64,000 bases of DNA, taken from positions 186,001 through 250,000 of the IMG/VR virus record IMGVR_UViG_3300049793_000366. The stretch is one strand, 5' to 3'. The notes below the pieces were generated by a model. The model made no database searches, was not told the origin of the DNA, and saw only the letters and a list, made by a program, of their open reading frames with translations. Of the stretch, positions 1 through 64,000 are shown piece after piece. How positions within the stretch are numbered: the first letter of the stretch is position 1; every line of letters starts with the position of its first letter. A program made the position numbers and the translations under genes.

Positions 1-495
1 TTGTGTGCTTTCATCAGTGCTTTCATTATTGTAGATGATTTCACCTAATGATGCTGGTGAATAGTTTATAGACTTTAATACTTTGTTGTCTTTGGTTCTG
101 AATACAATGAATCTACCTTCTGATTCTTCTATGTGTGCTTCAGTGTTATCCTTCTGTTTATAAAACTCAACTGTTTTTTGTGCTTCTTCTCGTGTCTCAC
201 AAGATTTGCTCATGTTGCTTCTGTGTACTTCATCGGATAATGCTGGGAATTTATTACCTAATCCAAATTCTAATACAGCACCGCTTAAAACATATTGTAA
301 GTCAGCTAAGGCATCTGCAATTTCGATGATGTTGTAGTTATTAATTGCTTCTTTTAACTCATCTAATTCTTCTTGTAAAAGACTAACACGTAAGTCACAT
401 CTGTCCTGTGGTGGTATTTGTGGTGTATCTAAGATTGGAGCCTTGTTCGTCTTATGAAACTCAGCTACCTGATTGAGTGTGTCTAATTTATCCAT
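1..495 (-). CDS. MazG-like / PRA-PH-family NTP pyrophosphohydrolase (3' end runs off the window; absent from the ORF track)
   Basis: Manual translation from ATG at 495: MDKLDTLNQVAEFHK...LRVSLLQEELDELKEA...EIADALADLQYVLSG...EVHRSNMSK. Contains the EExxE...ExxD metal-binding pattern; no stop before base 1. Confidence 0.85.
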   Translation of the reverse strand, partial: MDKLDTLNQVAEFHKTNKAPILDTPQIPPQDRCDLRVSLLQEELDELKEAINNYNIIEIADALADLQYVLSGAVLEFGLGNKFPALSDEVHRSNMSKSCETREEAQKTVEFYKQKDNTEAHIEESEGRFIVFRTKDNKVLKSINYSPASLGEIIYNNESTDESTQ

Positions 496-511
496 TTCTA
501 TTTATTGATTT

Positions 512-520
512 TAATATATA
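512..520 (+). promoter_or_regulatory. Putative late promoter TAATATATA
   Basis: Exact motif 29 nt upstream of ATG 550; recurs upstream of many structural genes. Confidence 0.6.
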
Positions 521-549
521 ATATCACAAAAATTCAATAAAGTTTACTT

Positions 550-1638
550 ATGTCTAAATATATCAGAAGCTTCGAAAACCACAGACTTTCTTCAATAGAA
601 GATAGAGCTATTGATAAATTTATCAATGAAGGTTGGTTAGATGACCAAATGAAAACAGCATCAGCAGCTATAAAAGGATATTTGGGACAAATTACTGCTC
701 CTTTCAAGAGTGTTATTAAAGATATTAGAAAGGGTATGGATAATGAGAAGATAAAAACTTCATTATCAAACTCACTTGACAACGCATTTAAGAATGCTAA
801 TAAGTCAGTGGATGCTATTAAAGACGAAGCAGATTTAGCTAAGATTGTACCAGACTTTCAGGGTGTTGTTTCTCAATTAGCACAACAATTGGAGAAAGAG
901 ATAGCAACAGTAAAAGAATCTAAATTATTTGAAGCAAATGCTCAGGATTCATTAATTGGCGCGAAGGTTATACTTAATATGGTTACTGATAAAATGACCA
1001 AGTTGAAGCAAAATTTTGACCAGCAAGTTGCAAAGGCTAAAGATTTAGCTACTAAGAAAGCGGCTGTTAAGAAAGAGCTTAATAATATGTACACTCAATT
1101 ACAAAATGATATTAAGTCGATTGATATTGATGCACTGGTTAAGGAATATAAAGAGAAGAATAAGATAGAAGGAAATAAGAATGGTATAATTTTGGACTGG
1201 GGTGATGTTGAGATTACATTACAAAGTATGGAAGGTGAAACTAATCCATCTGGTCAGAAATTTGAAATTGGTTATTATAAAGTAGTTAAAACGGGGTCTA
1301 AGAAAATATTAGAAAATGACGTTGTTAAGATAACTGGTATTGTTAAGAAGGGTGATAAAGCTAAGTTTACCGAAGTACTAAGAGGTAACAAGCCATTTAA
1401 GATTGATAATAAAGACTTCTATGAAACTGGTAATATTGAAAGACTTGTAGTTGATGATAAAGAAGTTACGGAACATAACTTTGGTGGTGAGAATCAAGAT
1501 CCAAACTCTGACTTGAAATCTAAATTAGCGAAGATTAAAGGTGATGCTGATAAAATGGATGTAGTTAATAATTTAGTTGATAATCTTGACAATCCTGATA
1601 AGATGAAACAAGTCGCAGAAATTTTAGATAAAGGATAA
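550..1638 (+). CDS. Hypothetical helical protein with capsid-targeting-like N-terminus (probable virion/internal protein)
   Basis: 362 aa ORF starting MSKYIRSFENH; late motif upstream. Confidence 0.6.
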   Translation: MSKYIRSFENHRLSSIEDRAIDKFINEGWLDDQMKTASAAIKGYLGQITAPFKSVIKDIRKGMDNEKIKTSLSNSLDNAFKNANKSVDAIKDEADLAKIVPDFQGVVSQLAQQLEKEIATVKESKLFEANAQDSLIGAKVILNMVTDKMTKLKQNFDQQVAKAKDLATKKAAVKKELNNMYTQLQNDIKSIDIDALVKEYKEKNKIEGNKNGIILDWGDVEITLQSMEGETNPSGQKFEIGYYKVVKTGSKKILENDVVKITGIVKKGDKAKFTEVLRGNKPFKIDNKDFYETGNIERLVVDDKEVTEHNFGGENQDPNSDLKSKLAKIKGDADKMDVVNNLVDNLDNPDKMKQVAEILDKG

Positions 1639-1898
1639 TGATTAAGCAAATTAAAAAAGTAATTAGTGAGCTTGAATTGAAATCAAATGAAAGCTTTAGT
1701 GCCTTTTCTGACTACATTGAGAATATGAGAGAGAAGGGTAATTTTGAATTACTTAACAACGCTGTTTCGCGTAAGTTTGGATTTGACTATTATAGTTATA
1801 AAGGTATAACTATTGCTGACTATAAGAAAATTGTTTATAATGGATTTAAGAATAATGGTAGACTTGGTATAGAATCCGTTATTAGAAAAGCTATTTAA
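1638..1898 (+). CDS. Hypothetical protein
   Basis: 86 aa ORF coupled to the upstream gene (TAATG). Confidence 0.6.
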   Translation: MIKQIKKVISELELKSNESFSAFSDYIENMREKGNFELLNNAVSRKFGFDYYSYKGITIADYKKIVYNGFKNNGRLGIESVIRKAI

Positions 1899-2659
1899 TA
1901 CCAAGAGTGTTCCGGATTCTCTTCGAATATAGAATCTAAATAATTCTCAATAACACTACTCATATCTTTTGTTTTATACATTTCAGCAGGACCTTCTGGT
2001 CCTATGTGTACTAAGTAACATGAATCTACATTAATACCGTATTGCTTAAGAATAACTTTATATAAATGTAATTGTATTGAGTATTCGGTTTGATGGTTTT
2101 TGTAGAAGTTATCAAATGGTGTTAGTAAATTTTCAGATTTACCCCAATCTGAATCATCTGTTGTGAATTTCTTATTTGTCTTCCAATCTAAAATAAATAT
2201 CTTATCGTTGTAGATGAATATAGAATCTATCATACCAGCTATTCTCCATTTTCTTGAGAATATTCTTTGTTCAAATATAACTGGTGTTAGTTTGTGTAAC
2301 TTCTGTGCATATAGAATATTGAATTTATTTATTCTCGATGTCACATCTAAATTACTTGGAAGTGGTTGCCAAATTTGGTTGAAATAATTCTCAATCCAGT
2401 TGTGTGTAGCAGTACCTAATTCATTCGCATAATCATTCAGCTTTCTCCATTGTTCTAAGATAAATTCTTGAGGAACACCTTGCTCGTCTGCTTTTACTTT
2501 TGACCAATGGTCTGTTTCGAATGGTTTGTGAAATTTAGAAATAAGCTGAGTTACTGAAATAAATCGCTTACCCTTGTATGTATATTTGTGATATACAGGG
2601 TCGAATTTGAAATCAGGATCGTCAAAAACCTCAAGCTTTTTTATAATGTCATTCTTCAC
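1895..2659 (-). CDS. PD-(D/E)XK (RecB-like) exonuclease
   Basis: GTATHNWIE...EQRIF...AGMIDSI...ILDWKT...QLHLY motifs; no Fe-S cysteine cluster. Confidence 0.85.
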   Translation of the reverse strand: MKNDIIKKLEVFDDPDFKFDPVYHKYTYKGKRFISVTQLISKFHKPFETDHWSKVKADEQGVPQEFILEQWRKLNDYANELGTATHNWIENYFNQIWQPLPSNLDVTSRINKFNILYAQKLHKLTPVIFEQRIFSRKWRIAGMIDSIFIYNDKIFILDWKTNKKFTTDDSDWGKSENLLTPFDNFYKNHQTEYSIQLHLYKVILKQYGINVDSCYLVHIGPEGPAEMYKTKDMSSVIENYLDSIFEENPEHSWY

Positions 2660-2716
2660 TAAAATGATATTATAAAAAAGTCAAAAAGTTTATTTAATCC
2701 GTTGATTTTTAGGTGA

Positions 2717-3049
2717 TTATTTACCTAAAGTGTCAATTTTGGCTGAATCTTTAACGAGTAATGAATCTTTAGGTAGAAAAATAGCTTTGAAGGGCTTTTT
2801 CTCTGGTTGTGGAGGTGGTAAGTAGAGTGTGTCGTGTTTCACCACCTCTTTGGGTGGTAAGTTTGTCATAACAGCTACTATTGAATCCAGTTGCTTTATT
2901 CTTATATCCTTTGCCGCTGATTCATTTGTTTTTCGAAACAAGAAGAAACTAAGTAGTGATATTGTTATTATAATTGCGATGCATACGAATAAAAAAATAC
3001 CTACTGTCCCTTCGTGTCTTCTGTGATAATTCTGGTGGTTGCTTCTCAT
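2717..3049 (-). CDS. Hypothetical membrane-anchored protein
   Basis: N-terminal hydrophobic segment GIFLFVCIAIIITISLLSFFLF followed by a Pro-rich tail. Confidence 0.65.
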   Translation of the reverse strand: MRSNHQNYHRRHEGTVGIFLFVCIAIIITISLLSFFLFRKTNESAAKDIRIKQLDSIVAVMTNLPPKEVVKHDTLYLPPPQPEKKPFKAIFLPKDSLLVKDSAKIDTLGK

Positions 3050-3357
3050 TTTTTGCGTTTATAGTACTTGTTATAGTGAGGGTTCGGGAATAGCTTAAGA
3101 TGTAACCAAATTCTGAATTTAGAAATTTTAGCCATTAACTTAGCCCATGTCCATTTTTCAATCTTATTTGGTGTAGGCTTTTCTTTCTCACCTAAGATGA
3201 AGTCGATTTTACCAACGATTTCTTCGTCTACTGGTATTTCGTCTCCATCTTTTAGAAGATTTCTAAGCCTATCAAATGGTGCAAGTCTTTGGTCGTCTGG
3301 GTTATGCTCATAGTCGTGATATAAACCCTTATACATTTTTTCTGTTTCCTTGTCCAT
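3046..3357 (-). CDS. Hypothetical protein
   Basis: 103 aa ORF directly downstream of a host-type promoter; ATGA overlap with the next gene. Confidence 0.6.
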   Translation of the reverse strand: MDKETEKMYKGLYHDYEHNPDDQRLAPFDRLRNLLKDGDEIPVDEEIVGKIDFILGEKEKPTPNKIEKWTWAKLMAKISKFRIWLHLKLFPNPHYNKYYKRKK

Positions 3358-3374
3358 AATTGCTATATTTTAAA

Positions 3375-3406
3375 CAAATGTACAAAAAAATATGGACATA
3401 TCCAAA
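3375..3406 (-). promoter_or_regulatory. Bacteroidota sigmaA-type promoter (TTTG-N20-TACATTTG)
   Basis: Minus strand TTTG gatatGTCCatatttttttg TACATTTG matches the -33/-7 consensus with 20-nt spacing. Confidence 0.75.
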
Positions 3407-4066
3407 TTACTTTCTCTTAATAAGAATTTCGTCAATTATACCGTATGCTTTAGCTTCTTTAGCTGTCATCCAGTAATCTCTGTCTGAATCTATGCTTACT
3501 TTGTCGAATGGTTGACCAGTGTTGTCGGATAATATTTCAGAAAGCTCTCTTTTTAGAGAATGTATGTGTTTTGATTCAATCTCGATATCAGATGCTTGTG
3601 CGTAGCCTAAATAGCCAAGTGGTTGGTGTATCATAGTTCTGGCTCTTCTAAGTGATTTTCTCTTACCTTTTGTACCGCAAGATAGAATCACAGCAGCCAT
3701 AGAAGCCGCGATACCAGTATTTATAGTAACTATATCATTTTTAATAAATTCCATTGTATCAACAATACCCAAACCATCGTAAATTGAGCCACCGCCTGAG
3801 TTTATGTATATTTTGATATCCTTTTCGCTGTCTAATTGCTCTAAATATAGAAGCTGTGCCTTAATGACATCAGACATTTCATCATAAATTTCGCCATTTA
3901 AGAAAATTATTCTGTCTTGTAGGAGTTTGGTAAATACATCTAAAACCATACCATCAAACTTTTGATCCACTATTGATGTTGTTAGATTGTTTTTATATCT
4001 GTGTTGTTTAGCTGATGATATACCGGATGATAGCATCCATTTCTTATAGTCTCGTTGGTCGTTCAT
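3407..4066 (-). CDS. clpP: ATP-dependent Clp protease proteolytic subunit
   Basis: LLQDRIIFL...YINSGGG...AASMAAVIL (catalytic Ser)...MIHQP (catalytic His)...DRDYWM. Confidence 0.95.
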   Translation of the reverse strand: MNDQRDYKKWMLSSGISSAKQHRYKNNLTTSIVDQKFDGMVLDVFTKLLQDRIIFLNGEIYDEMSDVIKAQLLYLEQLDSEKDIKIYINSGGGSIYDGLGIVDTMEFIKNDIVTINTGIAASMAAVILSCGTKGKRKSLRRARTMIHQPLGYLGYAQASDIEIESKHIHSLKRELSEILSDNTGQPFDKVSIDSDRDYWMTAKEAKAYGIIDEILIKRK

Positions 4067-4143
4067 GTTACCCTAATTTTCTTTTTCATTTTACTGTATT
4101 TTTTGAAAAAGTTTAGCCTCGATAATTTATGATATTTGAATTA

Positions 4144-4152
4144 TAATATATA
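4144..4152 (+). promoter_or_regulatory. Putative late promoter TAATATATA
   Basis: Exact motif upstream of ATG 4172. Confidence 0.6.
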
Positions 4153-4171
4153 ATAAAAATTAAAACTCGCT

Positions 4172-4528
4172 ATGAAAACTAAAATAGAAGTAAACGGTTT
4201 CGAAATCGAAATACAAGAAAATGAAGAAAATGGTGTAGTATCCATCAATGTTACCAGAGAAGGTGAATCAGTTGATGAGATGACACTTGACCCATCTGAA
4301 TTTACAGATGAAGAAGGTTCTAAAGAAGATGGTGAAGGATCATCTGATGATACAGTTAAGTCATTTGGTGACTTTGGTGGTGAAGAATCAGACCTAGCTG
4401 GTGAAGAATCAGAAGAAGAAACAGAGGAAGAAGAACAAGAAGAACAAGAAGAAGTTGAAGAATCAGTTAAATCTACTGAGACTAACGAAAGCTTCCACTC
4501 ATTCCAAGACTTTATTAGCAAGAAGTAA
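4172..4528 (+). CDS. Highly acidic small protein (prohead core/scaffold-like) with a C-terminal capsid-targeting-like motif
   Basis: Glu/Asp-rich tract; ends TNESFHSFQDFISKK. Confidence 0.6.
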   Translation: MKTKIEVNGFEIEIQENEENGVVSINVTREGESVDEMTLDPSEFTDEEGSKEDGEGSSDDTVKSFGDFGGEESDLAGEESEEETEEEEQEEQEEVEESVKSTETNESFHSFQDFISKK

Positions 4529-4565
4529 TTAATTAGTTTACTAAACATAATCAATGAAGAATCAT

Positions 4566-4593
4566 AAAAGAGCCTGTAATTCAGGCTCTTTTT
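4566..4593. terminator. Rho-independent terminator
   Basis: aaaagagcctg-taatt-caggctcttttt hairpin with T-tract. Confidence 0.8.
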
Positions 4594-4605
4594 AGTTGCA
4601 ATAAT

Positions 4606-4614
4606 TAATATATA
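4606..4614 (+). promoter_or_regulatory. Putative late promoter TAATATATA
   Basis: Exact motif 5 nt upstream of ATG 4620. Confidence 0.6.
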
Positions 4615-4619
4615 CGAAT

Positions 4620-5909
4620 ATGATTAAAAAATTTGAAGATTATAGCTCATTTCCAAGTGAACCAAGAAAGGAACTTGTTTATTATAGTTTCGACTGGGAT
4701 GATAATATTCTACATATGAATACAGTCATACATATGGAAAAGCTTGTTGGTAGTGAATGGACGCCAGTTGATATATCGACTGAAGAGTTCGCTAAGATAA
4801 GAGGTGATAGAGATAATTATAAATTATATAACGAGAATGCTGAAAGTGCTTTCTGTGAATTTTGTGATAGAGGACCTCGTGGTTCGAGTGCTTTCTTAGA
4901 AGATGTTAAAGATTCTGTTAAGAATGGTGGCTTTGCGCCATCGTGGTCTAAGTTTATAGATTGTATAGTTTCTGGCTCTTTATTTGCAATCATCACGGCT
5001 CGTGGACACGAACCAAATTCTATAAAAGAAGCAGTTAGATGGATTATTGAAACACAACTAACAACTGAACAACAGAGTAAATTGGTTAGTAATTTATTAG
5101 CTTTTCATAAAGAATTTAATAACGAACCAAAGGAACAAATAATTGAAGATTATTTAGATTTGAATTTTTATTTTGGTGTATCATCGAATACATTTATAAA
5201 TCGTTTTGAATCTGAGTTAAATGTAGCTGATACAGCTATGAATCCAGAAAAGGCTAAAGAAGTAGCTTTGAAGTTTTTCATTGAGAAAACACACGCTTAT
5301 GGTAAAATGATTAATGCTAAAGTTAAGATAGGATTCTCTGATGATGATATTAAAAATGTTGAACATATTGAAGAATTAATGAAAGGCGAACTTTCGTTGA
5401 AATACCCATTATCTACACTAAGAATATATGATACTTCTGAGCGTGGTTATAGAAAAATAAAAATAGAAGAGTCTATGGACGAAAGTATTAATCCTAATTA
5501 TGAATTCTTTGTTGTATATAGCAATGAACGAATTGTATCTGGTTGGGAATCCGAAGAAAGTGCTTGGGATGACTATAATAAGCGAGTTGAGAAAAATATG
5601 GATATGGAAAATTCCCTATCGGTGTATAGTGTAGAAGAGTGTGATGAGAATGGACTTGATCCATTTGATTGTGATAATTGGATAAGTGAGGGTGATAATT
5701 TCTTTGAATTTAGTGAAGAAGGAAATGATGAAGAAATCATGGAAAAAAAGAAGTTTAAAAAAGCAACAAAAGCTACTGAGTCTCAGACTGGTGCGGCTAT
5801 TGATTTGAAAGATGCTTTACCTAAAGAAGATATGGGTTGTGATAAGGATGATGCTGTTACTGAGTCTAAATCTCGCTTAAAAACATTTAAAACATTTTCT
5901 AAAAAATAA
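4620..5909 (+). CDS. HAD-superfamily hydrolase-like protein with acidic C-terminal extension and capsid-targeting-like termini
   Basis: FDWDDNI (motif I DxD), ITARGH (motif II), GFSDDD (motif IV); begins MIKKFEDY, ends SRLKTFKTFSKK. Confidence 0.65.
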   Translation: MIKKFEDYSSFPSEPRKELVYYSFDWDDNILHMNTVIHMEKLVGSEWTPVDISTEEFAKIRGDRDNYKLYNENAESAFCEFCDRGPRGSSAFLEDVKDSVKNGGFAPSWSKFIDCIVSGSLFAIITARGHEPNSIKEAVRWIIETQLTTEQQSKLVSNLLAFHKEFNNEPKEQIIEDYLDLNFYFGVSSNTFINRFESELNVADTAMNPEKAKEVALKFFIEKTHAYGKMINAKVKIGFSDDDIKNVEHIEELMKGELSLKYPLSTLRIYDTSERGYRKIKIEESMDESINPNYEFFVVYSNERIVSGWESEESAWDDYNKRVEKNMDMENSLSVYSVEECDENGLDPFDCDNWISEGDNFFEFSEEGNDEEIMEKKKFKKATKATESQTGAAIDLKDALPKEDMGCDKDDAVTESKSRLKTFKTFSKK

Positions 5910-5932
5910 GCGATTGCTTATAGTTAGAAATT

Positions 5933-5941
5933 TAATATATA
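5933..5941 (+). promoter_or_regulatory. Putative late promoter TAATATATA
   Basis: Exact motif upstream of ATG 5963. Confidence 0.55.
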
Positions 5942-5962
5942 ATAAAAAATAGCAATATTCCA

Positions 5963-6556
5963 ATGAGTTTAAAAGAATTAGTGGATAAGATTAAAGCCGC
6001 GAAAGTATCAAAAGATAGTTACATGATTATTAAAGAAAGACAATCTAATGTTTATCAGAGAGTAGCTAAGGATGCTTTTAGTTTTCTAAATATAACTGGT
6101 GCATACCGATATACCTATCCGAATGGTGATATACTTTCTGATAAGTATTCGACACATGGTGATGTAGTAGCTTTGAGAACACATGGTGTTGGTAAGATAA
6201 AATCTGAGAAGACTGATAAAAATATTTGGGATGTTCACGGATTAACCTATAACTCATACATAGAAGAGTTTGGATTTGTTTCTGATTTATTCGATTTTTA
6301 TGACAAAGTAGATTCTGGTAAATTTGGAAATAGCGGTGGTGATTTTTCAAATAAAGTGGGTCAAATGGTAGTTGAGTGGGAACAACCTACTATTATAACA
6401 GATGTTGAAATCATTACGAGTATGCCAACTTTGGAATTTAATGACTCATACGGTCATAAGCACGTTGGTTCTTATAAATTCCCATTAATTGCTTTTATAA
6501 AAGACGAGAAACTTAAAAAAGAATTCTACCTTAAAAAGGTTGATGAAATGAAATAA
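5963..6556 (+). CDS. Hypothetical protein
   Basis: 197 aa ORF with genome-typical composition. Confidence 0.6.
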   Translation: MSLKELVDKIKAAKVSKDSYMIIKERQSNVYQRVAKDAFSFLNITGAYRYTYPNGDILSDKYSTHGDVVALRTHGVGKIKSEKTDKNIWDVHGLTYNSYIEEFGFVSDLFDFYDKVDSGKFGNSGGDFSNKVGQMVVEWEQPTIITDVEIITSMPTLEFNDSYGHKHVGSYKFPLIAFIKDEKLKKEFYLKKVDEMK

Positions 6557-6562
6557 TATATT

Positions 6563-6844
6563 ATGGATTTAATAGATTTTATATCAGATAAGGATAAGAA
6601 GGCAATCTCTGAATTAGAGGTTGGATATCTTATGAGAAGTGTATTTAATATTGATGCCGCTACTGACGGTACAATTACGCTTGGTATGAGTTACGACCTA
6701 TTAAATGGTAAGAGAATAGTTATCGATATTGATAACTCTAAGACTGATAAAACATCAGATGATGGTGGTAGAACAGTTTTAAATAAAGAACAAACAGAAG
6801 AATTAATAAAGGCTCTAATCGCTATGCGTAAAGCCTTTGATTAA
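6563..6844 (+). CDS. Hypothetical protein
   Basis: 93 aa ORF in operon. Confidence 0.6.
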   Translation: MDLIDFISDKDKKAISELEVGYLMRSVFNIDAATDGTITLGMSYDLLNGKRIVIDIDNSKTDKTSDDGGRTVLNKEQTEELIKALIAMRKAFD

Positions 6845-7906
6845 TTAATTTGATAAGTCCATCTTAACTGCTTTGGAACATTTATAGTCGATGAGTTTTA
6901 TATCATCATATTTAATATCGAATAAGTTTTTATTCGATATTTCTATTTTGGGTAAATCGAATGTTTCGTTTCTTAATTGTTCCTTAATTGGTTGTATATG
7001 GTTTAAGTAGATATGACAATCACCACCAGAGAAAATTAAATCTTCTGGTAACATATTTACTTCATTCGCTAATAATTGTAGTAATAGACCATATGATGCA
7101 ATATTGAATGGTAATCCCAAACCCACATCAACGCTTCTTTGTGTCCACTTTAGACTAATTGTTCTTCTTGGTATTCTTAAGGTATCTAACTTTTCATGTG
7201 TCATATCATCGCCATAGTGAATGCTTTTACCAAGTGATGATGTCCACGTTTTAACTCTTTCTTCTAATGTAAGTAGTCTTGTATAACATTGAAATCCATA
7301 ATGACAAGGTGGTAATGTCATATTAGGTAAATCGGCTACGTTCCAAGCTGTAACCATCAACCTTCTGCTATCTGGATTGTTTTTTAAATCATTTATAAGC
7401 ATTTTTATTTGGTCGAATGGTTCTTCAAACCAACCTTCTATATCACAAACTACTGGGTTTTCCCAACGTCTCCACTGTGCGCCATAAACAGGTCCTAATT
7501 CTCCGCAAATTCTACAAAATTTTTCGTCTTCTAATATGAGTTCAGCGAATCTTTCAACAGTAATCTCGCCATATTTCTGATACATCATTTGTAGTTCACA
7601 AATACTACCCTTGTAGTCTTTGTAGCTCATGTATTTCTTGTGAGCATCACCATTCCATATATTTACATTGTTTTCAACTAAGTATTTAATATTTGTACTA
7701 CCAGCTAAAAACCATAATAATTCATGTGCAACACCTTTAAAATATACCCTTTTGCTTGTAAGTAGAGGAAAGCCATCGCGCATATTGAATCTCATTGTGT
7801 AGTCAAATATTGACTTAGTGCCTGTTCCTGTTCTGTCTGACTTCTCTATTCCGTTATGTAGGATATGTTCAACTAATTCTAAATATTGTTTGTCTACTTG
7901 ATTCAT
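6845..7906 (-). CDS. thyA: Thymidylate synthase
   Basis: DRTGTGT, FPLLT, LLWFL, SRR, LPPCH (catalytic Cys), QRSVD..LGLPFNIASY, HIYLNH. Confidence 0.97.
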   Translation of the reverse strand: MNQVDKQYLELVEHILHNGIEKSDRTGTGTKSIFDYTMRFNMRDGFPLLTSKRVYFKGVAHELLWFLAGSTNIKYLVENNVNIWNGDAHKKYMSYKDYKGSICELQMMYQKYGEITVERFAELILEDEKFCRICGELGPVYGAQWRRWENPVVCDIEGWFEEPFDQIKMLINDLKNNPDSRRLMVTAWNVADLPNMTLPPCHYGFQCYTRLLTLEERVKTWTSSLGKSIHYGDDMTHEKLDTLRIPRRTISLKWTQRSVDVGLGLPFNIASYGLLLQLLANEVNMLPEDLIFSGGDCHIYLNHIQPIKEQLRNETFDLPKIEISNKNLFDIKYDDIKLIDYKCSKAVKMDLSN

Positions 7907-7924
7907 GATGCTGCTCTTGATTTT

Positions 7925-7933
7925 TAATATATA
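7925..7933 (+). promoter_or_regulatory. Putative late promoter TAATATATA
   Basis: Exact motif upstream of ATG 7958. Confidence 0.6.
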
Positions 7934-7957
7934 CTTAAAATTGAAAGTAAAGTTTAT

Positions 7958-8383
7958 ATGCCAATAAAAATGTTTCAGGAGTTTTCTAACGAATCGGTGA
8001 ATAATATAATAAGCTTCAAATTGCTTGATATTGAACCAATTGAAAAAAGATTATCGGATCTTAAAACTTCTAATATTGACTATACAATAACGCCTGCTAT
8101 CTATAACTATTATCAAGGAAAACTGATATCTGTTAAGAGGATTAATCCTAAATTTAGCATGGTTGATAATCTAAGAGCGATACGAAAGAATGCTGTTGGT
8201 GAGATTTCACCAGGATTCAGAATTGATATTAAGATACCAGATTCTACAAAGGATAATACGTGGTTGTTTGATAAATTAGCATCAATTGAACAAGATTTAT
8301 CACCAGTATTTAGGTTTGATTCTAAGCAAGACCATGAGGGATATCATGTGGATTTTATATATAAAACAAAAGAAAAACTTTGA
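7958..8383 (+). CDS. Hypothetical protein with capsid-targeting-like N-terminus
   Basis: Starts MPIKMFQEFSNES. Confidence 0.6.
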   Translation: MPIKMFQEFSNESVNNIISFKLLDIEPIEKRLSDLKTSNIDYTITPAIYNYYQGKLISVKRINPKFSMVDNLRAIRKNAVGEISPGFRIDIKIPDSTKDNTWLFDKLASIEQDLSPVFRFDSKQDHEGYHVDFIYKTKEKL

Positions 8384-8808
8384 TGTATCTAATTATAGCG
8401 AATATTATTTTTATACTATATGCTCTAATCGAAGGATTTAGAGAGGGATTTTATTGGTTTTTTAAGGCTAACTCGCGTAGACAATCAGAGTTTGAAATCC
8501 ACCCCGTATTTGCTGTTCAAAGAGGTTTGGTGTTGGTATTGATAGCTCTTAATGTATTTATGTTCACTGATATATTGAGTGCTTCATTGAACTTTTTAAG
8601 TAATGCCCTTCTATTTAGTTTCTTTCATAATGGTTGTTACTACTTAACAAGAAACAAATTAGATTCTAAGGTTTACCCACTTAAGTGGAAGGATGATTCG
8701 AAAACATCAACTGCATTAACTACTAAAATATTTACATATAGAAATAGAACTATATGTGCTGTGATTGGTCTTGTTATAACAGTACTTAGTATTCTTTTAA
8801 TAAAATAA
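8380..8808 (+). CDS. Hypothetical multi-pass membrane protein
   Basis: 3-4 hydrophobic segments. Confidence 0.65.
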   Translation: MMYLIIANIIFILYALIEGFREGFYWFFKANSRRQSEFEIHPVFAVQRGLVLVLIALNVFMFTDILSASLNFLSNALLFSFFHNGCYYLTRNKLDSKVYPLKWKDDSKTSTALTTKIFTYRNRTICAVIGLVITVLSILLIK

Positions 8809-8818
8809 ATAAAAAACT

Positions 8819-9013
8819 ATGTCACATTTAGAAAAAAGAGGAATTGATAAATCAAGTGGTTTATCTGACCAAGAATTAACAATGCTTAGAGAGAAATTCA
8901 TCAGTGAATATTCTCAGAAAAAAGGATGGGTTAGAGAAACACTAACTACTGAACAATTACTTGAGATTAAAGAACAGAAGGGTTATAAGACACCTGGAAT
9001 GATTCTTGGATAA
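8819..9013 (+). CDS. Hypothetical small protein
   Basis: 64 aa ORF with A-rich leader, filling the gap between genes. Confidence 0.55.
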   Translation: MSHLEKRGIDKSSGLSDQELTMLREKFISEYSQKKGWVRETLTTEQLLEIKEQKGYKTPGMILG

Positions 9014-9835
9014 TTACAATACTTTATTTAGTGATACTTCTCTGTGTGTTGATTTTATCACACCGGAGTTGTAATTACTATCATCATCTTCACTATAATG
9101 CTCGTCTATGAAATCTTGCCAGTCAGATAGGTCATTGTTATCGAAGATGAAGCCACGAGAGATTAGATTTTTAAATAGTGAAATATTTCCATCGGTGTCT
9201 TCTGCGTAACTATTATATGTCCACCCAATTTTCTCGTAGTCTATTTTTGCTGATTGGTATTCATATTGAATATCTGAGTTGGTTAGCTTTTTTCTTAACT
9301 TATTTAAAGAAGATTTACCTCTATTGTATATTTTATCTATTGCTGTACCAGTGAATTCTTTTACTTCTATATTAACATACTCTCTTGTGTTGTCTTTGTA
9401 GAAAATCTCATTTATGAATGTAAGAAACCCAGCGTTGAATAGCTCCCAAGCAGCATAGAATTCATTGTATTCGGTTTTTAATACTTCTTTTGCTAATTCC
9501 ATATCAACCCTACCATTATCGTCTATAACCCTATCCTTAGTGATTAATAGCCCTGATATGTCATATCCATCAAATCCGCAATAGCCATTTAAAGAACCTA
9601 TCCATTTATCTTTTAGATCCAAGATAACAATACCATATTGCGATGGTGATAGTGATTCTACATTCGATTTGTAGGAACTGTTGTTATAACCATTTAAATA
9701 CTGGTTGATATAGTTTTTATCACCAGTGTAGAATTTAAGAGTTTTTACGAAGCCAGGTAATGCATTTGTCCATCGCGATTGCTTATGAATCTTACCATCT
9801 TCTTCTCTTATTATAACTCGAATTTGTCCACCCAT
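9014..9835 (-). CDS. Hypothetical protein with C-terminal R[DE]xxLNxxL tag
   Basis: 273 aa; ends HREVSLNKVL. Confidence 0.6.
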   Translation of the reverse strand: MGGQIRVIIREEDGKIHKQSRWTNALPGFVKTLKFYTGDKNYINQYLNGYNNSSYKSNVESLSPSQYGIVILDLKDKWIGSLNGYCGFDGYDISGLLITKDRVIDDNGRVDMELAKEVLKTEYNEFYAAWELFNAGFLTFINEIFYKDNTREYVNIEVKEFTGTAIDKIYNRGKSSLNKLRKKLTNSDIQYEYQSAKIDYEKIGWTYNSYAEDTDGNISLFKNLISRGFIFDNNDLSDWQDFIDEHYSEDDDSNYNSGVIKSTHREVSLNKVL

Positions 9836-10293
9836 TAGTTCAGTAGGTCATTAAGTTTTTCATCGCGTACTAACTCTGGTGCTTCATCTAACCATTCAAC
9901 ATCCTTAGAATCTATCCAAGAGTTTTCGTATAAATTCTTCATCATTTCTTTATACGAATCTGTTGAGTATTCGCTTTGGTTGACTTGTATTTCTAATATA
10001 CCTATTTTGGATTTATCTTTAGACCTTTCAATCTCATATACCTCATAGACAACATCTATATTTGTTTTTCGTTTCGAGTCTCTATCAGTTGATGAAAGAC
10101 TTCTCTCCATCAAACCTTTTCTACCAGTACCTCTTAGTTGTACTGGTACGGGTTTACTCGGTAAGGTTGGTTGTTGTACGGGTTGTGGTTTTTGACCTTC
10201 AACCAATAGTTTCAAGTTTTTATTAATGCTTGAGAAACCTTGCATATTGGAGACGATGAAGCCTCCTATAAATCCTATTAACAAATATATCAT
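9835..10293 (-). CDS. Hypothetical membrane-anchored protein with C-terminal RD tag
   Basis: N-terminal hydrophobic segment; ends VRDEKLNDLLN. Confidence 0.65.
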   Translation of the reverse strand: MIYLLIGFIGGFIVSNMQGFSSINKNLKLLVEGQKPQPVQQPTLPSKPVPVQLRGTGRKGLMERSLSSTDRDSKRKTNIDVVYEVYEIERSKDKSKIGILEIQVNQSEYSTDSYKEMMKNLYENSWIDSKDVEWLDEAPELVRDEKLNDLLN

Positions 10294-10294
10294 A

Positions 10295-11446
10295 TTATAA
10301 AGAAAGAGTGCGTTTAAATACTGAACCTGGTACGACCTTAGTTGGTAATTCCTCGCGAATATGTTCTACCGGAATTTCTTCTAATTCTGGTATGTAATTA
10401 ATCAACTCTGCTCTCGTTCCGATAAATTCGAGAGAACCTTCTTTTGTATTACCCCAGCAAGTATTTCCGTTCCAATCAATGCTGTTATAGTCATTGATGT
10501 TTAACATCTTTTTGATTAGGTCAACTTCCTTAGCAATCCACGTTTTGGAGATATATGCTTTTACATTATCACCATCTTTGTTGATTACTTTTGTGTAATG
10601 CGTTGCTGACCACTCGTTGTAAACGTGTTTGTCTTTATCATAATAACCATAGGTTAAGTATGTATCGAATAGTAAATCATCGTCCTCTTCTTCCTCTATG
10701 AAATTAGGGTCGCGTTTTACAGGTAATGATTCCCAGTCTACTTTTACTGATGCTCTACATAAGTTTTGAAGATGTGTGATATCTTGTGATTCATCATATG
10801 TGTGTTCATCGTAGTAACCAACAGAGATATTGGTACACTCTGGTATCAATTCCATAAACTGTGCTGAGTCAGTAACAACACCAGTATCATCTGGTGAGTA
10901 TTTAAATGTTGACTCCGCATCATTTAATTGTTTACTTAAAGCTTCTGCGAATTCCTCAGAACAACAGCGACTATACATCTGATGTGTGATGATTGATTTT
11001 GTTCCGCGTCTATCGAATGATATTACTCGGTCAAATGGATATGTTTCCCATTTCTTACTTTCCTTTTGATTGAAAAAGTATTTAGCGAGTTTTTTAGATC
11101 CTTGACAACCGACTTCTTCTGCTAAGAAAAAGAAATAACAACCAGGTACTTCTTTCTCTATCATATAGAGCATTACGACCATACCAGCTTTATCGTCAGC
11201 ACCGAGAATAGAATTACCATCCGTGATTACGTGGCCTTCTTCAAATTCGTGGTTTACGTTCTTTTGTGTACAATCGGCTGTGTCGAGGTGACAAGTAAAT
11301 AGTGTTCTTGATTTTCCTACTTGAATATAGTAATTTCCGAAAGCATCAACTTTATAACCTTTTGGTAAATATGATTCGAGTTCTTTCTCGTGACCGCTTG
11401 GGTATGTCTTTCGAGTAAGTTGTAAAAACTTTCTTAATGGGCGCAT
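10295..11446 (-). CDS. M28/M20-clan zinc peptidase with C-terminal extension (start revised to ATG 11446)
   Basis: HLDT, LGADDKAG, AEEVG, SFDR, ECTNISVGYYDEHT zinc-ligand motifs; the listed TTG start lies upstream of a promoter at 11471-11502. Confidence 0.8.
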   Translation of the reverse strand: MRPLRKFLQLTRKTYPSGHEKELESYLPKGYKVDAFGNYYIQVGKSRTLFTCHLDTADCTQKNVNHEFEEGHVITDGNSILGADDKAGMVVMLYMIEKEVPGCYFFFLAEEVGCQGSKKLAKYFFNQKESKKWETYPFDRVISFDRRGTKSIITHQMYSRCCSEEFAEALSKQLNDAESTFKYSPDDTGVVTDSAQFMELIPECTNISVGYYDEHTYDESQDITHLQNLCRASVKVDWESLPVKRDPNFIEEEEDDDLLFDTYLTYGYYDKDKHVYNEWSATHYTKVINKDGDNVKAYISKTWIAKEVDLIKKMLNINDYNSIDWNGNTCWGNTKEGSLEFIGTRAELINYIPELEEIPVEHIREELPTKVVPGSVFKRTLSL

Positions 11447-11470
11447 GGGTGTCAAATTATTTATTTTACC

Positions 11471-11502
11471 CAAATATACGGACATTTTTTCTAATTTGCA
11501 AA
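11471..11502 (-). promoter_or_regulatory. Bacteroidota sigmaA-type promoter (TTTG-N20-TATATTTG)
   Basis: Minus strand TTTG caaattagaaaaaatGTCCg TATATTTG. Confidence 0.75.
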
Positions 11503-12006
11503 TCAATCTTCATCATCGAAGATTTGAGTAATCTTCGTGTCTCTTAGAAATTTACGTTGCCATTCATCCAGAGTTAGTTTTTCCTTGCTTTGCTTGTCTT
11601 CTATGAGCTTTTTCTCGCGTGTCTGACAATGATATACAAATTGATTAAAGTTGCTGTAATCAAGTCCCTGTGCGTTATCACCGACATTTAAAATTATTGG
11701 AATGGGTAATCTTTTCAAAAGATTTAAGTCCTTGTTTGTCAAGGTCTTAGACCTACCCCATATATCATCGATTATGATTAGGTCTACTCTAAAGGTGTGA
11801 TTATCAAGAATATCATCCAAATTATTTTTAATTTGAATCATTTTAATTTTAGCTGGTGATAGCGGGATTGATTTTATGCTATTGTTTGAATAAGTTAGAT
11901 ATAGTATGTTAGCCGCAGAGGCATAAAATGTACACAGGTCAAAAGTTATCGAATTGTCCTTTGGTGTCTTAGAAAAGAAAACATTTATGTGTCCAAGATT
12001 AATCAA
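11503..12006 (-). CDS. Hypothetical protein with C-terminal RD tag
   Basis: 167 aa; ends LRDTKITQIFDDED. Confidence 0.6.
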   Translation of the reverse strand: MINLGHINVFFSKTPKDNSITFDLCTFYASAANILYLTYSNNSIKSIPLSPAKIKMIQIKNNLDDILDNHTFRVDLIIIDDIWGRSKTLTNKDLNLLKRLPIPIILNVGDNAQGLDYSNFNQFVYHCQTREKKLIEDKQSKEKLTLDEWQRKFLRDTKITQIFDDED

Positions 12007-12340
12007 TTATATAGTCTATTTTTAAATCACGTTGATATACTTTTAGTGGTATCTCAATGAATATGTTATTTTCTTTCGTAGCATTTAACTTTAGAAAATC
12101 AATACTAAGATAAGACGAGTAATTATATTCGGTTATTCCGTTTTGGTTTTCAATACAGTTTAAAATCAATAGTGAAGAATCTTCGGGGTTAGTTGATAGA
12201 AACATTATATCACCCTCCATTGCTGTTACACACTCAGACTCGTGATAAGAGCAATCATCTTCATCGACTGTTACTGATATAGGTATATTAAATTCAAAGT
12301 TTGTCTTGAAGATAAATTCTATTTTACTTAAGTTTATCAT
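11999..12340 (-). CDS. Hypothetical protein with C-terminal RD tag
   Basis: 113 aa; ends QRDLKIDYIID. Confidence 0.6.
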   Translation of the reverse strand: MINLSKIEFIFKTNFEFNIPISVTVDEDDCSYHESECVTAMEGDIMFLSTNPEDSSLLILNCIENQNGITEYNYSSYLSIDFLKLNATKENNIFIEIPLKVYQRDLKIDYIID

Positions 12341-12881
12341 TCTTTTTTTGTTTAAAAAGTAAATATCTTGATGTTACATCAACCACGAATTTATTATCAG
12401 CGAGAAACTTTCTACCAATTAGTATAGGACATTTCATATTGCTTCTATTTGATAATGTAGCTTCTATAATGTAACGCTTACTACCCATATCTAAATTGGT
12501 CTTAATGAGATATCGAGTTTCAGATTCACCATTGGATGACTTAACTGTGGTTGTTGCAAAGTCTTTAGTTCTAAATTCTTTATCATTGAGTACATTGAAT
12601 ACTAGTTCATCACCATCTATTCTTATACTATGTGCGTTTATTGATGCTGAGTAAGCACCAGTGTCTATTTTAGCTTTAAGACCTATTATATCAAAGTCGG
12701 GTAACCCAACTTTCTCAGCGCGACCAATAAATTGGTAGTTTATATTCTCTGTTTCTTTCACGATAGATGAAGTATTTTGGTGGTTCAAGTTTCCCAGTTC
12801 GTAAGTTAATTCTAACTCCGAATCCAGTCCATGGTTGCTTCCATCGATAGGGTTGTTGAATAGTGAATTGTTGTTGTTCAT
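12324..12881 (-). CDS. Retropepsin-like aspartic protease of the RimK-associated ('ATP-dependent Zn protease') family; start revised to ATG 12881
   Basis: AKIDTGAYSASI...SSNGESETRY...TLSNRSNMKCPILIGRKFL; the listed start overlaps the -7 promoter element. Confidence 0.8.
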   Translation of the reverse strand: MNNNNSLFNNPIDGSNHGLDSELELTYELGNLNHQNTSSIVKETENINYQFIGRAEKVGLPDFDIIGLKAKIDTGAYSASINAHSIRIDGDELVFNVLNDKEFRTKDFATTTVKSSNGESETRYLIKTNLDMGSKRYIIEATLSNRSNMKCPILIGRKFLADNKFVVDVTSRYLLFKQKKNDKLK

Positions 12882-12923
12882 TCTTTCGTAAAAGTATAGA
12901 CTGCTGTGAGTATGATACTTTAG

Positions 12924-12954
12924 CAAATATAAGAAAAAATAAAATTAAAGTCAA
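12924..12954 (-). promoter_or_regulatory. Bacteroidota sigmaA-type promoter (TTG-N20-TATATTTG)
   Basis: Minus strand gTTG actttaattttattttttct TATATTTG. Confidence 0.7.
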
Positions 12955-13066
12955 CTTTTTCATAAGGCATGGACATTTTATTATTATATATCTAAAACAC
13001 AGTCAAAGTTTAACTTATAGAAAACAATCTTAAAAGTTAGAATATAAATTAAAAATAATAAACTAT

Positions 13067-13834
13067 ATGAATAATATTAATCCATACAAATTTACCTACA
13101 TAATTGCTTATAAAAATAGAGCAGATAGGCTGATGAATCTACGCAGAGTACTGGATTGGGTTTCAGGGTTCGTAGGGATTGAAATTATTATTGTTGAACA
13201 AGATAAAAAACCTCAAATTGAGAATTTGGTTTTTAATAGACCAGTTAAATATCATTTTCTAGAAACAGATTTACCTTTTAATAAAGCATGGGCTTTCAAT
13301 GTTGGTACAAAGTACGCAACTACTGATATAATTGTTTTTGGTGATTCTGATATCATAATGGATCCTAACGATTTCATAAACGCATTGAAAACACTTGAGA
13401 CTCACGATTGTGTTTCTCCTTATAATAGAGTTATTGATTTACAACCAGAAGAATTATCTTTTGATTTAAATGCTATGAATGCTATTACTAGACCAGGTAG
13501 AGGCGAGACTGATATTCAGAAGATTTGTTTATGTGGTGGTATCATCATGTATAAGAGAGATGCATTGAATAAAATCGGTGGTTGGTGTGAAGACTTCATT
13601 GGATGGGGTGGTGAAGATGATGCTCAAAGTTATAAAACTAAAAAGTTACTTAATTGGTCAGAAGCAACCGCTAAATGTTATCACCTATGGCATAGACCAG
13701 AAACACCTATAATGAACTTATATCAGAGAAATTTACAAATTCTGAATCAAATCCAAGCAATGGATGAAAATACTTTGAATAAGTATATTCAGAATTCTAT
13801 CCCAAGAGCGGGACTAAAAAGTAGGTTTGCTTAA
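13067..13834 (+). CDS. GT-A fold glycosyltransferase (GT2/GT7 galactosyltransferase-like)
   Basis: FNKAWAFNVG, DSD (DxD), GWGGEDD, HLWH. Confidence 0.85.
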   Translation: MNNINPYKFTYIIAYKNRADRLMNLRRVLDWVSGFVGIEIIIVEQDKKPQIENLVFNRPVKYHFLETDLPFNKAWAFNVGTKYATTDIIVFGDSDIIMDPNDFINALKTLETHDCVSPYNRVIDLQPEELSFDLNAMNAITRPGRGETDIQKICLCGGIIMYKRDALNKIGGWCEDFIGWGGEDDAQSYKTKKLLNWSEATAKCYHLWHRPETPIMNLYQRNLQILNQIQAMDENTLNKYIQNSIPRAGLKSRFA

Positions 13835-14626
13835 ATGCTTAAATATACACACAGGATAAAAACACCTCTACCGAGTTGTCAGATATCCTATATAGCACAT
13901 CAAACTCATGATAGTGAGGCTAATAGGAATCAAAGAACTCAACTTAAAAGAGGATTGAAGATTGATTGCATTGTTGAGGATAAGGAATACGATGAGTCAG
14001 AATTACCTCCATATTTCGAGAGAGATAATTCATTTAGTTCGATGGGTACTATGAGTATTCAAATGATGCAAAAGAATGTAAGTTTGAATAACTATTCAGC
14101 TACTAATCCTGAAACACATAAATTCGTAACTTGGGTTCAAGAGTTAGAAAGAATAGCACTTGTTAATTCAGCTTATCTTAGTCAGAGTAGACGTAATATG
14201 GATTTGTCGATATCAAGTATAATTAGTGATGATAATAGCACAATTGAAAATATTGATATTCTTTATAAGAAAATTGTAACTAGACTTATGCAGTGTTGTA
14301 ATTACATAGCATCAGAGGGTAGAATAGGTCCGGGTAATGTCGTATTCGTTGGTACAAAAGTAGCTACACACTTATTGAACTCTAATACTTTTTTGAATAG
14401 TATGTCTATGAATACTCTTGGTAAATCAAGAAGGGAACTGGGTAACTGTATGGGTCTTGATTTTGTGGTAACACCTGAGATAGATTCAGATACCTTTTTA
14501 GTTTTTAGGAAAGTTAGTTCTAATATAGAGCCTACGTTGTGTCTTGTTGAACATGAAACAAATGATAATAGATGGGCAATTGTAGATTGTGGACAACATT
14601 ATTGCGTTAGTTTTAAAGTAACCTAA
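13835..14626 (+). CDS. Hypothetical protein; short gp23/gp24 major-capsid-like paralogue
   Basis: IASEGRIGPGNVVFVGTKVATHL resembles gp23 IARQTGRGEGNFIIASRNVVNVL; downstream G-L-D-F-V-V...DTFLVFRK parallels the gp23 P-domain. Confidence 0.5.
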   Translation: MLKYTHRIKTPLPSCQISYIAHQTHDSEANRNQRTQLKRGLKIDCIVEDKEYDESELPPYFERDNSFSSMGTMSIQMMQKNVSLNNYSATNPETHKFVTWVQELERIALVNSAYLSQSRRNMDLSISSIISDDNSTIENIDILYKKIVTRLMQCCNYIASEGRIGPGNVVFVGTKVATHLLNSNTFLNSMSMNTLGKSRRELGNCMGLDFVVTPEIDSDTFLVFRKVSSNIEPTLCLVEHETNDNRWAIVDCGQHYCVSFKVT

Positions 14627-15192
14627 AATGACAATCTTATCTTATTGTGTTTAGCAAATAACTGATAAACGTTTAACCACTCTTTTTCTGGATCTTCAAC
14701 TTGTTTTTCTATCCACTTGTTGTTATTACAAATCTCTACTATCATACCAGGTTTAAGTTCTGACTTATCCGTTATGTTCTTATATTGTCTTTGCTCTTTA
14801 AATGAGAAAGATAACCCTTGAAAGATGTATGATTTATTCTGTAAATCAGAGTCGTACATATTTAAGGATAGTGGTTTTTCGTTACCATCCTTGTATATTC
14901 TTCTTATTATTGGTTCGTCTCTGTATTTGATAATTATATCATCTTGGTCGAACTGTGATAAAAGGTATAAAGCATCTTTCTTAAGCTCTTCGTTACCTAT
15001 CTCTGAATTGTGAGCTAAATATGTGTCTTCCCAATGTCCATTCGCATATCCTCTAAGATGCTGTATTGTGTATTCTTTAGAATATAATATCGATTCAAGC
15101 TTTGAGCTTCTATTTTCATTCTCAATAGTATTCCTGTCTGCTCTGAAAGCAGAAACAATCATATAAGAGCTTCGTATATCCGTAAGATTCAT
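14623..15192 (-). CDS. T3-type SAM lyase (SAMase)-like protein with C-terminal extension
   Basis: YMIVSAFR...ENENR...GY...WE...FDQDDII parallels T3 SAMase YVLVSAFR...NMSR...GCY...EE...WEQDCVL (reference recalled from memory). Confidence 0.65.
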   Translation of the reverse strand: MNLTDIRSSYMIVSAFRADRNTIENENRSSKLESILYSKEYTIQHLRGYANGHWEDTYLAHNSEIGNEELKKDALYLLSQFDQDDIIIKYRDEPIIRRIYKDGNEKPLSLNMYDSDLQNKSYIFQGLSFSFKEQRQYKNITDKSELKPGMIVEICNNNKWIEKQVEDPEKEWLNVYQLFAKHNKIRLSF

Positions 15193-15197
15193 TCTCC

Positions 15198-15206
15198 TAT
15201 ATATTA
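15198..15206 (-). promoter_or_regulatory. Putative late promoter TAATATATA
   Basis: Minus strand TAATATATA-GGAGA-ATG at 15192. Confidence 0.55.
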
Positions 15207-15247
15207 AATAAGTCAGAACAAAAACAAACTTAATAAATATAACACTT

Positions 15248-15748
15248 ATGGCAATAATGGCACCTCAACAACTTAATAACTTTGGTACGTACCATCATAC
15301 ATTATTTGACGTGGATAAGAATATCCCAGTACCTTGCTTGGTTGAAATGGAAATCAATAGTCAAGCTCAATACGGTGCTGTTGGTGTAAATAACCATCGT
15401 CCGGCTATACGCAGAGATGAATTGACTTTAACGGTGACTATCAATGCTGACATTGTACCAGATGCTACTTGGGCTATGGAATGGATAACAGATACATTTA
15501 ATGGTGCTGGATCTATGTTTAGTAATAAATATAAACGTTCACTGTTTGTAGCAAACGATAATTCTTATAACTCTGGTTTGTCTATATATGGTGCTTATGT
15601 CAAAACATATAGCAATGTCTGTGACTTCAATAACACAATTAAGCTTGAAATAGGATGCGACCATTTCACTGATAGTTTACCAATGGATGGATATTTCAAG
15701 TCAATTAGACGGGATGCTCAATTAAATCAATTATTTGATAATTTATAG
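15248..15748 (+). CDS. Hypothetical protein; tail-tube (gp19)-like fold with C-terminal RD tag
   Basis: W..W...G...KYKR.L.V...IYGAY...I.L.I.CDHF pattern typical of T4-like tube proteins; ends RRDAQLNQLFDNL. Confidence 0.45.
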   Translation: MAIMAPQQLNNFGTYHHTLFDVDKNIPVPCLVEMEINSQAQYGAVGVNNHRPAIRRDELTLTVTINADIVPDATWAMEWITDTFNGAGSMFSNKYKRSLFVANDNSYNSGLSIYGAYVKTYSNVCDFNNTIKLEIGCDHFTDSLPMDGYFKSIRRDAQLNQLFDNL

Positions 15749-15762
15749 GAATATATACTCTT

Positions 15763-15954
15763 ATGAGATATATTAAACTATTCGAGGATTTTGAATCTGA
15801 TAATGCTAGAAAGCTAGATGATTCTATTGATGATAAAGAAAATCTTTACCCTTATGAAGATAGAAGTGATGAGTGTGAAGGATGTGAGGGAGAGGGATGT
15901 CCAGTAGAAGAGGAAGACGAATCTTCTGATGAAGAAACAGAAGACGAAGCGTAA
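15763..15954 (+). CDS. Small acidic protein with capsid-targeting-like N-terminus
   Basis: MRYIKLFEDFES; acidic tail; AATATATA at 15750-15757. Confidence 0.6.
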   Translation: MRYIKLFEDFESDNARKLDDSIDDKENLYPYEDRSDECEGCEGEGCPVEEEDESSDEETEDEA

Positions 15955-16328
15955 TGTGGGGAATTATACTATTTTTAGTTGCTCGTTTAGTGCAGTGGTT
16001 ACTTAGTCCGTTGTTTTTTATCTATGCTATCTTAACACTTGGTGACCTCAAAAAGATATCAGCTTATTTCGGTACAACCGCTCTGAGTATTGACCAATTG
16101 GGAAATACAATGGGTGCGCCTTTATTTAATTCAATATTCCTAAAAGATAATCCTAAGGTTTTATTTGGTGATCCTGACCAAACTATTAGTTATGTACTTG
16201 GTGCAAATTATTTGGATGGTAAATTAACATCATTTGGTAATTTTGTAGTTAAGCTATTGAATAAGTTGGATGAGAATCATGTACAGAAAGCAGTAGAATC
16301 AGAAAATAAAAAAACCCTCGAATTTTAA
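15954..16328 (+). CDS. Phage membrane-associated hypothetical protein
   Basis: N-terminal TM; SIDQLGN...FGDPDQTISYVLG...LDENHV motif set seen in phage hypothetical proteins. Confidence 0.6.
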   Translation: MWGIILFLVARLVQWLLSPLFFIYAILTLGDLKKISAYFGTTALSIDQLGNTMGAPLFNSIFLKDNPKVLFGDPDQTISYVLGANYLDGKLTSFGNFVVKLLNKLDENHVQKAVESENKKTLEF

Positions 16329-16344
16329 TATCCGAGGGTTTTTT
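16309..16344. terminator. Bidirectional Rho-independent terminator between convergent genes
   Basis: aaaaaaccctcg...cgagggtttttt. Confidence 0.85.
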
Positions 16345-16347
16345 GTT

Positions 16348-18213
16348 TTACTTCACTTCTTCTGAATCTATATCAGTTACTTGCTGACCATCATCAGTTG
16401 GTGGTGTTTGTTCTTGATACATTCGTGTAGAAACATCATTCCAAACAGTGTTTAGACTTGCTAAATGAATATCAATTGCATCGATGTCTTTATTAGAATG
16501 AGCAGTTTTCAATTCAGCTAACGCAGTTTCTAATTTACTCTTATCATCTGCTGATAGTTTTTCACCAAATTCTTTAATTTGTTTTTCTGTTTGAAATATC
16601 ATACCATCTGCTTGATTTACTTTATCAATCTTTTCTTTTTCTAAACGGTCTGATTCAGCATTCGCTTCTGCTTCTTGTTTCATTCTCTCAATCTCTTCTT
16701 TTGAGAGTTGTGAGTTTCCTTCAATTCTTATTTTGTTTTCTTTGTTTGTAGCTTTGTCTTTTGCTGATACAGCGATGATACCATTTGCATCAATGTCAAA
16801 TGTAACTTCTACTTGTGGTACACCTCTTGGTGATGGTGGAATACCATCTAAGTGAAATCTACCAAGTGTTCTGTTATCTTTTGCTAACGGTCTCTCACCT
16901 TGTATAACATGAATCTCAACAGATGGTTGATTATCCGAAGCTGTTGAGAACGTTTCTGATTTCTTAGTTGGGATTGTTGTGTTAGCTTCAATTAATTTAG
17001 TCATAACACCACCCATTGTTTCAATGCCTAATGATAATGGTGTAACGTCTAATAGAAGAACGTCTGTAATGTCACCACTTAGTACTGAACCTTGAATAGC
17101 GGCACCAATGGCAACAACTTCATCTGGATTCACACCTTTGTTTGGTTTCTTGTTGAAGAATTTTTCAACAGCTTCTTGTATAGCAGGTATTCTTGTAGAA
17201 CCACCTACTAATATAATTTCATCAATATCGGATGGTTTTAAACCAGCATTTTTAAGTGCAGATTTACATGGTTCGATTGTTCTCTTTATTAGAGAGTCGG
17301 ATAGTTGTTCAAATTTAGAACGAGTTAATGATAGAACAAGATGTTTTGGTGTACCATCTACTGATGTGATGTATGGTAAATTAATATCAGTTTGTGATGT
17401 TGATGATAATTCGACCTTTGCTTTTTCAGCCGCCTCTTTCAATCTTTGTAATGCCATTGAATCCTGTTTCAAGTCGAAACCATTTTCTTTTTTGAATTCA
17501 TCTGCCATCCAATCAATGATAGCATTATCGAAATCGTCACCACCTAAGTGAGTATCACCATCGGTTGATTTTACTTCAAATACACCATCACCTAATTCTA
17601 AAACAGAAACGTCATGTGTACCACCACCGCAGTCGAACACAACTATTTTCATTTCCTTATCTGTCCTATTTAATCCGAATGCTAAAGCCGCGGCTGTTGG
17701 TTCGTTGATAATTCTTTCTACTTTTAATCCTGCAATTTCTCCGGCTTCGATTGTAGCTTTTCTTTCAGCATCACCGAAGTATGCTGGTACTGTTATAACA
17801 GCTCTTTTTATTTCTTGTCCTAAATAATCTTCTGCTGTCTTCTTCATTTTTTGAAGAATCATTGCTGATATTTCTTGTGATGTATAATTTCTATCACCTA
17901 TTTTTACAACTGGTACTGTTCCTGTTTTTTCTACAACGTAAGGAACACGCTTTATTTCACTCTTAATAGAATCAAAACTTCTACCAATGAATCTTTTGAT
18001 TGAGTATATTGTTTGTTCTGGATTAACAACTGCTTGACGTTTAGCTGTGTCGCCAATTTTTCTTTCGCCGTCTTTAGAGAATCCAACAATAGAAGGTGTT
18101 GTTCTTTTACCTTCTGAATTTGAGATAACAACTGGTTCACCGCCTTCAACAACGGCAACACATGAATTCGTTGTACCTAAGTCAATACCAATAATGTAGT
18201 CTTTTTTGCTCAT
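16348..18213 (-). CDS. dnaK: Molecular chaperone DnaK (Hsp70)
   Basis: [55 protein letters not shown], full substrate-binding domain. Confidence 0.98.
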
Positions 18214-18245
18214 AATGATTTATTTTATTTTTTGGTTTATTATAT

Positions 18246-18261
18246 TTCAATTAGTATGCCA
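18246..18261 (-). promoter_or_regulatory. Candidate sigma54-like -24/-12 promoter for dnaK
   Basis: TGGCA-TA-CTAA-TTGAA versus consensus TGGCA-CG-N4-TTGCW; spacing exact, -12 C replaced by A. Confidence 0.35.
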
Positions 18262-18273
18262 AAGCATATTTAA

Positions 18274-18317
18274 GGACATTTTACTGTCAGAATGACATAA
18301 AGTTGGTAAAATTGTCC
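18274..18317. promoter_or_regulatory. Nested inverted repeat between divergent dnaK and aminotransferase
   Basis: ggacattttac [tgtca-gaa-tgaca] taaagttg gtaaaattgtcc. Confidence 0.5.
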
Positions 18318-18405
18318 ATAATATTTAATATCTTTTAGTTAAAAGGTTTAAAACTATTAAACTAATTATTACTTTTACAGTAGAATTAAAAAATTATTTC
18401 TAAAT

Positions 18406-19509
18406 ATGGTTATTCATAAATCAGGTGCTAAGTTTTCTTCAATCGTCACAATAGGCGAAAAATTAAAAAAATTAAGCACTGAATCAGGGCTAGAATATCT
18501 CTACTTAAATAGAGGTGTCAATGCCGTTTGTAATATCAATCTGAAATCTATAATTTCTAAAATTGATTTTAATTCTGCAAGAATTCAAACTTATCCACCA
18601 AATGCTGGATTCCCAGAACTACGCGAAGCGATAAACAAAGATTATTTCAACGGTGAGAGTAAAGCAGAAAATATCTATGTTGCTCCAGGTGGTATGTCTT
18701 GTTTGGATCTTATTCTAAAGACGTTAGACTTAAATACTTTATTTATTTCTAATTACTATTGGGGTTCTTATAAAGAATTAGCAACCGCACATAAATTAAA
18801 AGTATTAACATACGAAGGATTAACGGAGTTAGCTCCTGACAAGACTGGTAAGTATGAGAAGACTGCAATTGTTATTTGTGAGCCTAATAACCCAACTGGT
18901 GATAAACACAACGATGATTACTTATTTCACAATGTAGAAGCATTGTCTGACATGGGTATGACTGTTATTATCGATTGTCCTTATAGAAAGTTATTCTTTA
19001 GTGATTCTGAGTTCTACACTAAATTAATGGCTAATAAAAATGTTATTATAACTGAGAGTTTCAGTAAGTGTATGGGTTTATCCGGCCAGAGAATTGGATT
19101 TGTTCATTCTACAAATGAAGAGTTCAATAACGAGTTGAATATAAACATATTATATTCTACAAATGGTACGAATGCGTTTGCTCAAGAATTGGTATTAAAT
19201 CTATTAACGACAGAAGAAGGAAAAGCAGAAGTAACTAAGTTCAGAGAAAAAACTGCTGGTGACATTGCTAAGAATATTTCTTGGTTAAAAACTAATAACT
19301 TATTGTATGATAAGTTGTATGAGAATGATCCAATTGGTATCTTTGTCATAGTGAACAAGTCAACAGAGGAATTATTGAAGTGTAGAATTGGTAGTGTACC
19401 ATTAAGCGACTTCTGTAAAATGAGTGAGTGTCCGGATTATGCACGTATTTGTGTATCTGTACCACACGAAAAATTTGTATCATTTTTTAAGAATGTTATT
19501 AATATATAA
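18406..19509 (+). CDS. PLP-dependent aminotransferase class I/II
   Basis: YPPNAGFPELREAI, EPNNPTG, DCPY, SFSK (PLP lysine)...SGQRIG. Confidence 0.9.
   Translation: MVIHKSGAKFSSIVTIGEKLKKLSTESGLEYLYLNRGVNAVCNINLKSIISKIDFNSARIQTYPPNAGFPELREAINKDYFNGESKAENIYVAPGGMSCLDLILKTLDLNTLFISNYYWGSYKELATAHKLKVLTYEGLTELAPDKTGKYEKTAIVICEPNNPTGDKHNDDYLFHNVEALSDMGMTVIIDCPYRKLFFSDSEFYTKLMANKNVIITESFSKCMGLSGQRIGFVHSTNEEFNNELNINILYSTNGTNAFAQELVLNLLTTEEGKAEVTKFREKTAGDIAKNISWLKTNNLLYDKLYENDPIGIFVIVNKSTEELLKCRIGSVPLSDFCKMSECPDYARICVSVPHEKFVSFFKNVINI
19500..19508 (+). promoter_or_regulatory. Putative late promoter TAATATATA upstream of rpsU
   Basis: Exact motif 4 nt before ATG 19513. Confidence 0.55.
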
Positions 19510-19512
19510 CAC

Positions 19513-19710
19513 ATGATAATAATTAAAATTGAAGAAAGTGGTTCTCTTGAGAAAGCTTTAAAGAAGTATAAAAGAAAAGTTGATAAAGTCAAACAAGTAA
19601 GAGAATTACGCGATAGACAAACTTTTGAAAAACCTTCTGTTAAGAAAAGAGAGAAGAAGAAAAAAGCGATTTACATCACTGAAAAGGAAAGACAGGAAAA
19701 TTTAGATTAA
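19513..19710 (+). CDS. rpsU: 30S ribosomal protein bS21
   Basis: IKIEE..SLEKALKKYKRKV......ELRDRQTFEKPSVKKR pattern, 65 aa, basic. Confidence 0.92.
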   Translation: MIIIKIEESGSLEKALKKYKRKVDKVKQVRELRDRQTFEKPSVKKREKKKKAIYITEKERQENLD

Positions 19711-19791
19711 ATTTTCCTGTTAAACCTGTTTTAGAATGTTTTTTCACGATCCGATTTTCCATCGGGTATTTTATATTTATATATAAATTAT

Positions 19792-20046
19792 ATGAAAAAA
19801 CAGGTCGCAGCATTGATTAAACTATTAGGCATTACCGTCAATGAACTTGTGATGGATGTTGATTTAGAAGCATTTACATTCAATTCAATTGAATGGGTGC
19901 CGGAAGATAATAAAATCATATTACATATATGGTTTGATGTAGAAGATAACGATGGTGAGTTTGAATTAGATGTTGACTTTGATACTCTTTCAAATGAAGA
20001 CCAGAAACTAATATACAATACACTTGCAAAACTTTGTTTAAATTAA
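19792..20046 (+). CDS. Hypothetical acidic protein
   Basis: 84 aa ORF. Confidence 0.6.
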   Translation: MKKQVAALIKLLGITVNELVMDVDLEAFTFNSIEWVPEDNKIILHIWFDVEDNDGEFELDVDFDTLSNEDQKLIYNTLAKLCLN

Positions 20047-20052
20047 AAATAT

Positions 20053-20559
20053 ATGAAAAGGTTTACAGATAAATTAAATGAAAATACTAATGGCATGGGT
20101 GCTATTAGTTCTGCTAAATTCAAATTAGGATTAGACTTACACGGTGTAATCGATTCTATCCCTGAAACGTTCTCATTCTTAACCAATGCTATTGTAAACA
20201 ATGGTGGTGAAGTTCACATCATTACTGGTGGTTCTCTAACAGATAGTACTTATAATGAGAATATAACTGAGCAGTTAAAGAAATTAAACATTGCTTACAC
20301 TCACGTTTTCTCAATAAGAGATTATCACGATGAAGTTGGTACTGCTAAATTGGGTACTCACCCTAAGTATGGTTTTCCAACAATTGATGATGATACGTGG
20401 GATAGAACAAAAGGTTTGTATTGTAAGCATCACAAGATAAATTTACACATTGATGATACGTTGATGTATAATGAATTTTTCAATACACCATTTGCGAGAC
20501 TTTGGACGCATTCTAATACACCAAAGCCCGCACATAAGGATGTAAGACATCTTAACTAA
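20053..20559 (+). CDS. HAD-like hydrolase with capsid-targeting-like N-terminus
   Basis: LGLDLHGVID (motif I variant), HIITG, HIDD; starts MKRFTDKLNEN. Confidence 0.65.
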   Translation: MKRFTDKLNENTNGMGAISSAKFKLGLDLHGVIDSIPETFSFLTNAIVNNGGEVHIITGGSLTDSTYNENITEQLKKLNIAYTHVFSIRDYHDEVGTAKLGTHPKYGFPTIDDDTWDRTKGLYCKHHKINLHIDDTLMYNEFFNTPFARLWTHSNTPKPAHKDVRHLN

Positions 20560-20890
20560 AAGAGTTACCTCTACCTGATACCTTATCAGTATTCTTAGAC
20601 ATTATCCATCTATTTACTAATGTATATACTATAATCAATATTGATATAGTTAAAAGTAAGTTGAATGATGATACTCCTTCGACTCTGATTGTTTCACATA
20701 GCGTTCCTAAGAAACTTGTTACCCAGTTACCAATAACTGTTGCTATTATATGTGGCTTAACAATGATAGCCAACGCTACCACTGATGCTATAATTACTTT
20801 GCCCCATTTTGAGATAAATCTTCTGAATGAGAAGTCGCCACTTGCTGCATTTGCTATTAATGTTTCTTGATTCTTTCTTAAGTCTTTCAT
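20552..20890 (-). CDS. Hypothetical membrane protein
   Basis: Two hydrophobic segments. Confidence 0.6.
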   Translation of the reverse strand: MKDLRKNQETLIANAASGDFSFRRFISKWGKVIIASVVALAIIVKPHIIATVIGNWVTSFLGTLCETIRVEGVSSFNLLLTISILIIVYTLVNRWIMSKNTDKVSGRGNSFS

Positions 20891-21702
20891 TGTTTATATA
20901 ATCCATTTTGATTGAAGTACCAACCAGTTTTTTCAACTAGTTGTCTCCAATGTTCATCTTTCGTTACCATGTAACGTTCACCAGCTAACATCAATAGTGA
21001 TTTAAATTCATCTACTGATAATGACTTGTCTATTCTGTACTTTTCAAGTTGTTCATCTACTTGTGATAACTTATCTTCGTACTCTTGTATTTTAGATTCT
21101 AACTCAGTTTGGTATGCTTGTTCTGATTTACTTCTTGAACCTAATAGTGATTCTCTTTCAGTGATAATCTTTTCCAGCTTTTGTATTTCTAATTTCTTAG
21201 CATTTAACTCTTTCTCTTTAGTGTCGAGTTGTCTATCACGTTCATCGTTTTGTTGTCTCGCTTGTGTGTAGTATTTTTCCTTCTGTGAAAGTTCTGTCTC
21301 TCTTTGTTCTAATCTGGTAGACATATCATCCAGTAGTTGCTGTCTTTTATTTAACTCTGCTTCTAATGCAGTGTTGTTTGTCACCTTTTCGATAACCTTT
21401 TCAACTACTTTAGTTTCCACTTTAGCTTTTGATAGATAATTCTCTTCGATGTATGGAACTAACTTTCTACTTAAGATAGCTGGTGATGGTAGTTTACTCG
21501 CCTTCATATAGTCAAGTAAATCTTGCTTCCAGTCGATTGGTTGGAAGAACTCAGGATTATTATCAACTACATCAATATCTAACTTGTAGATGTCTCCCTT
21601 GATGTTTACCTTATAATCCTCTATAAGCAACTTTGCTTTTATTTGAACAACTCGCTTATCAGCGGTGATGTGTTGATAATCTTTTAATACTCTATGTTTC
21701 AT
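20887..21702 (-). CDS. Hypothetical coiled-coil protein
   Basis: Long E/K/Q/R-rich heptad region. Confidence 0.65.
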   Translation of the reverse strand: MKHRVLKDYQHITADKRVVQIKAKLLIEDYKVNIKGDIYKLDIDVVDNNPEFFQPIDWKQDLLDYMKASKLPSPAILSRKLVPYIEENYLSKAKVETKVVEKVIEKVTNNTALEAELNKRQQLLDDMSTRLEQRETELSQKEKYYTQARQQNDERDRQLDTKEKELNAKKLEIQKLEKIITERESLLGSRSKSEQAYQTELESKIQEYEDKLSQVDEQLEKYRIDKSLSVDEFKSLLMLAGERYMVTKDEHWRQLVEKTGWYFNQNGLYKQ

Positions 21703-21755
21703 TATTTAAACTTTTAAGTTTGTTTTTATATATTATATAGTTATTTTCCCTCAAA

Positions 21756-21998
21756 ATGTTTAATTGGTTTTGGTCAATATTTAAGAAAAGAGAAACTCCG
21801 GTTGAACAAGCAAGGAGATTGGGGAAGAAATACATCAAATTAACAAGAGCCACAACTGGTGAGCCTGTTATAAAAAACGGGCTAATGTTCGTTATTGACG
21901 TAGCCTCAGATACAATGGTGTATATCCCAGTTGAAGAGTACGAGCGTTATAATAAGACATTCTCAAGAGACCAGAAACTTAACTCTATTTTAGACTAA
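21756..21998 (+). CDS. Hypothetical protein with C-terminal RD tag
   Basis: 80 aa; ends SRDQKLNSILD. Confidence 0.6.
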   Translation: MFNWFWSIFKKRETPVEQARRLGKKYIKLTRATTGEPVIKNGLMFVIDVASDTMVYIPVEEYERYNKTFSRDQKLNSILD

Positions 21999-22070
21999 TC
22001 ATAATTTATTGTTCGGATTTTGAAAACTAATTATAAAATTTCTTTATAATTTAAAAAATAATTTTATATT

Positions 22071-23216
22071 ATGCCGACATTAGGATTAAGTCAAATTGTG
22101 AAGAATGAGGCTCACGTTATAGAAAGGATGTTGAAAACATTAGCTCCAATCTTGGATTATGTAGCTATCGTTGACACAGGTTCGACTGACGGGACACAAG
22201 ATATCATACGTAACTTTTGCAAAGAGAATAAAATAGAGTGTGAAGTTATCGATAGACCATTTGATAATTTTGAAAATTCAAGAAACGCTGCTATGCAACT
22301 TCTTGGACAAAAAACGGATTATGGTATCTGGCTTGATGCTGATGAGCAAATTGTTATAGATCCTAAATTCAATAAAAAATCTTTAGACAAGGATTTGTAT
22401 ATGATTACAACATATATTGGTCCTATGAAATATACTCGTAATGAGTTATGGAGTACTAAGAAGCCATTTCGTTGGTATGGTCCATGTCACGAATTTATCG
22501 TGTGTGACGACCAAAACATTACCTCTGGTATCATTGACGGTCTTACTGTACAAGTTCAGATGGATGGTGGTTCTTGGAAAGGTGATGTATCAGAAAAGTA
22601 TCGTAAACATTCTCAGTTATTTGAAGACTTTATTCAGACTGATAAGAACAGCCGTTGGTTATTCTATACAGCTCAATCTTTTCATGATTCTGCTTGTGTA
22701 CCAAATAACAAAACTGAAAACGATGAGAGATTAAGAAGGTCTATGTATTACTATAAAGAACGAGTTAATCGTGCTGATGGTTATGAAGAAGAAAGATACT
22801 ACTCACAATTTCGAGTTGGTACAATTATGATGACTCTTGAAGAGCCTTGGGCTAAGACACAACAGGAATTGTTGAAAGCTTATACAATGGATCCATTGAG
22901 AGCAGAAGCTATTAAAGTAATCATCGATTACTATCACCGCGTTGGTGAATGGCACATGGCTTATATGTATTCTAAATTTGCAAGAACTACATTTCACGGA
23001 AACAATCCTTATCCAAAAAAGATTTTATTCGTTGATGAACAGTTATACAACTGGAAGTTTTTAGAATCTCATGCCGCATCTTGTTTCTACACTGGTAGAA
23101 AAGAAGAAGCTAAATTAACATACCAAGAATTGGTAAAAGTTATGAGTCATAATCCTGGTTTCTTCGGAGAAGGGGATAAACAAAAGATTACAGCTAACGC
23201 TCAGTTTTTCATGTAA
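22071..23216 (+). CDS. GT2 glycosyltransferase with TPR-like C-terminus
   Basis: IVKNEA...VDTGSTDGT...WLDADE...HE; helical Y/A-rich repeats at the C-terminus. Confidence 0.88.
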   Translation: MPTLGLSQIVKNEAHVIERMLKTLAPILDYVAIVDTGSTDGTQDIIRNFCKENKIECEVIDRPFDNFENSRNAAMQLLGQKTDYGIWLDADEQIVIDPKFNKKSLDKDLYMITTYIGPMKYTRNELWSTKKPFRWYGPCHEFIVCDDQNITSGIIDGLTVQVQMDGGSWKGDVSEKYRKHSQLFEDFIQTDKNSRWLFYTAQSFHDSACVPNNKTENDERLRRSMYYYKERVNRADGYEEERYYSQFRVGTIMMTLEEPWAKTQQELLKAYTMDPLRAEAIKVIIDYYHRVGEWHMAYMYSKFARTTFHGNNPYPKKILFVDEQLYNWKFLESHAASCFYTGRKEEAKLTYQELVKVMSHNPGFFGEGDKQKITANAQFFM

Positions 23217-23578
23217 TGATTTATAAATGTGGAGTAATTAAATCACCGACAAGTGGAATATATTTATTTGTTCAGCAAGAAGGAGGGATATCTGATGGAT
23301 ATCCCCTTTCTGATGCTGAAGACATTTATATAACTTTAACGAATAGTCAAATAAGTGTTGGTGTGGTTGAGTTTCTTGATGGCACTGAGAATGTAGCATT
23401 TGAGGATGCTGTTGAAAATGACTTCAATAATATTTTTGTAAAAATAAATGACTATAAATTCGTTACCATTCAAAATGAGTTCGGTGAAGACGCAAACATA
23501 GTTCAAGTTATCGAAAACGGTGAATTTGAAAGTATGTTACAAGAACTATTTAATGATAATGAAATCTACGAAGGGTAA
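23216..23578 (+). CDS. Hypothetical protein
   Basis: 120 aa ORF coupled to the upstream gene. Confidence 0.6.
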   Translation: MIYKCGVIKSPTSGIYLFVQQEGGISDGYPLSDAEDIYITLTNSQISVGVVEFLDGTENVAFEDAVENDFNNIFVKINDYKFVTIQNEFGEDANIVQVIENGEFESMLQELFNDNEIYEG

Positions 23579-24131
23579 ATTAATCACCTTTATGGGCGCA
23601 CCAGCTAGTGGTAAATCAACACTAGCATCTGCTGTTCATACTGAGTTGAAGAGAAGAGGATTGAATTCTATTTTTGTGGGAGAAGCGGCTACTGATTATA
23701 TAGCTGAATATGGAATCCCTACAACACCAAGTGACCAAATGGTCATATTTTACAAGCAATTAAACAGAGAGCGTATGTATCTCGATTCTAAAGAGTATGT
23801 AGTATGTGATTCGAGTTCACTATTAAACTATTTTTATTTTAGAACATTGTATAATACGAAGTTATCCAATAAAGATATAGCTACTATAAATCATATACAA
23901 AAAGAAATATTAAAATCGACTAATAGTTGGGATAATATTTACTATGTACCACCTATTTCAACCAATACAGTAGATGGGATTAGATTTCACGATACCGAGC
24001 AGATATCCAAAATAGACAGATGGATTAAATCATATCTTGAATTGGAGCAAATACCACACATAGATATATCAAGCGTTAAGCTTAATGATAGAATCGAATG
24101 GGTAGTGGATGATATACTTAAGAAAGCCTAA
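23559..24131 (+). CDS. NadR-like / AAA_28 P-loop nucleoside kinase (start probably ATG 23559)
   Basis: GAPASGKSTLA Walker A; E.A..Y; CDSS; D.IYY.PP; DG.RF. Confidence 0.75.
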   Translation: MKSTKGKLITFMGAPASGKSTLASAVHTELKRRGLNSIFVGEAATDYIAEYGIPTTPSDQMVIFYKQLNRERMYLDSKEYVVCDSSSLLNYFYFRTLYNTKLSNKDIATINHIQKEILKSTNSWDNIYYVPPISTNTVDGIRFHDTEQISKIDRWIKSYLELEQIPHIDISSVKLNDRIEWVVDDILKKA

Positions 24132-24149
24132 TTAATATTAGGCTTTTTT
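24123..24149 (+). terminator. Rho-independent terminator
   Basis: aaagcctaat-taat-attaggctttttt. Confidence 0.8.
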
Positions 24150-24154
24150 GCTTT

Positions 24155-24163
24155 TAATATATA
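24155..24163 (+). promoter_or_regulatory. Putative late promoter TAATATATA
   Basis: Exact motif upstream of ATG 24183. Confidence 0.6.
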
Positions 24164-24182
24164 CTAAAACAATAAATTAATT

Positions 24183-24410
24183 ATGAAGAAATTTACACAA
24201 GTTCGCGAAGAAGTAGAAAGTAAGAAATTCTACCAAGCTAAAGCTGAAATAACATTACAAGTAACTGCTGAAAACGAAGGTGAGGCTGGATATTTGTTCG
24301 ATAGAGCATTGGGTTCTATTCAGGAGCAAGTTAATTTCACTCTTCAAAATATCGAAGAGATTCCTGCTTTAACTGAGAAGAAGACTGAAGAAGAAGGTTC
24401 AGCAGAGTAA
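24183..24410 (+). CDS. Small protein with capsid-targeting-like N-terminus
   Basis: MKKFTQVREEVE. Confidence 0.55.
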   Translation: MKKFTQVREEVESKKFYQAKAEITLQVTAENEGEAGYLFDRALGSIQEQVNFTLQNIEEIPALTEKKTEEEGSAE

Positions 24411-24866
24411 TTATGATTTAACATACCCAGTATCGGGTATGAGATGTTTTGATTTAGCGGCAGTTGTCGCTAATACATCACACCTATTATTCTCTACATT
24501 ACTTGCGTGTCCTTTAACCCAAACAAACTTAACATTATGTTGTTTGTATATGACTAAGAAGCGTTTCCAAAGGTCTGGATTTTTTACACCAGTGAAGTTC
24601 TTTTTTATCCATCCACCAATCCAGTTCTTCTCAACAGAATCAACTACATATTTAGAGTCGGAATAAACTGTTACGTTGTGACCACCTGGCTTTAAACATT
24701 CCAGTGCCGCTATCACTGATAGCAACTCCATTCTATTATTTGTTGTATATGTGAATCCCTGTGATAATTCTTTACGCTTATCACCTGAGATAAGAACTGC
24801 ACCATAGCCGCCTGGACCCGGATTTCCGCGTGATGAACCATCTGTATAAATTGTAACTTCTGCCAT
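24411..24866 (-). CDS. rnhA: Ribonuclease HI
   Basis: YTDGSSRGNPGPGGYG, TTNNRMEL, SDSKY, KNPDLW, WVKGH, NNRCD. Confidence 0.97.
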   Translation of the reverse strand: MAEVTIYTDGSSRGNPGPGGYGAVLISGDKRKELSQGFTYTTNNRMELLSVIAALECLKPGGHNVTVYSDSKYVVDSVEKNWIGGWIKKNFTGVKNPDLWKRFLVIYKQHNVKFVWVKGHASNVENNRCDVLATTAAKSKHLIPDTGYVKS

Positions 24867-24867
24867 T

Positions 24868-25755
24868 TTATTCGTCTATTGAGTTTTTTACTTTCCAGGC
24901 TTCGTATGTATTTAATATCAATCCTGATATAGTCATTGGACCAATACCACCTGGGACTGGTGTTATCCATGAGCATTTTTTAGAAACATTTTCGAAATCA
25001 ACATCACCAACAATTTTATCATCTACTTTGTTTATACCAACATCGATTATAATTGCACCATCTTTAATCATATCTGTTGTTAGAAATTTTGGTTTCCCAA
25101 CTGCTACGATAACAATATCTGCTCTTTTGGTTTCTTCGATTAAAAGCTCTCTGGGTGTGTTTATGTCACATGATGTAACAGTTGAACGTCCAATGTTAAA
25201 GTCGTTACCTAACATTATAGAAACAGGTTTACCGACTATATTAGAACGACCAATAACAACAACGTGTCTACCTTTTGTTTCAATTTGATAGTATTGAAGT
25301 AATTTTAAGATACCATATGCTGTAGCTGGTCTCATAGAACGTTGACCCATAGCCATCTTACCGAAGTTAAGAGGGTGAAATCCATCGATGTCTTTATTTG
25401 GATCTATTTCATTGATAATAGAATCAGCCGTTATGTGAATAGGTAAGGGTAATTGTACAATGAATCCATCAATAGAATGATTACTATTCAGTTTACGAAT
25501 TTCATTTAGTAACTCAATCTTAGTAATAGACTCATCGAATCTAATAAGCTGTGATTTTATATTTGCTTTCTCACACGCTTTTAATTTAGCCTTAACATAT
25601 GATTCACTCGCTGGATTATTACCAATTAACACAACAGCCATGCTAGGTGTTGTAGAAGTTAATCTATCACCTAATTGATTATTGTGAAATTCTATTTTAG
25701 CTTTCACCTCACTTATTAAATGATGCGAAACCGATTTACCATCTAGTAGATTCAT
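24868..25755 (-). CDS. folD: Methylene-THF dehydrogenase/cyclohydrolase
   Basis: SYVKAK, DGFIVQLPLP, KDIDGFHP, PATAYGI, VVIGRSNIVGKP, IIDVGIN, TPVPGGIGPMT. Confidence 0.97.
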   Translation of the reverse strand: MNLLDGKSVSHHLISEVKAKIEFHNNQLGDRLTSTTPSMAVVLIGNNPASESYVKAKLKACEKANIKSQLIRFDESITKIELLNEIRKLNSNHSIDGFIVQLPLPIHITADSIINEIDPNKDIDGFHPLNFGKMAMGQRSMRPATAYGILKLLQYYQIETKGRHVVVIGRSNIVGKPVSIMLGNDFNIGRSTVTSCDINTPRELLIEETKRADIVIVAVGKPKFLTTDMIKDGAIIIDVGINKVDDKIVGDVDFENVSKKCSWITPVPGGIGPMTISGLILNTYEAWKVKNSIDE

Positions 25756-26390
25756 TGGTCTAATTTATCCTTTAATTCTCTTAACTTATTTTCAAATATT
25801 AATTCATCGCGAGAGTTTGTGATACTGGATGCTACTAATAAATAGTCAGCTAATCCATTGTAGGATGCTATGTTATCAATAGATACACCAGAAGCAATTG
25901 CCATTGGATGATTACCTAAGAAAGAACGCAACTGTTGTATCTTAACTACTGTAGCCGCTTTACCTGTACCGGGACCGCTTGTTGTTGAAACATCAGTGGA
26001 TAGAATTGAATCTTTACACGCAGTTTCTAAATCAGTTGGTTGTGGTTGATATTTGAATGCTAATCCACCAAAGAATTGACCTCTGAATTCACGAATTGTA
26101 CTCGCTTCATATGGTGTAATACTTGAATCACACCATAAAGCATCAATTGGTATATCAAGTGCTAAAGCATCCATCGTAGATTTTCCTAATAGATTGACAC
26201 CGACCCAAATTTTATATTCTGATTTGATGTCTATTGCATTCTGAATAAGTCTCTCATGTACATCGGTTAGAGAGCTATTGTGGTCTATTAGAAATACTTT
26301 CTTTATACCACAAGATAAACAGGTCTCGATATTAATCTTAACCTGTTCGTCTGTTAGTTTATGTATTACTGGTATGATTTCAGTTTTCAT
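25752..26390 (-). CDS. BtpA/SgcQ-family TIM-barrel protein
   Basis: GVNLL, ALWCD, TTSGPGTG, IASGVS..N...Y...AD..LVASSI. Confidence 0.7.
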   Translation of the reverse strand: MKTEIIPVIHKLTDEQVKINIETCLSCGIKKVFLIDHNSSLTDVHERLIQNAIDIKSEYKIWVGVNLLGKSTMDALALDIPIDALWCDSSITPYEASTIREFRGQFFGGLAFKYQPQPTDLETACKDSILSTDVSTTSGPGTGKAATVVKIQQLRSFLGNHPMAIASGVSIDNIASYNGLADYLLVASSITNSRDELIFENKLRELKDKLDQ

Positions 26391-26559
26391 TCAATAAGAT
26401 ATTTAATGCGGTTTCTCTATTTTGCTTTGTTATGATTTCGTGTATTTGTTCTGTTGAACCACCTACATTATACCACTCTGATATTTGTTGACCCCAACCA
26501 TGCCTATCGGATTCATCCTTTATATAGACACTAAAGTTGGAAATGGTAGTTCTAATCAC
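26380..26559 (-). CDS. 59-aa hypothetical protein with C-terminal RE tag (below the ORF-track cutoff)
   Basis: GTG 26559 overlaps the upstream TAG; VIRTTISNFSVYIKDESDRHGWGQQISEWYNVGGSTEQIHEIITKQNRETALNILLNEN*; fills the gap in the operon. Confidence 0.6.
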   Translation of the reverse strand: MIRTTISNFSVYIKDESDRHGWGQQISEWYNVGGSTEQIHEIITKQNRETALNILLNEN

Positions 26560-26894
26560 TATCGAATAACTGTTTCGATATTCATGTCACGAATTTCTTC
26601 TTGTGTCATTGCTTTGTAGCGAGTCTCTTTGAACTCAAACGGAGCCGCGAAAGAAACTTTATCGAATTCAGAAGAATCGTGTGATGAATAATAACCTTCC
26701 ATTAAAACAAAAAGGTTTTCTTCCGGGAAAGAAAATGCAATGTTCCATTCATTACCGTCACCGTAGTGTTGGTCATAAACAACCTCGTGTTTGTTTTCCA
26801 TTTCATCATTTGAACCTTCATAATAAAGGTCTCTGAAAAATGATACGTTGTTCTTTTTAATCTTCTCGATTAGTTCTTGTCTTGTAAATTTCAT
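26559..26894 (-). CDS. Hypothetical protein with C-terminal RD tag
   Basis: GYYSSHD motif; ends EIRDMNIETVIR. Confidence 0.6.
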   Translation of the reverse strand: MKFTRQELIEKIKKNNVSFFRDLYYEGSNDEMENKHEVVYDQHYGDGNEWNIAFSFPEENLFVLMEGYYSSHDSSEFDKVSFAAPFEFKETRYKAMTQEEIRDMNIETVIR

Positions 26895-27576
26895 AATAGT
26901 TGTTTTTTGTTATCCAGAATTTCTTATTCCAGTTTGTTATTATATAATCTGCTAACCATATTGGGTGTAGCCGTGTTACTAAATCCATTTGTGCTTTGTG
27001 ATATGCTTGTCGATATGGTAGTTTATCACAATATCTCTCTACTGCTAATACATATGACTCTTCAAAGCACACAGCATCTTTTAATGATTCGCTTAATGCG
27101 TTGAATTTATCTTCACTTGGTACAACCCCATCCACTATATTTAAATATGCTGGTGTTGGATTAAATATTTTATGAAGGTCGTCATGTGGAATTTCCCTCT
27201 TCACATTATCATCAAAGAACTTATTCTCTTCTATTTCAAAATTAGTCCTTTGTTTACTGGTGTGTACAGATTTCCAATACTCTCTTAGTTCATTTAAAAA
27301 ACTTTTCTCAATTTCACATCCTTTTATTTGAAAGAAGCGAATGTCTGACATTGTTTTTGCCCACTGAATGTCGTAGATAGCGTGTGACACCTTGAGTGTA
27401 TAGAGTTCATTAGCAGTCATTTCCCTATTTGGCGCACATGGTATGTAATAGTACTCTTCTTGTCTATTCGATTTCTTTAATTCCGATTGGTCATTAGTTA
27501 CCCAGTCGAAATCTTTTGGATTTCTAAATTCAGGAAAAATCTTCTTAGTTAATTGTGAGCCAAATGGGTATAGCAT
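26857..27576 (-). CDS. Phage nucleotidyltransferase-like protein
   Basis: FGS...PKDFDW (GS/DxD), LYTLKVSH, FFDD.V.R...HDDLH. Confidence 0.55.
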   Translation of the reverse strand: MLYPFGSQLTKKIFPEFRNPKDFDWVTNDQSELKKSNRQEEYYYIPCAPNREMTANELYTLKVSHAIYDIQWAKTMSDIRFFQIKGCEIEKSFLNELREYWKSVHTSKQRTNFEIEENKFFDDNVKREIPHDDLHKIFNPTPAYLNIVDGVVPSEDKFNALSESLKDAVCFEESYVLAVERYCDKLPYRQAYHKAQMDLVTRLHPIWLADYIITNWNKKFWITKNNYYEIYKTRTNRED

Positions 27577-27577
27577 A

Positions 27578-28741
27578 TTAATTCATTATCTTTACAAGGC
27601 CCTCTTCTCTATCATCCGATTTAATATCAGCCTTTATTCCGATAAGAAGTTCATTATCATCATCTTCATACTCCATGATTTTGTCAACAATAACTCCGCG
27701 ATATACCTTAAGTATGTCGTAGTGAAGTTTGTGGTCTTGGTCTTGGCTTCCGTAATTGGATGGGCAATATTTAGCATTTAGCCTTGATACGGTGCAGTTA
27801 AATCTTGCAAAGTCTGCTAATAGTTTACTGTCTAATTCGTCTACAACTTCGCCTAAGTTTCTGCTGTAATCACAAGTTTGTTTACCATCAAGTAATGCTT
27901 TAGATAACCAGCTACCGATTGTATCTTGTCCTTTGTAGGACTCTCTTCCACCACCGAATAGGCTAAGTTTAACTCTGAATGCTTTTTCAGTATCATCACC
28001 AGCTTCTTCTATTTCTTTTTTATGGTCAAGACGTAGTTGTTTACTTAATTGAACAGCTAAATCTAACTGACAAGTCTCTTTGTCTTCCTGTGTTAAGTTT
28101 GATTTATATGTACCCTTAGATACTGTCGTTAATGCTTCTTCCAATTGTGATGGATGATAGACACTTTGGTTTCTATCCTCTTTCCCGTTCTTCATCAGAT
28201 GCGACCATGTACCATCTGAGTGTACTTCATATTCAGTTGGTATTGTTGAGTTTCGCCAAATTTGTTTGAATCTTTCGTCACCACTTTCTTCATCTTGTTT
28301 AACAAAGCCCATCTTCTCTAACCAATATGGTGTGATGTAAGATTCGGTGTACGAATTTATTTTTCTACTGCTCATAAAGTCATAAACTTTTCTATGCTCT
28401 AAGCCGAATGTGAAGTCTTTATATACTGCTTTCAGTTTACCATCACTACCACGACCAACTGCTGAGTCGTCAATTATCTCAATGATACTATCGATTTTAT
28501 CACCAAAGAATTTTTCAATGAATTTTGTTGCTGGGTTATTAACAACATTTTCAATTCTACCATAATCATCATAGTCTCCGAATATTGGTAAAAATGCTGG
28601 CTCAAACCAGTCGGTTGAGTACGTGACTCCACCTAATTTTGAATCGCTGTATTTCGATTTCTTCATGAATACAAGCACAGTTGCGTCACCTGCGTGAATT
28701 GGTAATCCGGATATAAATCCGATTTTGTTAAAACATCCCAT
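27578..28741 (-). CDS. Hypothetical protein with C-terminal RE tag
   Basis: LPIFGDYDDYG motif; ends DDREEGLVKIMN. Confidence 0.6.
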   Translation of the reverse strand: MGCFNKIGFISGLPIHAGDATVLVFMKKSKYSDSKLGGVTYSTDWFEPAFLPIFGDYDDYGRIENVVNNPATKFIEKFFGDKIDSIIEIIDDSAVGRGSDGKLKAVYKDFTFGLEHRKVYDFMSSRKINSYTESYITPYWLEKMGFVKQDEESGDERFKQIWRNSTIPTEYEVHSDGTWSHLMKNGKEDRNQSVYHPSQLEEALTTVSKGTYKSNLTQEDKETCQLDLAVQLSKQLRLDHKKEIEEAGDDTEKAFRVKLSLFGGGRESYKGQDTIGSWLSKALLDGKQTCDYSRNLGEVVDELDSKLLADFARFNCTVSRLNAKYCPSNYGSQDQDHKLHYDILKVYRGVIVDKIMEYEDDDNELLIGIKADIKSDDREEGLVKIMN

Positions 28742-28750
28742 ATATTTATT

Positions 28751-29050
28751 TTAGTTATTGATTTTCTTTTTTAAGTCTACGAGTTCTAAGATTTTTATAC
28801 GATTTAACTTATTTAGCTTTTTCTCTAAAATGTTTACTTCGGTTATATCTAAAATTCTTTCTTGAGCAGCTTCAATCCACATATTCATGTATCTCGCTTT
28901 AGTACCTTCGCGCTCAGATAATCCGGCTATAACGCTTTTATATTTTTCCACACGAGAAGAAAGTTCAGCAATGATTTGTTCATTGGTGAACTTGGTGAAG
29001 TCTACCTTTAATTTGGTGTCCACCATTGATTTTATCCTATCAATTGTCAT
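28751..29050 (-). CDS. Hypothetical protein (start revised to ATG 29050)
   Basis: The listed start 29101 lies inside the promoter; MTIDRIK... is in the same frame. Confidence 0.55.
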   Translation of the reverse strand: MTIDRIKSMVDTKLKVDFTKFTNEQIIAELSSRVEKYKSVIAGLSEREGTKARYMNMWIEAAQERILDITEVNILEKKLNKLNRIKILELVDLKKKINN

Positions 29051-29072
29051 TAAGAGTCCGGTATAATTTGTA

Positions 29073-29103
29073 CAAATATAATAAAAAATGGACAAAAGCA
29101 CAA
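29073..29103 (-). promoter_or_regulatory. Bacteroidota sigmaA-type promoter (TTG-N20-TATATTTG)
   Basis: Minus strand gTTG tgcttttGTCCattttttat TATATTTG; heads the 29050-24411 gene run. Confidence 0.7.
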
Positions 29104-29150
29104 CTAAAGAACATTTATTTTTATAAATATCTTAAATATAATGAATTAAT

Positions 29151-31040
29151 ATGAATGAATTAAAAGAGGGAGATGTTATTGTAGGACAAATTGACTTCAA
29201 TACCAACGGTAACGCTTATCTCAGCGTGGATGGACACGATGATGTGTACATCTATAAAAAGAACACTTTAAATGCTCTACACTTAGATACGGTTGAGGTT
29301 CAACTACTTATGAGAGAGGGTAAACTAGAAGGTGTTGTTAAAGAAGTAGTAGGTAGATTTAAAACTGAATGGGTTGGAACCGTTCAACGAAATAAGAATC
29401 TGGTATTTGTTTTACCAGATAGCAATAAAACCCCCGTAGACTTCTTCATTCCAGAAGATGCATCAATGGGTGCTAAAGATAAACAAAAGGTCGTGGTGAG
29501 ACTTATTAAGTGGAAAAAAGGCACTAAATCACCATTTGCTAAGATTATTAAAATTTTAGGTGAAGTAGGTGATAATAACACCGAAATGAATGCGATTATG
29601 TATGAGTATGGCTTGCCTGTTGAATTTCCGAAAGAAGTTGAATTAGAAGCTGAATTGATATCATTTGAAATTCCACCTACTGAGATTGCTAAACGTAGAG
29701 ACATGAGAAGTGTTACTACATTTACAATAGATCCGGTAGATGCGAGAGATTTTGATGATGCATTATCAGTTGAGGTTAAAGAAGACCATGTTGAAATTGG
29801 TGTTCACATCGCTGATGTAACTCACTATGTTAAACCAGGTACTAAATTAGAAGAAGAAGCAATTAAAAGAGCTACTTCTGTTTACTTGGTTGATAGATGT
29901 GTTCCGATGTTACCTGAGAGATTATCGAATGGTGTTTGTTCACTAAGACCACATGAAGAAAAATTGTGTTACTCTGTTATCTTTAAAATGGATTCAGAAG
30001 GTAATGTGTTAGATACATGGTATGGTCGTACTATAATCTATTCTGATAGAAGATTTAGTTATGAAGAAGCACAAGAAATAATTGAAGGCAAGGCTGGTGA
30101 TTTTTCTGATGAATTAACATTGTTCAATACTCTTGCTAAGAAAATCAGAGGACGTAGAATTAAAAGTGGTTCATTGGAAATGGATTCAGCAGAAGTGCGA
30201 TTTAGATTAGATGAACGCGGTAAACCACTTGATGTGTATTTTAAAATACAAAAGGATGCTAATAAATTAATTGAAGAGTTTATGTTGTTAGCTAATCAAG
30301 CAGTTGCTAAGATATTATCTGATAACTCATATAATTCAGTTTATAGAGTTCACGATAAACCAAGCCAAGAAAAATTAGAGGCACTTACTGGTGTTGCTAC
30401 TAACTTTGGTTATAAAGTTAATTTATATCAACCAGAGAAAATAAAAGAATCATTGAATAGTTTATTGGCCGAAATTAAAGGTAAACCAGAAGAGAATATG
30501 ATTTCTACTTTGGTTACAAGGTCAATGGCTAAAGCAACATATACAATTAAAAATATTGGGCATTATGGATTAGGCTTTACTCACTATTCACATTTCACAT
30601 CACCTATTAGACGATATCCTGATATGATGTCTCATAGATTACTTGATGATTATTTAACAAAGAAACCTAAGGGAAATCCTACTGTTGTTGAACAACAAGC
30701 TAAGTGGTCTTCTGAGAGAGAATTAATTGCGGCTAAAGCACAACGAGATTCTATTAAATATAAACAAGCTGAATATTTACAAGATAAAATTGGTAAAGTT
30801 TTCAAAGGTGTTGTATCTGGTGTTACTGATTGGGGAATGTATGTTGAGATAATTGAAAACAAATGTGAGGGTATGATTCGCTTTAAAGATATTGGTGATG
30901 ATATATTCATACCAGATGTAAACGCATATCAAGTTGTAGGTCATAAGACTGGTCAAATCATAAGATTGGGTGATGAGATAATGGTCAGTGTAGCTGGTGT
31001 TAATCTTGAAAAGAAGTCGATAGATTTAAAAGTATTCTAA
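29151..31040 (+). CDS. rnr: Ribonuclease R
   Basis: CSD domains; TIDPVDARDFDDALS (catalytic Asp); VHIADV; LIEEFMLLAN; HFTSPIRRYPD; C-terminal S1 domain. Confidence 0.95.
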   Translation: MNELKEGDVIVGQIDFNTNGNAYLSVDGHDDVYIYKKNTLNALHLDTVEVQLLMREGKLEGVVKEVVGRFKTEWVGTVQRNKNLVFVLPDSNKTPVDFFIPEDASMGAKDKQKVVVRLIKWKKGTKSPFAKIIKILGEVGDNNTEMNAIMYEYGLPVEFPKEVELEAELISFEIPPTEIAKRRDMRSVTTFTIDPVDARDFDDALSVEVKEDHVEIGVHIADVTHYVKPGTKLEEEAIKRATSVYLVDRCVPMLPERLSNGVCSLRPHEEKLCYSVIFKMDSEGNVLDTWYGRTIIYSDRRFSYEEAQEIIEGKAGDFSDELTLFNTLAKKIRGRRIKSGSLEMDSAEVRFRLDERGKPLDVYFKIQKDANKLIEEFMLLANQAVAKILSDNSYNSVYRVHDKPSQEKLEALTGVATNFGYKVNLYQPEKIKESLNSLLAEIKGKPEENMISTLVTRSMAKATYTIKNIGHYGLGFTHYSHFTSPIRRYPDMMSHRLLDDYLTKKPKGNPTVVEQQAKWSSERELIAAKAQRDSIKYKQAEYLQDKIGKVFKGVVSGVTDWGMYVEIIENKCEGMIRFKDIGDDIFIPDVNAYQVVGHKTGQIIRLGDEIMVSVAGVNLEKKSIDLKVF

Positions 31041-31041
31041 T

Positions 31042-31074
31042 AAAAAAAGTCTCAAATTAATTTGAGACTTTTTT
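31042..31074. terminator. Bidirectional Rho-independent terminator
   Basis: aaaaaaagtctcaaa-ttaa-tttgagactttttt. Confidence 0.85.
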
Positions 31075-31076
31075 GT

Positions 31077-32042
31077 TTATTGTATAATAATTTTCTTGAC
31101 TTCTATTGTTCTATCTGTGTATTCTATATGTTGAATATACATACCTGGTTTTGTGTCAGTAGTTTCAACACCAGTTAAGTCATATGTAGTTATCAATTTA
31201 ACAACTTTTTGTGATTGATTGTCAATAGATATAATACCAGAATATTCGTATTGACCATTGAAGTCAGTTTGTTTAAGTCTATAATAATTTATAGCATCTT
31301 TAATGAACATATAATCTTTGAATGTATAACTCAATAAAGTAGTTGATGTACCAGCACCATCTATGTTTGCTACTTTCTCCCAGTTAATACCATCACTACT
31401 TCTTTCTATTGTATAGAAGTCATTATTCATTTCGGTTGCTGTTTTCCAAGATAGTAAATTATGCGAATTATAATTGAAGCCATCGAATGATAATAACTCA
31501 ATTGGTAGTGGGTTAGAACAATTTATAACGAAGTTATCAAAGTCATAGAAATATACTGCTGTTCCTGGAGGTCCCGGAGGTCCTGTGACATAGCTGTTTA
31601 TTGTAGCATTTGTTATTAAACAAAATCTAAATTGTATAATGTTATTAGGTAAACCAGAGTAAGTATGCGTAACGCTATTGTATAATCCGGTGTATGTATC
31701 TAATGTAGTCCAGGTCGAACCGTTTGTAGTGTATTGAAAGTATAAAAAATCAAATCCATTCTGTATGATACCATTGTGTAGAAAGGTTACGGAAAGACCA
31801 CTGATGCAGTTTGTCATATTTAAAACAGGACTAACCATAGTAACAGTTGCGCTATTTGGGTATGGTGTTGTGCCTATATTTGTTGTAAGCCAAGAGCTAC
31901 CACCATATACTTGAATTCCCGCACCATTTGTAACAGACCAGCCGCCTAATCCTGTAAAATTATATGTTGTTGGATAAGATATTTGGCTAAATCCAACTAA
32001 GCTAATTAAGGATATGAATAAAGTTATTATAAATCTTTTCAT
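31077..32042 (-). CDS. Secreted beta-sandwich protein with Bacteroidota Ig-like module and T9SS-type C-terminal domain
   Basis: Sec signal MKRFIITLFISLISLVGFSQ; PLPIELLSF...W.TATE.NND.Y.IERS.DG..W...GAGTS...Y.F.D...YYRLKQTDFNG; C-terminal YDLTG...PGMYI...KKIII. Confidence 0.8.
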   Translation of the reverse strand: MKRFIITLFISLISLVGFSQISYPTTYNFTGLGGWSVTNGAGIQVYGGSSWLTTNIGTTPYPNSATVTMVSPVLNMTNCISGLSVTFLHNGIIQNGFDFLYFQYTTNGSTWTTLDTYTGLYNSVTHTYSGLPNNIIQFRFCLITNATINSYVTGPPGPPGTAVYFYDFDNFVINCSNPLPIELLSFDGFNYNSHNLLSWKTATEMNNDFYTIERSSDGINWEKVANIDGAGTSTTLLSYTFKDYMFIKDAINYYRLKQTDFNGQYEYSGIISIDNQSQKVVKLITTYDLTGVETTDTKPGMYIQHIEYTDRTIEVKKIIIQ

Positions 32043-32046
32043 ATCC

Positions 32047-32055
32047 TATATATTA
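32047..32055 (-). promoter_or_regulatory. Putative late promoter TAATATATA
   Basis: Exact motif 4 nt upstream of ATG 32042. Confidence 0.55.
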
Positions 32056-32307
32056 GGATAGTAGCTTGTCTATATTCTCTTTTCTTTTTTCCATTTTGAT
32101 TTGTTCTGCTGTCTTTTTCGGTGGTTCTGAATTTAGCGTTACATCACTCATATATTCTCGTATGAAGTCTATGTAATAGTCTCTATCATTATAGCCTTCC
32201 TCTTCATCATCTGTTCTACTGAATGGGTCATAAATCATATCTTTCCACGTATTTTTCTTCTTTCCGTTGAACTTATCAAATAAGTTGTTAAAATGCTTAT
32301 CGTTCAT
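32053..32307 (-). CDS. Hypothetical protein with C-terminal RD-like tag
   Basis: 84 aa; ends KRKENIDKLLS. Confidence 0.6.
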   Translation of the reverse strand: MNDKHFNNLFDKFNGKKKNTWKDMIYDPFSRTDDEEEGYNDRDYYIDFIREYMSDVTLNSEPPKKTAEQIKMEKRKENIDKLLS

Positions 32308-32333
32308 AGCTTTTGTTTTATTAAATTCTATTG

Positions 32334-32341
32334 CAAATATA
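32334..32341 (-). promoter_or_regulatory. Bacteroidota -7 element TATATTTG (no clear -33)
   Basis: Upstream of ATG 32307; GGAC at 32361-32364 sits where the -33 element would be. Confidence 0.5.
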
Positions 32342-32372
32342 TGGATAAGTTTTTAATTCCGGACTTGGGTTT

Positions 32373-32381
32373 TAATATATA
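32373..32381 (+). promoter_or_regulatory. Putative late promoter TAATATATA
   Basis: Exact motif upstream of ATG 32404. Confidence 0.6.
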
Positions 32382-32403
32382 TGTCAATAAATAAAGGATA
32401 ACT

Positions 32404-32994
32404 ATGAGAATTAAGAATTTTAGTGAATTTTCAATCAACGAGGATGCTGAACCGTTTAACGATTCGCCAGAAACATATATTGATATAGCTTTAACTAAGT
32501 TGAAGAAGAAGATTGATGGTATGTTTGAAGCTGAAGCTGAGGGTGAAGAGAGCGAAGGTGATGATGAAAAACCAGTGGTTACTGAAAAGACACCAGAGCA
32601 AGCAAGAGAAGATAAGAAGAAATCTGATGAAACTTCTTTTACTGAGTTGGGTCTTAAACTTGAGTCGTCTGAGATTAGTAAATACTCTAAATTATATGAT
32701 TCATTGACTGTAAAATTCTCTGATGAGAAGTATTTATATCACCTTTATGTTATGATGAAATTAGAAGATGCTATATCTAAAGAGCCTGGTACTGAGATTG
32801 AACAATCTGGTGTAGATGAGGCTTACATAGTATTCAAGAAATATGATATACAATCATTGGAAATTGTTGGTCAGCTTAGTAAAAATATCAAAACAAGCGA
32901 AATCACACAAGATTATATTGTTGACTTAAAACTTGAAGTTGATGAGGCGTTTGGTGATGCTGATGAAGAAGAATTTAAGATAGAGACCGAATAA
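32404..32994 (+). CDS. Acidic hypothetical protein with capsid-targeting-like N-terminus
   Basis: MRIKNFSEFSINED. Confidence 0.6.
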   Translation: MRIKNFSEFSINEDAEPFNDSPETYIDIALTKLKKKIDGMFEAEAEGEESEGDDEKPVVTEKTPEQAREDKKKSDETSFTELGLKLESSEISKYSKLYDSLTVKFSDEKYLYHLYVMMKLEDAISKEPGTEIEQSGVDEAYIVFKKYDIQSLEIVGQLSKNIKTSEITQDYIVDLKLEVDEAFGDADEEEFKIETE

Positions 32995-33407
32995 TGAAAC
33001 ACATCAAGCGTTTTGAAAATATCGACAGTAAAGATTACTCAAGAATAGAATCTAGGAATTACGTCACTTGTGAGGAATGTTCTGGTACAGGTGATGCTCC
33101 TGTTGATGGTTCTTGCGAGAATTGTTATGGTAAAGGTCGATATGCTGTTATGCTTGATGATAAAGAAGTAGTAGATTTTAAAAGAAATGAGAGGCTTTTT
33201 AATGAGCTTAAATTGGAATTAAATCCACCACGATATACTGAATTTTGTGTAATAGATGGTGTCTATACGCAAGAGTTCATGGTTAAGATTATTTCTGCTG
33301 AGAGTCTATCGATGTTACCAAAATACATTAGTATTGGTTTAGATATCTATGTTGTACCAGATATGGGTGGAGTTAAAATTAATGTTTCCCGTGATATGGA
33401 TAAGTAA
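32994..33407 (+). CDS. DnaJ-type zinc-finger protein with capsid-targeting-like N-terminus
   Basis: MKHIKRFEN; CEECSGTG...CENCYGKG. Confidence 0.65.
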   Translation: MKHIKRFENIDSKDYSRIESRNYVTCEECSGTGDAPVDGSCENCYGKGRYAVMLDDKEVVDFKRNERLFNELKLELNPPRYTEFCVIDGVYTQEFMVKIISAESLSMLPKYISIGLDIYVVPDMGGVKINVSRDMDK

Positions 33408-33425
33408 TTTATTACTATATAATCC

Positions 33426-33941
33426 ATGTTTAATTTCGTAGCAAGCCAAAGAACCATTTCAAAGATAAAGCAGGGTTCAAAATACTTTACACCATACTTA
33501 GGTATGGCTTTCACTACTGAGGATAAAGACGGTAGAAAATTCAGAATAAATGATAAAGAAAAATTTGCAAAAGATTACTTTGAAAAGAGTGGTCGAATGG
33601 CGTATTCACAGGGTAAAATTGGTAGCATAAATTTCTTTGTTGACCACTATATTACTGATAGTTTAGTTCTTTGTTATTATAATGATGAAGAAGTAGCTTT
33701 TGAATATTTAGACCACACAGCTAAAGAAAAGGGAGTAGATGCTTATCTTGGATCTATGATAAAGAAAGTAGAATCTATTTACGCAGAAGAAGTTACTTCA
33801 AAGAAAGAGAATATGACCGAGAGAGATATTAATCAAATGCCTGGTGATGCGAGTAAGTTATATACAAATCCTGGTCAAGTTACATATGACGATATTAAGA
33901 AGTATATGCAACAAAAGAAAAATGGTGGAACTAAACCTTAG
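33426..33941 (+). CDS. Hypothetical protein
   Basis: 171 aa ORF. Confidence 0.6.
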   Translation: MFNFVASQRTISKIKQGSKYFTPYLGMAFTTEDKDGRKFRINDKEKFAKDYFEKSGRMAYSQGKIGSINFFVDHYITDSLVLCYYNDEEVAFEYLDHTAKEKGVDAYLGSMIKKVESIYAEEVTSKKENMTERDINQMPGDASKLYTNPGQVTYDDIKKYMQQKKNGGTKP

Positions 33942-35014
33942 TCAAATATTTCGGCACCAGCATATTTGTTCTGAACAAACAAGAATGATACACCAGTTGA
34001 TTTAAAAAGGTCTTCACCTAAATCCATGATATCTTCATCATCATTGTCATAATACCATCTAACTTTTGGTAATGTACATTTTTTGAGAAGTTTTATTATA
34101 TCCAAAACATATTTTTCTGAACCACTACTGATGAAATCTAAAGAGATATCTAATGTTAGGTTCTGTGGGTTTGTATCGCAATACTCTTTGAACCACTCAT
34201 AGATTGGTTTCCAGAATTGGTCAGCGTGAGAAGGATATGTGCGACCCTTAATTAAGAAGGTCTTCGTGCCTACATCAAACTTAATCTCTGGTGTGTAACC
34301 AGTGCTTGGTATAAATAATGACTTAAGTTTTTTATCAGTTGTTCTGTCTTCAATTTCACACGTTATACGCATTGATGAATTAATCAAACCATAATCTCTT
34401 GTTTTGTTCCCTTTAGAATCAAATATCTTAAAGTTTACGTATTGATTGTCTGCTACTAATACATTACCGGAAACAGCTTCTTTCCATCTTTCTAAATCGA
34501 AAGTGTGTACTTTCAAAATATTTAATGATGCGATGATAGTGATGTTTCTTTTAGCACATAGCGAATTGAAGAATTCAATCTGTGCTTGTAATCTATCTTC
34601 GAATCCTTTGAATGTTGGACCCAGTATGGTGAATAAGTTTATGGTATCAATGAATAAAAATTCAACATTACCAAGCAATTCTACATCAAACCCAAGAGTC
34701 ATATCATCTAATCCCTTAGAGTTAAACACTATGTTGATTGGGTCTGGTATATCGTAGATGCCAGTTATAACACCAGCCTTTATATCGTTCAGTGGTTTAT
34801 TTTCCAATACCGCGTAAATACGCTTTCTCATATATTCATCACTCGAATCGAGTCCGTAGTAGATAATATTCTTTTCGTCTTTTACTGCTTTAGCGGCAAT
34901 GTTAGCAAGTACGGTTGTCTTACCCGATTGATAGTGGGAAGCAACTATATTAAATTTACCTTCAACTATATTGAAGTTATGCGTTTCTTCTGTAAGAATT
35001 AAGTCTCTACTCAT
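33938..35014 (-). CDS. Fusion of a DnaB/RecA-type P-loop ATPase domain and a SiaC/DUF1987 domain
   Basis: ASHYQSGKTT (Walker A), FLFID (Walker B); C-terminal TPEIKF...IKGRTYP...FWKPIYEW...LDFISSGSEK...WYYDNDDEDIMDLGED. Confidence 0.75.
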   Translation of the reverse strand: MSRDLILTEETHNFNIVEGKFNIVASHYQSGKTTVLANIAAKAVKDEKNIIYYGLDSSDEYMRKRIYAVLENKPLNDIKAGVITGIYDIPDPINIVFNSKGLDDMTLGFDVELLGNVEFLFIDTINLFTILGPTFKGFEDRLQAQIEFFNSLCAKRNITIIASLNILKVHTFDLERWKEAVSGNVLVADNQYVNFKIFDSKGNKTRDYGLINSSMRITCEIEDRTTDKKLKSLFIPSTGYTPEIKFDVGTKTFLIKGRTYPSHADQFWKPIYEWFKEYCDTNPQNLTLDISLDFISSGSEKYVLDIIKLLKKCTLPKVRWYYDNDDEDIMDLGEDLFKSTGVSFLFVQNKYAGAEIFD

Positions 35015-35463
35015 TAGATAAGATTAAAAAGGTCAAGGTGTAAATGAAAATGGTTCAAAACTAAAATCATCAATATTGCTGATTTTATTGTTAGATAAAT
35101 GTATGAGATATATTTGTTTAGGTCGTTACATTTCTTGTTTAGTATTTTACCGATTATGTTTTGTATTATCTGTACAAAAAATGCAAAAATAAATAGCATA
35201 GCAAATACTTTCCAACTACCTGATATTAAACCCAATATACACCAGATTAATTCTGATAGTGCTATAAATCCAGTGAACATACCAGCGTTGTAATCGTCAC
35301 TTGTTCTATAATCTGCTTTTTTGGGAGAGCGTTTGTTTATTTTCTTAAAGGCTTCTGCCCATTCTGCTACCTTCCAAGTCTTGTGGTGATTGAAAAGATT
35401 GATTAAATCCAATAGGAATATGAATAATCCGATAGCGTAAAATATGTGTCCAAGTGTCTGCAT
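35014..35463 (-). CDS. Hypothetical multi-pass membrane protein
   Basis: Four hydrophobic segments. Confidence 0.65.
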   Translation of the reverse strand: MQTLGHIFYAIGLFIFLLDLINLFNHHKTWKVAEWAEAFKKINKRSPKKADYRTSDDYNAGMFTGFIALSELIWCILGLISGSWKVFAMLFIFAFFVQIIQNIIGKILNKKCNDLNKYISYIYLTIKSAILMILVLNHFHLHLDLFNLI

Positions 35464-35512
35464 TATAATTGTTTTATCTCATTATATAAAATGAGAGTTT
35501 ATAGTTTACATA

Positions 35513-35544
35513 CAAATATATGGACTTTTTTACTAAACGCCAAA
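35513..35544 (-). promoter_or_regulatory. Bacteroidota sigmaA-type promoter (TTTG-N20-TATATTTG)
   Basis: Minus strand TTTG gcgtttagtaaaaaaGTCCa TATATTTG. Confidence 0.75.
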
Positions 35545-35577
35545 TATTTGTCCAAAATCATATAGGAGTTCAGTTTT

Positions 35578-35586
35578 TAATATATA
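35578..35586 (+). promoter_or_regulatory. Putative late promoter TAATATATA
   Basis: Exact motif upstream of ATG 35609. Confidence 0.6.
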
Positions 35587-35608
35587 GAAACAAATCTAAC
35601 TAACAGCT

Positions 35609-38320
35609 ATGGCAGTGACCCCATTATATAAAGCATTAAAGTCAAATGGTACATCATTCTATGCTTTTCCTGGTGCAGCAGAAGATATTTCAGCAGCATA
35701 TCAGAACGAAAATTATAGGATGTATTTCTCAAAATTTGTTCTTCTTAATTTCCCTAAACAGAATTTAAATCCAGGAACGATGTCAAACCCAGTACAATGG
35801 GATTTTGAGAATAGCTTTGTTAAGTCCAACTTATCGGTTGCTTCTGACTACGCTGACCAGTTAGTTGAATCTCTTAGAAACTACGTTGCTAACCATGAGG
35901 TTACAATCAGAGATTCGAAGTTAAATAATACTGAATTTTTCTATGATAATAATCAATTATCAACAACGACTGAGAAGATTTTTTGGAAATGGTGTACTAA
36001 ATTAAATGTACTTGACTTAGAAAGAGCAGTACCAGGTGATGAGTACTTTGATAATTTACAAGAATTTGAAGCTAATAATATTGCGGATGATACATACTTC
36101 CCTGAGATACTATGGCGCGAGAGAGAGGTTATTGATTTTAGACCAGTTTATTTTTATCAAACTGGATATGGTACTTATTCATTAGGTCAGTTTTTAGAGA
36201 TTGAGTTTCAAGGTTCTACTAACTTTAGAGATGGTGATAAAATAGTATTTAGTGATATTTCAAACTCATCTCTTATTGTAGATGGTGTTTATGATGGATT
36301 CCAAGTTGATATTTTAAAAGTACTTCCAGCAGGTGCTACCGCTGGTGATAAAATAATTGTTGATTTAGTTTATACATCATCAACTGAGATTGAAACGATT
36401 GGTACTGCTAAGATAGTTTATAGTAGATTAGTTCAGTATATCGGTGAAGTAAATGGTATAAATAACGTACAAGAAGCTAATCGCTCTTATACAGAGGTTT
36501 ATGCTCACATCCCGGATCACACTGGTAAAACACCGGATATTTTATTTAGAACAAAAGTTGATGTTAACTATAAGCCGAATATGATTTATCCGATATTACC
36601 ATCTCAATTTCAACCTGAGATTATCGGAGCAGAAAACTTCAACTCTCCTATTGTTAATACGCCACAGAATTATCCAGGTGACTTCTACGGTCAGTTTGAT
36701 ACAGATGATTTCACATATGAAACATCTTCTGGTGACTCTCTTAGAAGAAGCGGTGATTACTTTGGTGTACAGGGTGATTTAAATGCGCCTATTTATAGCC
36801 CATCTACTTTAGATGGTTTATGTGTTGACTTTGATAGAACACATTACGTTAAGATGAATGTTATTGACAGAGAACTTAATACGTTCGATGAATTCAATGC
36901 TCTTAGTGTAAATGGTCAACCACCAGAAGATTTCGAATTTAATGCTATTCTTTGGTACTACACTGTTGAAGATGCTGTTAAGGGTGGTATTACTACAAAT
37001 ATGTATGGTATTACATTCTTAAATCATCCTAAACAAAATGTTGCTTATGAAGATGATAAACCATTAGTTAGAATAAAGTTACCTTCTTACAAGAAGTTAG
37101 TTGCTAATGATGGACAAGATGGTACATCATACGCATTCAGTTTGAATTTGAACTTCAATATCATAAATGATAATCCACAAGATACGTATAATCCGACTGC
37201 TATAAATTCGTTATTTAGTATGAATTTATTCAACGAGGCTATGAAGAGATTGGCTGAGTCTAATGATTCATTCATGAAGCTTAATGCTAATTATACTGGT
37301 GTAGTTGAGGATATTGATGGTTTAAGAGGTTTGTTATATACACAAACTGATTTTGCTACAATCAATTCGAGAATGTCTTTCTTAGAATCTCTATTGAATG
37401 CTTATCAATCAATGCAGTTACAAAGCTCTGATACTATTGAGGTTCAAACGAATTTATCAACATCACCGCCTTTGGTTCAGTTGATGTCTAAGGATGCAAC
37501 TTACTATAAAATTGAAAAAGTTAATACAACTGATTTATATAATACATCAGGTATAATACCTTTAAATATCAATGTACCAACTAATAAGAATTTCTTAGTT
37601 AATATTATTAACAATGACCAAACACAATTCACACTTGCGTCAAACACAAGATTAACAGTTGTTTTGGATAGAGATTTAGATTATAGACAATCAGTTGATA
37701 TCGTTATTACTGCTGATGACTTCGCAACACAAAATAAAGAATTGGATATTTATATCAAGTTTTATGATGGTTCACCAAACGGCTTACCTGTTGAGACACC
37801 ATTGATTACTAAAGTTAATTTACCAGTTTTCTATAACCAGTCTACTCAAGATTTATCAATTTCTAAGAAGTGGGACCAGACTATAATTTACCCAGTATTG
37901 GATGATGTAGCAAGACCTATATTAATCAATTCTGATGTAACTATGGATATTCCAGTATCGGTTGCTAACCTATCTAATATGGTTAAAGCTGGTGATACAT
38001 TCTTGGTTAATAATTTAATTATTGATCCGATTTCACCGACTGATTATTCTGGACAATATGTGGTTAAGGCTGTGTCATCAACTATGTCAACATCTACAAT
38101 TAAATTAGATATTTCTGATAAAGTTGAATTGGTTCAGTATGGTATATCAACATCTCAAATTACTGGTTATCCAGTTGAGATACATGGTACATCATCAGCA
38201 TTAGCTTCTATGCCTTCTCTTACTTTCAATAAAGGAGTTAAGTATAGAGTTACGAGAGTTGACCAATTTGATGCGTCTTCTTTATCGGCTCGTTATTTAA
38301 TTGAGAAGATTCTAAACTAA
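35609..38320 (+). CDS. Large putative virion structural protein (baseplate/tail)
   Basis: 903 aa, beta-rich, late motif upstream; no enzymatic motifs recognised. Confidence 0.55.
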   Translation: MAVTPLYKALKSNGTSFYAFPGAAEDISAAYQNENYRMYFSKFVLLNFPKQNLNPGTMSNPVQWDFENSFVKSNLSVASDYADQLVESLRNYVANHEVTIRDSKLNNTEFFYDNNQLSTTTEKIFWKWCTKLNVLDLERAVPGDEYFDNLQEFEANNIADDTYFPEILWREREVIDFRPVYFYQTGYGTYSLGQFLEIEFQGSTNFRDGDKIVFSDISNSSLIVDGVYDGFQVDILKVLPAGATAGDKIIVDLVYTSSTEIETIGTAKIVYSRLVQYIGEVNGINNVQEANRSYTEVYAHIPDHTGKTPDILFRTKVDVNYKPNMIYPILPSQFQPEIIGAENFNSPIVNTPQNYPGDFYGQFDTDDFTYETSSGDSLRRSGDYFGVQGDLNAPIYSPSTLDGLCVDFDRTHYVKMNVIDRELNTFDEFNALSVNGQPPEDFEFNAILWYYTVEDAVKGGITTNMYGITFLNHPKQNVAYEDDKPLVRIKLPSYKKLVANDGQDGTSYAFSLNLNFNIINDNPQDTYNPTAINSLFSMNLFNEAMKRLAESNDSFMKLNANYTGVVEDIDGLRGLLYTQTDFATINSRMSFLESLLNAYQSMQLQSSDTIEVQTNLSTSPPLVQLMSKDATYYKIEKVNTTDLYNTSGIIPLNINVPTNKNFLVNIINNDQTQFTLASNTRLTVVLDRDLDYRQSVDIVITADDFATQNKELDIYIKFYDGSPNGLPVETPLITKVNLPVFYNQSTQDLSISKKWDQTIIYPVLDDVARPILINSDVTMDIPVSVANLSNMVKAGDTFLVNNLIIDPISPTDYSGQYVVKAVSSTMSTSTIKLDISDKVELVQYGISTSQITGYPVEIHGTSSALASMPSLTFNKGVKYRVTRVDQFDASSLSARYLIEKILN

Positions 38321-38368
38321 TACGATTAAAATTAGTATTTATATAATAAATTTATTATATTTGTCCTA

Positions 38369-38764
38369 ATGTTATATATCATATTAGTTATAATTTTTGT
38401 CCGTTCGGCATATGTTCTTTATCAGAATTATCGATTTGATAAATTCACTAAGAACGTCAGCGAATTTTTAATTGGTCAGAATTTACATCTTATGCCAAAT
38501 TTATGGAATTCCAAATCTATGAGAATGGATGAGCTTCCATTGCCAAAATTATCAATAGATAATATAAATCTGTGTGATATCATAGTTAAACCAATAGTAT
38601 CGGAAAAAACCAATACAGTAGAAGCGTATATTTTTACTTGGTCTAAGAAACTTACCAACTTTGATATACTTATGGGCTATAACATGACTCATAAGAAGAT
38701 AGATAGTATAAAACTCGATAAGGGAGAAATTCGAGATAAAAACATTGATAGATTACTGCAATGA
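38369..38764 (+). CDS. Hypothetical membrane-anchored protein with C-terminal RD tag
   Basis: N-terminal TM; ends EIRDKNIDRLLQ. Confidence 0.6.
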   Translation: MLYIILVIIFVRSAYVLYQNYRFDKFTKNVSEFLIGQNLHLMPNLWNSKSMRMDELPLPKLSIDNINLCDIIVKPIVSEKTNTVEAYIFTWSKKLTNFDILMGYNMTHKKIDSIKLDKGEIRDKNIDRLLQ

Positions 38765-39225
38765 TAACATTAATAGCCGCTTGTTCAAAAAATAGAGTTA
38801 TAGGGAAAGATAACAAGCTCATATGGCACATCCCAGACGATTTAAAGAGGTTTAAGAAGCTTACAGGTGGTAATCCTATATTGATGGGTAGAAAGACTTT
38901 TGAGTCTATTGGAAGAGCTTTACCGAACAGAGTTAATATCATATTAACGAGAGACAAAACATTTACGGCACCTGGTTGTCTAATCTATAATAACTTAGAA
39001 GAAGTCATAGCATTATATCGCTCAAATCTTTGGGTTATAGGTGGTTCTGAAATATACAGTCAATTACTATCATATGCTGATTGCGTTGAATTAACCTTAT
39101 TGGATAAAGAGTTTGAGGGTGATTCTTATTTTCCTGAATTACCAAGTGTTTGGAAAATAGATTCTAAAGAAGACTATTCACACGAAGGTCTTGATTACTC
39201 ATACATCACGTATAGAAAGTCTTAA
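38761..39225 (+). CDS. folA: Dihydrofolate reductase
   Basis: IAA..KNRVIG..NKLIWHIPDDLKRFK, ILMGRKTFESIG.ALPNR.N, VIGGSEIY, GDSYFP. Confidence 0.97.
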   Translation: MITLIAACSKNRVIGKDNKLIWHIPDDLKRFKKLTGGNPILMGRKTFESIGRALPNRVNIILTRDKTFTAPGCLIYNNLEEVIALYRSNLWVIGGSEIYSQLLSYADCVELTLLDKEFEGDSYFPELPSVWKIDSKEDYSHEGLDYSYITYRKS

Positions 39226-39821
39226 AGTCTCTGGATGATTGTTGGCACAGTTCCTAATTGAAGTAATTTATTACCAGTTACCATGTATTCAACATCGATA
39301 AAGTCATAGATAAAAGTACACGTAAATTCCTTTGATTGTATTCTTTGATTAGAATAGCTAAAGTTATTCTCAGATATAGCCTTGAATATAATGTCTTTAA
39401 ATTTAACTTGATAAATAGCATCGCGGTGTATATCTAAACAAGTCAGTATAAATGGTGCTACATATTCGTGGTCTGTATCTAAGTAATGTTTTGCAAAGAT
39501 ATCAAGTAACACAACATAGTTTAAATCAGAATCAACACTTCTGAATGTAATAGTTAACTCATTGCTCGATACGATATCGTTTATGTTTGTCGTTGGTTTG
39601 TAATGTATTTTCTTACCACGTTTTACTCTCTGCTCAGGTGTTTCAATAGAAAATCCAGGAAAGTTTATTCCTTTTATAGTTGAGTTTAAATAGTCAATTA
39701 CGTTTTCATATTGTACATAATTCTTCGCCAAAATAGGCGTGAATTCTTTAAGAGACTCACCTGGTAGAAAGTCACTTGGTAGATTATAAACGAACTGTGA
39801 TGATTGCGAACTAATTCTCAT
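39222..39821 (-). CDS. Tail-tube terminator / gp3-like tube-fold protein
   Basis: I.FPG..I...LTITFRSVDS.LNY...L..LD...F.D.....IS...F....F..TF.Y pattern of T4 gp3/gp19-fold proteins. Confidence 0.55.
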   Translation of the reverse strand: MRISSQSSQFVYNLPSDFLPGESLKEFTPILAKNYVQYENVIDYLNSTIKGINFPGFSIETPEQRVKRGKKIHYKPTTNINDIVSSNELTITFRSVDSDLNYVVLLDIFAKHYLDTDHEYVAPFILTCLDIHRDAIYQVKFKDIIFKAISENNFSYSNQRIQSKEFTCTFIYDFIDVEYMVTGNKLLQLGTVPTIIQRL

Positions 39822-39823
39822 GT

Positions 39824-41731
39824 TTATCCTCCGTTATTTCCTGGTTTAACTGGTGTACCCGGTTTCAATGTTACCTTACGAGTGATGATTGCCGTTTCTT
39901 TATTCTTAGATGGATCATCAATAATAGAAGGTACTGTATTAGGAGTAATGGCATCAGTTAATGCTATTGTATTAAGTGCAGATACATTTGAAGCTGAATC
40001 GTATAGTAAGTAAGTTCCGCTATAAATAACAGTCGTTACATTGTTTGCTGTTGCTGTGATATAGAATACGTTAATACCTGATTCGTATATTCTTCTTACA
40101 TCGTTTATCTTACTCTTAGTTAATTTGAATATAACTACACCTCTCTCCAAATCAACTTGATTTGTTTCTAAGTATAATGAAGACTCTACTGCTATTTGTG
40201 TATTCTTGATAACCAATTTAACATCACCGTTGTTGATTAAATTCATCAGTGTTATTTGATTGTTTTCAATTTGAGATGCAAGTTTAAATAATATAACGTT
40301 ATCGAATGGATATACTAATATTTGTAATTTACCATTACCATACCACACATCTTTCTTAACCTTAACTGAATCAGATTTACCAATTACGTTAAATCTATCA
40401 ACCATTACAGGGAATGGTACTTTAATTTGCTCAATGACAACATTTCCACTTCCGTTACCATTGCCGCCATTTCCATTACCACCATTTCCATTACCACCAT
40501 TTCCATTACCGCTACCATCATCACCAAACCCAGATTTACTTCTGTTTTTAGAATCACCTCTTAATCTGTTTTGTAAATCAGCTAAGTCACCTACTGCATT
40601 TTTAAATGAGTAAATCTTAGGCTTATTAGCATCTTCTAAATTAATTTTAGTTAAGTTAAGTGAGTATTTAGCAACTTCATCTTGTAACATACCATAAGAT
40701 GCTCGTCTCAATATTTGAGTACCATCTACTTGGTCAATTAATCTCATTTCAACGTCTATAATAGCTGTCGTTGTTGAGAATTTTATAATAGGTCTGAATT
40801 CAATCTTTTCGTTGAAATTATCGTACTGTATAAAGTGAAAAGTTTTACCTTTGATATTTTGTTCAAACATAGTAACTACGTATTCGGCATAGTATCTGTT
40901 ACCTAAGGTGAAAGAGTTATCAATGAATTGTTTGAACTCACCAGCACTATCATTGTACATACCATATATCTCAAAGAAATCACCTTGTGTTGATTCTTCG
41001 ATTTTTACACCAAGTCTTTCGAATTCTGGTGTTTGTGGTGTTGATACTGATACTTTAGGACCAAGTAAATAAGTTTTAACTTTATTAATGGTCTGTGTAG
41101 TATTGATAAATTGAAAATCTATAAAAATAGGTGCTGATAAGCTTAATCCAAAATTATTAGTTAAGTTAGCATTTACTGAATTTACCTTAGGTTTATTGTT
41201 CTCTCTTTGATTAGAAATAGCATTAGCAGAAGGTACGTTAAATGTTAAGTATTTACCCCATAGTTTCTCTTGAAAGAATAATGGTGGTGCTGAGAAGTCA
41301 AGTAATGTAGTAGTTCCGGCATCAGTGAAATCAAAGAAAAATTTACTTAAATAGAATGGCTTTTTATTGTCAAAGTCATATGTGAATAATTCTACGTGAA
41401 ATCCTATATGTTCTCCAAATGTATAGTTTGTTGGGAAGTGAAGTTTTACTGTGTCGTATTTAATTGGAAATCCGCCAGCAAAGTCTTTTAATTGTAAAAA
41501 GTTATAATTATCTACATCGACTAAGCCAAATTTATTTGTTACAGAGTCTAACTGAAATAACTGATTTATGCGTGTATTTTTAGTACCTGATGTATCACCA
41601 GATAGAAAAGTCCATTCATTTTTCTGGATATCAACCAGTAATTTATATGGCTCTCCGATAAGGTTATTATCATCATAGATATACTCAAGTAATACATCCC
41701 TATCAACTTTAATAAATTTGGAAATTCTCAT
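39824..41731 (-). CDS. Putative virion structural protein with Gly/Asn linker
   Basis: 635 aa; GNGGN repeats; adjacent to the gp3-like gene. Confidence 0.55.
   Translation of the reverse strand: MRISKFIKVDRDVLLEYIYDDNNLIGEPYKLLVDIQKNEWTFLSGDTSGTKNTRINQLFQLDSVTNKFGLVDVDNYNFLQLKDFAGGFPIKYDTVKLHFPTNYTFGEHIGFHVELFTYDFDNKKPFYLSKFFFDFTDAGTTTLLDFSAPPLFFQEKLWGKYLTFNVPSANAISNQRENNKPKVNSVNANLTNNFGLSLSAPIFIDFQFINTTQTINKVKTYLLGPKVSVSTPQTPEFERLGVKIEESTQGDFFEIYGMYNDSAGEFKQFIDNSFTLGNRYYAEYVVTMFEQNIKGKTFHFIQYDNFNEKIEFRPIIKFSTTTAIIDVEMRLIDQVDGTQILRRASYGMLQDEVAKYSLNLTKINLEDANKPKIYSFKNAVGDLADLQNRLRGDSKNRSKSGFGDDGSGNGNGGNGNGGNGNGGNGNGSGNVVIEQIKVPFPVMVDRFNVIGKSDSVKVKKDVWYGNGKLQILVYPFDNVILFKLASQIENNQITLMNLINNGDVKLVIKNTQIAVESSLYLETNQVDLERGVVIFKLTKSKINDVRRIYESGINVFYITATANNVTTVIYSGTYLLYDSASNVSALNTIALTDAITPNTVPSIIDDPSKNKETAIITRKVTLKPGTPVKPGNNGG
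40450..40516 (-). repeat. 15-bp tandem repeat encoding (GNGGN)n
   Basis: ccatttccattacca unit about three times plus degenerate flanking copies. Confidence 0.8.
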
Positions 41732-41761
41732 TTAGAAATACTAACTTTTAAGCATATATAT

Positions 41762-41793
41762 AAAAAAAATGCCTGTTGATATTCAACAGGCAT
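41762..41793 (-). terminator. Rho-independent terminator
   Basis: atgcctgttga-tat-tcaacaggcat hairpin with an A-run on the + strand (T-tract on -). Confidence 0.75.
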
Positions 41794-41814
41794 CCTTAAT
41801 GTTAGTATTATTTA

Positions 41815-42153
41815 CTATTCTGAAAATAATCCAGCTTCTTTTAGTGATAGAAACAGCGAATCTATACTATCGTTTATCTTGGTTGCAACCACATCGGGTA
41901 CCCCAGACGCACTACCAGCCTTGGTTTGTTCTGGTTTATAATAAAGTGAATTGATTCTTTCTGTTATTAAATTGCGTAAATCATCGCGCAAATTTATTTC
42001 ATCCTCGTAATATATTTTATTAGCCATTTCGCAAATATCTTTCAAAGCATCGTCTGGTGTTTTAGATGTATCAGATAGCATACCAATTGCGGCTACTATT
42101 AATTTACCTTCTACACTGGAGGTGTTTATTTTATTAAAATCTATATTAATCAT
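41815..42153 (-). CDS. Hypothetical protein (start revised to ATG 42153)
   Basis: ATGA overlap with the upstream gene stop at 42150-42152. Confidence 0.6.
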   Translation of the reverse strand: MINIDFNKINTSSVEGKLIVAAIGMLSDTSKTPDDALKDICEMANKIYYEDEINLRDDLRNLITERINSLYYKPEQTKAGSASGVPDVVATKINDSIDSLFLSLKEAGLFSE

Positions 42154-42524
42154 GATAAACTGCTTTGTATTTCTTTTATTAACTCTTCTTCTGAAGCATC
42201 GGGGTATCTCATTTTGATTTGCTCCCAAAGAGCTTCCTCTTCTTTCTTCAACCCTTCTATCTTTTTATTGATAGGGTCAACAACTTTAAAGATTTTTTGC
42301 TGTTCTTCTTCAACTGCACTTAACTTATCAAAAAGCTCTTGTTCAGCACTTTCTTTAGTCTTGTTGTGTAAGTTTTTATTAAAGCTCTCTAAATCGCTTA
42401 TAGCGTTGGTAAATACATCAGACATAGCTTTAAGTCTTTCTAAATAGAAGTCTAATGGTTTCATTAGTTCTAAATAATCCTTGCGGATTCTCTTAGCAGA
42501 ATCTATATAAATTTTATCAATCAT
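42150..42524 (-). CDS. Hypothetical coiled-coil protein
   Basis: 124 aa helical ORF. Confidence 0.6.
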   Translation of the reverse strand: MIDKIYIDSAKRIRKDYLELMKPLDFYLERLKAMSDVFTNAISDLESFNKNLHNKTKESAEQELFDKLSAVEEEQQKIFKVVDPINKKIEGLKKEEEALWEQIKMRYPDASEEELIKEIQSSLS

Positions 42525-43549
42525 TATGATTCCTGTATTTTTTTACGACCTTTCTTTTCAGTCTTAACTTCTTCTACTTTCTCTTCCACCTTTATCTCAG
42601 TAGCCTTTGTCATTTTATTTTCAACTTTGGCTTTAACTTTCTTAGCAGGTGCTTTTTTAACAACCTTTTCAACCTTCTTTTCTTCACCATATACAGACTT
42701 TCTTAGTTGTGTGATAATTTGGTCTTTTATGTATTGTGGATTGGATAATAGAGCATTTGTAAATTCATCTGCTAAAAATTCAATAATAGAAGCTTCGTAT
42801 GAATCTTCCCACATTGAGATGAAGTCAGGTCTTGGTATTTTGTTATCGAGTTCAAGTTTTACTTTAAAATCGGTATTTCTTTTGATTCCTTTGAACATCT
42901 GTGTTTGTGGATTTTGAGTTTGTTGAGTTTGCTGAGTTTGAGTTTCTACTCTTGTTGTAGTCGTAGTTGTTACATTTGAATTTGATTGAACTGTATTTTC
43001 AACTTCTTCTTCACCTATAAAAACTCTTGTTACTGGAGCGTCATCTTGTGCAGTGGCTACTGGAGATGGTATTCTAACTTGTGCTTCATCATCTAATAAG
43101 TCTTTCAGCTTTTCAGCTTGTGACATCACGGCAGTTGCGTTTGTATTGCCGCTATATTTTGAAAGTAATTGTCTTTTCTCTTCTTCCGGATCTTCGTGAT
43201 ATACTGGTACTTCTTCTTTGTTACCGTAGAATTGGTCACCATATGGATTCACAGGTGTATTTGTGTACACACCAGTTTCTACTACTGAGGTTTTACTCTC
43301 ATTTGTATCTCTTATGTGAGAGTCTGGTATAGATTTAATTCTATCAATGAAACTATTATAAACCGTAGCATCTCTGTTAAAGAAAGATGATGGGTCAATA
43401 TTTTCGGTATAGTAAGACGCATCATTAAGTCTTTTTAATGATACTCTTTGACCATTGTCTAATGCGACAACTTCAGAATCAATTTGTTCAGTTATTCTAA
43501 CTGTTGATCCGTCAAGATTTGATGTGAATGTTTTGTTAACGTAGCTCAT
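42524..43549 (-). CDS. Hypothetical protein with low-complexity T/Q and K/E tracts
   Basis: 341 aa ORF. Confidence 0.6.
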   Translation of the reverse strand: MSYVNKTFTSNLDGSTVRITEQIDSEVVALDNGQRVSLKRLNDASYYTENIDPSSFFNRDATVYNSFIDRIKSIPDSHIRDTNESKTSVVETGVYTNTPVNPYGDQFYGNKEEVPVYHEDPEEEKRQLLSKYSGNTNATAVMSQAEKLKDLLDDEAQVRIPSPVATAQDDAPVTRVFIGEEEVENTVQSNSNVTTTTTTRVETQTQQTQQTQNPQTQMFKGIKRNTDFKVKLELDNKIPRPDFISMWEDSYEASIIEFLADEFTNALLSNPQYIKDQIITQLRKSVYGEEKKVEKVVKKAPAKKVKAKVENKMTKATEIKVEEKVEEVKTEKKGRKKIQES

Positions 43550-43572
43550 TTTTTAAATTCTTTTTTATATAG

Positions 43573-43605
43573 AAAAGCACCTTATATATTGATAAGGTGC
43601 TTTTT
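43573..43605. terminator. Rho-independent terminator downstream of the SSB gene
   Basis: aaaagcaccttat-atattg-ataaggtgcttttt. Confidence 0.8.
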
Positions 43606-43628
43606 CCATAAAAAACTAAATCACATTA

Positions 43629-44597
43629 TTAAACATCGAAGAAATCGTCCTCATCCGTTACAGATGTAGTAGATGCCTGCTTTGAAGTTGCGTTTTCGTT
43701 AAAATCAAAGTCTTCTGTTGAAGCGACATTTTCAGTTTTAGTAGTTGTGTTTGAAGAAGTAAAGTTAGCTGAACTTTTTCCTGTTAAGAATGCGATAATA
43801 TCATTGATTTTACCATGTTCTTCGTCAGATAATTTCTTAGCTGAAAATTCTTCTAAATCATGCTCTCTCTCAAGAAGTGCTTTCTTAATAACTTCATGAT
43901 ACTTAGGCTCGATTTTCGCATCAGCACCAACTGGTACAGCTTTGAACTGTCCGTCTTTGTAAATTTGTACTGGTGTTGTTTGGCTTGCGAACTGTGACAT
44001 TTTATAGTCAGGGTAAGTTTCACCACCTGTTTCGATTTCTTTTACGTAAAGAATGAAATCTTTACCAGCCGAAAGGTCGAATACGTTGCAAGGAGATCCA
44101 GTGATTTCACCTGATTTCTCAGCAGCGATTTTGTCTTTAATAGTTTTACCGTATTGGTAAATCATAATTTTTCCTACTGTTTCTGGTTGATTTTCATCTT
44201 CCAATACAAGAACGTATGAGTAATACTTCTTAGAGTAGTTAAGACATTTTGCTTTTTCTTGAAGCATCGCGTTCTTAGAGTTCGCCATTGAATAGTACAA
44301 CTCAGTAAGTGGACACTTCTCGTTAAAGTTTTTTGGACTATCAAACCATCCGCTAAGTTCTTTAGGGTTTTTGATATTCACATAATGTGTAATTTTTTCA
44401 AGAGCTAATTGCCCAAGAGTTCCCGATTTTGTAAGGTTAGGTAGAAATCTTACTTTCGCTCTATATCCTTTTTTCTTGTCCTTACACTTGGACATATCGA
44501 TTCTGTAAATGCCGTCTGCACTCACTTGTTTTTTTTCCTCTAAGAAGTTCATCTTGGAGTCCAAATTGCCGAATAAATCATCATTCATTTCTGCCAT
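43629..44597 (-). CDS. T4 gp32-like single-stranded DNA-binding protein
   Basis: VRFLPN...CP....Y...K..YYSYVLV.ED...P...GKI.IY.YGK.I.DKI...VFDL..G.DF....YD.S.F; acidic tail EDDFFDV. Confidence 0.9.
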   Translation of the reverse strand: MAEMNDDLFGNLDSKMNFLEEKKQVSADGIYRIDMSKCKDKKKGYRAKVRFLPNLTKSGTLGQLALEKITHYVNIKNPKELSGWFDSPKNFNEKCPLTELYYSMANSKNAMLQEKAKCLNYSKKYYSYVLVLEDENQPETVGKIMIYQYGKTIKDKIAAEKSGEITGSPCNVFDLSAGKDFILYVKEIETGGETYPDYKMSQFASQTTPVQIYKDGQFKAVPVGADAKIEPKYHEVIKKALLEREHDLEEFSAKKLSDEEHGKINDIIAFLTGKSSANFTSSNTTTKTENVASTEDFDFNENATSKQASTTSVTDEDDFFDV

Positions 44598-44682
44598 AAT
44601 TGCCGTTTATTTTTTGTTTGTCTCTTGTGTTATCAAGAGATTAGTAATTATATTAAAATGTTTAAACTTTGTTTATAACTAT

Positions 44683-44985
44683 TTAAGATTTTTTTTGATT
44701 ATTTCGGACAATAGTATTATATTCCCTTACACGTTTGCATCTAACGGTAAATTCTTTTTCATAATACGCTTCTCCATAATCAATTATTATTTTCATAAAT
44801 ACAGCCATAGCGGTTCTTGAATATCCACCATCAACTGAAACATCATAAATATTTTGCATTTGACCACGAAGCCAAGAAGTCATTTCTCTGCTGTCTTTAA
44901 AAAAGATGGCATAGGGCATTAGGTTAGCTACTGCCGCTCCTGCTTCATCATCGTAATATCCAAAATTAAATACACATAATATCAT
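44683..44985 (-). CDS. Hypothetical protein
   Basis: 100 aa ORF coupled to the upstream gene. Confidence 0.55.
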   Translation of the reverse strand: MILCVFNFGYYDDEAGAAVANLMPYAIFFKDSREMTSWLRGQMQNIYDVSVDGGYSRTAMAVFMKIIIDYGEAYYEKEFTVRCKRVREYNTIVRNNQKKS

Positions 44986-45506
44986 TATATGCTTATAATA
45001 ATCTTCTCACCAGAAGTTTTAGAATAAGTTACATTTGATATACCTTTTATTATTAGAGGCTCTATTGCTTTGCAATATTTAGGACCCATTCCGGGTTTTA
45101 CGTAAGCGATTGTTACGTGTGGTTTGTATGTGTAATTGTTGGTGTGTGGTAGTGTTCTTAATCTTTCGTTGAACGAGTGTATGGTATCAGATGATACGCT
45201 TAATTTAACTACATCAAATTCTTTGTTTTGAAAGCATTCTATATGTGTACAATCTATTAGTATGTCTGAACCAATTATTGTTTTACACAACTCAATGGTT
45301 TCATTATCTAATACATCTTCGTGTATTCCGTAGAGTAAAGTAATGTGTGGTTCGGTTTCAACACCGTATCTCTCTTCTTCGCAATGATATAAATCATCCA
45401 CATCGATTGAGTTAATGAATTTTTCCCAGTATTCGTCTGCTAATTCGAGATAAGTGAGTACACACCCGTAGTTGTAGTCATTACCGCTATGTTTTTTGTG
45501 TTCCAT
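44985..45506 (-). CDS. 2H phosphoesterase (T4 57B/Acb1-like or 2'-5' RNA ligase-like)
   Basis: Two HxT motifs: EPHITLLYG and YKPHVTIAY. Confidence 0.85.
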   Translation of the reverse strand: MEHKKHSGNDYNYGCVLTYLELADEYWEKFINSIDVDDLYHCEEERYGVETEPHITLLYGIHEDVLDNETIELCKTIIGSDILIDCTHIECFQNKEFDVVKLSVSSDTIHSFNERLRTLPHTNNYTYKPHVTIAYVKPGMGPKYCKAIEPLIIKGISNVTYSKTSGEKIIISI

Positions 45507-45555
45507 GTTAGAAAGAAAATTATATTTATATAATTCCTTTTTGAAAAGTTTCTGA

Positions 45556-45999
45556 CTACTTTAATGATTCTTTGAATTGGTACCAATCATAGATAGTTTT
45601 CGTTTCGGTTTCAATATCTGAGTCTAGTAAATGTTTTTGTATTTTTATTCTACCAGCTTTTGTTACTCGTTTAGTAGCATTCGCTACATCTCTAAGTTGT
45701 CTAAGAGATTTCTTTGGTGGTAAAGCACCTTCAAATGTTCCTTCTGTTAATGTGAATTTACCTGGACCATCGACAGTTACAGTATAAACACCATCACCTA
45801 CTTTGAAGGTTTCTCCAACTAATTTGGAAGTAGGTGTTATTGTTTTAGCATTATCCTCAACTATGTAGAAAGCAAGTTCTGTATCTACGTCATTAGCATC
45901 TTCTATTATTCTCTTCATTGTAGCCAATGGTTGACCCATTCTACCCATTTTTTCAAATGATTTATCTTGAATATATCTAACTGCTATTATCTTCTTCAT
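45556..45999 (-). CDS. Hypothetical protein
   Basis: 147 aa ORF. Confidence 0.6.
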   Translation of the reverse strand: MKKIIAVRYIQDKSFEKMGRMGQPLATMKRIIEDANDVDTELAFYIVEDNAKTITPTSKLVGETFKVGDGVYTVTVDGPGKFTLTEGTFEGALPPKKSLRQLRDVANATKRVTKAGRIKIQKHLLDSDIETETKTIYDWYQFKESLK

Positions 46000-46412
46000 T
46001 AGTTAACTATTGGATTTAATGTATTTAAATTATTGATACCATTTTCACCAAGCTCTTTTTTAAGAGTTTGTTCTATATAGGATCCTAATTCTTCTCGTGA
46101 GCTAAACTTTTTATTATATCGGTTAAACTCACCAGTATCAAGTTGTTTAATAGAAACAGTCATCTCGATATCATCCTTTGCTAATAGATAGAATATAATA
46201 GTTGTGTAAGTGTCCTTACCCATAAACGTGTATATCTGTGCTTTGTCTTTAAACACAGGATCAATAAAGAATGGGAATTCAAACATTAACCAATTTGAAA
46301 ACGCTACTGGTTCTGTGTTTTCTAAATCAACATCTTTATAAGATGCGTATGATGTTAGCTTTCTTTTTAATTCTTCGGTATCGAATAATTCGTTGAATTT
46401 CTTTAATCTCAT
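45999..46412 (-). CDS. Hypothetical protein with capsid-targeting-like N-terminus (start revised to ATG 46412)
   Basis: MRLKKFNELFDTEE. Confidence 0.6.
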   Translation of the reverse strand: MRLKKFNELFDTEELKRKLTSYASYKDVDLENTEPVAFSNWLMFEFPFFIDPVFKDKAQIYTFMGKDTYTTIIFYLLAKDDIEMTVSIKQLDTGEFNRYNKKFSSREELGSYIEQTLKKELGENGINNLNTLNPIVN

Positions 46413-46414
46413 AA

Positions 46415-46678
46415 TTATAGTTTTCCTTTTAACCATCTGTCAGCAACTTCAACAAGAAGAATCTGTTCGATAGCATTAATTTTAGGACCCATTGTATAGG
46501 TGTCTTTACCACTTAGTACGTAGCTCTTCGCTGGTTCTGGTAAATTGTCAGTATTCTCCTGAGTGAAAAATAATTTAATATCATCATTTGATAAACCCTT
46601 AAGTTTCTCTATTAAATCCTTTGGAAGCTCTTCAACTTTGCTCTCATTGAATTTTTCAAATTTTTGAATGTTTTTCAT
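46415..46678 (-). CDS. Small protein with capsid-targeting-like N-terminus
   Basis: MKNIQKFEKFNESK. Confidence 0.65.
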   Translation of the reverse strand: MKNIQKFEKFNESKVEELPKDLIEKLKGLSNDDIKLFFTQENTDNLPEPAKSYVLSGKDTYTMGPKINAIEQILLVEVADRWLKGKL

Positions 46679-46682
46679 GTGT

Positions 46683-46691
46683 TATATATTA
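46683..46691 (-). promoter_or_regulatory. Putative late promoter TAATATATA
   Basis: Exact motif upstream of ATG 46678. Confidence 0.6.
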
Positions 46692-46705
46692 AAATATTTT
46701 TCAGT

Positions 46706-47488
46706 TTACTTCTTAACCATCATAAAGAATGATGCGTTAGTCATACCTTTAATGTATTCAACTACTTCTGTTACTTCTTCTTTACCTTGTGAAATCAAAT
46801 CAGCCGCGTTGTATTTAACACCACCTGGTAAAGTGAAATCAAATCTTCCGTATAAATTACCAAGTTGTTGTTTAGCTAAACCAGTTACATATTTAATGAA
46901 CATTGGATCAGCATATAAAGCTTCACATTCTATGTTAGCATAACATTCGATAATCATATTTTCGGTACCATTAATATTTCCAGTATCACCTCTGCTATTA
47001 GCCCCAAGTAAATGAAGTCTATTAGCCATTTGATTATATTGATACTTTATGGTAGTTTTAGAGAACTGATTAAGCATATCAGAGAAGTTTCCTAAGATTG
47101 CTTTATATACACCCAAATCACCAATTGTCGTAACATATGATGAAACGTATGGTTGATTAGTAACACCCATATTAATTGATAAGTTAGGATTGTTAATACC
47201 CAAATTAAATAATGAGATATTACGAATTGGGTAAATCCATGTAATTGTTTGAATTTCACATGGTAATGTGATGTATCTGTATTTAGTATATTCGTCCGAT
47301 GTTAAAGCAGCCGCATCCAAATAATAATACATCTTCTGTACAGCATACATATAATTTTGATAGAACCATGGTTTTGCTTTGTTTTCAACAAGTCTTCGGA
47401 TTTCAACATCTGGTAGAGCCTTAGGTAAAGCGCATGATATTGTTAAGTCGCCTTGAATAACATCTATTAGTTCTTCGATTGTGTACAT
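46706..47488 (-). CDS. T4 gp13-like neck protein (start revised to ATG 47488)
   Basis: KYVTGLAKQQLG.LYGRFDF.LPGGVKYN...I.QG.EEV C-terminal gp13 signature; promoter motif lies inside the listed 5' extension. Confidence 0.8.
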   Translation of the reverse strand: MYTIEELIDVIQGDLTISCALPKALPDVEIRRLVENKAKPWFYQNYMYAVQKMYYYLDAAALTSDEYTKYRYITLPCEIQTITWIYPIRNISLFNLGINNPNLSINMGVTNQPYVSSYVTTIGDLGVYKAILGNFSDMLNQFSKTTIKYQYNQMANRLHLLGANSRGDTGNINGTENMIIECYANIECEALYADPMFIKYVTGLAKQQLGNLYGRFDFTLPGGVKYNAADLISQGKEEVTEVVEYIKGMTNASFFMMVKK

Positions 47489-47507
47489 AAACTGCTTTAT
47501 TTTTATG

Positions 47508-47516
47508 TATATATTA
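47508..47516 (-). promoter_or_regulatory. Putative late promoter TAATATATA
   Basis: Exact motif upstream of the neck gene. Confidence 0.6.
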
Positions 47517-47539
47517 ATTTGGACATAGATTAAATTGTA

Positions 47540-47571
47540 TTTGCACAATTCGGACAAATTGCTTATCTTTG
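47540..47571 (+). promoter_or_regulatory. Bacteroidota sigmaA-type promoter (TTTG-N20-TATCTTTG)
   Basis: TTTG cacaattcGGACaaattgct TATCTTTG, 6 nt before ATG 47578. Confidence 0.75.
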
Positions 47572-47577
47572 TAACCT

Positions 47578-48312
47578 ATGCGTAAATTTGTACTTGGTGA
47601 TATACATGGTGGGTATCGTGCTTTAATGGAGTGTTTAAACTCCGTAAAGTTTGATTATCAACTAGATACCCTCATTTTCTTAGGTGATGTTTGTGATGGT
47701 TGGTCTGAATTTATTGAATGTATCGAAGAATTGATGAAGATTAAAAATCTAATTTTCATTCGTGGGAATCACGATGATTGGGTATTACAATATATTCAAG
47801 GTAAATTAACCAAGGTAACATCTTTTACGCAGAGAGTAGTCTTGACCAGTGAAGGTGAGTCGTGGTCATATCATGGTGGTGCCATCACTAAGAAGAGATT
47901 GGATGAAAATCCGGATAAGGTTCCGATGATTAAAAAATTCATTGAGAGTGGTATTAAATATCACATAGATGATAACAATAACCTGTATGTACACGCTGGT
48001 TTTGATTCTACGAAACCAATGGAGTTACAATCTCACTATGTATTAATGTGGGATAGAAATATGGTTTTAGATGCCATTAATAGAAAGCACGTAAATAAGT
48101 ATAACAAAGTATTCATAGGACATACACCAACTACTTACTTGGGTAATGAGAATCAATTAACACCTTATACACTTGGTGCTAATATCATTATGATGGATAC
48201 TAGTGCCGCATATAAGGGTCCACTTAGTATGATGGATGTTGATACTGGTGAAGTTTACCAATCAAAGCCAGTACATGAGCTATACCCTGACGAGAGTGGA
48301 AGAAATCGATAA
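47578..48312 (+). CDS. Calcineurin-like metallophosphoesterase (PPP Ser/Thr phosphatase-like)
   Basis: GDIHG, GDVCDG, RGNHD, HAG, GHT. Confidence 0.9.
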   Translation: MRKFVLGDIHGGYRALMECLNSVKFDYQLDTLIFLGDVCDGWSEFIECIEELMKIKNLIFIRGNHDDWVLQYIQGKLTKVTSFTQRVVLTSEGESWSYHGGAITKKRLDENPDKVPMIKKFIESGIKYHIDDNNNLYVHAGFDSTKPMELQSHYVLMWDRNMVLDAINRKHVNKYNKVFIGHTPTTYLGNENQLTPYTLGANIIMMDTSAAYKGPLSMMDVDTGEVYQSKPVHELYPDESGRNR

Positions 48313-48341
48313 ATATAAAAACTAAATAAAATTTGAAAAAC

Positions 48342-48755
48342 ATGAACACGGAATCAGAAGTTAATTACTTTTTCGCTCTGAAACTTTCTAAAATTTTTGA
48401 AAGAGAAGACGAGTTTAAAATGCTCAAGTGCTTATATTATAGCTACAAGGACAAAATTATAGAATCTGACTTTTTCAACAAAAAGGTTGATGAAATGAAG
48501 ATTTCTATTATCAAAACAGGAAATCAAGAAGTAGGTACGATTATGCATAGCTTGTTTAAGAATTATAGTAAACAAGACGCTACTAATATACTTATCTTAC
48601 TTTCTGTGATAGAGAACGCAGTTAATCACGAGAACTACGAGGTAGCAAACAAAGCAAAGCAAGAAATTCTTAACGTTAAAGGTTTAACCGAAGCTGAGTA
48701 TTTCAAGATGTTCAAATGTTTTGTTACTGATTGCCCTGTGAAATACGACTTCTAA
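48342..48755 (+). CDS. Hypothetical protein with UVR-like C-terminal hairpin
   Basis: AVNHENYEVANKAKQEI; ATG at 48342. Confidence 0.55.
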   Translation: MNTESEVNYFFALKLSKIFEREDEFKMLKCLYYSYKDKIIESDFFNKKVDEMKISIIKTGNQEVGTIMHSLFKNYSKQDATNILILLSVIENAVNHENYEVANKAKQEILNVKGLTEAEYFKMFKCFVTDCPVKYDF

Positions 48756-49587
48756 AATTCGTATTCTCTAATACAAATTTAGCATGGGTATTAACATCAA
48801 GTCTAACGCCAAAGTCGCGGTAGATTTGGTCTATAATAAACTTCACTGCAAATTCTTCTTCGAAGATTACCTTCCAGCCTGATGGGACTTTCTTTTTGAA
48901 TGTTTCAATAGTTATTGGGAGGTAATTTTCATTCACCTCTCTGCTCCAATTTTCAATATATCTATACTTAAGTAAGTAGTGAATAAGTGTTTTGTTATTA
49001 CTGTCAATCTTACCCCATCTTCTTTCGAATGATTCTAATGTTTCCGGATCTGATTTTCTCTTAACCTTTTCAATCTCGGATTCGAAATTCTGACTTTTAT
49101 ATGAGTTCACACTCGGCATCATATCTCTGACAGCTACATACTTAAAGTTATTACCGAATACTTGTGATTCCCAGAACTTCTTAACTATTTTTGAGTGAGA
49201 GTATGAATATACTTCGTGAATAACTGATGATAATAAAAGTAATGGAGCATTGTATTTTTTAAGCTCAGTTAATACTTCTGTCCAGTTAGTAGTTAATAAT
49301 ACATCACCGCTAACACGCTCCTTTGCTTTATTAAGCATATTTTGGTCTAAATCATAGCCAATTATAGCTATATCTGGGTTAGCCTCTCTAATCTTCTGTA
49401 AAATGAACCCATTCGCACATCCAAAATCAACAATAACATCAGCTTGTGCTTTATCTAAAAAGAACAACTTATCTATGTAGGACATAGCCATACCCTTGTT
49501 ATAAACATCGTAATCAGCAATTGGTTTCTCACCAACAAGCTCTTCGTTAATAAAACTTAGGAAATTATAGATTTTTTTCTTAGACAT
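48724..49587 (-). CDS. Class I SAM-dependent methyltransferase with capsid-targeting-like N-terminus
   Basis: VDFGCANG (motif I), GYDLD..ML, LSSVIHEVYSY; starts MSKKKIYNFLSFINEE. Confidence 0.8.
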   Translation of the reverse strand: MSKKKIYNFLSFINEELVGEKPIADYDVYNKGMAMSYIDKLFFLDKAQADVIVDFGCANGFILQKIREANPDIAIIGYDLDQNMLNKAKERVSGDVLLTTNWTEVLTELKKYNAPLLLLSSVIHEVYSYSHSKIVKKFWESQVFGNNFKYVAVRDMMPSVNSYKSQNFESEIEKVKRKSDPETLESFERRWGKIDSNNKTLIHYLLKYRYIENWSREVNENYLPITIETFKKKVPSGWKVIFEEEFAVKFIIDQIYRDFGVRLDVNTHAKFVLENTNFRSRISQGNQ

Positions 49588-49591
49588 AACA

Positions 49592-49600
49592 TATATATTA
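49592..49600 (-). promoter_or_regulatory. Putative late promoter TAATATATA
   Basis: Exact motif 4 nt upstream of ATG 49587. Confidence 0.6.
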
Positions 49601-49632
49601 AAGTCTAGCGTTTATTTTTTATATATAGACTT

Positions 49633-51012
49633 ATGAGAAAATATTCTGAGAAATTCTTAAACGACCACAACATATTGAAACACGCGATTATCGGGTTCGA
49701 ATTTGAATTCTTCCTACATAACTTATCTTATTACAAAACATTAGAATTGTTGAATCAATATTTATCTCCTGTTAAAGTTTGGGGTTTTAAACAATATCAC
49801 TCTGACTTTAAACCGGATGCTGAAAACTTTAAGATAGAACCTGACCTTTCTGGTGGTTCATCGATGGTTGAGTTAATTACGGGTCCTATGGATTATTATA
49901 CAGCTAAGTATTACTTAACTAAGATTCTTAGATTTATTAATGAGTATGGCTTCACAACAGATAAGGCATCTATTCACTTTAACGTATCTTTCAAAAAGGA
50001 CTCAGATAAGTCATTGAATGATTTAAACGTTTTAAAGCTTATTTTAAATACTGATGAAGATGAGATTTATAAGTTATATCCTACGAGAAAGGATAATATC
50101 TATGCTAAGTCAGTTAAGAAGATTATCCCATATAAAGAATATGACTTCTTCAACGTATCGATTGAGACTATTAAAAACTCAATGAGATTACCAAATGATA
50201 AATATTATGGTATCAATTTCTTACACACTAACGATGATGCTGGTAGCGCACGTTTAGAATATAGATATATTGGTGGTAAAGACTATGATAAAGATCCTGG
50301 TCAATTAATGTATTTCCTTGATAAGTTTATTATCAATGTTTGGGGTGCAATTGATGTACCATTCACTGATGGCGATGTAGAGAAGTTAGAAGAATATTTA
50401 AAAGATAACATTTCGTTATTTAAGAACTTTTCTAAATATGATAATTTCTTAGTTGAATTTCCAAGTATTGAATTACAGATTGACCAATCTGGCCAATATG
50501 ATTTAGTTAATGCTTACTATCCTAAAATTTATAATAAATTATTTTCTCTTATTGACTCTGTTGATAATTTAAAAGACTGTATTATCAACTATACTACAAC
50601 TGAACAAAAAATGGAATTAGTAGATGCTACAATAAAAGCACACTTTAATATAAAAGGATTTGATTTCATTGGTTGTAAAGTAACTGATGGTATTTATGAC
50701 AATTGTAGCTTTATTAATGGTGTTGTTACAAACACACAGTTAACGAAGTGTGATGTACATGATTCGGAAGTTAGTGGTTCTAAATTATTTAAATGCAAGG
50801 TTGAGAATTCTGAATTATCGAATTGTTATTTCGTAGAAGGTTATTTAAATGGTCATATGGAGGGTGGAGTTTTCCGTTCTGGTAAATTGGGGCCTTGGGC
50901 TACTCTTTCATCAACAACTAAGATTGTTAGTGAAACGGATAACTTCTTTGCTACTAAGTATGACTTAGACCAGAAGTCTGATAAAGAAGGAAAAATTGAT
51001 GGTTATAAATAA
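49633..51012 (+). CDS. Putative amidoligase (COOH-NH2 ligase type 2) with C-terminal beta-helix-like repeats
   Basis: IGFEFEF, IEPDLS, VELIT, ASIHFNVS, KYYGIN, RLEYR; C-terminal NC/S-x-[FLV] 5-residue periodicity. Confidence 0.7.
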   Translation: MRKYSEKFLNDHNILKHAIIGFEFEFFLHNLSYYKTLELLNQYLSPVKVWGFKQYHSDFKPDAENFKIEPDLSGGSSMVELITGPMDYYTAKYYLTKILRFINEYGFTTDKASIHFNVSFKKDSDKSLNDLNVLKLILNTDEDEIYKLYPTRKDNIYAKSVKKIIPYKEYDFFNVSIETIKNSMRLPNDKYYGINFLHTNDDAGSARLEYRYIGGKDYDKDPGQLMYFLDKFIINVWGAIDVPFTDGDVEKLEEYLKDNISLFKNFSKYDNFLVEFPSIELQIDQSGQYDLVNAYYPKIYNKLFSLIDSVDNLKDCIINYTTTEQKMELVDATIKAHFNIKGFDFIGCKVTDGIYDNCSFINGVVTNTQLTKCDVHDSEVSGSKLFKCKVENSELSNCYFVEGYLNGHMEGGVFRSGKLGPWATLSSTTKIVSETDNFFATKYDLDQKSDKEGKIDGYK

Positions 51013-51038
51013 AATATATACTAAAAATTAAAATTAAA

Positions 51039-51314
51039 ATGATTAAAAAATATAATGAATTCAATCATCACAGCGATGAAATTTCAAACGAGTCTATAAA
51101 GAATTTTTCAGATTTTGAATCAAATGATTCTATCACTGAAGATGCTGAATATTATATTTCCAAAAATGGTGAAGAGATACAAGTTACTAAACACGACTTC
51201 ATTAAATTGGGTGCTGATAACAATTTTCAACCTAAGTTGAACGGTGAGAAAGGCTTCTCAATAAAGAAGAGTGACAACAAGATTGTAGCAAAGATAGATG
51301 AATCGAAAGATTAA
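51039..51314 (+). CDS. Small protein with duplicated capsid-targeting-like motif
   Basis: MIKKYNEFN...ESIKNFSDFES; AATATATA at 51013-51020. Confidence 0.6.
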   Translation: MIKKYNEFNHHSDEISNESIKNFSDFESNDSITEDAEYYISKNGEEIQVTKHDFIKLGADNNFQPKLNGEKGFSIKKSDNKIVAKIDESKD

Positions 51315-51317
51315 TGT

Positions 51318-51346
51318 AAAGCCCTCTTAGTCTTAGTGAGGGTTTT
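51318..51346 (+). terminator. Probable terminator hairpin
   Basis: aaagccctc...gagggtttt. Confidence 0.6.
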
Positions 51347-51446
51347 GTCATTTATAGAGGGAGTGAAAGCCCTATGATATATAGTTTATGGGTTTTAAAC
51401 AATGAGAAGTGTAATACCTTAGAAATTTCAAAAATAAATAAGTAAT

Positions 51447-51833
51447 ATGAATTTTTTCTGTGTCTACGTTTCTACTAAGAAGAAGCTGGATAAGTTTATT
51501 AAAGTGAATAGGATCCGCAATAAATATGTTATTGATATAAAGAAACTCATAGAAGAGGAAGAGATTGATCCAAGCGATAAGACTTATTTAAAAATTATTA
51601 TCTTCAATAAGGTTCAACAAGCCATCGAGAAGAATAAGGATATCTATTACGTTCCTAATTTTGATGACGACTTCTCAATTGAAAAACTACTCAATCTTAA
51701 AAAGATTCTCGGTGATAACGCCTTTAATGTTTTAATATTCTACAACGACTTCAGAAAAAACCCCAAAGTATTAGATGATGTATTCACTAACCTTTCGAAA
51801 TTCTCCAATAGTCAGATAATAAGAGACTATTAA
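51447..51833 (+). CDS. Hypothetical protein
   Basis: 128 aa ORF. Confidence 0.6.
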   Translation: MNFFCVYVSTKKKLDKFIKVNRIRNKYVIDIKKLIEEEEIDPSDKTYLKIIIFNKVQQAIEKNKDIYYVPNFDDDFSIEKLLNLKKILGDNAFNVLIFYNDFRKNPKVLDDVFTNLSKFSNSQIIRDY

Positions 51834-51854
51834 TAGTATGTAAACAATAACAAT

Positions 51855-51863
51855 TAATATATA
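51855..51863 (+). promoter_or_regulatory. Putative late promoter TAATATATA heading the baseplate operon
   Basis: Exact motif upstream of ATG 51883. Confidence 0.65.
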
Positions 51864-51882
51864 ATCCAAAATATATTCTGTT

Positions 51883-53385
51883 ATGTCATCACCACTGGGT
51901 TTAACTACATTTACGACTGGCTCTGCTAACGCAAACAACACGACTAATACAACTGCGACTGCATCGCAATCACAGCAAGCCCAGGGTCAAAATAACCAAC
52001 AGTCTGGTTATAATTACAATTCGTATGATTTTAAGAAATATTCATCTGCTCCTAATGTTAGAAATAGAGCAAAGAAATCTATATTTTCAAGTAACACTGC
52101 ATTCACGACTAAGTTCGAACACAGCAACGACACATACGATATCAGAACTAATTCAATTATAAAATATTGCAATAACCCAAGAACTCCTGCTATGAAATTA
52201 AAAGCAGAAGATTTCGCGTATTTAAGAAATCTTGGTGTTTACTCAAATAACCGTTTAGTTGTTGTTAGAAGATTTCCAGCTCCGGTTGGTAACGATTTAA
52301 CTATAATAAAGGCTACTCCTATATCTACATTGATTTCATGGGTTCCTGATAATGAGAAAAACTTTCTAAGCGTATCGTTTGGTGAAGAATGGACTAATGC
52401 TAAGGCATCATTAAAAGATTTATTAAACGATGTTGGTAATGATTTATCAAGTCCTGAGAATAGAACTGGTGGCGGTGGTAAGGGCTTAGGTAATATGCTT
52501 GCGGGTGGTTTAAATGCCTTACCATTACCGGGTTTTATGGAAGGTGTTCAATTAAGAATTTTAAATAAATTAGGGTATACCGAGAATGATGCGAATTCAA
52601 TTCCATCTGGTAACCCAAATATTATAAAGAGTGCTAAGGTTAGAAAAACTTTAGATAAAGATGCTGAGGGTTCTGGTCTTAAATGTAAAATATCAATTGA
52701 TTTTGAAACTGAATATGAACAGAAGTTTATAGACGGTGTTGACCCGACTCTTGTATATCTTGATGTATTATCAACTGTATTGAGATTTGGAACATCTGAA
52801 TCTAAATTCATTATTAATACTAAATTACAATCACAGGGAGCAGACATTATAAACAAAATTAAAGCTGGTCAGTGGATAGAAGCAATCGAATTATTTGTTG
52901 GTGCGGCTATCGCGGCTATGAAAGAGATTGCGGCTGATTTAATATCAACCGTTGTAGAAGGTTCTAAAGCTGTTGCTAAGGAAGCAAGTAAAGGAGATTT
53001 AGAAGCAACTGTTAATGCAATATTTGATACGTTTTTGAAATCTGCGGCTAGTACGATAATTTCAAAATATAAAGTAAGACTTGGTGGTATCATGTCAGCA
53101 TTATCTGGTGAGCCATCTGCACCTTGGCACGTTACGATTGGTAACCCTAAGAAACCAGTTTTTAGCTCAGGTGATATGTTAGTAGAAGAAGTTAATGTTG
53201 ACTTGGGTAATATATTATCATTCAATGACCTTCCTTCTAATATTAAAATCAAATTTACACTTACTAATGCCAGACCATTGGGAGCGCAAGAAATATTCGA
53301 GCGATTCAATACTGGTGCTGGAAGAACATATGCGGCGAAGCCTAATAACTTCGAAGAGAGAGATATAAAAATAGAAAAGAAATAA
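51883..53385 (+). CDS. Putative baseplate / tail-tube initiator protein
   Basis: First gene of the operon containing gp53-like, hub and gp5-like genes; tube-fold-like C-terminal segment. Confidence 0.55.
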   Translation: MSSPLGLTTFTTGSANANNTTNTTATASQSQQAQGQNNQQSGYNYNSYDFKKYSSAPNVRNRAKKSIFSSNTAFTTKFEHSNDTYDIRTNSIIKYCNNPRTPAMKLKAEDFAYLRNLGVYSNNRLVVVRRFPAPVGNDLTIIKATPISTLISWVPDNEKNFLSVSFGEEWTNAKASLKDLLNDVGNDLSSPENRTGGGGKGLGNMLAGGLNALPLPGFMEGVQLRILNKLGYTENDANSIPSGNPNIIKSAKVRKTLDKDAEGSGLKCKISIDFETEYEQKFIDGVDPTLVYLDVLSTVLRFGTSESKFIINTKLQSQGADIINKIKAGQWIEAIELFVGAAIAAMKEIAADLISTVVEGSKAVAKEASKGDLEATVNAIFDTFLKSAASTIISKYKVRLGGIMSALSGEPSAPWHVTIGNPKKPVFSSGDMLVEEVNVDLGNILSFNDLPSNIKIKFTLTNARPLGAQEIFERFNTGAGRTYAAKPNNFEERDIKIEKK

Positions 53386-53867
53386 TGAACTTTAAATCAT
53401 TGGATAATCTCAAGAGAGATGACGTTACTAAGTTATACGACTTAACAAAAGCAACATTTATTAATCCAAGTGAAGCTTTGTCTATCCCTATTTTTGAATT
53501 TGTTGTAGAAGAACATTTTGCTGGTAGAATTGATTTAATTTGTAATGAATTATATGAGACTCTTGACTACGTTGAGTTCTTATTGAGGTTTAATGATATA
53601 GACCATCCATTGAATATACCTAAGGATAGGTCAATATTTTATGTTGAGAAGGAATCTGTTTCTTTATTTGATTATACTGATATTGAAGTGGAAGCTAAAG
53701 ATGCAATCAAGCGTTTATCGAATAATAATAAGCGTCAGAGAATTGACAAGAAACGTGAGGCCGCGATTAATAATCCAACCTTACCACCTACTATATCTGA
53801 TGACGTAACGGATCCTGTACAAATAAGAGGTAATCAAATTATCATCGGAGAAAATTTATTTAGATAA
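53385..53867 (+). CDS. gp53-like baseplate wedge (LysM-like) protein
   Basis: GRIDLIC.ELY.....VE.LL.FN.I..P..I. Confidence 0.75.
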   Translation: MNFKSLDNLKRDDVTKLYDLTKATFINPSEALSIPIFEFVVEEHFAGRIDLICNELYETLDYVEFLLRFNDIDHPLNIPKDRSIFYVEKESVSLFDYTDIEVEAKDAIKRLSNNNKRQRIDKKREAAINNPTLPPTISDDVTDPVQIRGNQIIIGENLFR

Positions 53868-56800
53868 TGGCTAACATTAAAGAAACTGTATTTAAGAGTG
53901 TCGCTGATATAGATACGTTCTTTAAAAAGTACGAATCTAACGGGTTTACTGATTGGTTTAATAAAAATCATGGTGGTAAAAATGGCTTCGCTGCTCAGGG
54001 TAATCGTTCTTCAAAGAAGATTACTGCTCCTGATAAATGGACTCAAGTATGGGGTCATATTAAAGATATATTCAATAGGGATTCTGTTAACTTAGTAGAG
54101 TTCTTAGCAATTAATACAATTATAATTAACGAAACTGGTGGGTCATTTAAACCATTATCAGAGGGTGTTAATAAAAACTCTGCGTCATCACATCCAGGTG
54201 TTGCTTATGCCTTTGATGCTATTTCTGGTTTAAAGAAATCTTATAACTCTTTAGGTGGTTTAAATAAAACAGCCTATGAATTATATCGCGATGCTGACTT
54301 TAAAGCCGCGCATGGTCACAAACCGTATGGTAATATTCTAAAAGATACAACTGATGTTAGATGGAAGTCTGATACATTTCCAATTGGTTTTAGTGGTGGT
54401 TCGGTAGAGAAAGAGGTAGATAGAGATTTGCTAAGTAATACATTCGTAGGTGAGGCGGATTTTCAGAAATTCAGAGGTCGTGGTTTTATACAAACTACTG
54501 GACGTGGTAACTACAAAAAGATTATAGAGTATATAACTACATATAGTGGTACTAATAAAACTATTTTAAGTTACAAGAGTAAATGGTCTCAACACGGTAC
54601 TAACTATGATAAGATTGCTACGATAAGTACCAATAAGGATTGGGATGACCTATTCATAAATAGTGATTCTATTATTCCTTGTTATGCTGTTTATGTACAT
54701 GGTAAAGCTGGTGGGTATTTAACAATAAGTGTTTCGAATGACAATCAGGTAAAATCGGGAGTTAGAAAAGTAGCGAGTAAAATTGCTGGTGCTAATGCTA
54801 AAGATTATATTGATTTATTTGAACAAAGAGTTTTGCAACAATTGAATGCTATTGATAGTTCATCACCAGCTCCAACTGCGGCAACTGCTTCTCCTGCGGC
54901 AACTCCGGCACCTGCGAGTACTGCTGATACGTTCAATACGAATGGTGAAGATCCAGAAGAATCGTGGTATAAATTCCTTGAAGATACTGGTAGAGAAGAG
55001 ATATCTGATAATAGCTCTAATAATAACAACAACGGAAATAATAACAATAATTCTGGTGAACAAAAGGATAGTGGTAGTCAAGGTTCAATTGAGAATGTAA
55101 TGAAGCCTACTATCAAGATTGACCCAATTACTCTTGAAGTACAAGGCTCAACTACTACAAAAACTGATGTAGCTGGTAATCTTGGATTCTTCCCGTTTGT
55201 TTGGTATAATGGTATTCAAATCCAATATGCCGACATAACATCTTTCAATTTAACATCGAGTAGTTTACTACCAACTGTTTCTGTTACATTCTTTGACTCA
55301 ACTGGTCTTATGGATGAGGCTGGATTTCCGTTAGATGATACAAAGTTGAAAGTGTTTTTAAATCCGAGAAAGCCAGGATTTAAGCCAATCTTAATTGAAT
55401 TTAAAATATCTAACTTCGCTATAACTAGTAACAAAACATATGTTATTGAAGGTGTAATGAATGTTAATAAATTCTATTTAAAGAAATATGAAGCATATAC
55501 TAATATGTCATCGTATGATGCTTTAGTAGAGTTTTGTAAGAGAGCTGAAATTGGATTTAATTCTAATGTTAGAAGTACTGATGATAGAATGAACTGGATT
55601 TCAGTTGGTGAGTCAGGATTTGATTTTGTAAATAGTATAATTGATTACTCATATGTATCTGATGATGGATTCATGTGGGGATTCGTAGATTTTTATTATT
55701 GCTTTAATTATATTGATATTGAAACTGAATTTAAGAGACAAATTGATTCAATAGAAGGATTGGATGGTTCTGGTGGATTACATCAAGGATTACAATCTAC
55801 TGTACCAAGTGATACACAGAAGTTATTTTTAACTAATGATAAAGCATTATCTGATTCAAGTAACTATTTCTATAATCATACTATTATGAATAACTCAACA
55901 GCTATTTCACTTAGAAAGGGTTATTTAAATACTGTTAAGTTTTACGATAGAAACGCAAAAGATTTCATGGTATTCGATATCGATTCTATTACATCCGAAG
56001 GTGATAAGACTATTATTATGAAAGGTTCTCCACAAGATGAAGAATATTTTAAAGAGCATACTACATCAACTTTGATGGGTAAGTTAGACCAGGATAATAT
56101 GCATAAAAACTATCACTATGCTTGGGTTCAGAATTCTCATAATATTGAGGATTTAACGAAGATTGGTGTTAAGTTACAATTGCCAAATCCTAACTTCAAC
56201 TTATATAGATTTCAAAAAATAAATGTTGTGATATCAAATCACACACAGAAGTTTGCAAAAGAATTAGTGAACTATCGTCTGAGTGGTGCTTGGTTAATAA
56301 CTGATATATCATTCATTTTTACAAATGGACAATTTAAGCAAGAGGTTACTCTTGTTAAGAGAGAATTAGGATTAAGCCCAGAAGAGGTTAAGAATGAGGG
56401 TGCTTCATCAGCAGCTAATAATTCACCAGCTCCTTCTAACGCGAGTCCTGCTGATGGTGGTTCTAATGGATTAGAAGGTGTTAACTTTGATGATCCAGCT
56501 CCGGGTGCTACTCAATCTGATTTAGTATTTACGCCTGAGGGGCCTGCTTATGAATCAGCTACGGCTTCTGCTACGGCTTCTAATCCACCAGCGGCTACCG
56601 CATCTGGCACAGCTTCTACACAAGCGGCTACGGCTTCTGCTACTCCTGCGGCTGTTGAGTTCAATGTTAAGTATGTTGACCAATTTACTGCGGTGCTTAC
56701 TTTAAGTGATGATGCTTATCGTTTAGCTTTTGTTGATTATACATTCAATGATAGTACTGGTAGTGGTGATAGTTCGTTATATACGTATTCAACACCGAAG

Positions 56801-56986
56801 AAGGAGAATAAGTGGACATTTGAATTAGCTGACTTCTATGCGAATGGTGTATTGGATAAAGATGCTAAGGATGGTGTTCTTAAATTAAACTTCATAGCGA
56901 AGAAAGTTGCAACTGATGGTAAAACTTTCTTATCAAGTGGAGATGTTCAGAAGAATAATGTTATTTCTTTTAAATATACTAAGTAA
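53867..56986 (+). CDS. Baseplate hub-like protein with N-terminal GH19 muramidase domain
   Basis: I.NETGG.F and FRGRGFIQTTGRGNY (GH19 signature); central gp27-like region; S/A/T/P linkers; position between gp53-like and gp5-like genes. Confidence 0.7.
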   Translation: MANIKETVFKSVADIDTFFKKYESNGFTDWFNKNHGGKNGFAAQGNRSSKKITAPDKWTQVWGHIKDIFNRDSVNLVEFLAINTIIINETGGSFKPLSEGVNKNSASSHPGVAYAFDAISGLKKSYNSLGGLNKTAYELYRDADFKAAHGHKPYGNILKDTTDVRWKSDTFPIGFSGGSVEKEVDRDLLSNTFVGEADFQKFRGRGFIQTTGRGNYKKIIEYITTYSGTNKTILSYKSKWSQHGTNYDKIATISTNKDWDDLFINSDSIIPCYAVYVHGKAGGYLTISVSNDNQVKSGVRKVASKIAGANAKDYIDLFEQRVLQQLNAIDSSSPAPTAATASPAATPAPASTADTFNTNGEDPEESWYKFLEDTGREEISDNSSNNNNNGNNNNNSGEQKDSGSQGSIENVMKPTIKIDPITLEVQGSTTTKTDVAGNLGFFPFVWYNGIQIQYADITSFNLTSSSLLPTVSVTFFDSTGLMDEAGFPLDDTKLKVFLNPRKPGFKPILIEFKISNFAITSNKTYVIEGVMNVNKFYLKKYEAYTNMSSYDALVEFCKRAEIGFNSNVRSTDDRMNWISVGESGFDFVNSIIDYSYVSDDGFMWGFVDFYYCFNYIDIETEFKRQIDSIEGLDGSGGLHQGLQSTVPSDTQKLFLTNDKALSDSSNYFYNHTIMNNSTAISLRKGYLNTVKFYDRNAKDFMVFDIDSITSEGDKTIIMKGSPQDEEYFKEHTTSTLMGKLDQDNMHKNYHYAWVQNSHNIEDLTKIGVKLQLPNPNFNLYRFQKINVVISNHTQKFAKELVNYRLSGAWLITDISFIFTNGQFKQEVTLVKRELGLSPEEVKNEGASSAANNSPAPSNASPADGGSNGLEGVNFDDPAPGATQSDLVFTPEGPAYESATASATASNPPAATASGTASTQAATASATPAAVEFNVKYVDQFTAVLTLSDDAYRLAFVDYTFNDSTGSGDSSLYTYSTPKKENKWTFELADFYANGVLDKDAKDGVLKLNFIAKKVATDGKTFLSSGDVQKNNVISFKYTK

Positions 56987-56997
56987 CAACACTCAAT

Positions 56998-57006
56998 TAA
57001 TATATA
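56998..57006 (+). promoter_or_regulatory. Putative late promoter TAATATATA
   Basis: Exact motif 4 nt upstream of ATG 57011. Confidence 0.6.
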
Positions 57007-57010
57007 GTTA

Positions 57011-58699
57011 ATGGCATTAGATAACATCATAGGTAACATTCCTTTTTTCAATCAGGACAAGACTGGTCAGCAATCTACTGAGAAGAGAAGCGAGTATTTG
57101 GAAAATAAAACAAATCCAGAACATCGTGGTTTAGCTAATATAGAAGATTTCTATTTTAATCCTGATATACACAAGGAAGACGATAATAGAAGTATCATTG
57201 GTCACATATATGATAGAATTGATAAGAGTGCAACGCCATTATCATCGTCTATAACAGACGCTAAAACTAAAGACCAATCTTATAGAGATACTATTACTCA
57301 AGTCTTTAAAGATAAGAAAACTGAGTATTTCAAATACGGTATTTATATCGATGATAGTACTCACAACGAAGACCCAACTGTTTTGGGTTTTGACTTAGTT
57401 ATAGATGTTAATAATTCTCCGCTATTTACAGAGCTACCAGAGTTCTTTAAAGCATTTGCTAATATAGATGAAGTAAACAATAGGAAAGACGTTTATACGC
57501 AATTTTTAGAAGAATTGGGTAGATATTTTGAAACTGGTATTCCGGGTTCAAATTCTGAGTTCTCATCATTCAAAGCTCACTATATTAAGTCTGTATCTGG
57601 TTTAGATTTACTCGGAGAGAGTATAAGTGGTGGTTCATTTGATGAGGCTGGTAAAAAACAATTTACCGATTATGGTAAAGATTTACTAAAGGTAAACTTA
57701 TATGAAGATGTTACATTGAGTACATCACACTTAGCATTATTGTATAAAACATTAATGTGGTCAAAGATTAGTGGTAGATTAGTTATACCTGAGAATTTAT
57801 TAAGATTTGATATGTATGTTCAGATTTCCGAAATAAGAAATTTCAACGCTGTTAAGAAGTCATTAGATGGTGATAACGGTGGTGAGATGTTAGAAGTTGT
57901 TAGAGCTAATGTATCGAGATATGTTTATAAATTATATGACTGTCAATTATACTTTGATAAGTTACCACATGGTGACCAAATATCAATTGCTGAATCTAAG
58001 GCTATCGATGGTTTTGATTTTCAAATTAAATATAAATTCTCTACTGTTCAATTTGAAAGATTCATGCAACAGAATGATGTAATTAATAGAAGTATTGGTT
58101 CTGGTCCAAACGACCTTACGAGTAGAACAACAGATTGGGAAACATATTTAACGTCTCAACGAAAGTATATTACGAATGAGGATTTATTCCCATTGTCTGT
58201 TAATATATCAGGTTATGATGATTCAAGTGGTACGTCATCAAGTGGTGACCCTAATATGGGTAATAAAGCTGAGTATTTAATTAGAAGAAGACCAGTTGAA
58301 CCACAAGCATACTATCAATATACTGGTCAGGATAAAAAAGTTCCTGAGGCAGAAAAACAAGGTAGTGCGGCAGAAGTTGAGAAGAATACTTTTGGTGATA
58401 AGCTAAAAGATGCAGTTAGTGATTCTGTTGGTAATAGTATTGAGAGTTTGAAAAAATCAGCAATGAATTTAGCAAAACAAAAGGCAAACGAATTGATTGG
58501 TTTAGTTAATTCAACTCTTGGTAAAGTGCTATCAAATGCTGGTCTTGGTAAGGGTATCTACGACCCAAGTAACGTTTATGATAAACAAGGACCTCTTGAG
58601 AAATTAGTTAAATCTGAATTTAGAAAGTTTGGTAACTCTACTCTTAACTCAGTATTGGGTGTGGGTCAAAACGAGTTGAAAAATTTATTTAAGAGATAA
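57011..58699 (+). CDS. Putative baseplate / tube-junction structural protein
   Basis: 562 aa gene within the baseplate operon. Confidence 0.55.
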   Translation: MALDNIIGNIPFFNQDKTGQQSTEKRSEYLENKTNPEHRGLANIEDFYFNPDIHKEDDNRSIIGHIYDRIDKSATPLSSSITDAKTKDQSYRDTITQVFKDKKTEYFKYGIYIDDSTHNEDPTVLGFDLVIDVNNSPLFTELPEFFKAFANIDEVNNRKDVYTQFLEELGRYFETGIPGSNSEFSSFKAHYIKSVSGLDLLGESISGGSFDEAGKKQFTDYGKDLLKVNLYEDVTLSTSHLALLYKTLMWSKISGRLVIPENLLRFDMYVQISEIRNFNAVKKSLDGDNGGEMLEVVRANVSRYVYKLYDCQLYFDKLPHGDQISIAESKAIDGFDFQIKYKFSTVQFERFMQQNDVINRSIGSGPNDLTSRTTDWETYLTSQRKYITNEDLFPLSVNISGYDDSSGTSSSGDPNMGNKAEYLIRRRPVEPQAYYQYTGQDKKVPEAEKQGSAAEVEKNTFGDKLKDAVSDSVGNSIESLKKSAMNLAKQKANELIGLVNSTLGKVLSNAGLGKGIYDPSNVYDKQGPLEKLVKSEFRKFGNSTLNSVLGVGQNELKNLFKR

Positions 58700-60273
58700 T
58701 GACAAATCGCGATGATTTGAAGAATAGAACTTTTATTGCCATTGTTGAAGATAACGAAGATCCTAAAAAGATAGGTCGTATTAGAGCAAGGGTATTGGAT
58801 GTATTTGATGAGATTCCTGCTGACCAAATACCTTGGGCATCGCCTTGGAAGGACTTAAACGGTAACTCATTCAATATTCCAGACAAAGGTAAAGTTGTAA
58901 CTGTTATTTTCGAAGATGGTAATATTTACTCACCTGAGTATATCTATGCTGACCACTATAATATAAATTTAGCGACTAAGTTAAATGAATTGAGTGGTGC
59001 GAATTATACTTCGATGAAGTCTATAATTTTTGACCACAAGACACAATTATATGTTAATGATAAAGAAGGATTGAAGTTTGACTATAAGTTCAATAATATA
59101 AATATTAAAGATACTGAGATTAATATTAACTTAAAAGATAACTTTTCTAAGGTAAATATTGGTACAGCTATCGCTTCACAGAGAGCAATCTTAGGTGACC
59201 ACTTTTTAAATTGGTTTGATGATTTCGTAGATAACTTATTGGGTTCTAATGCGGGTCCATACTTGGGAAACCTTGGTGCGCCAGTAGTTGCTAACCCTAC
59301 ATTCATTAATTGTCTTTTAAAATACAAAGCTCTTAAAGAGCCTAAGTTTCTATCACATCATATTAATTTGGTAGATAATGAAGACGTTGAGAAGCTTGAC
59401 CGTGTTTGTAATTCACAAATTGGTGATAAGTGGAAATCAACCGTTCGTAAGAATGATTTAGTTTCTAAAGAACCAGTTAAGTATAAACCAAAAGCTGGTC
59501 AATCAACAGATCCGGCATCTGGTGAGGTTACACCACCTACTGATGATAATGGTAATCCAGTACAAACACAACCAAATACAGCCGCACAGAGTCAACCAGA
59601 AGTTGAGCCGAGTGTACATGATGATATCAATAAGATATTTGAGGCTATGAAGGCTAAGGGTTATAAGATATTGGATAGACCATATGAAATAAACATAGTT
59701 GGTATTCGTAGACAATATGAAGGTATGGCTTACTCAAACTCATATATGGATTCTCTATATGCTATCTATAAAGATGATTCTGGTAACTGGGCTAAATCTA
59801 CATACCCTATTTCTACAATTCCTGGTTTGAGTATTAAAGATCCACAGACTAAGAAAATGGAATCTCTTAAGAAGTATAAGAAAGATAAGGCTACTAATTC
59901 ATTGGTAGCAAGAAGACCATTCATCGGTACTTTACAAGAAGCACAATATCTTGACGTATTCTATATTGGTGAGCATTTGGATTCACCAGCGATGAAAACT
60001 AAAGGTAAACAAAAAGCATATCGTGATGAGAACTTATCTGAGAATGTAATCACTTATACGAGTAAGAATAATGAAGGTAACTTTGGTATGTTAATTCATA
60101 AGGGTTATGTTAAAGGTACATCAAGTGCGGTTAATAACTGGTCAGAAGGTTGTCAGGTATTCAGAGATGAAGCACATTTAACACATTTCTTCGACCTATG
60201 TAATAAGCACAAAGCTAAGTATGGTAATACTTTCAACTATACATTGATGCTTGCTAAGGATGTTAATCTATAA
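58699..60273 (+). CDS. gp5-like central spike (OB-fold) fused to a YkuD/L,D-transpeptidase-like domain
   Basis: DP...GRIRARV...IPWASP...IP..G..V.V.FEDG...P.Y; C-terminal NIVGIR...ST.PG...IHKG...WSEGCQVF. Confidence 0.8.
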   Translation: MTNRDDLKNRTFIAIVEDNEDPKKIGRIRARVLDVFDEIPADQIPWASPWKDLNGNSFNIPDKGKVVTVIFEDGNIYSPEYIYADHYNINLATKLNELSGANYTSMKSIIFDHKTQLYVNDKEGLKFDYKFNNINIKDTEININLKDNFSKVNIGTAIASQRAILGDHFLNWFDDFVDNLLGSNAGPYLGNLGAPVVANPTFINCLLKYKALKEPKFLSHHINLVDNEDVEKLDRVCNSQIGDKWKSTVRKNDLVSKEPVKYKPKAGQSTDPASGEVTPPTDDNGNPVQTQPNTAAQSQPEVEPSVHDDINKIFEAMKAKGYKILDRPYEINIVGIRRQYEGMAYSNSYMDSLYAIYKDDSGNWAKSTYPISTIPGLSIKDPQTKKMESLKKYKKDKATNSLVARRPFIGTLQEAQYLDVFYIGEHLDSPAMKTKGKQKAYRDENLSENVITYTSKNNEGNFGMLIHKGYVKGTSSAVNNWSEGCQVFRDEAHLTHFFDLCNKHKAKYGNTFNYTLMLAKDVNL

Positions 60274-60798
60274 GTAATCAACGTAGAACGGGTAACCTCT
60301 AATTGGCTTTTCTTTTATTCCCCTGCTTCTTGCGCTTGCTCCTACATAATCCTTCGGATTGTATATTGCTATGTGAAAACTTATTTTATCTTTAATTGAT
60401 TGTGGAAGTGCATTCAAGTAATCAGCCAAATCTTCTATACTTGTTGGTAATTCTTTAGTACTACCACCGCCTTTATTTGTAAGATTTGTTACTCTCGCTT
60501 GTGCTATTAATCCGATATCTCTGTGCATACCATTAAACCTTTTAATGGCTTGATGTGCTAACTTTGATACCTCTTCGAATTTATCAGTATTGGTTACACA
60601 TTCTATATCTACGCTATTTACTTCTTCTGTTGCTTTATCTGTCTTGTATCGATGACCAAGTGATTTAAAGCTGTAATAATCTAACTCTTCTAATAGTGAA
60701 GAGAATACATATTCTAACTCTTTTTTAGTCAATTCCAATGCTGAATAAGCAATCTTTGGTTCTGAGAGATAATCTTTGAACTTCTTAAGTAACTTCAT
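60268..60798 (-). CDS. Hypothetical protein with capsid-targeting-like N-terminus
   Basis: MKLLKKFKDYLSE. Confidence 0.6.
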   Translation of the reverse strand: MKLLKKFKDYLSEPKIAYSALELTKKELEYVFSSLLEELDYYSFKSLGHRYKTDKATEEVNSVDIECVTNTDKFEEVSKLAHQAIKRFNGMHRDIGLIAQARVTNLTNKGGGSTKELPTSIEDLADYLNALPQSIKDKISFHIAIYNPKDYVGASARSRGIKEKPIRGYPFYVDYL

Positions 60799-60803
60799 AT
60801 AAA

Positions 60804-60812
60804 TATATATTA
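60804..60812 (-). promoter_or_regulatory. Putative late promoter TAATATATA
   Basis: Exact motif upstream of ATG 60798. Confidence 0.6.
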
Positions 60813-60861
60813 AAAAGTGTGTTTAAAAATTTTATATATACTATACAAAAATATAAACACT

Positions 60862-61161
60862 ATGAAACACTTAAAAACATTTGAACACTTTACATTTGAA
60901 GGAAGTGTTGAACTAGAAAACTCTATTTCTGAAAAGAAGAAACTTCCAGAAGCTCTTCAAAAGGCTATTGACGCTAAGAAAGACAAAGCTGATAAGAAGG
61001 ATGATGATAAAGAAGAAAAGGACACTGATAAATCTAAGAAGTCTAAAAAAGACGATAAGGATGATAAAGACGAAAAAACTGAGACAAAAGGTTTAACTGC
61101 CGCTCAGAAAAAGTTACCTGCTGGTCTACAAAAGGCAATAGCAGCTAAGAAGAAGAAATAA
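60862..61161 (+). CDS. Lys/Asp-rich small protein with capsid-targeting-like N-terminus and internal repeat (start revised to ATG 60862)
   Basis: MKHLKTFEHF; KKLPEALQKAIDAKK and KKLPAGLQKAIAAKK. Confidence 0.65.
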   Translation: MKHLKTFEHFTFEGSVELENSISEKKKLPEALQKAIDAKKDKADKKDDDKEEKDTDKSKKSKKDDKDDKDEKTETKGLTAAQKKLPAGLQKAIAAKKKK

Positions 61162-61165
61162 AAAC

Positions 61166-61194
61166 AAAACCCAGTTAATTTAACTGGGTTTTTT
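61166..61194. terminator. Bidirectional Rho-independent terminator
   Basis: aaaacccagtta-att-taactgggtttttt. Confidence 0.85.
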
Positions 61195-61195
61195 G

Positions 61196-62812
61196 TTATA
61201 TGTTAATTTGAGTAACATCGATAGGGTATTTCCTTTTGATGTAGAACTTCTCACGCTCATTGTAGTGTTTCAATAGTGTATTCATTGGACCATTAATATC
61301 TAAGATATCAACTAAATCATATATTGTAGCTTCTACTTTACCTTCATATAAACGCAAAGCACGACCAATAGATTGAATGATTACTTGTTCTGATTTGAAT
61401 GAATCCGCGAATATAACATTGAATATCGAGTTAATAGATACACCCGTTGATAAAGTACCAAAAGACGCAACAAGTATCTTCTTCTTATCTGTTCTATTCA
61501 TGTGTTCGATAATAATCTGTCTCTCTTTATTTGACACAGACCCATCGATGTAATACACTTCTATATCATCATCAATTTCTGATATTTTATTAAATAATCT
61601 CTGACCATATTCAATTGTGTGAAATAAAACTAACGTATTATTTTGACATTTCTTATCAACCAATTTTTTAATAAATTCTAATCTCTTCTCATTCTGTTGA
61701 ATCCAATCCTTTTCGAATTGATAGATATCTCTACCATTATTTGGATTTCTTGCTGACTTAAGCTTTTGATTTAATTCAGTTTCGTTGTAATTTAACTTCA
61801 ACGTCTTTATTTTCATTGGAGTTATCTTACCTTGCTTAACTAATAGGTCGGCTTCGATTTGAGTCACTTTAGGACCCAATACAGACTGTATGGTGAGTAT
61901 TTCACACGAATCATCAACTGGGAATGTACCAGATACTCCAAATCGATTATAAGCAGTTCCATACGTTCTTTCTAAGATATCAGTTATGGTTTTAGCTTTT
62001 GATTGATGTGCCTCATCACAAGCTACTGTATGAAACTGTTTAAAGAATTCTTTTGGCCATTTCTCTAATGATTGATAGCATCCAATATAAATATTAGGAT
62101 CACTAACGCCAGAATATTTACGTGGCTTATCAGACATTATCTCTTCTATCCTAAGGTCACATACTGGATATTTACTATCGTTTATTATAGCGTCTATTTT
62201 AGAGTCTCTAACGGCTTGCATATTATTCTCACCATAATTGTATTCCATAATATTATCATAGAATTGTGTAACAAGTGATATAGACGGAACAATAATTAAT
62301 ATTTTAGCATTTGGGTCAATCTTATGAAGTGTGTATAGAATAACAATTGATATTACTAATGATTTACCACCTGATGTAGCAACCTCAGCCATACAGTACC
62401 TATTCTTCATTATCTTATAGGCAGTTTCTATCTGGTAGTCATATGGTGTGAATGACTTCCACTCATTTGTTTTCTTATCTAAAACTTTGTGATTTTTGAA
62501 AAATTCAGTACAAAATTCTTGCACTGATTCGAGTGTGATATCTCTATTAAGCGGGAAGTCTTTTTTATTTTCAATGTCGAATTTAACACCTATTTCCTTA
62601 GCAGCTAATAAGCATTCCTTCCATAATCCGAGATTAACCTTACCGGCATCGAAGTATGTTATATTACCATCCCACACGCCCATCTTAACAGCGGGCATGA
62701 ATTTCCAACCTTTGGGTTTTCTCGTCAACCAAATATCCAACTGGTGGTACTCGATTCTTGTTGCTGACGATAAGATTAATTTTTCTTTTTCTGCATCATA
62801 TCTGAATATCAT
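61196..62812 (-). CDS. uvsW: UvsW-like SF2 DNA helicase
   Basis: PYDYQ, ATSGGKS, IVPSISLVTQ, DEAHQ, GVSGT, STGVSI, QSIGRALR. Confidence 0.92.
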   Translation of the reverse strand: MIFRYDAEKEKLILSSATRIEYHQLDIWLTRKPKGWKFMPAVKMGVWDGNITYFDAGKVNLGLWKECLLAAKEIGVKFDIENKKDFPLNRDITLESVQEFCTEFFKNHKVLDKKTNEWKSFTPYDYQIETAYKIMKNRYCMAEVATSGGKSLVISIVILYTLHKIDPNAKILIIVPSISLVTQFYDNIMEYNYGENNMQAVRDSKIDAIINDSKYPVCDLRIEEIMSDKPRKYSGVSDPNIYIGCYQSLEKWPKEFFKQFHTVACDEAHQSKAKTITDILERTYGTAYNRFGVSGTFPVDDSCEILTIQSVLGPKVTQIEADLLVKQGKITPMKIKTLKLNYNETELNQKLKSARNPNNGRDIYQFEKDWIQQNEKRLEFIKKLVDKKCQNNTLVLFHTIEYGQRLFNKISEIDDDIEVYYIDGSVSNKERQIIIEHMNRTDKKKILVASFGTLSTGVSINSIFNVIFADSFKSEQVIIQSIGRALRLYEGKVEATIYDLVDILDINGPMNTLLKHYNEREKFYIKRKYPIDVTQINI

Positions 62813-62909
62813 TAAGTTACTTATATCATTTTAAGTATATATTGTTTTTGTTCAGTTTTATACGAGGGAGAAGACTATTACGGATATATAAAAGAAAAAT
62901 CTAAAAATC

Positions 62910-63305
62910 ATGGAATTTTTAAAGAAAATAGCGAAATGGTGGAACGAAGACGTTAGAGGAAAAAAATGCACGGATGCTACGAAGTGTACCGAAAGTACAA
63001 CTTGTTGTGCTGAAGTTAAGTTAGAAGCTCCTGTTGCTGAAACTCAAGTTGTTGAAGAAATCAAAACTGGGTTACCTATCGAGAATTATATTCCACAGGT
63101 AGAAGATGAGGCTAAGGAAGTTATCACGATGTCTCCTGTTTCTGTAACTGAAACACCGGCTGCTGAGAATGAATTATCTCCTGCTGAGAAAGTAGAAAAG
63201 AAGAAATCAGCTTCTCCTGCTAAAGCACCAGCTAAAAAGAAGAAGCCTTCTAATAAGAATAAGGCTAAGAAATCCCCTACACCTAAGAAGCCAAAAGCAG
63301 AATAA
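62910..63305 (+). CDS. Hypothetical protein with Lys/Ala/Pro-rich basic tail
   Basis: KKKSASPAKAPAKKKK...KKPKAE; GATATATA upstream. Confidence 0.6.
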   Translation: MEFLKKIAKWWNEDVRGKKCTDATKCTESTTCCAEVKLEAPVAETQVVEEIKTGLPIENYIPQVEDEAKEVITMSPVSVTETPAAENELSPAEKVEKKKSASPAKAPAKKKKPSNKNKAKKSPTPKKPKAE

Positions 63306-64000
63306 TTACTCTGCTTCTGCTTCGGCGGTAGGTTCTGGTACAGGAACTTCCTCAACGGAAGTTTCCATGTCCGGGCTCAATGCTGTTTCTAACGTTGTTA
63401 GTGCGGTATCTAACCAAGTAGATGCTCTACTTCTCCTTCGAGTAGTTCTTGCTGGTCGAGCTTGTTCTTGAGACCTTTCATATTCTATCTCATTAGTTCT
63501 TTGCTCAAGGTAGCTTGTCATTATTGATATGATATCACTACGCTCGTGTATGGTTCTATAATGATTATTTAAGATGTCAATAATCTCACCTTCAGTGATG
63601 ATTTTATTTTCAATCTTTTCCAATTCTTCTTTAACAACCTTATCACGATTTTTGATAGCATCAAGTCTTTGATTTATCAATTCTCGGTCATTGAATTCTT
63701 CGAAGTTTTCATTGAAAATGTAATCATCAAATTCTCTGATGAATTCAGAATCATCACGCAATAAATAACAATCATTTATAGAAGACCAGTATAAATTGCA
63801 CTCTGCTGTATTAAACGGTTCTTCTTTGGATTTATAGTGAAGATTTTTCAGCAAATCTTTATGCTCATAGGCATCTGTTAGACTATCTACACCCAATGAT
63901 CCTGCGTATCGATTAACAGAACCATCACCAGAGATAAGAACTTTAATGTTGTTCTCGTTATCTGGTTTGTAGTTGAATAACTCACCAGTCTCAGTATTTA
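63306..64000 (-). CDS. Hypothetical protein, 5' end outside the window
   Basis: The frame stays open from the listed TTG at 63896 to the window end (NTETGELFNYKPDNENNIKVLISGDGSVNRYAGSL...). Confidence 0.6.
   Translation of the reverse strand, partial: NTETGELFNYKPDNENNIKVLISGDGSVNRYAGSLGVDSLTDAYEHKDLLKNLHYKSKEEPFNTAECNLYWSSINDCYLLRDDSEFIREFDDYIFNENFEEFNDRELINQRLDAIKNRDKVVKEELEKIENKIITEGEIIDILNNHYRTIHERSDIISIMTSYLEQRTNEIEYERSQEQARPARTTRRRSRASTWLDTALTTLETALSPDMETSVEEVPVPEPTAEAEAE

What the first reader, a model, noticed from the sequence alone, without database searches (positions are those of the whole stretch)
14623..15192. T3-like SAM lyase candidate behind a late-type promoter
Seen: YMIVSAFR...ENENR...LRGY...WED...SQFDQDDIII plus a ~60 aa C-terminal extension. 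Established: T3 SAMase (VSAFR...N..R...GCY...EE...EQD, recalled from memory) cleaves SAM and counters SAM-dependent restriction-modification and BREX. T3 expresses it very early. Here TAATATATA-GGAGA directly precedes the ATG, which suggests late expression. The same window also encodes a leader-tagged SAM-dependent methyltransferase, so SAM use and SAM destruction must be separated in time or space.
Basis: partly seen in the sequence, partly recalled or inferred. Interest (0 to 1): 0.65.

Follow-up and report, generated by a model that had tools for sequence, protein, structure and literature searches.

The report
Megaphage SAM lyase with late-type promoter
A very large uncultured phage, probably of Bacteroidota, carries a distant relative of the phage T3 enzyme that destroys S-adenosylmethionine, with an extra tail domain and a promoter it shares with the phage's head and packaging genes; this is a new variant of a known counter-defence enzyme, not a new kind of system.

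Summary
The ORF is real: window 14623-15192, minus strand, 189 aa. It is a diverged member of the phage SAM lyase family.

- **Family and fold.** Pfam PF23780 gives E=1e-5, just under the curated cut-off, and 11 of 15 relatives also match. The AlphaFold model (pLDDT 90.5) matches T3 SAM lyase far above all other folds (Z 13.7, 130 residues). Svi3-3 comes second (Z 8.0).
- **Active site.** Profile alignment places G48, E55, Q83 and D84 on the T3/Svi3-3 substrate-binding residues. The Tyr position is Ala50.
- **Extra domain.** Residues ~136-189 form a well-predicted domain with no recognisable fold. It is conserved in all 41 relatives.
- **Promoter.** TTTAATATATA is a genome-wide promoter-like motif. 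It sits 4-6 nt before the start codon of 57 genes and also precedes the capsid, portal, protease, terminase and sheath-like genes. It lies 4-7 nt upstream of the lyase start in 35 of 36 related loci. GGAGA is a variable spacer, not a ribosome-binding site.
- **Timing.** Late timing is inferred, not shown.
A class I methyltransferase in the window and a phage DNA methyltransferase carry the same promoter, so promoter class gives no sign that SAM use and SAM destruction are separated in time.
- **Untested.** Activity and substrate (SAM or SAM-AMP) were not tested.

The parts
14623..15192 (-). CDS of the 189-aa SAM lyase homologue (P0001), stop codon included. The true start is the ATG at 15190-15192, not the internal Met11 used in the public 179-aa gene call.
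   Evidence: The N-terminus MNLTD...S9 is conserved in 41 relatives. The promoter motif lies 5 nt upstream of this ATG. The public gene call P0002 is 179 aa.
14788..15192 (-). T3-type SAM lyase domain, aa 1-135. Nine strands and two helices in the same order as the T3 SAMase barrel.
   Evidence: PF23780 matches aa 11-105. AF2 model pLDDT is 90.5. 7ock_L gives Z 13.7 with model residues 2..135 on chain residues 4..153. 8bb1_E gives E=1.7e-5. T3 SAMase is described as a nine-stranded barrel with two helices.
15166..15192 (-). N-terminal tail, aa 1-9 (MNLTDIRSS). L3 and S9 are invariant and N2 nearly so across the family.
   Evidence: In T3 the equally conserved N-terminal tail is the MetK-binding element. 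A comparable role here is inference only.
15010..15069 (-). Beta2-beta3 hairpin (aa 42-61), the counterpart of the T-loop region. It carries G48 (15049-15051), Y49, A50, H53 and E55-D56 (15025-15030), and is 6 residues shorter than in T3.
   Evidence: hhalign of A1 against A2 pairs G48 with T3 G55 and E55 with T3 E68 (= Svi3-3 E69). T3 Y57 falls on A50.
14941..14946 (-). Q83-D84, the counterpart of T3 Q94-D95 and Svi3-3 Q104-E105.
   Evidence: hhalign. Q83 is kept in 34 of 41 family members and D/E84 in 40 of 41.
14626..14787 (-). C-terminal extension, aa 136-189. It is a small beta-hairpin, helix and strand domain absent from T3 SAMase and Svi3-3. It holds invariant G149 M150 V152 E153 W160 E171 L178 K184 R186.
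   Evidence: Modelled alone it gives pLDDT 89.7. No PDB match exceeds Z 3.5; several weak Tudor/SH3-like rows appear. Pfam gives only a sub-threshold DUF5348 hint. No standalone homologue was found by word search. It is present in all relatives.
15198..15208 (-). P1 promoter-like element TTTAATATATA. It resembles a -10-only phage promoter and ends 5 nt before the ATG.
   Evidence: It is conserved 4-7 nt upstream of the start in 8 of 8 fetched orthologous loci and 27 of 28 IMG/VR loci. The same motif precedes the capsid, terminase, sheath-like, portal and protease genes.
15193..15197 (-). Spacer GGAGA between the promoter element and the ATG. It is not a conserved Shine-Dalgarno sequence.
   Evidence: Orthologues have CAAT, CCACT, GTTATT, GTATATA, CTTA, AACTT and others at this place. 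It lies 1 nt from the ATG. Bacteroidetes mRNAs naturally lack SD sequences (PMC6847099 abstract).
15217..15225 (-). GTTTTTGTT, conserved upstream in the closer orthologues. On the plus strand it reads AACAAAAAC, an A-rich stretch like the leader of the capsid gene, so it may belong to the divergent gene at 15248.
   Evidence: Its function was not tested.
13835..14626 (+). Conserved convergent neighbour, 263 aa, function unknown. It has a weak local match to T4 Gp23, and its end overlaps the lyase gene end by 4 nt.
   Evidence: The same arrangement is found in L003, L004, L008, L010 and L011.
13067..13834 (+). GT2-family glycosyltransferase. It travels with the lyase gene even in the most distant loci.
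   Evidence: Pfam Glycos_transf_2 and Glyco_transf_7C. Synteny.
15248..15748 (+). Divergent upstream gene, 166 aa, no family match. It shares the 55-nt intergenic region with the lyase gene.
   Evidence: A divergent small gene is present in L003, L004 and L008.
48724..49602 (-). Class I SAM-dependent methyltransferase (P0062, CDS 48724-49587) with its own P1 element (TTAATATATA at 49592-49601) and a 4-nt spacer.
   Evidence: Methyltransf_12 scores 32.6 bits (cut-off 30) and Methyltransf_31 scores 29.2 (cut-off 27). Promoter.

Best explanation
The gene encodes a diverged, T3-type S-adenosylmethionine lyase of a very large phage. The IMG/VR record is 508 kb and comes from a 712-kb contig. The host is probably a member of the Bacteroidota.

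The first ~135 residues fold into the nine-stranded barrel with two helices seen in T3 SAMase. They keep the residues that hold SAM in its reactive conformation: G48, E55, Q83 and D84. The enzyme would therefore cleave SAM into methylthioadenosine and homoserine lactone. That would starve SAM-dependent host defences such as type I restriction-modification and BREX.

A ~54-residue C-terminal domain of unknown fold is fused to the barrel and is conserved throughout this subfamily. The N-terminal tail is conserved in the same way. Both probably serve binding or assembly rather than chemistry.

The gene is transcribed from a phage-specific, -10-only type promoter (TTTAATATATA). The promoter ends 5 nt before the ATG, so the mRNA would be leaderless or nearly so. 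Because the head and packaging genes use the same promoter class, expression is most likely middle-to-late rather than immediate-early as in T3.

Shown here: homology, fold, residue correspondence, promoter class, and conservation of promoter and synteny. Inferred: enzymatic activity, substrate, timing and biological role.
For: **Family.**
- PF23780 gives E=1e-5, and 11 of 15 relatives match, best 1.2e-8.
- PHROG 2226 also matches; its label 'SAM-dependent methyltransferase' is the same annotation that the T3 record carries on its SAMase gene 0.3.
- ESM Atlas neighbours are PF23780 clusters.
- BFVD hits after the orthologue are Autographiviridae SAM hydrolases.

**Fold.**
- The model has pLDDT 90.5.
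- T3 SAM lyase gives Z 13.7, rmsd 2.8 over 130 residues. Svi3-3 gives Z 8.0 and the next fold 7.2.
- Foldseek gives 8bb1_E E=1.7e-5 and 7ock_K 1.7e-4.

**Residues.**
- hhalign of this family against the T3-like family (E=0.0026) pairs YMIVSAFR with YVLVSAFR, N25..R28 with N27..R30, G48 with G55, E55 with E68, and Q83-D84 with Q94-D95.
- E68/Q94 in T3 and E69/Q104/E105/G56 in Svi3-3 are the substrate-binding residues.
- In 41 family sequences, Q83 is kept in 34, D/E84 in 40, an acidic residue at 55 in 35, and a small residue at 48 in 36.

**Promoter.**
- Enrichment is 24-fold. 57 genes have 4-6 nt spacing.
- P1 heads the capsid, terminase, sheath-like, portal and head-protease genes.
- P1 heads 36 of 55 transcription units in the structural block against 84 of 295 elsewhere, Fisher p=3e-7.
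- A separate TTTG-N~18-TCCGTATATTTG class precedes metabolic and small ORFs.
- The phage encodes a sigma-70-like factor and no RNA polymerase beta subunit.
- P1 lies directly upstream of the lyase start in 35 of 36 related loci.

**Host.** The closest public huge phages, LR756502 and LR745206, are among those predicted to infect Bacteroidetes.
Against: - The Pfam score is below the curated cut-off for this protein (25.9 against 28). Identity to T3 is only 12-18%.
- The Tyr that stacks on the sulfonium (Svi3-3 Y58, T3 Y57) aligns with Ala50. Most relatives have Tyr there (27 of 41), and only the window's subclade of 4 has Ala, together with His53.
- The beta2-beta3 hairpin is 6 residues shorter than in T3.
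- The residues that never vary in the family (K89, Y90, G103, E105, Y122, F131, Y137 and the C-terminal domain) are not the known catalytic set.
- Some distant members have lost G48, E55 or Q83.
- The phage encodes six DNA methyltransferases over Pfam cut-offs. At least one of them, and a class I methyltransferase, share the P1 promoter. That sits badly with bulk SAM depletion at the same time.
- P1 also precedes a DNA helicase, so it is not strictly a late class.
- No RNA data exist for this phage.
Confidence: 0.6

Rival explanations
1. The enzyme is a lyase for a SAM derivative rather than for SAM itself, most plausibly SAM-AMP. SAM-AMP is the second messenger of CorA-associated type III CRISPR systems, which were first described in Bacteroides fragilis. 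The protein would then act as an anti-CRISPR that leaves the SAM pool available for the phage's own methyltransferases.
For: - SAM-AMP lyases share the fold and the Glu/Gln pair with SAM lyases, and a phage-encoded one cleaves SAM-AMP but not SAM.
- The probable host phylum matches that of the first described system.
- The phage has six DNA methyltransferases and a class I methyltransferase. Some share the lyase's promoter class, so sparing SAM would make sense.
- The T-loop-equivalent hairpin differs in length from T3, and the Tyr position is Ala.
Against: - The fold match to the C. botulinum SAM-AMP lyase is weak (9gab_D Z 5.3), against 13.7 for T3 SAM lyase.
- The known SAM-AMP lyases are PII-like trimers with an extended T-loop that builds the AMP site. 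Here the hairpin is shorter, not longer.
- No type III CRISPR link was found or sought for these phages.
Confidence: 0.15
2. The conserved role of this subfamily is not catalysis but binding. The barrel, the invariant N-terminal tail and the C-terminal domain would dock onto a host protein (MetK by analogy with T3) or a phage protein. Lyase activity would be weak, accessory or lost.
For: - Catalytically dead T3 SAMase keeps part of its anti-BREX effect through MetK binding. [quoted passage not shown] - G48, E55 and Q83 vary in some members.
- The phage has no MetK of its own.
Against: - The window protein and most relatives keep the SAM-binding residues: Q83 in 34 of 41, D/E84 in 40 of 41, an acidic residue at 55 in 35 of 41.
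- There is no positive evidence for any partner.
Confidence: 0.15
3. The similarity is a generic ferredoxin-like/PII-like fold resemblance, and the protein has nothing to do with SAM.
For: - Pfam is below its gathering threshold.
- hhalign probability is low (11%).
- Many ferredoxin-like folds score Z 5-7.
Against: - T3 SAM lyase stands alone at Z 13.7 and covers 130 of 152 residues, including the extra strands beyond the ferredoxin core.
- Three independent methods converge on the same family.
- The aligned motifs coincide with the functional residues.
Confidence: 0.04

Closest known systems
Phage T3 SAM lyase (gp0.3, SAMase; PDB 7OCK, 8BB1)
   Same: - It is the best structural match: Z 13.7, nine-stranded barrel plus two helices.
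- The motifs are shared: VSAFR strand, N..R, G, E(E/D) and (E/D)QD.
- It has a conserved N-terminal tail.
- It is a phage-encoded small protein.
   Different: - Identity is 12-18%.
- The beta2-beta3 hairpin is 6 residues shorter.
- Tyr57 is replaced by Ala50, with His53 nearby.
- There is an added 54-aa C-terminal domain.
- The T3 MetK-contact residues (T4, N9, Q103, T104, H105) are not present as such.
- T3 makes it as the first early protein from host promoters. Here the promoter is the class used by head and packaging genes.
- T3's 38-kb genome stays unmethylated, whereas this phage has at least six DNA methyltransferases.
Svi3-3 SAM lyase (PDB 6ZM9, 6ZNB)
   Same: It shares the ferredoxin-like core (Z 8.0 over 94 residues). 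It also shares the substrate-binding Gly, Glu and Gln-Glu/Asp positions.
   Different: - Svi3-3 is a PII-like trimer with active sites between subunits.
- The model here closes into a T3-type barrel within one chain.
- Tyr58 has no counterpart at the aligned position.
- Svi3-3 has no C-terminal domain.
SAM-AMP lyases (C. botulinum CorA-associated enzyme, PDB 9GAB; phage candidate AcrIIIB4)
   Same: They belong to the same superfamily and have the same Glu/Gln pair. The phage version is fused to an extra domain of unknown function.
   Different: - The structural match is weak (Z 5.3).
- Those enzymes are trimers with an extended T-loop for AMP.
- The extra domain of AcrIIIB4 is N-terminal, whereas here it is C-terminal.
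- Substrate preference was not tested here.
SAM-lyase-like domains inside large polyvalent or structural phage proteins (BFVD hits)
   Same: Foldseek finds the same fold in several large phage proteins:
- an ART-PolyVal-like domain-containing protein (1477 aa);
- proteins with a 'large polyvalent protein associated domain';
- a 1231-aa Flavobacterium phage protein annotated 'structural protein'.

That structural annotation is a possible precedent for a lyase that reaches the virion.
   Different: Here the domain is a free-standing 189-aa protein. No evidence of packaging was obtained.

Membership tests
Phage SAM lyase family (Pfam PF23780, S-AdoMet_lyase) | Sequence match to the family profile at or above the curated threshold | tested here: inconclusive
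   The window protein scores 25.9 bits, E=1e-5, against a cut-off of 28. The genome search gives 26.6 bits. Eleven of 15 relatives match at E<=1, best 1.2e-8, and six relatives carry a precomputed PF23780 assignment.
Phage SAM lyase family (T3 type) | Fold: ferredoxin-like core extended to a nine-stranded barrel with two outer helices | tested here: met
   AF2 model pLDDT is 90.5 with the same order of elements. 7ock_L gives Z 13.7, rmsd 2.8 over 130 residues. 8bb1_E gives E=1.7e-5. The T3 fold is described.
Phage SAM lyase family | Substrate-binding Gly, Glu and Gln-(Glu/Asp): Svi3-3 G56, E69, Q104, E105; T3 G55, E68, Q94, D95 | tested here: met
   G48, E55, Q83 and D84 fall at the aligned positions. 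The evidence is alignment-based only; no superposition of coordinates was possible.
Phage SAM lyase family | Tyr of the G-x-Y motif that stacks on the sulfonium (Svi3-3 Y58, T3 Y57) | tested here: not met
   The aligned residue is Ala50, with Tyr49 one position earlier. Tyr50 is present in 27 of 41 relatives, and Ala only in the window's subclade, together with His53. Svi3-3 Y58F lost only fivefold activity, so this does not exclude activity.
Phage SAM lyase family | Catalysis: SAM to 5'-methylthioadenosine plus homoserine lactone | not testable with these tools
   This needs purified protein and HPLC/MS.
T3 SAMase (gp0.3) functional type | [quoted passage not shown] | tested here: inconclusive
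   The T3 contact residues are not conserved as such. This family has its own invariant tail (L3, S9) and K89-Y90. The complex prediction returned no verdict. The host is unknown.
T3 SAMase (gp0.3) functional type | Immediate-early expression from host-type promoters | tested here: not met
   The gene carries the P1 element used by head and packaging genes, not the host-like TTTG/TAnnTTTG class. This is a promoter-class inference; there are no RNA data.
SAM-AMP lyase (CorA-associated type III CRISPR; AcrIIIB4) | PII-like trimer with an extended T-loop and AMP-binding residues (W64, C66, T112 in the C. botulinum enzyme) | tested here: inconclusive
   9gab_D gives only Z 5.3. The hairpin here is shorter than in T3. 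No residue-level comparison with 9GAB was possible, and the oligomeric state was not tested.

The most novel reading that the evidence does not exclude
The lyase is made late on purpose. Like the capsid, portal and protease genes it is driven by the P1 promoter, and it would be packed into the huge capsid and injected with the DNA at the next infection. It could then destroy SAM (or SAM-AMP) before any phage gene is expressed, while the progeny DNA has already been methylated by the phage's six methyltransferases. The conserved N-terminal tail or the C-terminal domain would be the packaging or docking signal. This would reconcile a SAM destroyer with a methyltransferase-rich genome, and it would be a new delivery mode for this counter-defence enzyme.
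Probability: 0.12. Interest if true: 0.75.

Novelty: new variant of a known kind. Interest (0 to 1): 0.45.

Why it matters
SAM lyases are a known phage answer to type I restriction-modification and BREX. The characterised ones are small immediate-early proteins of T7-like phages or environmental clones.

This finding extends the T3-type enzyme to the largest known phages, the Mahaphage-like megaphages of probable Bacteroidota hosts. The form is different in three ways:
- it has an added conserved domain;
- its regulatory class is the one shared with virion genes;
- its genome is full of SAM-dependent DNA methyltransferases.

That combination poses a concrete, testable question: how does one phage both use and destroy SAM? 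The candidate answers are timing, delivery by the virion, or a different substrate such as SAM-AMP.

The work also gives these uncultured phages a first promoter map. One class looks like host sigma-A promoters. The other is a phage-specific TTAATATATA class placed 4-6 nt from start codons. This map corrects gene starts and can guide annotation.

Tried and rejected
- **PDB by sequence.** Searches with the single protein and with the family profile found no SAM lyase. Only fold comparison did.
- **Other family libraries.** NCBIfam and PADLOC returned nothing.
- **Exact 14-mer.** TAATATATAGGAGA is not recurrent. Only the 8-10-mer core is.
- **C-terminal domain.**
  - Pfam gave only a sub-threshold DUF5348 hint.
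  - Fold search of the domain alone gave nothing above Z 3.5.
  - The ESM Atlas feature search gave no usable hit.
  - The word search for standalone homologues came back blank. That search only sees proteins of 31-98 aa, so it says nothing about fusions.
- **Complex prediction.** Prediction with Flavobacterium johnsoniae MetK returned no verdict. It is evidence neither for nor against binding. The host, and therefore the right MetK, is unknown.
- **Sequencing runs.** Only the probable source DNA run (labelled soil metagenome) holds the stretch, and no RNA run does. Read laying was therefore not used, and transcript ends could not be mapped.
- **Annotation of P1-headed window genes.** PHROG and Pfam gave no match for 8 of 10 large P1-headed window genes. 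One had only a sub-threshold Pfam pentapeptide-repeat hit, and one is a DNA helicase.
- **Big representative-protein search.** The protein was not left open by the other searches, and no claim here rests on absence of relatives.
- **Coordinate superposition.** Residue equivalences therefore rest on profile alignment.
Full report
**1. What is at the coordinates**

Window 14623-15192 holds a 189-aa ORF on the minus strand (P0001). The string TAATATATAGGAGA lies directly before the ATG at 15193-15206.

The window is 32-34% G+C throughout. It is part of a 507,910-bp IMG/VR virus record (window = 186001-250000). The public protein copy sits on a 711,805-bp contig. The genome has a T4-like major capsid gene, a large terminase and a sheath-like gene.

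Its nearest public relatives for this protein are the uncultured huge phages LR756502 (642 kb) and LR745206 (635 kb). These belong to the group of genomes over 634 kb that Al-Shayeb et al. predicted to replicate in Bacteroidetes (PMC7162821).

**2. Is it a SAM lyase homologue?**

Sequence evidence:
- Pfam gives PF23780 (S-AdoMet_lyase) at E=1e-5, 25.9 bits, for residues 11-105. This is just below the 28-bit cut-off.
- PHROG 2226 also matches at 4.4e-5. Its label 'SAM-dependent methyltransferase' is the same annotation that the T3 record carries on its SAMase gene 0.3.
- Fifteen relatives were found by word search, and all are 150-192 aa. Eleven of the 15 aligned members hit PF23780, best 1.2e-8.
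- Direct sequence searches of the PDB found nothing.

Structure evidence:
- An AlphaFold2 model built on the 15-sequence alignment is confident: pLDDT 90.5, pTM 0.74.
- Foldseek's two best PDB hits are the T3 SAM lyase chains 8bb1_E (E=1.7e-5) and 7ock_K.
- An exhaustive alignment against 48,161 representative chains puts T3 SAM lyase 7ock_L alone at the top: Z 13.7, rmsd 2.8, 130 aligned residues, model 2-135 on chain 4-153.
- The environmental SAM lyase Svi3-3 is second (6zm9, Z 8.0). Generic ferredoxin-like folds follow at Z 7.2 or less.
- Predicted-structure libraries agree. ESM Atlas neighbours are PF23780 clusters. In BFVD the hits after a 42%-identical marine-phage orthologue are SAM hydrolases of T7-like phages.

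The order of secondary-structure elements (nine strands, two helices) matches the published description of T3 SAMase as a monomeric nine-stranded barrel with two outer helices (bioRxiv 10.1101/2023.02.27.530186). The fold to expect is the T3 barrel, not necessarily the Svi3-3 trimer.

**3. Functional residues**

I fetched T3 gene 0.3 and collected 45 T3-like proteins. I then compared the two family alignments profile against profile (E=0.0026, 87 columns).

The pairing is:

| This protein | T3 | Svi3-3 |
|---|---|---|
| YMIVSAFR | YVLVSAFR | |
| N25..R28 | N27..R30 | |
| G48 | G55 | |
| E55 | E68 | E69 |
| Q83-D84 | Q94-D95 | Q104-E105 |

These are the residues shown to bind SAM in its reactive conformation:
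- Svi3-3 E69Q lost activity 4500-fold.
- G56, E69 and Q104 are the three strictly conserved residues (PMC7877911).
- The T3 E68Q/Q94A double mutant is inactive.

One feature is not met. The Tyr of the G-x-Y motif (Svi3-3 Y58, T3 Y57) aligns with Ala50, and Tyr49 sits one position earlier. The beta2-beta3 hairpin is also 6 residues shorter than in T3. Svi3-3 Y58F lost only fivefold activity, so this does not exclude catalysis.

I enlarged the family to 41 distinct sequences: the 15 word-search relatives, the two huge phages, and 28 IMG/VR loci. Conservation of the key positions is:

| Position | Conservation |
|---|---|
| Q83 | 34 of 41 |
| D/E84 | 40 of 41 |
| Acidic residue at 55 | 35 of 41 |
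| Small residue at 48 | 36 of 41 |
| Tyr50 | 27 of 41 |

Ala50 occurs only in the window's own subclade of four, always together with His53. A few distant members have lost G48, E55 or Q83 (for example LR756502 and P0013-P0016).

The positions that never vary are different ones: L3, S9, L36, L70, K89, Y90, G103, E105, Y122, F129, F131, Y137, and, in the C-terminal part, G149, M150, V152, E153, W160, E171, L178, K184 and R186. The family therefore has a strongly constrained feature beyond the known catalytic set.

**4. The C-terminal extension and the N-terminal tail**

T3 SAMase ends where model residue ~135 lies. Residues 136-189 form an extra unit of hairpin, helix and strand. It is confidently predicted both in context and alone (pLDDT 89.7). 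No solved structure matches it above Z 3.5, and the list contains several Tudor/SH3-like domains at noise level. Pfam gives only a sub-threshold DUF5348 hint. No standalone homologue was found. Every relative has this unit.

The N-terminal tail (MNLTD...S) is equally conserved. In T3 the conserved tail and the beta4-beta5 loop bind host MetK, and that binding contributes to anti-BREX activity even without catalysis. Here the tail and K89-Y90, at the start of the same loop, are invariant but have different residues. A family-specific partner interface is a reasonable inference, no more. A complex prediction with a Flavobacterium MetK gave no verdict. The phage encodes no MetK N-domain of its own.

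**5. The promoter**

A k-mer comparison of upstream regions with the whole genome shows that AATATATA is 24-fold enriched upstream of ORFs. Of 166 genomic copies, 120 lie within 100 nt upstream of an ORF start in the right orientation. About 11 are expected by chance (binomial p ~1e-101).

The consensus is T-T-A-A-T-A-T-A-T-A with no upstream -35-like signal. The distance from the motif's end to the first ATG peaks sharply at 4-6 nt (57 genes). A second group lies at 17-40 nt.

The lyase gene belongs to the first group, with a 5-nt spacer (GGAGA). Three points argue against GGAGA being a ribosome-binding site:
- With the motif that close, the transcript must start at or just before the ATG.
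- GGAG 1 nt from the ATG is too near to act as a Shine-Dalgarno sequence (established knowledge).
- Bacteroidetes mRNAs lack such sequences anyway (PMC6847099 abstract).

The comparative evidence is decisive for the element itself. TTAATATATA (or a one-base variant) sits 4-7 nt upstream of the start in all 8 orthologous loci fetched by protein identity or BLAST. The spacer differs in each: CAAT, CCACT, GTTATT, GTATATA, CTTA, AACTT. The same holds in 27 of 28 further IMG/VR loci, some with GTG starts. This also fixes the true start at Met1. The public 179-aa gene call from Met11 is probably too short.

**6. Is the promoter 'late'?**

A second promoter-like class exists: TTTG(G)-N~18-TCCGTATATTTG. 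This is the Bacteroidota sigma-A pattern, with a -33 TTTG and a -7 TAnnTTTG (the consensus is recalled from established knowledge). It is concentrated before small ORFs at 460-507 kb.

Sampled genes behind each class:

| Class | Genes behind it |
|---|---|
| Host-like class | tRNA nucleotidyltransferase, NAMPT-like, RNA ligase, tRNA-synthetase-like, peptidases |
| P1 | major capsid, large terminase and sheath-like genes; portal protein and head maturation protease |

P1 heads 36 of 55 transcription-unit heads in the 20-112 kb structural block. It heads 84 of 295 elsewhere and 4 of 53 in the small-ORF region (Fisher p=3e-7 and 1.5e-10).

The phage encodes a sigma-70-like protein and a weak region-2-only candidate in the structural block, but no RNA polymerase beta subunit. 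This fits a T4-like scheme in which a phage sigma redirects host polymerase to a -10-only late promoter (analogy, not shown).

Two points count against a strict 'late' label. A DNA helicase in the window also has P1. No RNA data exist: only the probable source DNA run holds this sequence. I therefore rate middle-to-late expression as likely (about 0.6), not established.

**7. SAM use against SAM destruction**

On reading its first 50 residues I saw no signal-like leader.

The genome encodes six DNA methyltransferases over Pfam cut-offs: two N6_N4 and four D12-class. It has no C5 enzyme.

The class I methyltransferase and the N6_N4 enzyme at genome position 2533 both carry P1 with a 4-nt spacer. 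Promoter class therefore does not separate SAM users from the SAM destroyer. This is the most interesting tension in the locus. It can be resolved in several ways:
- the lyase is delivered by the virion and acts at the next infection (the novel case);
- the substrate is SAM-AMP rather than SAM (rival 1; PMC12255297);
- the protein acts mainly by binding (rival 2);
- control is post-transcriptional.

BFVD shows the same fold embedded in large polyvalent-type proteins and in a Flavobacterium phage protein annotated as structural. That is a possible precedent for a virion-associated lyase, but nothing here shows packaging.

**8. Context**

The lyase gene is convergent with a ~250-268-aa gene of unknown function and a GT2 glycosyltransferase. 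This holds in every locus long enough to see it, including LR756502, LR745206 and a seawater contig where only the glycosyltransferase is kept. No functional link is evident. Other neighbours are a DnaK homologue, an aminotransferase, a RimK-associated-type protease domain and an M28 peptidase.

**9. Verdict**

This is a diverged T3-type SAM lyase family member behind a promoter of the class used by virion genes.

- Known: the enzyme family and its counter-defence role.
- New: the megaphage subfamily with a conserved C-terminal domain and invariant non-catalytic residues; the conserved near-leaderless P1 arrangement; and coexistence with many phage methyltransferases under the same promoter class.
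- Untested: activity, substrate, partner and timing.

I rate it a new variant of a known kind, of moderate interest.

Noticed in passing
Whole genome (G000); in the window e.g. 4605-4614, 35577-35586, 56997-57006, 49592-49601, 60804-60813: Phage-specific promoter-like motif TTAATATATA. There are 166 AATATATA copies in the genome, and 57 genes have the motif end 4-6 nt before the first ATG. This implies widespread leaderless or near-leaderless mRNAs in this megaphage and its relatives. Some orthologous lyase genes have GTG starts in this arrangement.
   Followed up: yes
Genome 460-507 kb and scattered sites (e.g. genome 185564, just upstream of the window; 197481 = window 11481, minus strand): A second, long conserved promoter-like element, TTTGG-N~18-TCCGTATATTTG, resembles the Bacteroidota sigma-A -33/-7 pattern. 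It is clustered before many small ORFs, like an early region. This supports a Bacteroidota host.
   Followed up: partly
Genome 112758-113378 (+) and 89597-89962 (+), outside the window: A sigma-70-like ORF (Sigma70_r2, 63 bits) and a 121-aa ORF with a weak region-2-only match inside the structural block. No RNA polymerase beta subunit was found. These are candidate readers of the TTAATATATA promoters.
   Followed up: partly
Genome 2533-3252, 287304-288047, 129642-130481, 289579-290316, 58250-59197, 28746-29396 (outside the window): Six DNA N6/N4-adenine/cytosine methyltransferase genes over Pfam cut-offs in one phage genome. At least one has the same promoter class as the SAM lyase.
   Followed up: partly
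Window 16348-18213 (-), 18406-19509 (+): A full-length DnaK/HSP70 homologue (621 aa) and a class I/II aminotransferase are encoded next to the locus. The pair is conserved in related megaphage contigs, one of which also has a ribosomal protein S21 gene beside it (L003).
   Followed up: no
Window 10295-11506 (-), 12324-12926 (-); genome 97610-98959, 361838-362968: Several paralogous peptidase genes (phrog_4191 / M28-like) and a RimK-associated-type zinc protease domain (PF05618). The peptidase paralogues sit behind different promoter classes.
   Followed up: no
Window 14623-15192, versus the public protein P0002: The public gene call for this ORF starts at Met11 (179 aa). Conservation of residues 1-10 and the promoter position indicate Met1 (189 aa). 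Gene callers that expect ribosome-binding sites may misplace many starts in these genomes.
   Followed up: yes
Window 15193-15247 (intergenic region, 55 nt): The reverse complement of the P1 element (TATATATTAAA) followed by AACAAAAACAAAC faces the divergent gene at 15248. Similar arrangements occur upstream of two DNA methyltransferase genes (genome 28746 and 58250). The element may work in both directions, or the A-rich stretch may be a leader like that of the capsid gene.
   Followed up: no
Record level: IMG/VR classes the 507,910-bp record as a 'provirus', while the same protein is on record on a 711,805-bp contig. A close relative lies on a 709,085-bp contig inside an NCBI genome assembly (GCA_040384045.1). 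The true genome size and ends were not examined.
   Followed up: no

What the first reader, a model, noticed from the sequence alone, without database searches (positions are those of the whole stretch)
31077..32042. Phage-encoded apparent Type IX secretion cargo
Seen: a Sec signal peptide, a beta-sandwich (MAM/adhesin-like) domain, the PLPIELLSF...YYRLKQTDFNG Ig-like module typical of Bacteroidota secreted proteins, and a terminal YDLTG...PGMYI...KKIII segment resembling a short T9SS C-terminal sorting domain (it lacks the YPNP motif). An exact TAATATATA sits 4 nt upstream. Established: T9SS is Bacteroidota-specific and exports CTD-bearing proteins to the cell surface or medium. Inference: the phage uses the host T9SS late in infection to place an adhesin or decoy on the cell. 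Possible roles are receptor masking, aggregation of host cells, or jamming the T9SS/gliding machinery.
Basis: partly seen in the sequence, partly recalled or inferred. Interest (0 to 1): 0.75.

Follow-up and report, generated by a model that had tools for sequence, protein, structure and literature searches.

The report
Phage secreted protein with half T9SS signal
A giant phage of Bacteroidota encodes a Sec-exported binding protein whose tail is a cut-down version of the host's type IX secretion signal; this cut-down tail is common in phages and rare in bacteria, so it may be a minimal export tag or a viral way to tamper with that secretion system.

Summary
The gene is real: minus strand, 31077..32042, 321 aa.

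- **Signal peptide:** cleavage is predicted at G-F-S|Q20. Gln at +1 is invariant in 20 homologues, matching the Bacteroidota Q-rule.
- **N-terminal domain:** a MAM/galactose-binding-like beta-sandwich.
- **Middle module:** an FN3/Ig-like module that is very abundant and, among the best genome matches, found only in Bacteroidota.
- **Tail:** about 45 aa. It is not a full type A CTD. It scores 15.6 bits on TIGR04183 (cut-off 23), gives no PF18962 match, and forms three strands rather than seven.

The tail keeps the two motifs reported as needed for secretion: the beta3-beta4 loop glycine (G291, invariant) and the beta7 lysine (K317). In a predicted complex, the PorV contacts fall on these motifs (score 0.81, best control 0.13).

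The same module plus short tail ends 79 of 80 viral ORFs. It ends only 11 of 90 bacterial ORFs, where the canonical CTD dominates. It also occurs in chromosomal genes of Fluviicola and Brumimicrobium MAGs that encode PorV.

The same phage carries a second gene with a canonical CTD. Phage-encoded T9SS cargo was reported in 2020.

Verdict: probably T9SS-directed cargo with a new "half-CTD" variant. "Late" expression and the proposed role are unsupported.

The parts
31077..32042 (-). Whole gene, 321 codons plus a TAA stop. A phage accessory protein, predicted to be secreted.
   Evidence: ORF list. Full-length homologues at 35-54% identity; the seven places looked up for five of them were all phage-like contigs. 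A syntenic orthologue lies next to the same RNB gene.
31986..32042 (-). Sec/SPase I signal peptide, residues 1-19. Predicted cleavage is G-F-S|Q20.
   Evidence: Sequence. AF2 helix at residues 2-15. Q20 is invariant and position -1 is G/S/A in 18 of 20. The Bacteroidetes Q-rule is described in PMC5837995.
31518..31985 (-). N-terminal MAM/galactose-binding-like beta-sandwich, residues 20-175, with a conserved Cys pair (C79 and C175).
   Evidence: pLDDT about 90-98. PDB hits: 2c9a MAM-Ig and GH sugar-binding domains. Atlas TM 0.74-0.82 to MAM and InhA-like_MAM domains. InhA-like_MAM reaches E 0.0019 in 2 of 20 family members. C175 is present in 20 of 20 and C79 in 16 of 20.
31221..31511 (-). FN3/Ig-like module PLPIELLSF...YYRLKQTDFNG...IISI, residues 178-274.
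   Evidence: Seven-strand module in both models. PDB hits are FN3 and Ig tandems. 69,935 representatives match the protein, most listed matches falling in this module, which also occurs in tandem arrays. No Pfam or NCBIfam model covers it.
31080..31220 (-). "Half-CTD" tail, residues 275-321. It has three strands (281-287, 300-308, 313-320), the Y-D-L-T-G291 loop, G300 and K316/K317.
   Evidence: TIGR04183 15.6-16.7 bits, profile positions 23/25-72. hhalign against canonical tails gives 94.7% probability, or 75.6% when trimmed, with two deletions. G291 is invariant. The predicted PorV interface uses residues 285-305 and 315-321.
32047..32055 (-). TAATATATA motif, 4 nt upstream of the ATG. Its TAA is the stop codon of the upstream 84-aa ORF.
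32053..32307 (-). Upstream 84-aa ORF with no signal peptide and no family match, possibly co-transcribed. The syntenic contig has a 79-aa ORF in the same position.
31043..31074 (.). A 14-bp hairpin flanked by an A-run and a T-run. It looks like a bidirectional intrinsic terminator shared with the convergent RNase R/II-like gene.

Best explanation
The gene encodes a phage accessory protein made in the infected Bacteroidota cell.

Proposed path:
1. The Sec system exports it.
2. Signal peptidase I cleaves it before Gln20.
3. It folds in the periplasm into a MAM/lectin-like binding domain, probably disulfide-bonded, followed by an FN3-like spacer.
4. Its roughly 45-residue tail hands it to the host type IX secretion system.

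The tail is a deletion derivative of a type A CTD. It keeps one sheet (beta3, beta6, beta7) and the two surface motifs that experiments in P. gingivalis link to secretion: the beta3-beta4 loop glycine and the beta7 lysine at the C-terminus. It has lost the YPNP-bearing beta1-beta2 strands and beta4-beta5.

The most likely outcome is that PorV and the translocon accept this half-CTD, and the binding domain ends up on the cell surface or in the medium.

What is shown: the architecture, homology, conservation and distribution. What is predicted in silico: PorV docking. What is inferred: T9SS-dependent export, the final location and the ligand.
For: - **Signal peptide:** invariant Q at +1 (PMC5837995).
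- **Cys pair:** a conserved pair fits an extracytoplasmic protein.
- **Tail homology:** TIGR04183 partial match to positions 25-72. hhalign of short against canonical tails gives 94.7% probability, E 5.9e-8; tail-only gives 75.6%, E 2.4e-5.
- **Structural alignment:** the C-terminal unit aligns end to end with the extreme C-termini of proteins named T9SS type A sorting proteins, at E 1e-12 to 1e-10 and TM 0.63-0.72. Atlas TM is 0.75-0.84.
- **Functional motifs:** G291 is invariant and K317 is K/R in 16 of 20. These match the essential G699 loop and the conserved beta7 lysine of RgpB (PMC11285876). A conserved C-terminal lysine that contacts PorV is also reported in PMC10994853.
- **Precedent for a short signal:** the HBP35 signal was mapped to the last 22 residues (PMC11285876).
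- **Predicted complex:** with PorV from a Fluviicola MAG the score is 0.81 in three runs, against a best control of 0.13. Under the tool's mark, 51 of 78 solved complexes passed and 2 of 108 mismatched pairs did. The contacts lie only in the tail: residues 285, 287-296, 298-301, 303, 305, 315, 317, 319 and 321.
- **Bacterial use:** the same unit ends large adhesin-like chromosomal proteins in MAGs. The two MAGs tested for PorV have it.
- **Same phage:** it carries a canonical CTD gene scoring 45.8 bits.
- **Family members:** P0010 and P0013 have longer (77-78 aa after the motif), canonical-looking CTD tails that lack a YPNP motif, and 3 of the 20 members match PF18962, best E 1.4e-4.
Against: - The tail is below the cut-off of both curated CTD models. 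Only 4 of 81 short-tail units reach E<=1 on TIGR04183.
- It has three strands, not a 3+4 sandwich.
- No solved CTD appears in the top 50 PDB Foldseek hits.
- Published work stresses that an intact CTD fold matters for secretion (PMC11285876).
- The complex score is the model's own confidence. It may simply reflect likeness to solved CTD-PorV complexes.
- PorV came from a MAG chosen as a plausible host relative, not from the true host, which is unknown.
- There is no expression or localisation data.
Confidence: 0.5

Rival explanations
1. Periplasmic protein with a dead CTD remnant. The protein crosses only the inner membrane. The tail is an evolutionary leftover, or just a structural cap for the FN3 module. 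The protein acts in the periplasm or at the inner face of the outer membrane, for example by binding a glycan or protein there.
For: The tail fails TIGR04183 and PF18962. One whole sheet of the sandwich is missing. Experiments show that disturbing CTD integrity blocks export (PMC11285876).
Against: A leftover would not keep an invariant loop glycine and a C-terminal lysine across hundreds of viral and bacterial proteins. It would also not always sit at the extreme C-terminus, nor be predicted to bind PorV through exactly those residues.
Confidence: 0.22
2. Viral decoy that occupies PorV or the translocon. The half-CTD binds PorV but cannot complete transport or be processed by PorU. It therefore slows secretion of host cargo, including gliding adhesins and phage receptors. 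The result would be superinfection exclusion or immobilisation of the host.
For: The short tail dominates in viral contigs (79 of 80 ORFs). It is a minority in bacterial genomes (11 of 90) under the same search. It keeps the predicted PorV-contact motifs while lacking the other sheet. The same phage uses a full CTD on another gene, so the short form is not forced by the host.
Against: The same unit ends at least 12 chromosomal genes in three Bacteroidota MAGs, five of them clustered in one MAG. That would be self-harm if it blocked secretion. The N-terminal domains of the viral proteins are highly varied binding modules. That suggests the passenger matters, not just the tail.
Confidence: 0.13
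3. Virion-associated Ig-like decoration or adhesion protein. The FN3/Ig and lectin-like domains decorate the capsid or tail, as in other phages.
For: BFVD hits include FN3-bearing minor tail and structural proteins at weak E-values. Ig-like domains are common on virions (general knowledge).
Against: A cleavable signal peptide with the Q-rule and a conserved Cys pair point to export away from cytoplasmic assembly. The neighbours are RNase R/II, FolD and RNase H genes, not structural genes. The closest cellular relatives are T9SS cargo.
Confidence: 0.05

Closest known systems
Type A T9SS cargo of Bacteroidota (TIGR04183/PF18962 proteins, e.g. RgpB, HBP35, RemA-type adhesins)
   Same: Sec signal peptide with Gln at +1. 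Passenger binding domain, then an Ig/FN3-like domain, then a C-terminal targeting element. The tail shares the beta3-loop glycine, the G-x-Y-type beta6 and a beta7 lysine. It aligns to the C-terminal part of canonical CTDs.
   Different: The tail is about 45 aa rather than 67-88. It has no YPNP beta1-beta2 and no beta4-beta5, giving three strands instead of a 3+4 sandwich. It falls below both curated cut-offs. It is encoded by a phage.
Phage-encoded T9SS cargo of 'Cryophage' (Bellas et al. 2020, PMC7468147)
   Same: A phage of a Bacteroidota-type host encodes secreted proteins with T9SS sorting signals. The genes vary between related phages.
   Different: The Cryophage genes are enzymes or a PA14 protein annotated with type A sorting domains. 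This gene has a binding-only passenger and a truncated signal. The canonical type is represented in this phage by a different, 190-aa gene.
HBP35 CTD of P. gingivalis, the shortest characterised CTD
   Same: It is a precedent that a short C-terminal piece carries the targeting information. The structure spans 59 residues and the signal was mapped to the last 22 residues (PMC11285876).
   Different: HBP35 still forms the full seven-strand fold. No sequence similarity to it was tested here.
MAM / InhA-like MAM / cleaved-adhesin beta-sandwich domains
   Same: The N-terminal domain has the same jelly-roll fold. Such domains are common passengers of T9SS cargo.
   Different: The query itself has no significant Pfam match; only 2 of 20 relatives reach E 0.0019. 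The ligand is unknown.

Membership tests
T9SS type A C-terminal sorting domain (TIGR04183 / PF18962) | Profile score at or above the curated cut-off | tested here: not met
   TIGR04183 gives 15.6-16.7 bits against a cut-off of 23. PF18962 gives no match at E<=0.1 in the genome scan, against a cut-off of 27. Only 4 of 81 short-tail units reach E<=1.
T9SS type A C-terminal sorting domain (TIGR04183 / PF18962) | Seven-stranded 3+4 Ig-like beta-sandwich | tested here: not met
   AF2 models at pLDDT 85-93 show only three strands after the FN3 module. hhalign shows deletions of about 24 and 15 residues. The fold definition comes from PMC11285876.
T9SS type A C-terminal sorting domain (TIGR04183 / PF18962) | Conserved beta3-beta4 loop glycine and a conserved lysine in the last strand, at the extreme C-terminus | tested here: met
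   G291 is present in 20 of 20. K317 is K/R in 16 of 20. A Lys lies in the last 10 residues in 47 of 50 short tails. The motifs are described in PMC11285876 and PMC10994853.
T9SS type A C-terminal sorting domain (TIGR04183 / PF18962) | N-terminal Sec signal peptide on the same protein | tested here: met
T9SS type A C-terminal sorting domain (TIGR04183 / PF18962) | Binding to the PorV shuttle or translocon | tested here: inconclusive
   The predicted complex scores 0.81 against a best control of 0.13; 51 of 78 solved complexes and 2 of 108 mismatched pairs reach the tool's mark. The contacts lie in the tail only. This is in silico, and the PorV is from a surrogate host.
T9SS type A C-terminal sorting domain (TIGR04183 / PF18962) | Secretion that depends on T9SS genes, and CTD removal by PorU | not testable with these tools
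   Needs expression in wild-type and T9SS-mutant Bacteroidota.
Phage-encoded T9SS cargo (as in PMC7468147) | The gene lies on a phage genome whose host has a T9SS | tested here: met
   Terminase present. IMG/VR record. Syntenic phage contig. A canonical CTD gene in the same genome scores 45.8 bits. The module is confined to Bacteroidota among the 80 best genome loci. The host itself is not identified.
MAM / InhA-like_MAM domain (PF00629 / PF20773) | Profile match above threshold | tested here: not met
   No match for the query. Two of 20 relatives reach E 0.0019, below threshold.
MAM / InhA-like_MAM domain (PF00629 / PF20773) | Jelly-roll beta-sandwich fold superposable on MAM-type domains | tested here: met
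   2c9a MAM-Ig at rank 2, E 5.8e-7. Atlas TM 0.74-0.82 to clusters carrying MAM or InhA-like_MAM.

The most novel reading that the evidence does not exclude
The virus-enriched half-CTD is not an export tag but a PorV/translocon-binding decoy. Phages of Bacteroidota would use it to throttle the host type IX secretion and gliding apparatus, for example to remove T9SS-dependent receptors and exclude superinfecting phages. Alternatively, it could park a variable binding domain permanently on PorV at the cell surface.
Probability: 0.13. Interest if true: 0.85.

Novelty: new variant of a known kind. Interest (0 to 1): 0.62.

Why it matters
If the 45-residue tail is enough for export, it is a natural minimal T9SS signal, roughly half the size of known CTDs. 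It would show which sheet of the CTD the PorV-SprA pocket really reads. It would also give a compact secretion tag.

If it binds but does not pass, it would be, as far as the literature searched here shows, the first viral inhibitor or hijacker of the T9SS.

Either way, hundreds of phage contigs carry signal-peptide proteins with varied lectin-like, CUB or MAM-type heads on this same FN3-plus-short-tail stalk. These include contigs of 140-353 kb and this genome of at least 0.5 Mb. This points to a widespread and unstudied way for Bacteroidota phages to remodel the surface of infected cells.

Tried and rejected
- **Pfam, NCBIfam and PHROGs on the protein:** only sub-threshold hits.
- **Profile of the family against PDB sequences:** nothing at E<=1.
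- **PDB Foldseek on the C-terminal unit:** generic FN3/Ig tandems, no CTD structure in the top 50.
- **BLASTP of the tail against the phage's own canonical CTD protein:** not significant, E 0.24.
- **"Short tail is phage-specific":** rejected. Three MAGs carry it in housekeeping or T9SS gene contexts.
- **"Motif marks late genes":** could not be tested. Ten motif-preceded genes gave no structural annotation, only a SAM-lyase-like gene and a methyltransferase.
- **RNA evidence:** no RNA run was listed. The only run holding the locus is a soil metagenome DNA run.
- **Megablast of 15 kb against GenBank phages:** one 259-bp match at 72.7% to a 642-kb uncultured phage.
- **Model coordinates:** not available in the script box. 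Whether the three-strand tail packs on the FN3 module could not be measured.

Full report
**1. The observation**

The minus-strand ORF 31077..32042 encodes 321 aa. The window is bases 186,001-250,000 of a 507,910-bp IMG/VR virus record, estimated 97% complete by CheckV and about 33% GC. The record encodes a large terminase.

- **Signal peptide:** MKRFIITLFISLISLVGFS, followed by Gln20. AF2 models residues 2-15 as a helix. Gln at +1 is invariant in 20 full-length homologues, and position -1 is G/S/A in 18 of 20. This is the Bacteroidetes Q-rule for signal peptidase I substrates (PMC5837995).
- **Upstream motif:** TAATATATA lies at 32047-32055 on the minus strand, 4 nt before the ATG.
- **Downstream hairpin:** a 14-bp hairpin flanked by an A-run and a T-run (31043-31074) separates the gene from the convergent RNase R/II-like gene.

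**2. Anatomy**

An AF2 model built on 84 sequences has mean pLDDT 91.3. It shows three parts.

*(i) Residues about 20-175: a beta-sandwich.*
- The whole-model PDB search puts the MAM-Ig module of RPTPmu (2c9a) at rank 2, beside sugar-binding plus Ig parts of glycoside hydrolases.
- ESM Atlas gives TM 0.74-0.82 to MAM and InhA-like_MAM domains of T9SS-type carboxypeptidases. Feature search also returns cleaved-adhesin clusters.
- Sequence profiles do not reach significance for the query. Two of 20 relatives reach E 0.0019 on InhA-like_MAM.
- A Cys pair is conserved: C175 in 20 of 20 and C79 in 16 of 20. This fits an oxidising compartment.

*(ii) Residues 178-274: an FN3/Ig-like module.*
- An exhaustive search found 69,935 cluster representatives matching the protein at E<=1e-3. 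Most of the listed matches fall in this module, some as arrays with 9-11 matched stretches.
- No Pfam or NCBIfam model covers it.
- All 80 best loci in one-genome-per-species GTDB are Bacteroidota.

*(iii) Residues 275-321: a tail of only three strands* (281-287, 300-308, 313-320).

**3. Is the tail a T9SS CTD?**

By membership, no.
- TIGR04183 scores 15.6-16.7 bits against a cut-off of 23, and covers only profile positions 23/25-72.
- PF18962 does not detect it.
- Of 81 homologous short-tail units, only 4 reach E<=1 on TIGR04183.
- Solved CTDs are seven-stranded sandwiches made of sheets beta4-beta3-beta6-beta7 and beta5-beta2-beta1 (PMC11285876).

By descent, and probably by function, yes.
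- Profile-profile comparison of 50 short tails with 43 canonical tails, each following the same module, gives 94.7% probability and E 5.9e-8.
- After removing the shared module strand, the result is 75.6% and E 2.4e-5.
- The short form equals the canonical CTD minus a block of about 24 residues (the YPNP strands beta1-beta2) and a block of about 15 residues (beta4-beta5).
- The C-terminal unit model (pLDDT 93.6) aligns end to end with the extreme C-termini of AlphaFold DB proteins named T9SS type A sorting proteins, at E 1e-12 to 1e-10 and TM 0.63-0.72. In ESM Atlas the TM is 0.75-0.84.
- What survives is what the literature marks as functional. The beta3-beta4 loop in RgpB is F-D-M-N-G699, where G699R blocks secretion. 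Here it is Y-D-L-T-G291, with G291 invariant.
- The C-terminal strand carries the conserved lysine, here K316/K317, which is K/R in 16 of 20. In translocon structures, this lysine is the only conserved CTD residue that contacts PorV. Otherwise recognition is by shape and hydrophobic fit (PMC10994853).

**4. Predicted PorV docking**

I took PorV from a Fluviicola MAG that itself carries short-tail proteins. PorV there scores 394 bits and lies next to PorU. I folded it with residues 176-321 of the phage protein.
- The score was 0.81 in all three runs. The best control was 0.13.
- Under the tool's mark, 51 of 78 solved complexes and 2 of 108 mismatched pairs passed.
- All confident contacts on the phage protein lie in the tail: residues 285, 287-296, 298-301, 303, 305, 315, 317, 319 and 321. 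These cover the loop motif and the alternate residues of the last strand, including K317.
- This supports likeness to a PorV-binding CTD. It does not show binding, and it may reflect the model's memory of solved complexes.

**5. Distribution**

*Full-length relatives.* They share 35-54% identity. The seven places looked up for five of them were all phage-like contigs.
- One is syntenic, lying next to the same 629-aa RNB gene.
- The others sit beside terminase, sigma factor, homing endonuclease, S21 or Gp88 genes.

*Short-tail proteins with other heads.* The three looked up lie on phage-like contigs. The one canonical-tail relative looked up is chromosomal, next to PorP and a CHU_C protein.

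*Scans of two collections.* I used the same module-based patterns and the same ranking for both.

| Collection | Short tail | Long canonical tail |
|---|---|---|
| IMG/VR, best 80 loci | 79 of 80 complete ORFs | 1 |
| GTDB genomes, best 80 loci | 11 | 79 |

In IMG/VR, 256 stretches were confirmed in total, and most of the ORFs start with a signal peptide ending in Q. The ranking favours short tails in both collections, so the contrast is real. The absolute fractions are not unbiased.

*The short tail is not virus-only.* It ends at least 7 genes in a Fluviicola MAG (five of them clustered), 3 in a Brumimicrobium MAG and 2 in a Flavobacteriia MAG. The three loci examined sit among housekeeping or T9SS genes: acyl-CoA dehydrogenase, AnmK, Obg, and SprB/CHU_C plus PorP. 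Their passengers look adhesin-like: YDG, Big_5, Gly_rich_2 and GBD_T9SS_assoc domains.

*Same phage.* It also encodes a 190-aa protein with a signal peptide and a canonical CTD, at G000:C1:298493-299065. It scores 45.8 bits on TIGR04183 and 45.7-48.8 bits on PF18962. The host therefore very likely has a T9SS.

**6. Interpretation**

The best-supported reading is a Sec-exported binding protein that is directed to the T9SS by a half-CTD.

| Reading | Confidence |
|---|---|
| Extracytoplasmic and Bacteroidota-phage nature of the protein | about 0.85 |
| Export via the T9SS (main explanation) | about 0.5 |
| Periplasmic protein with a non-functional remnant | 0.22 |
| PorV/translocon decoy | 0.13 |
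| Virion decoration protein | 0.05 |

- **Decoy rival:** the viral enrichment and the presence of a full CTD elsewhere in the same phage favour it. The chromosomal bacterial copies and the highly varied passenger domains count against it.
- **"Late in infection":** unsupported. The motif is clearly associated with gene starts. The genome has 117 copies, 96 of them within 40 nt upstream of a start, against 4.7% for random positions.
  - Spacing peaks at 4-5 nt and again at 19-31 nt.
  - 62 of the 96 have no same-strand ORF ending within 60 nt upstream.
- This pattern is promoter-like, and the 4-5 nt class may give leaderless mRNAs. The genes it precedes are mostly unknown, plus a SAM-lyase-like gene and a methyltransferase.
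- No RNA run was listed.

**7. Novelty**

Phage-encoded T9SS cargo has been described once, as a "unique occurrence" (PMC7468147). Viral proteins annotated with the sorting domain also exist in BFVD/UniProt.

What appears new is the truncated tail as a conserved unit, its strong enrichment in phage genomes, and its retention of just the two functional CTD motifs. Five further literature searches with T9SS, CTD and phage terms turned up no description of it.

I file it as a new variant of a known kind.

Noticed in passing
window 32047-32055 and 17 other sites; genome-wide in G000: TAATATATA (extended form TTTAATATATA) is a motif associated with gene starts. The genome has 117 copies, 96 of them within 40 nt upstream of an ATG on the same strand. 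Spacing peaks at 4-5 nt and at 19-31 nt. It looks like a phage promoter element, and the 4-5 nt class may give leaderless mRNAs. The timing class is unknown.
   Followed up: partly
G000:C1:298493-299065 (+), outside the window; L009:1129-1701: A second secreted phage protein of 190 aa carries a canonical T9SS type A CTD (IRVFPNP...). It scores 45.8 bits on TIGR04183. It lies just downstream of a DnaJ-like gene (L009:288-1010).
   Followed up: partly
whole record: The identical protein is recorded on a 711,805-bp contig, while the IMG/VR record is a 507,910-bp "provirus". The trimming may be an artefact, and the phage genome may exceed 0.7 Mb. The only GenBank phage match is a 259-bp stretch at 72.7% to the 642-kb uncultured phage LR756502.1 (query bases 818-1076 of window 25000-40000).
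   Followed up: no
window 29151-31040 (+), 24868-25755 (-), 24411-24866 (-), 33938-35014 (-): The phage encodes an RNase R/II-like exoribonuclease (RNB, 372 bits, with CSD and S1 domains), FolD, RNase H and a protein with a SiaC domain. The same gene order is conserved on a related 30-kb metagenome contig (L002).
   Followed up: partly
window 31221-31511 (module); protein databases: The FN3-like module PLPxELLSF...YYRLKQxDxDG accounts for most of the listed matches among the 69,935 representatives (50%-identity clusters) that hit the protein, and it forms arrays with up to 11 matched stretches. Neither Pfam-A nor NCBIfam recognises it in this protein.
   Followed up: partly
L087 (Fluviicola MAG, G001:C58) and L097: Five large genes ending in the short-tail unit are clustered on one contig of a Fluviicola MAG. 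The same MAG has adjacent porU and porV. This may be a lineage in which the half-CTD is a regular sorting signal, and it is a candidate host clade.
   Followed up: partly
window 14623-15192 (-): A 189-aa protein weakly resembles S-adenosylmethionine lyase (PF23780, E 1e-5, below cut-off). It is preceded by the TAATATATA motif and may be an anti-restriction function.
   Followed up: no

What the first reader, a model, noticed from the sequence alone, without database searches (positions are those of the whole stretch)
33938..35014. DnaB/RecA-type ATPase fused to a SiaC (DUF1987) signalling domain
Seen: the N-terminal ~240 aa have Walker A ASHYQSGKT and Walker B FLFID in a DnaB-like layout without a DnaB N-terminal domain. 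The C-terminal ~115 aa (about 33941-34315) match the SiaC pattern TPEI.F...I.GR.YP...F..PI.EW...WYY..DDED..D.GED. The usual Y(F/L)NTSS phospho-motif reads FISSGS, with Ser at the Thr position. Established: Pseudomonas SiaC is a phospho-switch (SiaB kinase, SiaA phosphatase) controlling the SiaD diguanylate cyclase and aggregation. I know no such fusion in phages. Inference: the phage may intercept host Sia-type aggregation or c-di-GMP signalling, or place an ATPase under host kinase control. The gene lies in an early host-promoter unit with a membrane protein.
Basis: partly seen in the sequence, partly recalled or inferred. Interest (0 to 1): 0.7.

Follow-up and report, generated by a model that had tools for sequence, protein, structure and literature searches.

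The report
Phage helicase-like ATPase fused to SiaC switch
A small group of giant (~0.7 Mb) soil phages carries a conserved gene that joins a DnaB/gp41-type ATP-binding core to a bacterial SiaC-type phospho-switch domain and is always paired with a small membrane protein; the architecture was found nowhere else, and its role (most likely a signal-gated ATPase, not a c-di-GMP regulator) is still untested.

Summary
Window 33938-35014(-) is one 358-aa ORF. Its C-terminus is a clear SiaC/DUF1987 domain (Pfam 96.7 bits against a cutoff of 24.5). Its N-terminus has an SF4/DnaB-type RecA fold (TM 0.77-0.81 to DnaB_C clusters) with Walker A and B motifs and no DnaB N-terminal domain. The fusion is real: nine 90%-identity clusters from independent assemblies keep it, and both halves are under purifying selection. 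In 7 of 7 contexts it follows a 146-150-aa four-helix membrane-protein gene, coupled here by TAATG, downstream of a Bacteroidota-like promoter motif. No such fusion was found among 1.84 billion representative proteins outside this family, in 50,697 phage genomes, or in AFDB clusters.

- Ser at the acceptor position is normal (84 Ser, 79 Thr of 171 domains).
- The c-di-GMP idea is not supported. The 508 kb held has no GGDEF, SiaB-type kinase or PP2C. The nearest SiaC relatives are Bacteroidota modules next to PP2C sensor phosphatases, in genomes with no GGDEF match.
- Cellular SiaB-kinase::SiaC fusions have the same domain order.

Best reading (0.4): a phospho-switch-gated ATPase that works with its membrane partner. 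Main rival (0.25): a divergent replicative helicase, since no other DnaB-like gene lies in the 508 kb held. About 204 kb of the source contig was not visible.

The parts
35513..35544 (-). Promoter-like element TTTG-N20-TATATTTG with a GTCC extension, 49 nt upstream of the membrane-protein ATG. It belongs to a genome-wide motif family.
   Evidence: The degenerate core GTCC[AG]TAT[AT]TTT has 12 exact genome hits against 0.9 in shuffles. The 12-mer GTCCGTATATTT has 37 sites at one mismatch or fewer, 32 of them with TTG at about -33. The resemblance to the Bacteroidota -33 TTTG / -7 TAnnTTTG consensus is from my own knowledge.
35014..35463 (-). Gene for a 149-aa membrane protein: four long hydrophobic helices plus an amphipathic helix at 26-43. 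Invariant motifs are SGSWK, DY..DYN and C-terminal NHFHxH. Its stop overlaps the next gene's ATG (TAATG).
   Evidence: 7 orthologues, 70% mean column identity; pLDDT 87. It lies directly upstream of the fusion gene in 7 of 7 contexts.
33938..35014 (-). The 358-aa fusion gene (SF4/DnaB-like ATPase core plus SiaC domain), stop codon included.
34319..34975 (-). N-terminal SF4/DnaB-type RecA-fold NTP-binding domain (residues 14-232).
   Evidence: Foldseek PDB top hits are DnaB 4esv, gp41, RadA and KaiC, E about 2e-8. Atlas structure TM is 0.77-0.81 to DnaB_C clusters. AFDB hits are SF4/Twinkle over residues 16-237. phrog_19 DnaB-like scores 2e-8. Pfam DnaB_C is sub-threshold.
34913..34939 (-). Walker A / P-loop (residues 26-34, SHYQSGKTT). 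G31, K32, T33 and T34 are invariant.
34847..34849 (-). D56 in the invariant 'LDS' motif. It aligns with the catalytic Glu of SF4 motif H1a (SLEM in DnaB, SMEM in gp41), so Glu is replaced by Asp.
   Evidence: HMMER and hhalign alignments to H. pylori DnaB 4a1f and T4 gp41. Invariance.
34646..34660 (-). Walker B (residues 119-123, FLFID). D123 and T124 are invariant.
   Evidence: A beta-strand is predicted at 119-123.
33983..34312 (-). SiaC/DUF1987 (PF09345) partner-switch domain, residues 235-344.
   Evidence: Pfam 96.7 bits against a cutoff of 24.5. PDB 6k4f and 6kko at E = 2e-10. AFDB SiaC-family hits have TM-by-hit 0.66-0.74 and rmsd 2.5-3.6 A.
34112..34141 (-). Phospho-switch motif L292-K301 (LDFISSGSEK). 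S297 (window 34124-34126) aligns with P. aeruginosa SiaC T68 and is invariant in the phage family.
   Evidence: The role of N67/T68/S69 is taken from PMC8457831.
33941..33970 (-). Conserved C-terminal acidic-aromatic tail (N349, Y351 and terminal D358 invariant; it ends (I/V)(F/Y)D). It is specific to the phage family.

Best explanation
The gene encodes a phage-specific, phospho-switch-gated ATPase that works together with a dedicated small membrane protein.

Shown:
- An SF4 (DnaB/gp41-type) RecA-fold nucleotide-binding core, with Walker A, Walker B and an acidic H1a residue conserved, is fused to a SiaC/DUF1987 domain.
- The SiaC domain keeps the acceptor Ser and the surrounding (N/S)-S-x-S-x-K switch motif.
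- Both halves and the upstream 4-TM gene are under purifying selection and always occur together.
- The pair is translationally coupled (TAATG) behind a Bacteroidota-like promoter motif.
- The phage DNA that could be seen encodes no SiaB-family kinase, PP2C phosphatase or diguanylate cyclase.

Inferred:
- As in the Pseudomonas SiaABC partner switch, the phospho-state of S297 decides whether the SiaC domain binds a partner.
- That state is most likely set by SiaB-family kinases and SiaA-like sensor PP2C phosphatases of a Bacteroidota host. Such enzymes accompany the closest cellular SiaC relatives.
- The partner that is bound or released is the protein's own ATPase core or ring, the conserved cytoplasmic amphipathic loop of the membrane protein, or both. 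ATP binding or turnover, oligomerisation or membrane location of the SF4-like core would then be coupled to the host's signalling state.
- The output is not c-di-GMP.
For: - Domain identities.
- The fusion is conserved in nine clusters at 45-73% identity.
- The exhaustive HMMER search finds the N-domain only fused to SiaC. Of 2993 hits, the listed ones outside the family (best 150 shown) match the SiaC domain alone.
- pN is 0.10-0.22 against pS 0.71-0.82 for both domains, and 0.07 against 0.63 for the membrane gene.
- The membrane gene is directly upstream in 7 of 7 contexts, with a TAATG overlap.
- The acceptor Ser is invariant and normal for the family.
- The switch function of N67/T68/S69, and the suggestion that DUF1987 proteins modulate adjacent proteins, come from PMC8457831.
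- G000 has no HATPase_c_2, SiaB-family kinase, SpoIIE, PP2C_2 or GGDEF.
- The nearest cellular SiaC relative is from Bacteroidales. Those genomes hold four SiaB-family kinase matches each, and related SiaC genes lie next to sensor SpoIIE-domain phosphatases.
- Cellular SiaB-kinase::SiaC fusions show that an N-terminal ATP-binding domain joined to a C-terminal SiaC domain is a recurrent design.
- The catalytic Glu is replaced by Asp, and the sequence is highly diverged from all DnaB_C members. This fits a core recruited for a regulatory rather than a processive motor role.
Against: - No experiment or transcript data exist.
- Phosphorylation, ATPase activity, oligomeric state and the binding partner are all inferred.
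- The complex prediction for the membrane protein and the fusion gave no support (score 0.00). This is not evidence either way.
- The host is not identified, and SiaC is patchy in Bacteroidota (5 of 101 sampled genomes), so a host kinase may not be available.
- About 204 kb of the 711,805-bp source contig was not visible and could encode a kinase or phosphatase.
- The gene is the only DnaB-like gene in the 508 kb, although T4-type primase, polymerase, clamp loader and UvsX are present. It also lies near gp32-like SSB and DHFR genes. These points favour a DNA-replication role.
Confidence: 0.4

Rival explanations
1. It is the phage's own, highly divergent SF4 replicative or recombination helicase (a gp41/DnaB analogue without the N-terminal collar). 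The SiaC-like domain and the acidic C-terminal tail would serve as replisome-interaction or regulatory modules, and the membrane protein would anchor replication.
For: - It is the only PF03796-like match in the 508 kb held.
- phmmer with T4 proteins finds gp61 primase, gp43, gp44, UvsX and gp46 but no gp41.
- The other large P-loop ORFs are AAA+, ClpB, terminase, PhoH or glutamate-synthase-like, not helicases of this type.
- The fold is closest to DnaB, gp41 and Twinkle.
- The neighbourhood holds gp32-like SSB, DHFR and an RNB ribonuclease.
- The conserved acidic-aromatic C-terminal tail recalls the tails of T7 gp4 and of SSB proteins (my own knowledge).
Against: - The Pfam DnaB_C match is below threshold and covers only residues 18-84. 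hhalign to gp41 aligns only 66 columns.
- The catalytic Glu is replaced by Asp.
- No N-terminal domain is present.
- Few conserved basic residues lie in the stretch where DNA-binding loops would be expected (read).
- Translational coupling to a membrane protein is unusual for a replicative helicase.
- No homologue was found in any of 50,697 phage genomes, huge phages included, which is odd for a core replisome gene.
- About 29% of the source contig was unseen and may hold the true helicase.
Confidence: 0.25
2. Non-orthologous kinase displacement. The RecA-fold P-loop domain occupies the position that the SiaB GHKL-type kinase has in cellular SiaB::SiaC fusions, and itself phosphorylates S297 in cis or across a ring, as KaiC- and ArlH-type RecA-fold proteins autophosphorylate. 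This would make a self-contained timer or switch.
For: - Cellular DUF6272(SiaB-family kinase)::SiaC fusions have the same N-to-C order.
- No separate kinase lies in the 508 kb.
- KaiC structures are among the top fold hits.
- Walker A and B are intact and the acceptor Ser is invariant.
Against: - No KaiC-family (PF06745) sequence match at E <= 1.
- The fold is closer to DnaB than to KaiC, and the long KaiC alignments have rmsd of about 15 A.
- No evidence places S297 near the nucleotide site. The model's inter-domain confidence is low (pTM 0.55).
- Kinase activity of SF4-type cores on a separate domain is unprecedented (my own knowledge).
Confidence: 0.12
3. Decoy or sponge. The SiaC domain mimics host SiaC to titrate the host SiaB kinase, SiaA phosphatase or a SiaD-type cyclase, and so rewires host aggregation or c-di-GMP signalling. 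The ATPase core would merely multimerise the decoy.
For: - The SiaC domain is most similar to Bacteroidota SiaC proteins.
- The switch motif is intact.
- No phage-encoded partners were seen.
Against: - No GGDEF in the Bacteroidota genomes with the nearest relatives.
- Cellular relatives are not next to cyclases.
- It fails the SiaC equivalog model.
- Strong purifying selection on the ATPase motifs and an obligatory membrane partner are not explained by a simple decoy.
- SiaC occurs in only 5 of 101 sampled Bacteroidota.
Confidence: 0.12
4. Artefact: two genes joined by mis-assembly or a frameshift, or a decaying pseudogene.
For: None found.
Against: - The same fusion occurs in nine clusters from JGI, NCBI, ENA and Logan assemblies.
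- A Logan contig spans the junction with no differences (it may be the same sample).
- Both domains are under purifying selection.
Confidence: 0.01

Closest known systems
Pseudomonas aeruginosa SiaC (DUF1987, PF09345; PDB 6K4F, 6KKO, 7E6G) of the SiaABCD partner switch
   Same: Same domain family and predicted fold. The switch motif at the start of helix alpha2 is conserved, with a phosphorylatable residue at the T68 position. The domain probably works as a phospho-dependent binding module (PMC8457831).
   Different: It is not an orthologue (NF038265 57.8 bits against a cutoff of 150). It is fused to an ATPase rather than being a stand-alone protein of about 125 aa. No siaA, siaB or siaD genes accompany it. 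It is phage-encoded. The nearest relatives are from Bacteroidota, not Pseudomonadota, and have no cyclase link.
Cellular SiaB-family kinase (DUF6272, NF038262)::SiaC fusion proteins (for example P0018, P0022, P0115, P0152)
   Same: Same overall design: an N-terminal ATP-binding domain of about 180-230 aa followed by a C-terminal SiaC domain in a protein of 300-360 aa. Some lie next to a sensor PP2C phosphatase.
   Different: The N-terminal domain there is a SiaB-type kinase. Here it is an unrelated RecA-fold P-loop (SF4) domain. The phage protein has no DUF6272 or NF038262 match.
SF4 replicative helicases (DnaB, T4 gp41, T7 gp4, Twinkle) and the many phage 'DnaB_C-only' proteins of 210-290 aa
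   Same: RecA-type core fold with the same strand and helix order, Walker A, Walker B and an acidic H1a residue. Stand-alone DnaB_C cores are common in phages.
   Different: Below the DnaB_C gathering score. Asp replaces the catalytic Glu. There is no N-terminal collar or primase-binding domain. It carries a C-terminal SiaC domain and is coupled to a membrane protein. Helicase activity is untested.
RsbR-type stressosome proteins and other STAS-domain fusions (variable N-terminal domain plus C-terminal phosphorylatable STAS)
   Same: Same design logic: a C-terminal STAS-like phospho-switch domain attached to a variable N-terminal input or effector domain. DUF1987 is described as structurally related to STAS in PMC8457831. 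The RsbR comparison is from my own knowledge.
   Different: A different domain family, and no RsbT/RsbS-type partners. This is an analogy only and was not tested here.

Membership tests
SiaC / DUF1987 domain family (PF09345) | Profile match above the curated gathering score | tested here: met
   96.7 bits against a cutoff of 24.5, profile positions 1-115 of 120. All homologues carry it.
SiaC / DUF1987 domain family (PF09345) | SiaC fold (STAS-like alpha/beta) | tested here: met
   AFDB SiaC-family models have TM-by-hit 0.66-0.74 and rmsd 2.5-3.6 A over residues 220-349. Sequence match to 6k4f and 6kko at E = 2e-10. The model's domain pLDDT is about 70-87.
SiaC / DUF1987 domain family (PF09345) | Phosphorylatable Ser/Thr at the T68-equivalent position within Y-[FIL]-N-[ST]-x-S-x-K | tested here: met
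   S297 aligns with T68 and is invariant in the phage family. The family uses Ser 84 times and Thr 79 times in 171 domains.
SiaC / DUF1987 domain family (PF09345) | Actual reversible phosphorylation that controls partner binding | not testable with these tools
   Needs phosphoproteomics or biochemistry.
SiaC orthologue of the SiaABCD c-di-GMP system (NF038265 equivalog) | Equivalog-level score | tested here: not met
   57.8 bits against a cutoff of 150.
SiaC orthologue of the SiaABCD c-di-GMP system (NF038265 equivalog) | Genomic association with the SiaA PP2C phosphatase, SiaB kinase and SiaD GGDEF cyclase | tested here: not met
   No PF07228, PF13672, PF13581, NF038262 or PF00990 match in the 508 kb held. 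Caveat: about 204 kb of the source contig was unseen.
DnaB/SF4 replicative helicase (PF03796 DnaB_C) | Profile match above the gathering score | tested here: not met
   19.7 bits against a cutoff of 27, residues 18-84 only. DnaB equivalogs in NCBIfam score 12-22 bits against cutoffs of 385-596.
DnaB/SF4 replicative helicase (PF03796 DnaB_C) | RecA-type SF4 core fold with Walker A and Walker B | tested here: met
   for the fold. GKTT 31-34 and D123 are invariant.
DnaB/SF4 replicative helicase (PF03796 DnaB_C) | Catalytic Glu in motif H1a (SLEM / SMEM) | tested here: not met
   The aligned residue is an invariant Asp56 (LDS). This is a conservative change, so activity is not excluded.
DnaB/SF4 replicative helicase (PF03796 DnaB_C) | N-terminal helical collar or primase-interaction domain | tested here: not met
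   The P-loop starts at residue 26. Residues 1-13 are predicted disordered and are absent from several orthologues.
DnaB/SF4 replicative helicase (PF03796 DnaB_C) | Hexameric ring, DNA-stimulated NTPase and unwinding | not testable with these tools
   A hexamer exceeds the size limit of the complex tool. Biochemistry is needed.
KaiC-type autokinase (PF06745) | Profile match, or a close fold match that includes phospho-site loops | tested here: not met
   No PF06745 hit at E <= 1. The KaiC fold hits are long alignments with rmsd 14-16 A.
SiaB-family kinase::SiaC fusion | N-terminal DUF6272 / NF038262 domain | tested here: not met
   No such match in P0001. It is present in the cellular fusions P0018, P0022, P0115 and P0152. 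Only the domain order is shared.

The most novel reading that the evidence does not exclude
The SF4/RecA-fold P-loop domain has displaced the GHKL-type SiaB kinase and is either the phosphodonor for, or the direct regulatory target of, the fused SiaC switch. That would give either a new class of P-loop protein kinase with its substrate fused to it, or a replicative-type helicase whose activity in a roughly 0.7-Mb phage is gated by a bacterial partner-switch signal relayed through a dedicated membrane protein.
Probability: 0.15. Interest if true: 0.8.

Novelty: new variant of a known kind. Interest (0 to 1): 0.55.

Why it matters
SiaC/DUF1987 partner-switch domains are widespread, but they have been studied in only one system, Pseudomonas SiaABCD. 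Only one paper in the held library mentions DUF1987 at all. This finding matters for three reasons:
- It shows the domain recruited by a virus, in an architecture seen nowhere else among 1.84 billion representative proteins.
- It comes from a lineage whose cellular relatives apparently use the switch without c-di-GMP.
- It offers a compact two-gene system for asking what DUF1987 domains regulate outside Pseudomonas, whether giant phages read or rewrite host Ser/Thr partner-switch signalling, and whether an SF4 helicase-type core can be put under that kind of control.

If the rival reading is correct, it would be the first replicative-type helicase with a built-in partner-switch domain.

Tried and rejected
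- Complex prediction of the fusion with the 149-aa membrane protein: score 0.00, no verdict. It is not used as evidence either way.
- tblastn of the protein against 50,697 phage records: no match.
- IMG/VR pattern scan with the family alignment: no relatives.
- Megablast of 20 kb around the gene: only a 259-bp, 72.7% match to the 642-kb uncultured phage LR756502.
- PADLOC defence models: no hit for the fusion or the membrane protein.
- Pfam, PHROG and NCBIfam gave nothing useful for the membrane protein, the divergent 903-aa ORF or the convergent 171-aa ORF.
- Fold searches of the membrane-protein model in AFDB clusters and PDB, plus the Atlas search: no informative analogue.
- AFDB search for a protein sharing both domains: only spurious long alignments with rmsd 13-19 A.
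- Sigma-70 promoter scan: not enriched, 17 against 16 expected, and no intrinsic terminator. The generic TTTG-N17-22-TANNTTTG pattern is also not enriched in the window, 5 against 3.6. Only the extended GTCCGTATATTT motif is significant.
- My impression that ORF 31077-32042 carries a T9SS sorting domain, which would have been host evidence, was not confirmed by Pfam or NCBIfam and is dropped.
- hhalign of the N-domain profile against T4 gp41 aligned only residues 18-83. Motifs H3 and H4 and the arginine finger could therefore not be mapped residue by residue. K/R196 and R/K216 are only candidates.
- The related 709-kb contig could not be searched as a whole.
- The search for related loci with SiaC alignments failed for lack of a conserved stretch.
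- P0141 and P0074, which have unassigned N-termini ahead of SiaC, have no Walker A motif, so they are not further P-loop::SiaC fusions.
- The 467-aa P-loop ORF at G000 44799-46199 was tested as an alternative helicase and rejected: phrog_1250, AAA+-like.
Full report
**Observation.**
Window 33938-35014 on the minus strand is a single 358-aa ORF. Pfam assigns residues 235-344 to SiaC (PF09345) at 96.7 bits against a gathering score of 24.5. The same region aligns to solved P. aeruginosa SiaC (6K4F, 6KKO) at E = 2e-10, with S297 opposite T68.

By sequence, the N-terminal half is only a sub-threshold DnaB_C match: 19.7 bits against a cutoff of 27, residues 18-84, and phrog_19 'DnaB-like replicative helicase' at 2e-8. 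The predicted fold is clearer:
- Foldseek against the PDB returns DnaB (4ESV), T4 gp41, RadA and KaiC at E about 1e-8 to 1e-7.
- The ESM Atlas gives TM 0.77-0.81 over residues 1-231 to DnaB_C / SF4 clusters, many of them stand-alone phage proteins of 210-290 aa.
- AFDB clusters give SF4/Twinkle hits for residues 16-237 and SiaC-family hits for residues 220-349.

The P-loop starts at residue 26, so a DnaB N-terminal domain is indeed absent.

**Is the fusion real?**
The word-indexed search found five full-length homologues at 45-68% identity. A profile of the N-terminal domain alone retrieved nine 90%-identity clusters, all carrying the SiaC domain, plus one 143-aa fragment. These come from JGI, NCBI, ENA and Logan assemblies of different samples.

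The exhaustive HMMER search of 1.84 billion representatives found only two full-length representative clusters. All the other listed hits (the best 150 of 2993) match the SiaC domain alone. A Logan contig from a soil-metagenome run spans the whole stretch with no differences, although it may be the source sample.

Nonsynonymous differences are far below synonymous ones in both halves. pN is 0.10-0.22 while pS is 0.71-0.82, which is saturated. An assembly artefact or pseudogene is excluded.

**Genomic setting.**
The window is bases 186,001-250,000 of a 507,910-bp IMG/VR record labelled 'provirus'. The same gene sits at 423,832-424,908 of a 711,805-bp JGI contig, so the record is that contig minus its first 203.9 kb or so. 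A related phage contig is 709,085 bp. Two independent lengths of about 710 kb suggest that the whole contig is the phage and that the trimming is an artefact. Either way, about 29% of the contig could not be examined.

The held 508 kb encodes T4-type primase, polymerase, clamp loader, UvsX and gp46, a T4-type terminase, ClpB and PhoH. Near the gene it encodes an RNB-family ribonuclease, DHFR and a gp32-like SSB.

**The two-gene unit.**
In all seven contexts that could be read, a 146-150-aa gene lies directly upstream on the same strand, overlapping or abutting the fusion gene. In the window the junction is TAATG.

That upstream protein is well conserved, with 70% mean column identity and invariant SGSWK, DY..DYN and NHFHxH motifs. 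Its model is confident (pLDDT 87): four long hydrophobic helices plus a Lys-rich amphipathic helix at residues 26-43. It has no informative sequence or fold relative.

Forty-nine bases upstream of its ATG lies TTTG-N20-TATATTTG with a GTCC extension. The degenerate core GTCC[AG]TAT[AT]TTT occurs 12 times in the genome against 0.9 in shuffles. The 12-mer GTCCGTATATTT has 37 sites at one mismatch or fewer, 32 of them with TTG at about -33, and most lie just upstream of ORFs. The motif resembles the Bacteroidota -33 TTTG / -7 TAnnTTTG promoter consensus, which I cite from my own knowledge. 'Host-type promoter' is therefore reasonable. 'Early' is untested.

**The SiaC half.**
According to PMC8457831, N67/T68/S69 at the start of helix alpha2 form the interface with SiaD. 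Phosphorylation of T68 by SiaB blocks binding, and SiaA reverses it. The authors propose that DUF1987 proteins generally modulate adjacent proteins.

The phage family reads (N/S)-S-(G/S)-S-E-K, with S297, S299, E300 and K301 invariant.

The protein fails the equivalog model for Pseudomonas SiaC, scoring 57.8 bits against a cutoff of 150. It is a family member, not an orthologue.

**Partners.**
The 508 kb held contains no HATPase_c_2, SiaB-family kinase (NF038262), SpoIIE or PP2C_2 phosphatase, or GGDEF domain. NF038262 has a positive control.

The closest cellular relative of the SiaC domain, P0009, is a tandem-SiaC protein from an uncultured Bacteroidales MAG. That genome and a second Bacteroidota MAG each show four SiaB-family kinase matches, some adjacent to SiaC genes. 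Neither shows a GGDEF match, although both are incomplete MAGs.

Other close relatives lie beside TPR-PAS-SpoIIE or dCache-HAMP-GAF-SpoIIE sensor phosphatases, in contexts with Por_Secre_tail or CHU_C proteins. SiaC is patchy in the phylum, found in 5 of 101 sampled genomes.

The relevant cellular system is therefore a SiaA/SiaB/SiaC-type partner switch of Bacteroidota whose output is not evidently c-di-GMP.

**An architectural parallel.**
Several cellular proteins of 300-325 aa carry DUF6272 followed by SiaC. NCBIfam identifies DUF6272 as the SiaB-family protein kinase, at 123-142 bits against a cutoff of 85. A kinase-plus-substrate fusion with the same N-to-C order therefore exists in bacteria. 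The phage protein has an unrelated ATP-binding domain in the kinase's place.

**The ATPase half.**
Invariant residues include GKTT (31-34), D56-S57, D123-T124, and A162, L164 and N165. HMMER and hhalign alignments to H. pylori DnaB and T4 gp41 place D56 opposite the catalytic Glu of motif H1a. This is a conservative but family-wide Glu-to-Asp change.

Beyond residue 84, no sequence alignment to SF4 helicases was obtainable, so motifs H3 and H4 and the arginine finger could not be mapped. There is no KaiC-family match. A conserved acidic-aromatic C-terminal tail ending (I/V)(F/Y)D is specific to the phage family.

**Interpretation.**
I favour, at confidence 0.4, a phospho-switch-gated ATPase working with its membrane partner. 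The SiaC domain would toggle binding to the ATPase core, to the cytoplasmic loop of the membrane protein, or to both, according to the phospho-state of S297. That state is most plausibly set by host SiaB- and SiaA-type enzymes.

The main rival, at 0.25, is a divergent replicative or recombination SF4 helicase. This is the only DnaB-like gene in the 508 kb, although a gp61-type primase is present, and the other large P-loop ORFs are not helicases of this type. Counting against that rival are the sub-threshold and partial sequence match, the Glu-to-Asp change, the missing collar, the membrane-protein coupling, the absence of homologues in other phages, and the unseen 204 kb.

Lesser rivals are kinase displacement, in which the P-loop domain phosphorylates S297 (0.12), and a host-signalling decoy (0.12). 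The single complex-prediction job, on the fusion and the membrane protein, returned no verdict.

**Novelty.**
Both domains belong to known families, so nothing here is categorically new. The combination, its occurrence in a virus, and its fixed pairing with a novel membrane protein were not found elsewhere in the collections searched. The held literature mentions DUF1987 in only one paper. I rate it a new variant of a known kind, with moderate interest.

Noticed in passing
G000 whole record; window copies at 35513-35544(-), 11471-11502(-), 3385-3397(-), 32334-32346(-): A genome-wide bipartite promoter-like motif, roughly ATTTG(G/C)nnAT...(A/G)TCCGTATATTTG. The degenerate core GTCC[AG]TAT[AT]TTT has 12 exact hits against 0.9 in shuffles. 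The 12-mer GTCCGTATATTT has 37 sites at one mismatch or fewer, 32 of them with TTG at about -33. A dense cluster with a longer conserved version (TTTGGTAATCCGGAATATTATCCGTATATTT) lies at G000 470-507 kb. It resembles the Bacteroidota sigma-A consensus.
   Followed up: partly
G000 versus JGI contig Ga0497410_0000003: The IMG/VR 'provirus' record (507,910 bp) is the 711,805-bp contig minus its first 203.9 kb or so. A related phage contig is 709,085 bp. The true genome is probably about 710 kb, near the upper end of known phage sizes, and the 'host' trimming is probably an artefact.
   Followed up: partly
G000 (whole 508 kb): T4-type gp61 primase (279029-280285), gp43 (102167-103696), gp44 (85763-86707), UvsX (344929-346173) and gp46 (267344-269041) are present. 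No gp41/DnaB-type helicase other than the SiaC fusion was found.
   Followed up: partly
window 29151-31040 (+): A full-length RNase R/II-family exoribonuclease (OB_RNB, CSD2, RNB at 372 bits, S1) is encoded by the phage and is syntenic in the related 709-kb contig.
   Followed up: no
window 35609-38320 (+): A 903-aa ORF, divergently transcribed from the two-gene unit, is conserved in position in six of the related contexts (893-919 aa, or cut at a contig end; a 319-aa gene is inserted in L008). It has no Pfam, PHROG or NCBIfam match.
   Followed up: no
window 35014-35463 (-), residues 137-142: An invariant NHFHxH motif sits at the end of the last transmembrane helix of the 149-aa partner protein. 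It may be a metal- or proton-binding site on the outer face.
   Followed up: no
window 33941-33970 (-): All nine family members end in a conserved acidic-aromatic tail...Y-x-D-(S/A)-(D/E)-(I/V)-(F/Y)-D. It recalls the C-terminal docking tails of T7 gp4 and of SSB proteins (my own knowledge).
   Followed up: no
P0008-P0012, P0010; G001:C14:32514-33596; L014/L016: Bacteroidota and other cellular genomes hold tandem SiaC-SiaC proteins (245-278 aa), a 654-aa protein with three SiaC repeats, and a 376-aa ORF with two SiaB-kinase domains. This suggests a rich and unstudied diversification of the Sia partner switch outside Pseudomonas.
   Followed up: partly
window 38761-39225 (+) and 43629-44597 (-): DHFR (177 bits) and a gp32-like ssDNA-binding protein (61.7 bits) lie 4-9 kb from the fusion gene. 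DHFR is syntenic in relatives.
   Followed up: no
G000 7431-8918 (-), 442210-444345 (+), 364602-365372 (-): The phage encodes a glutamate-synthase-domain protein (270 bits), a ClpB-like double AAA+ chaperone and a PhoH-like protein.
   Followed up: no
window 32994-33407 (+): A 137-aa ORF carries a CxxC...CxxC DnaJ-type zinc-finger-like motif, with only weak matches.
   Followed up: no
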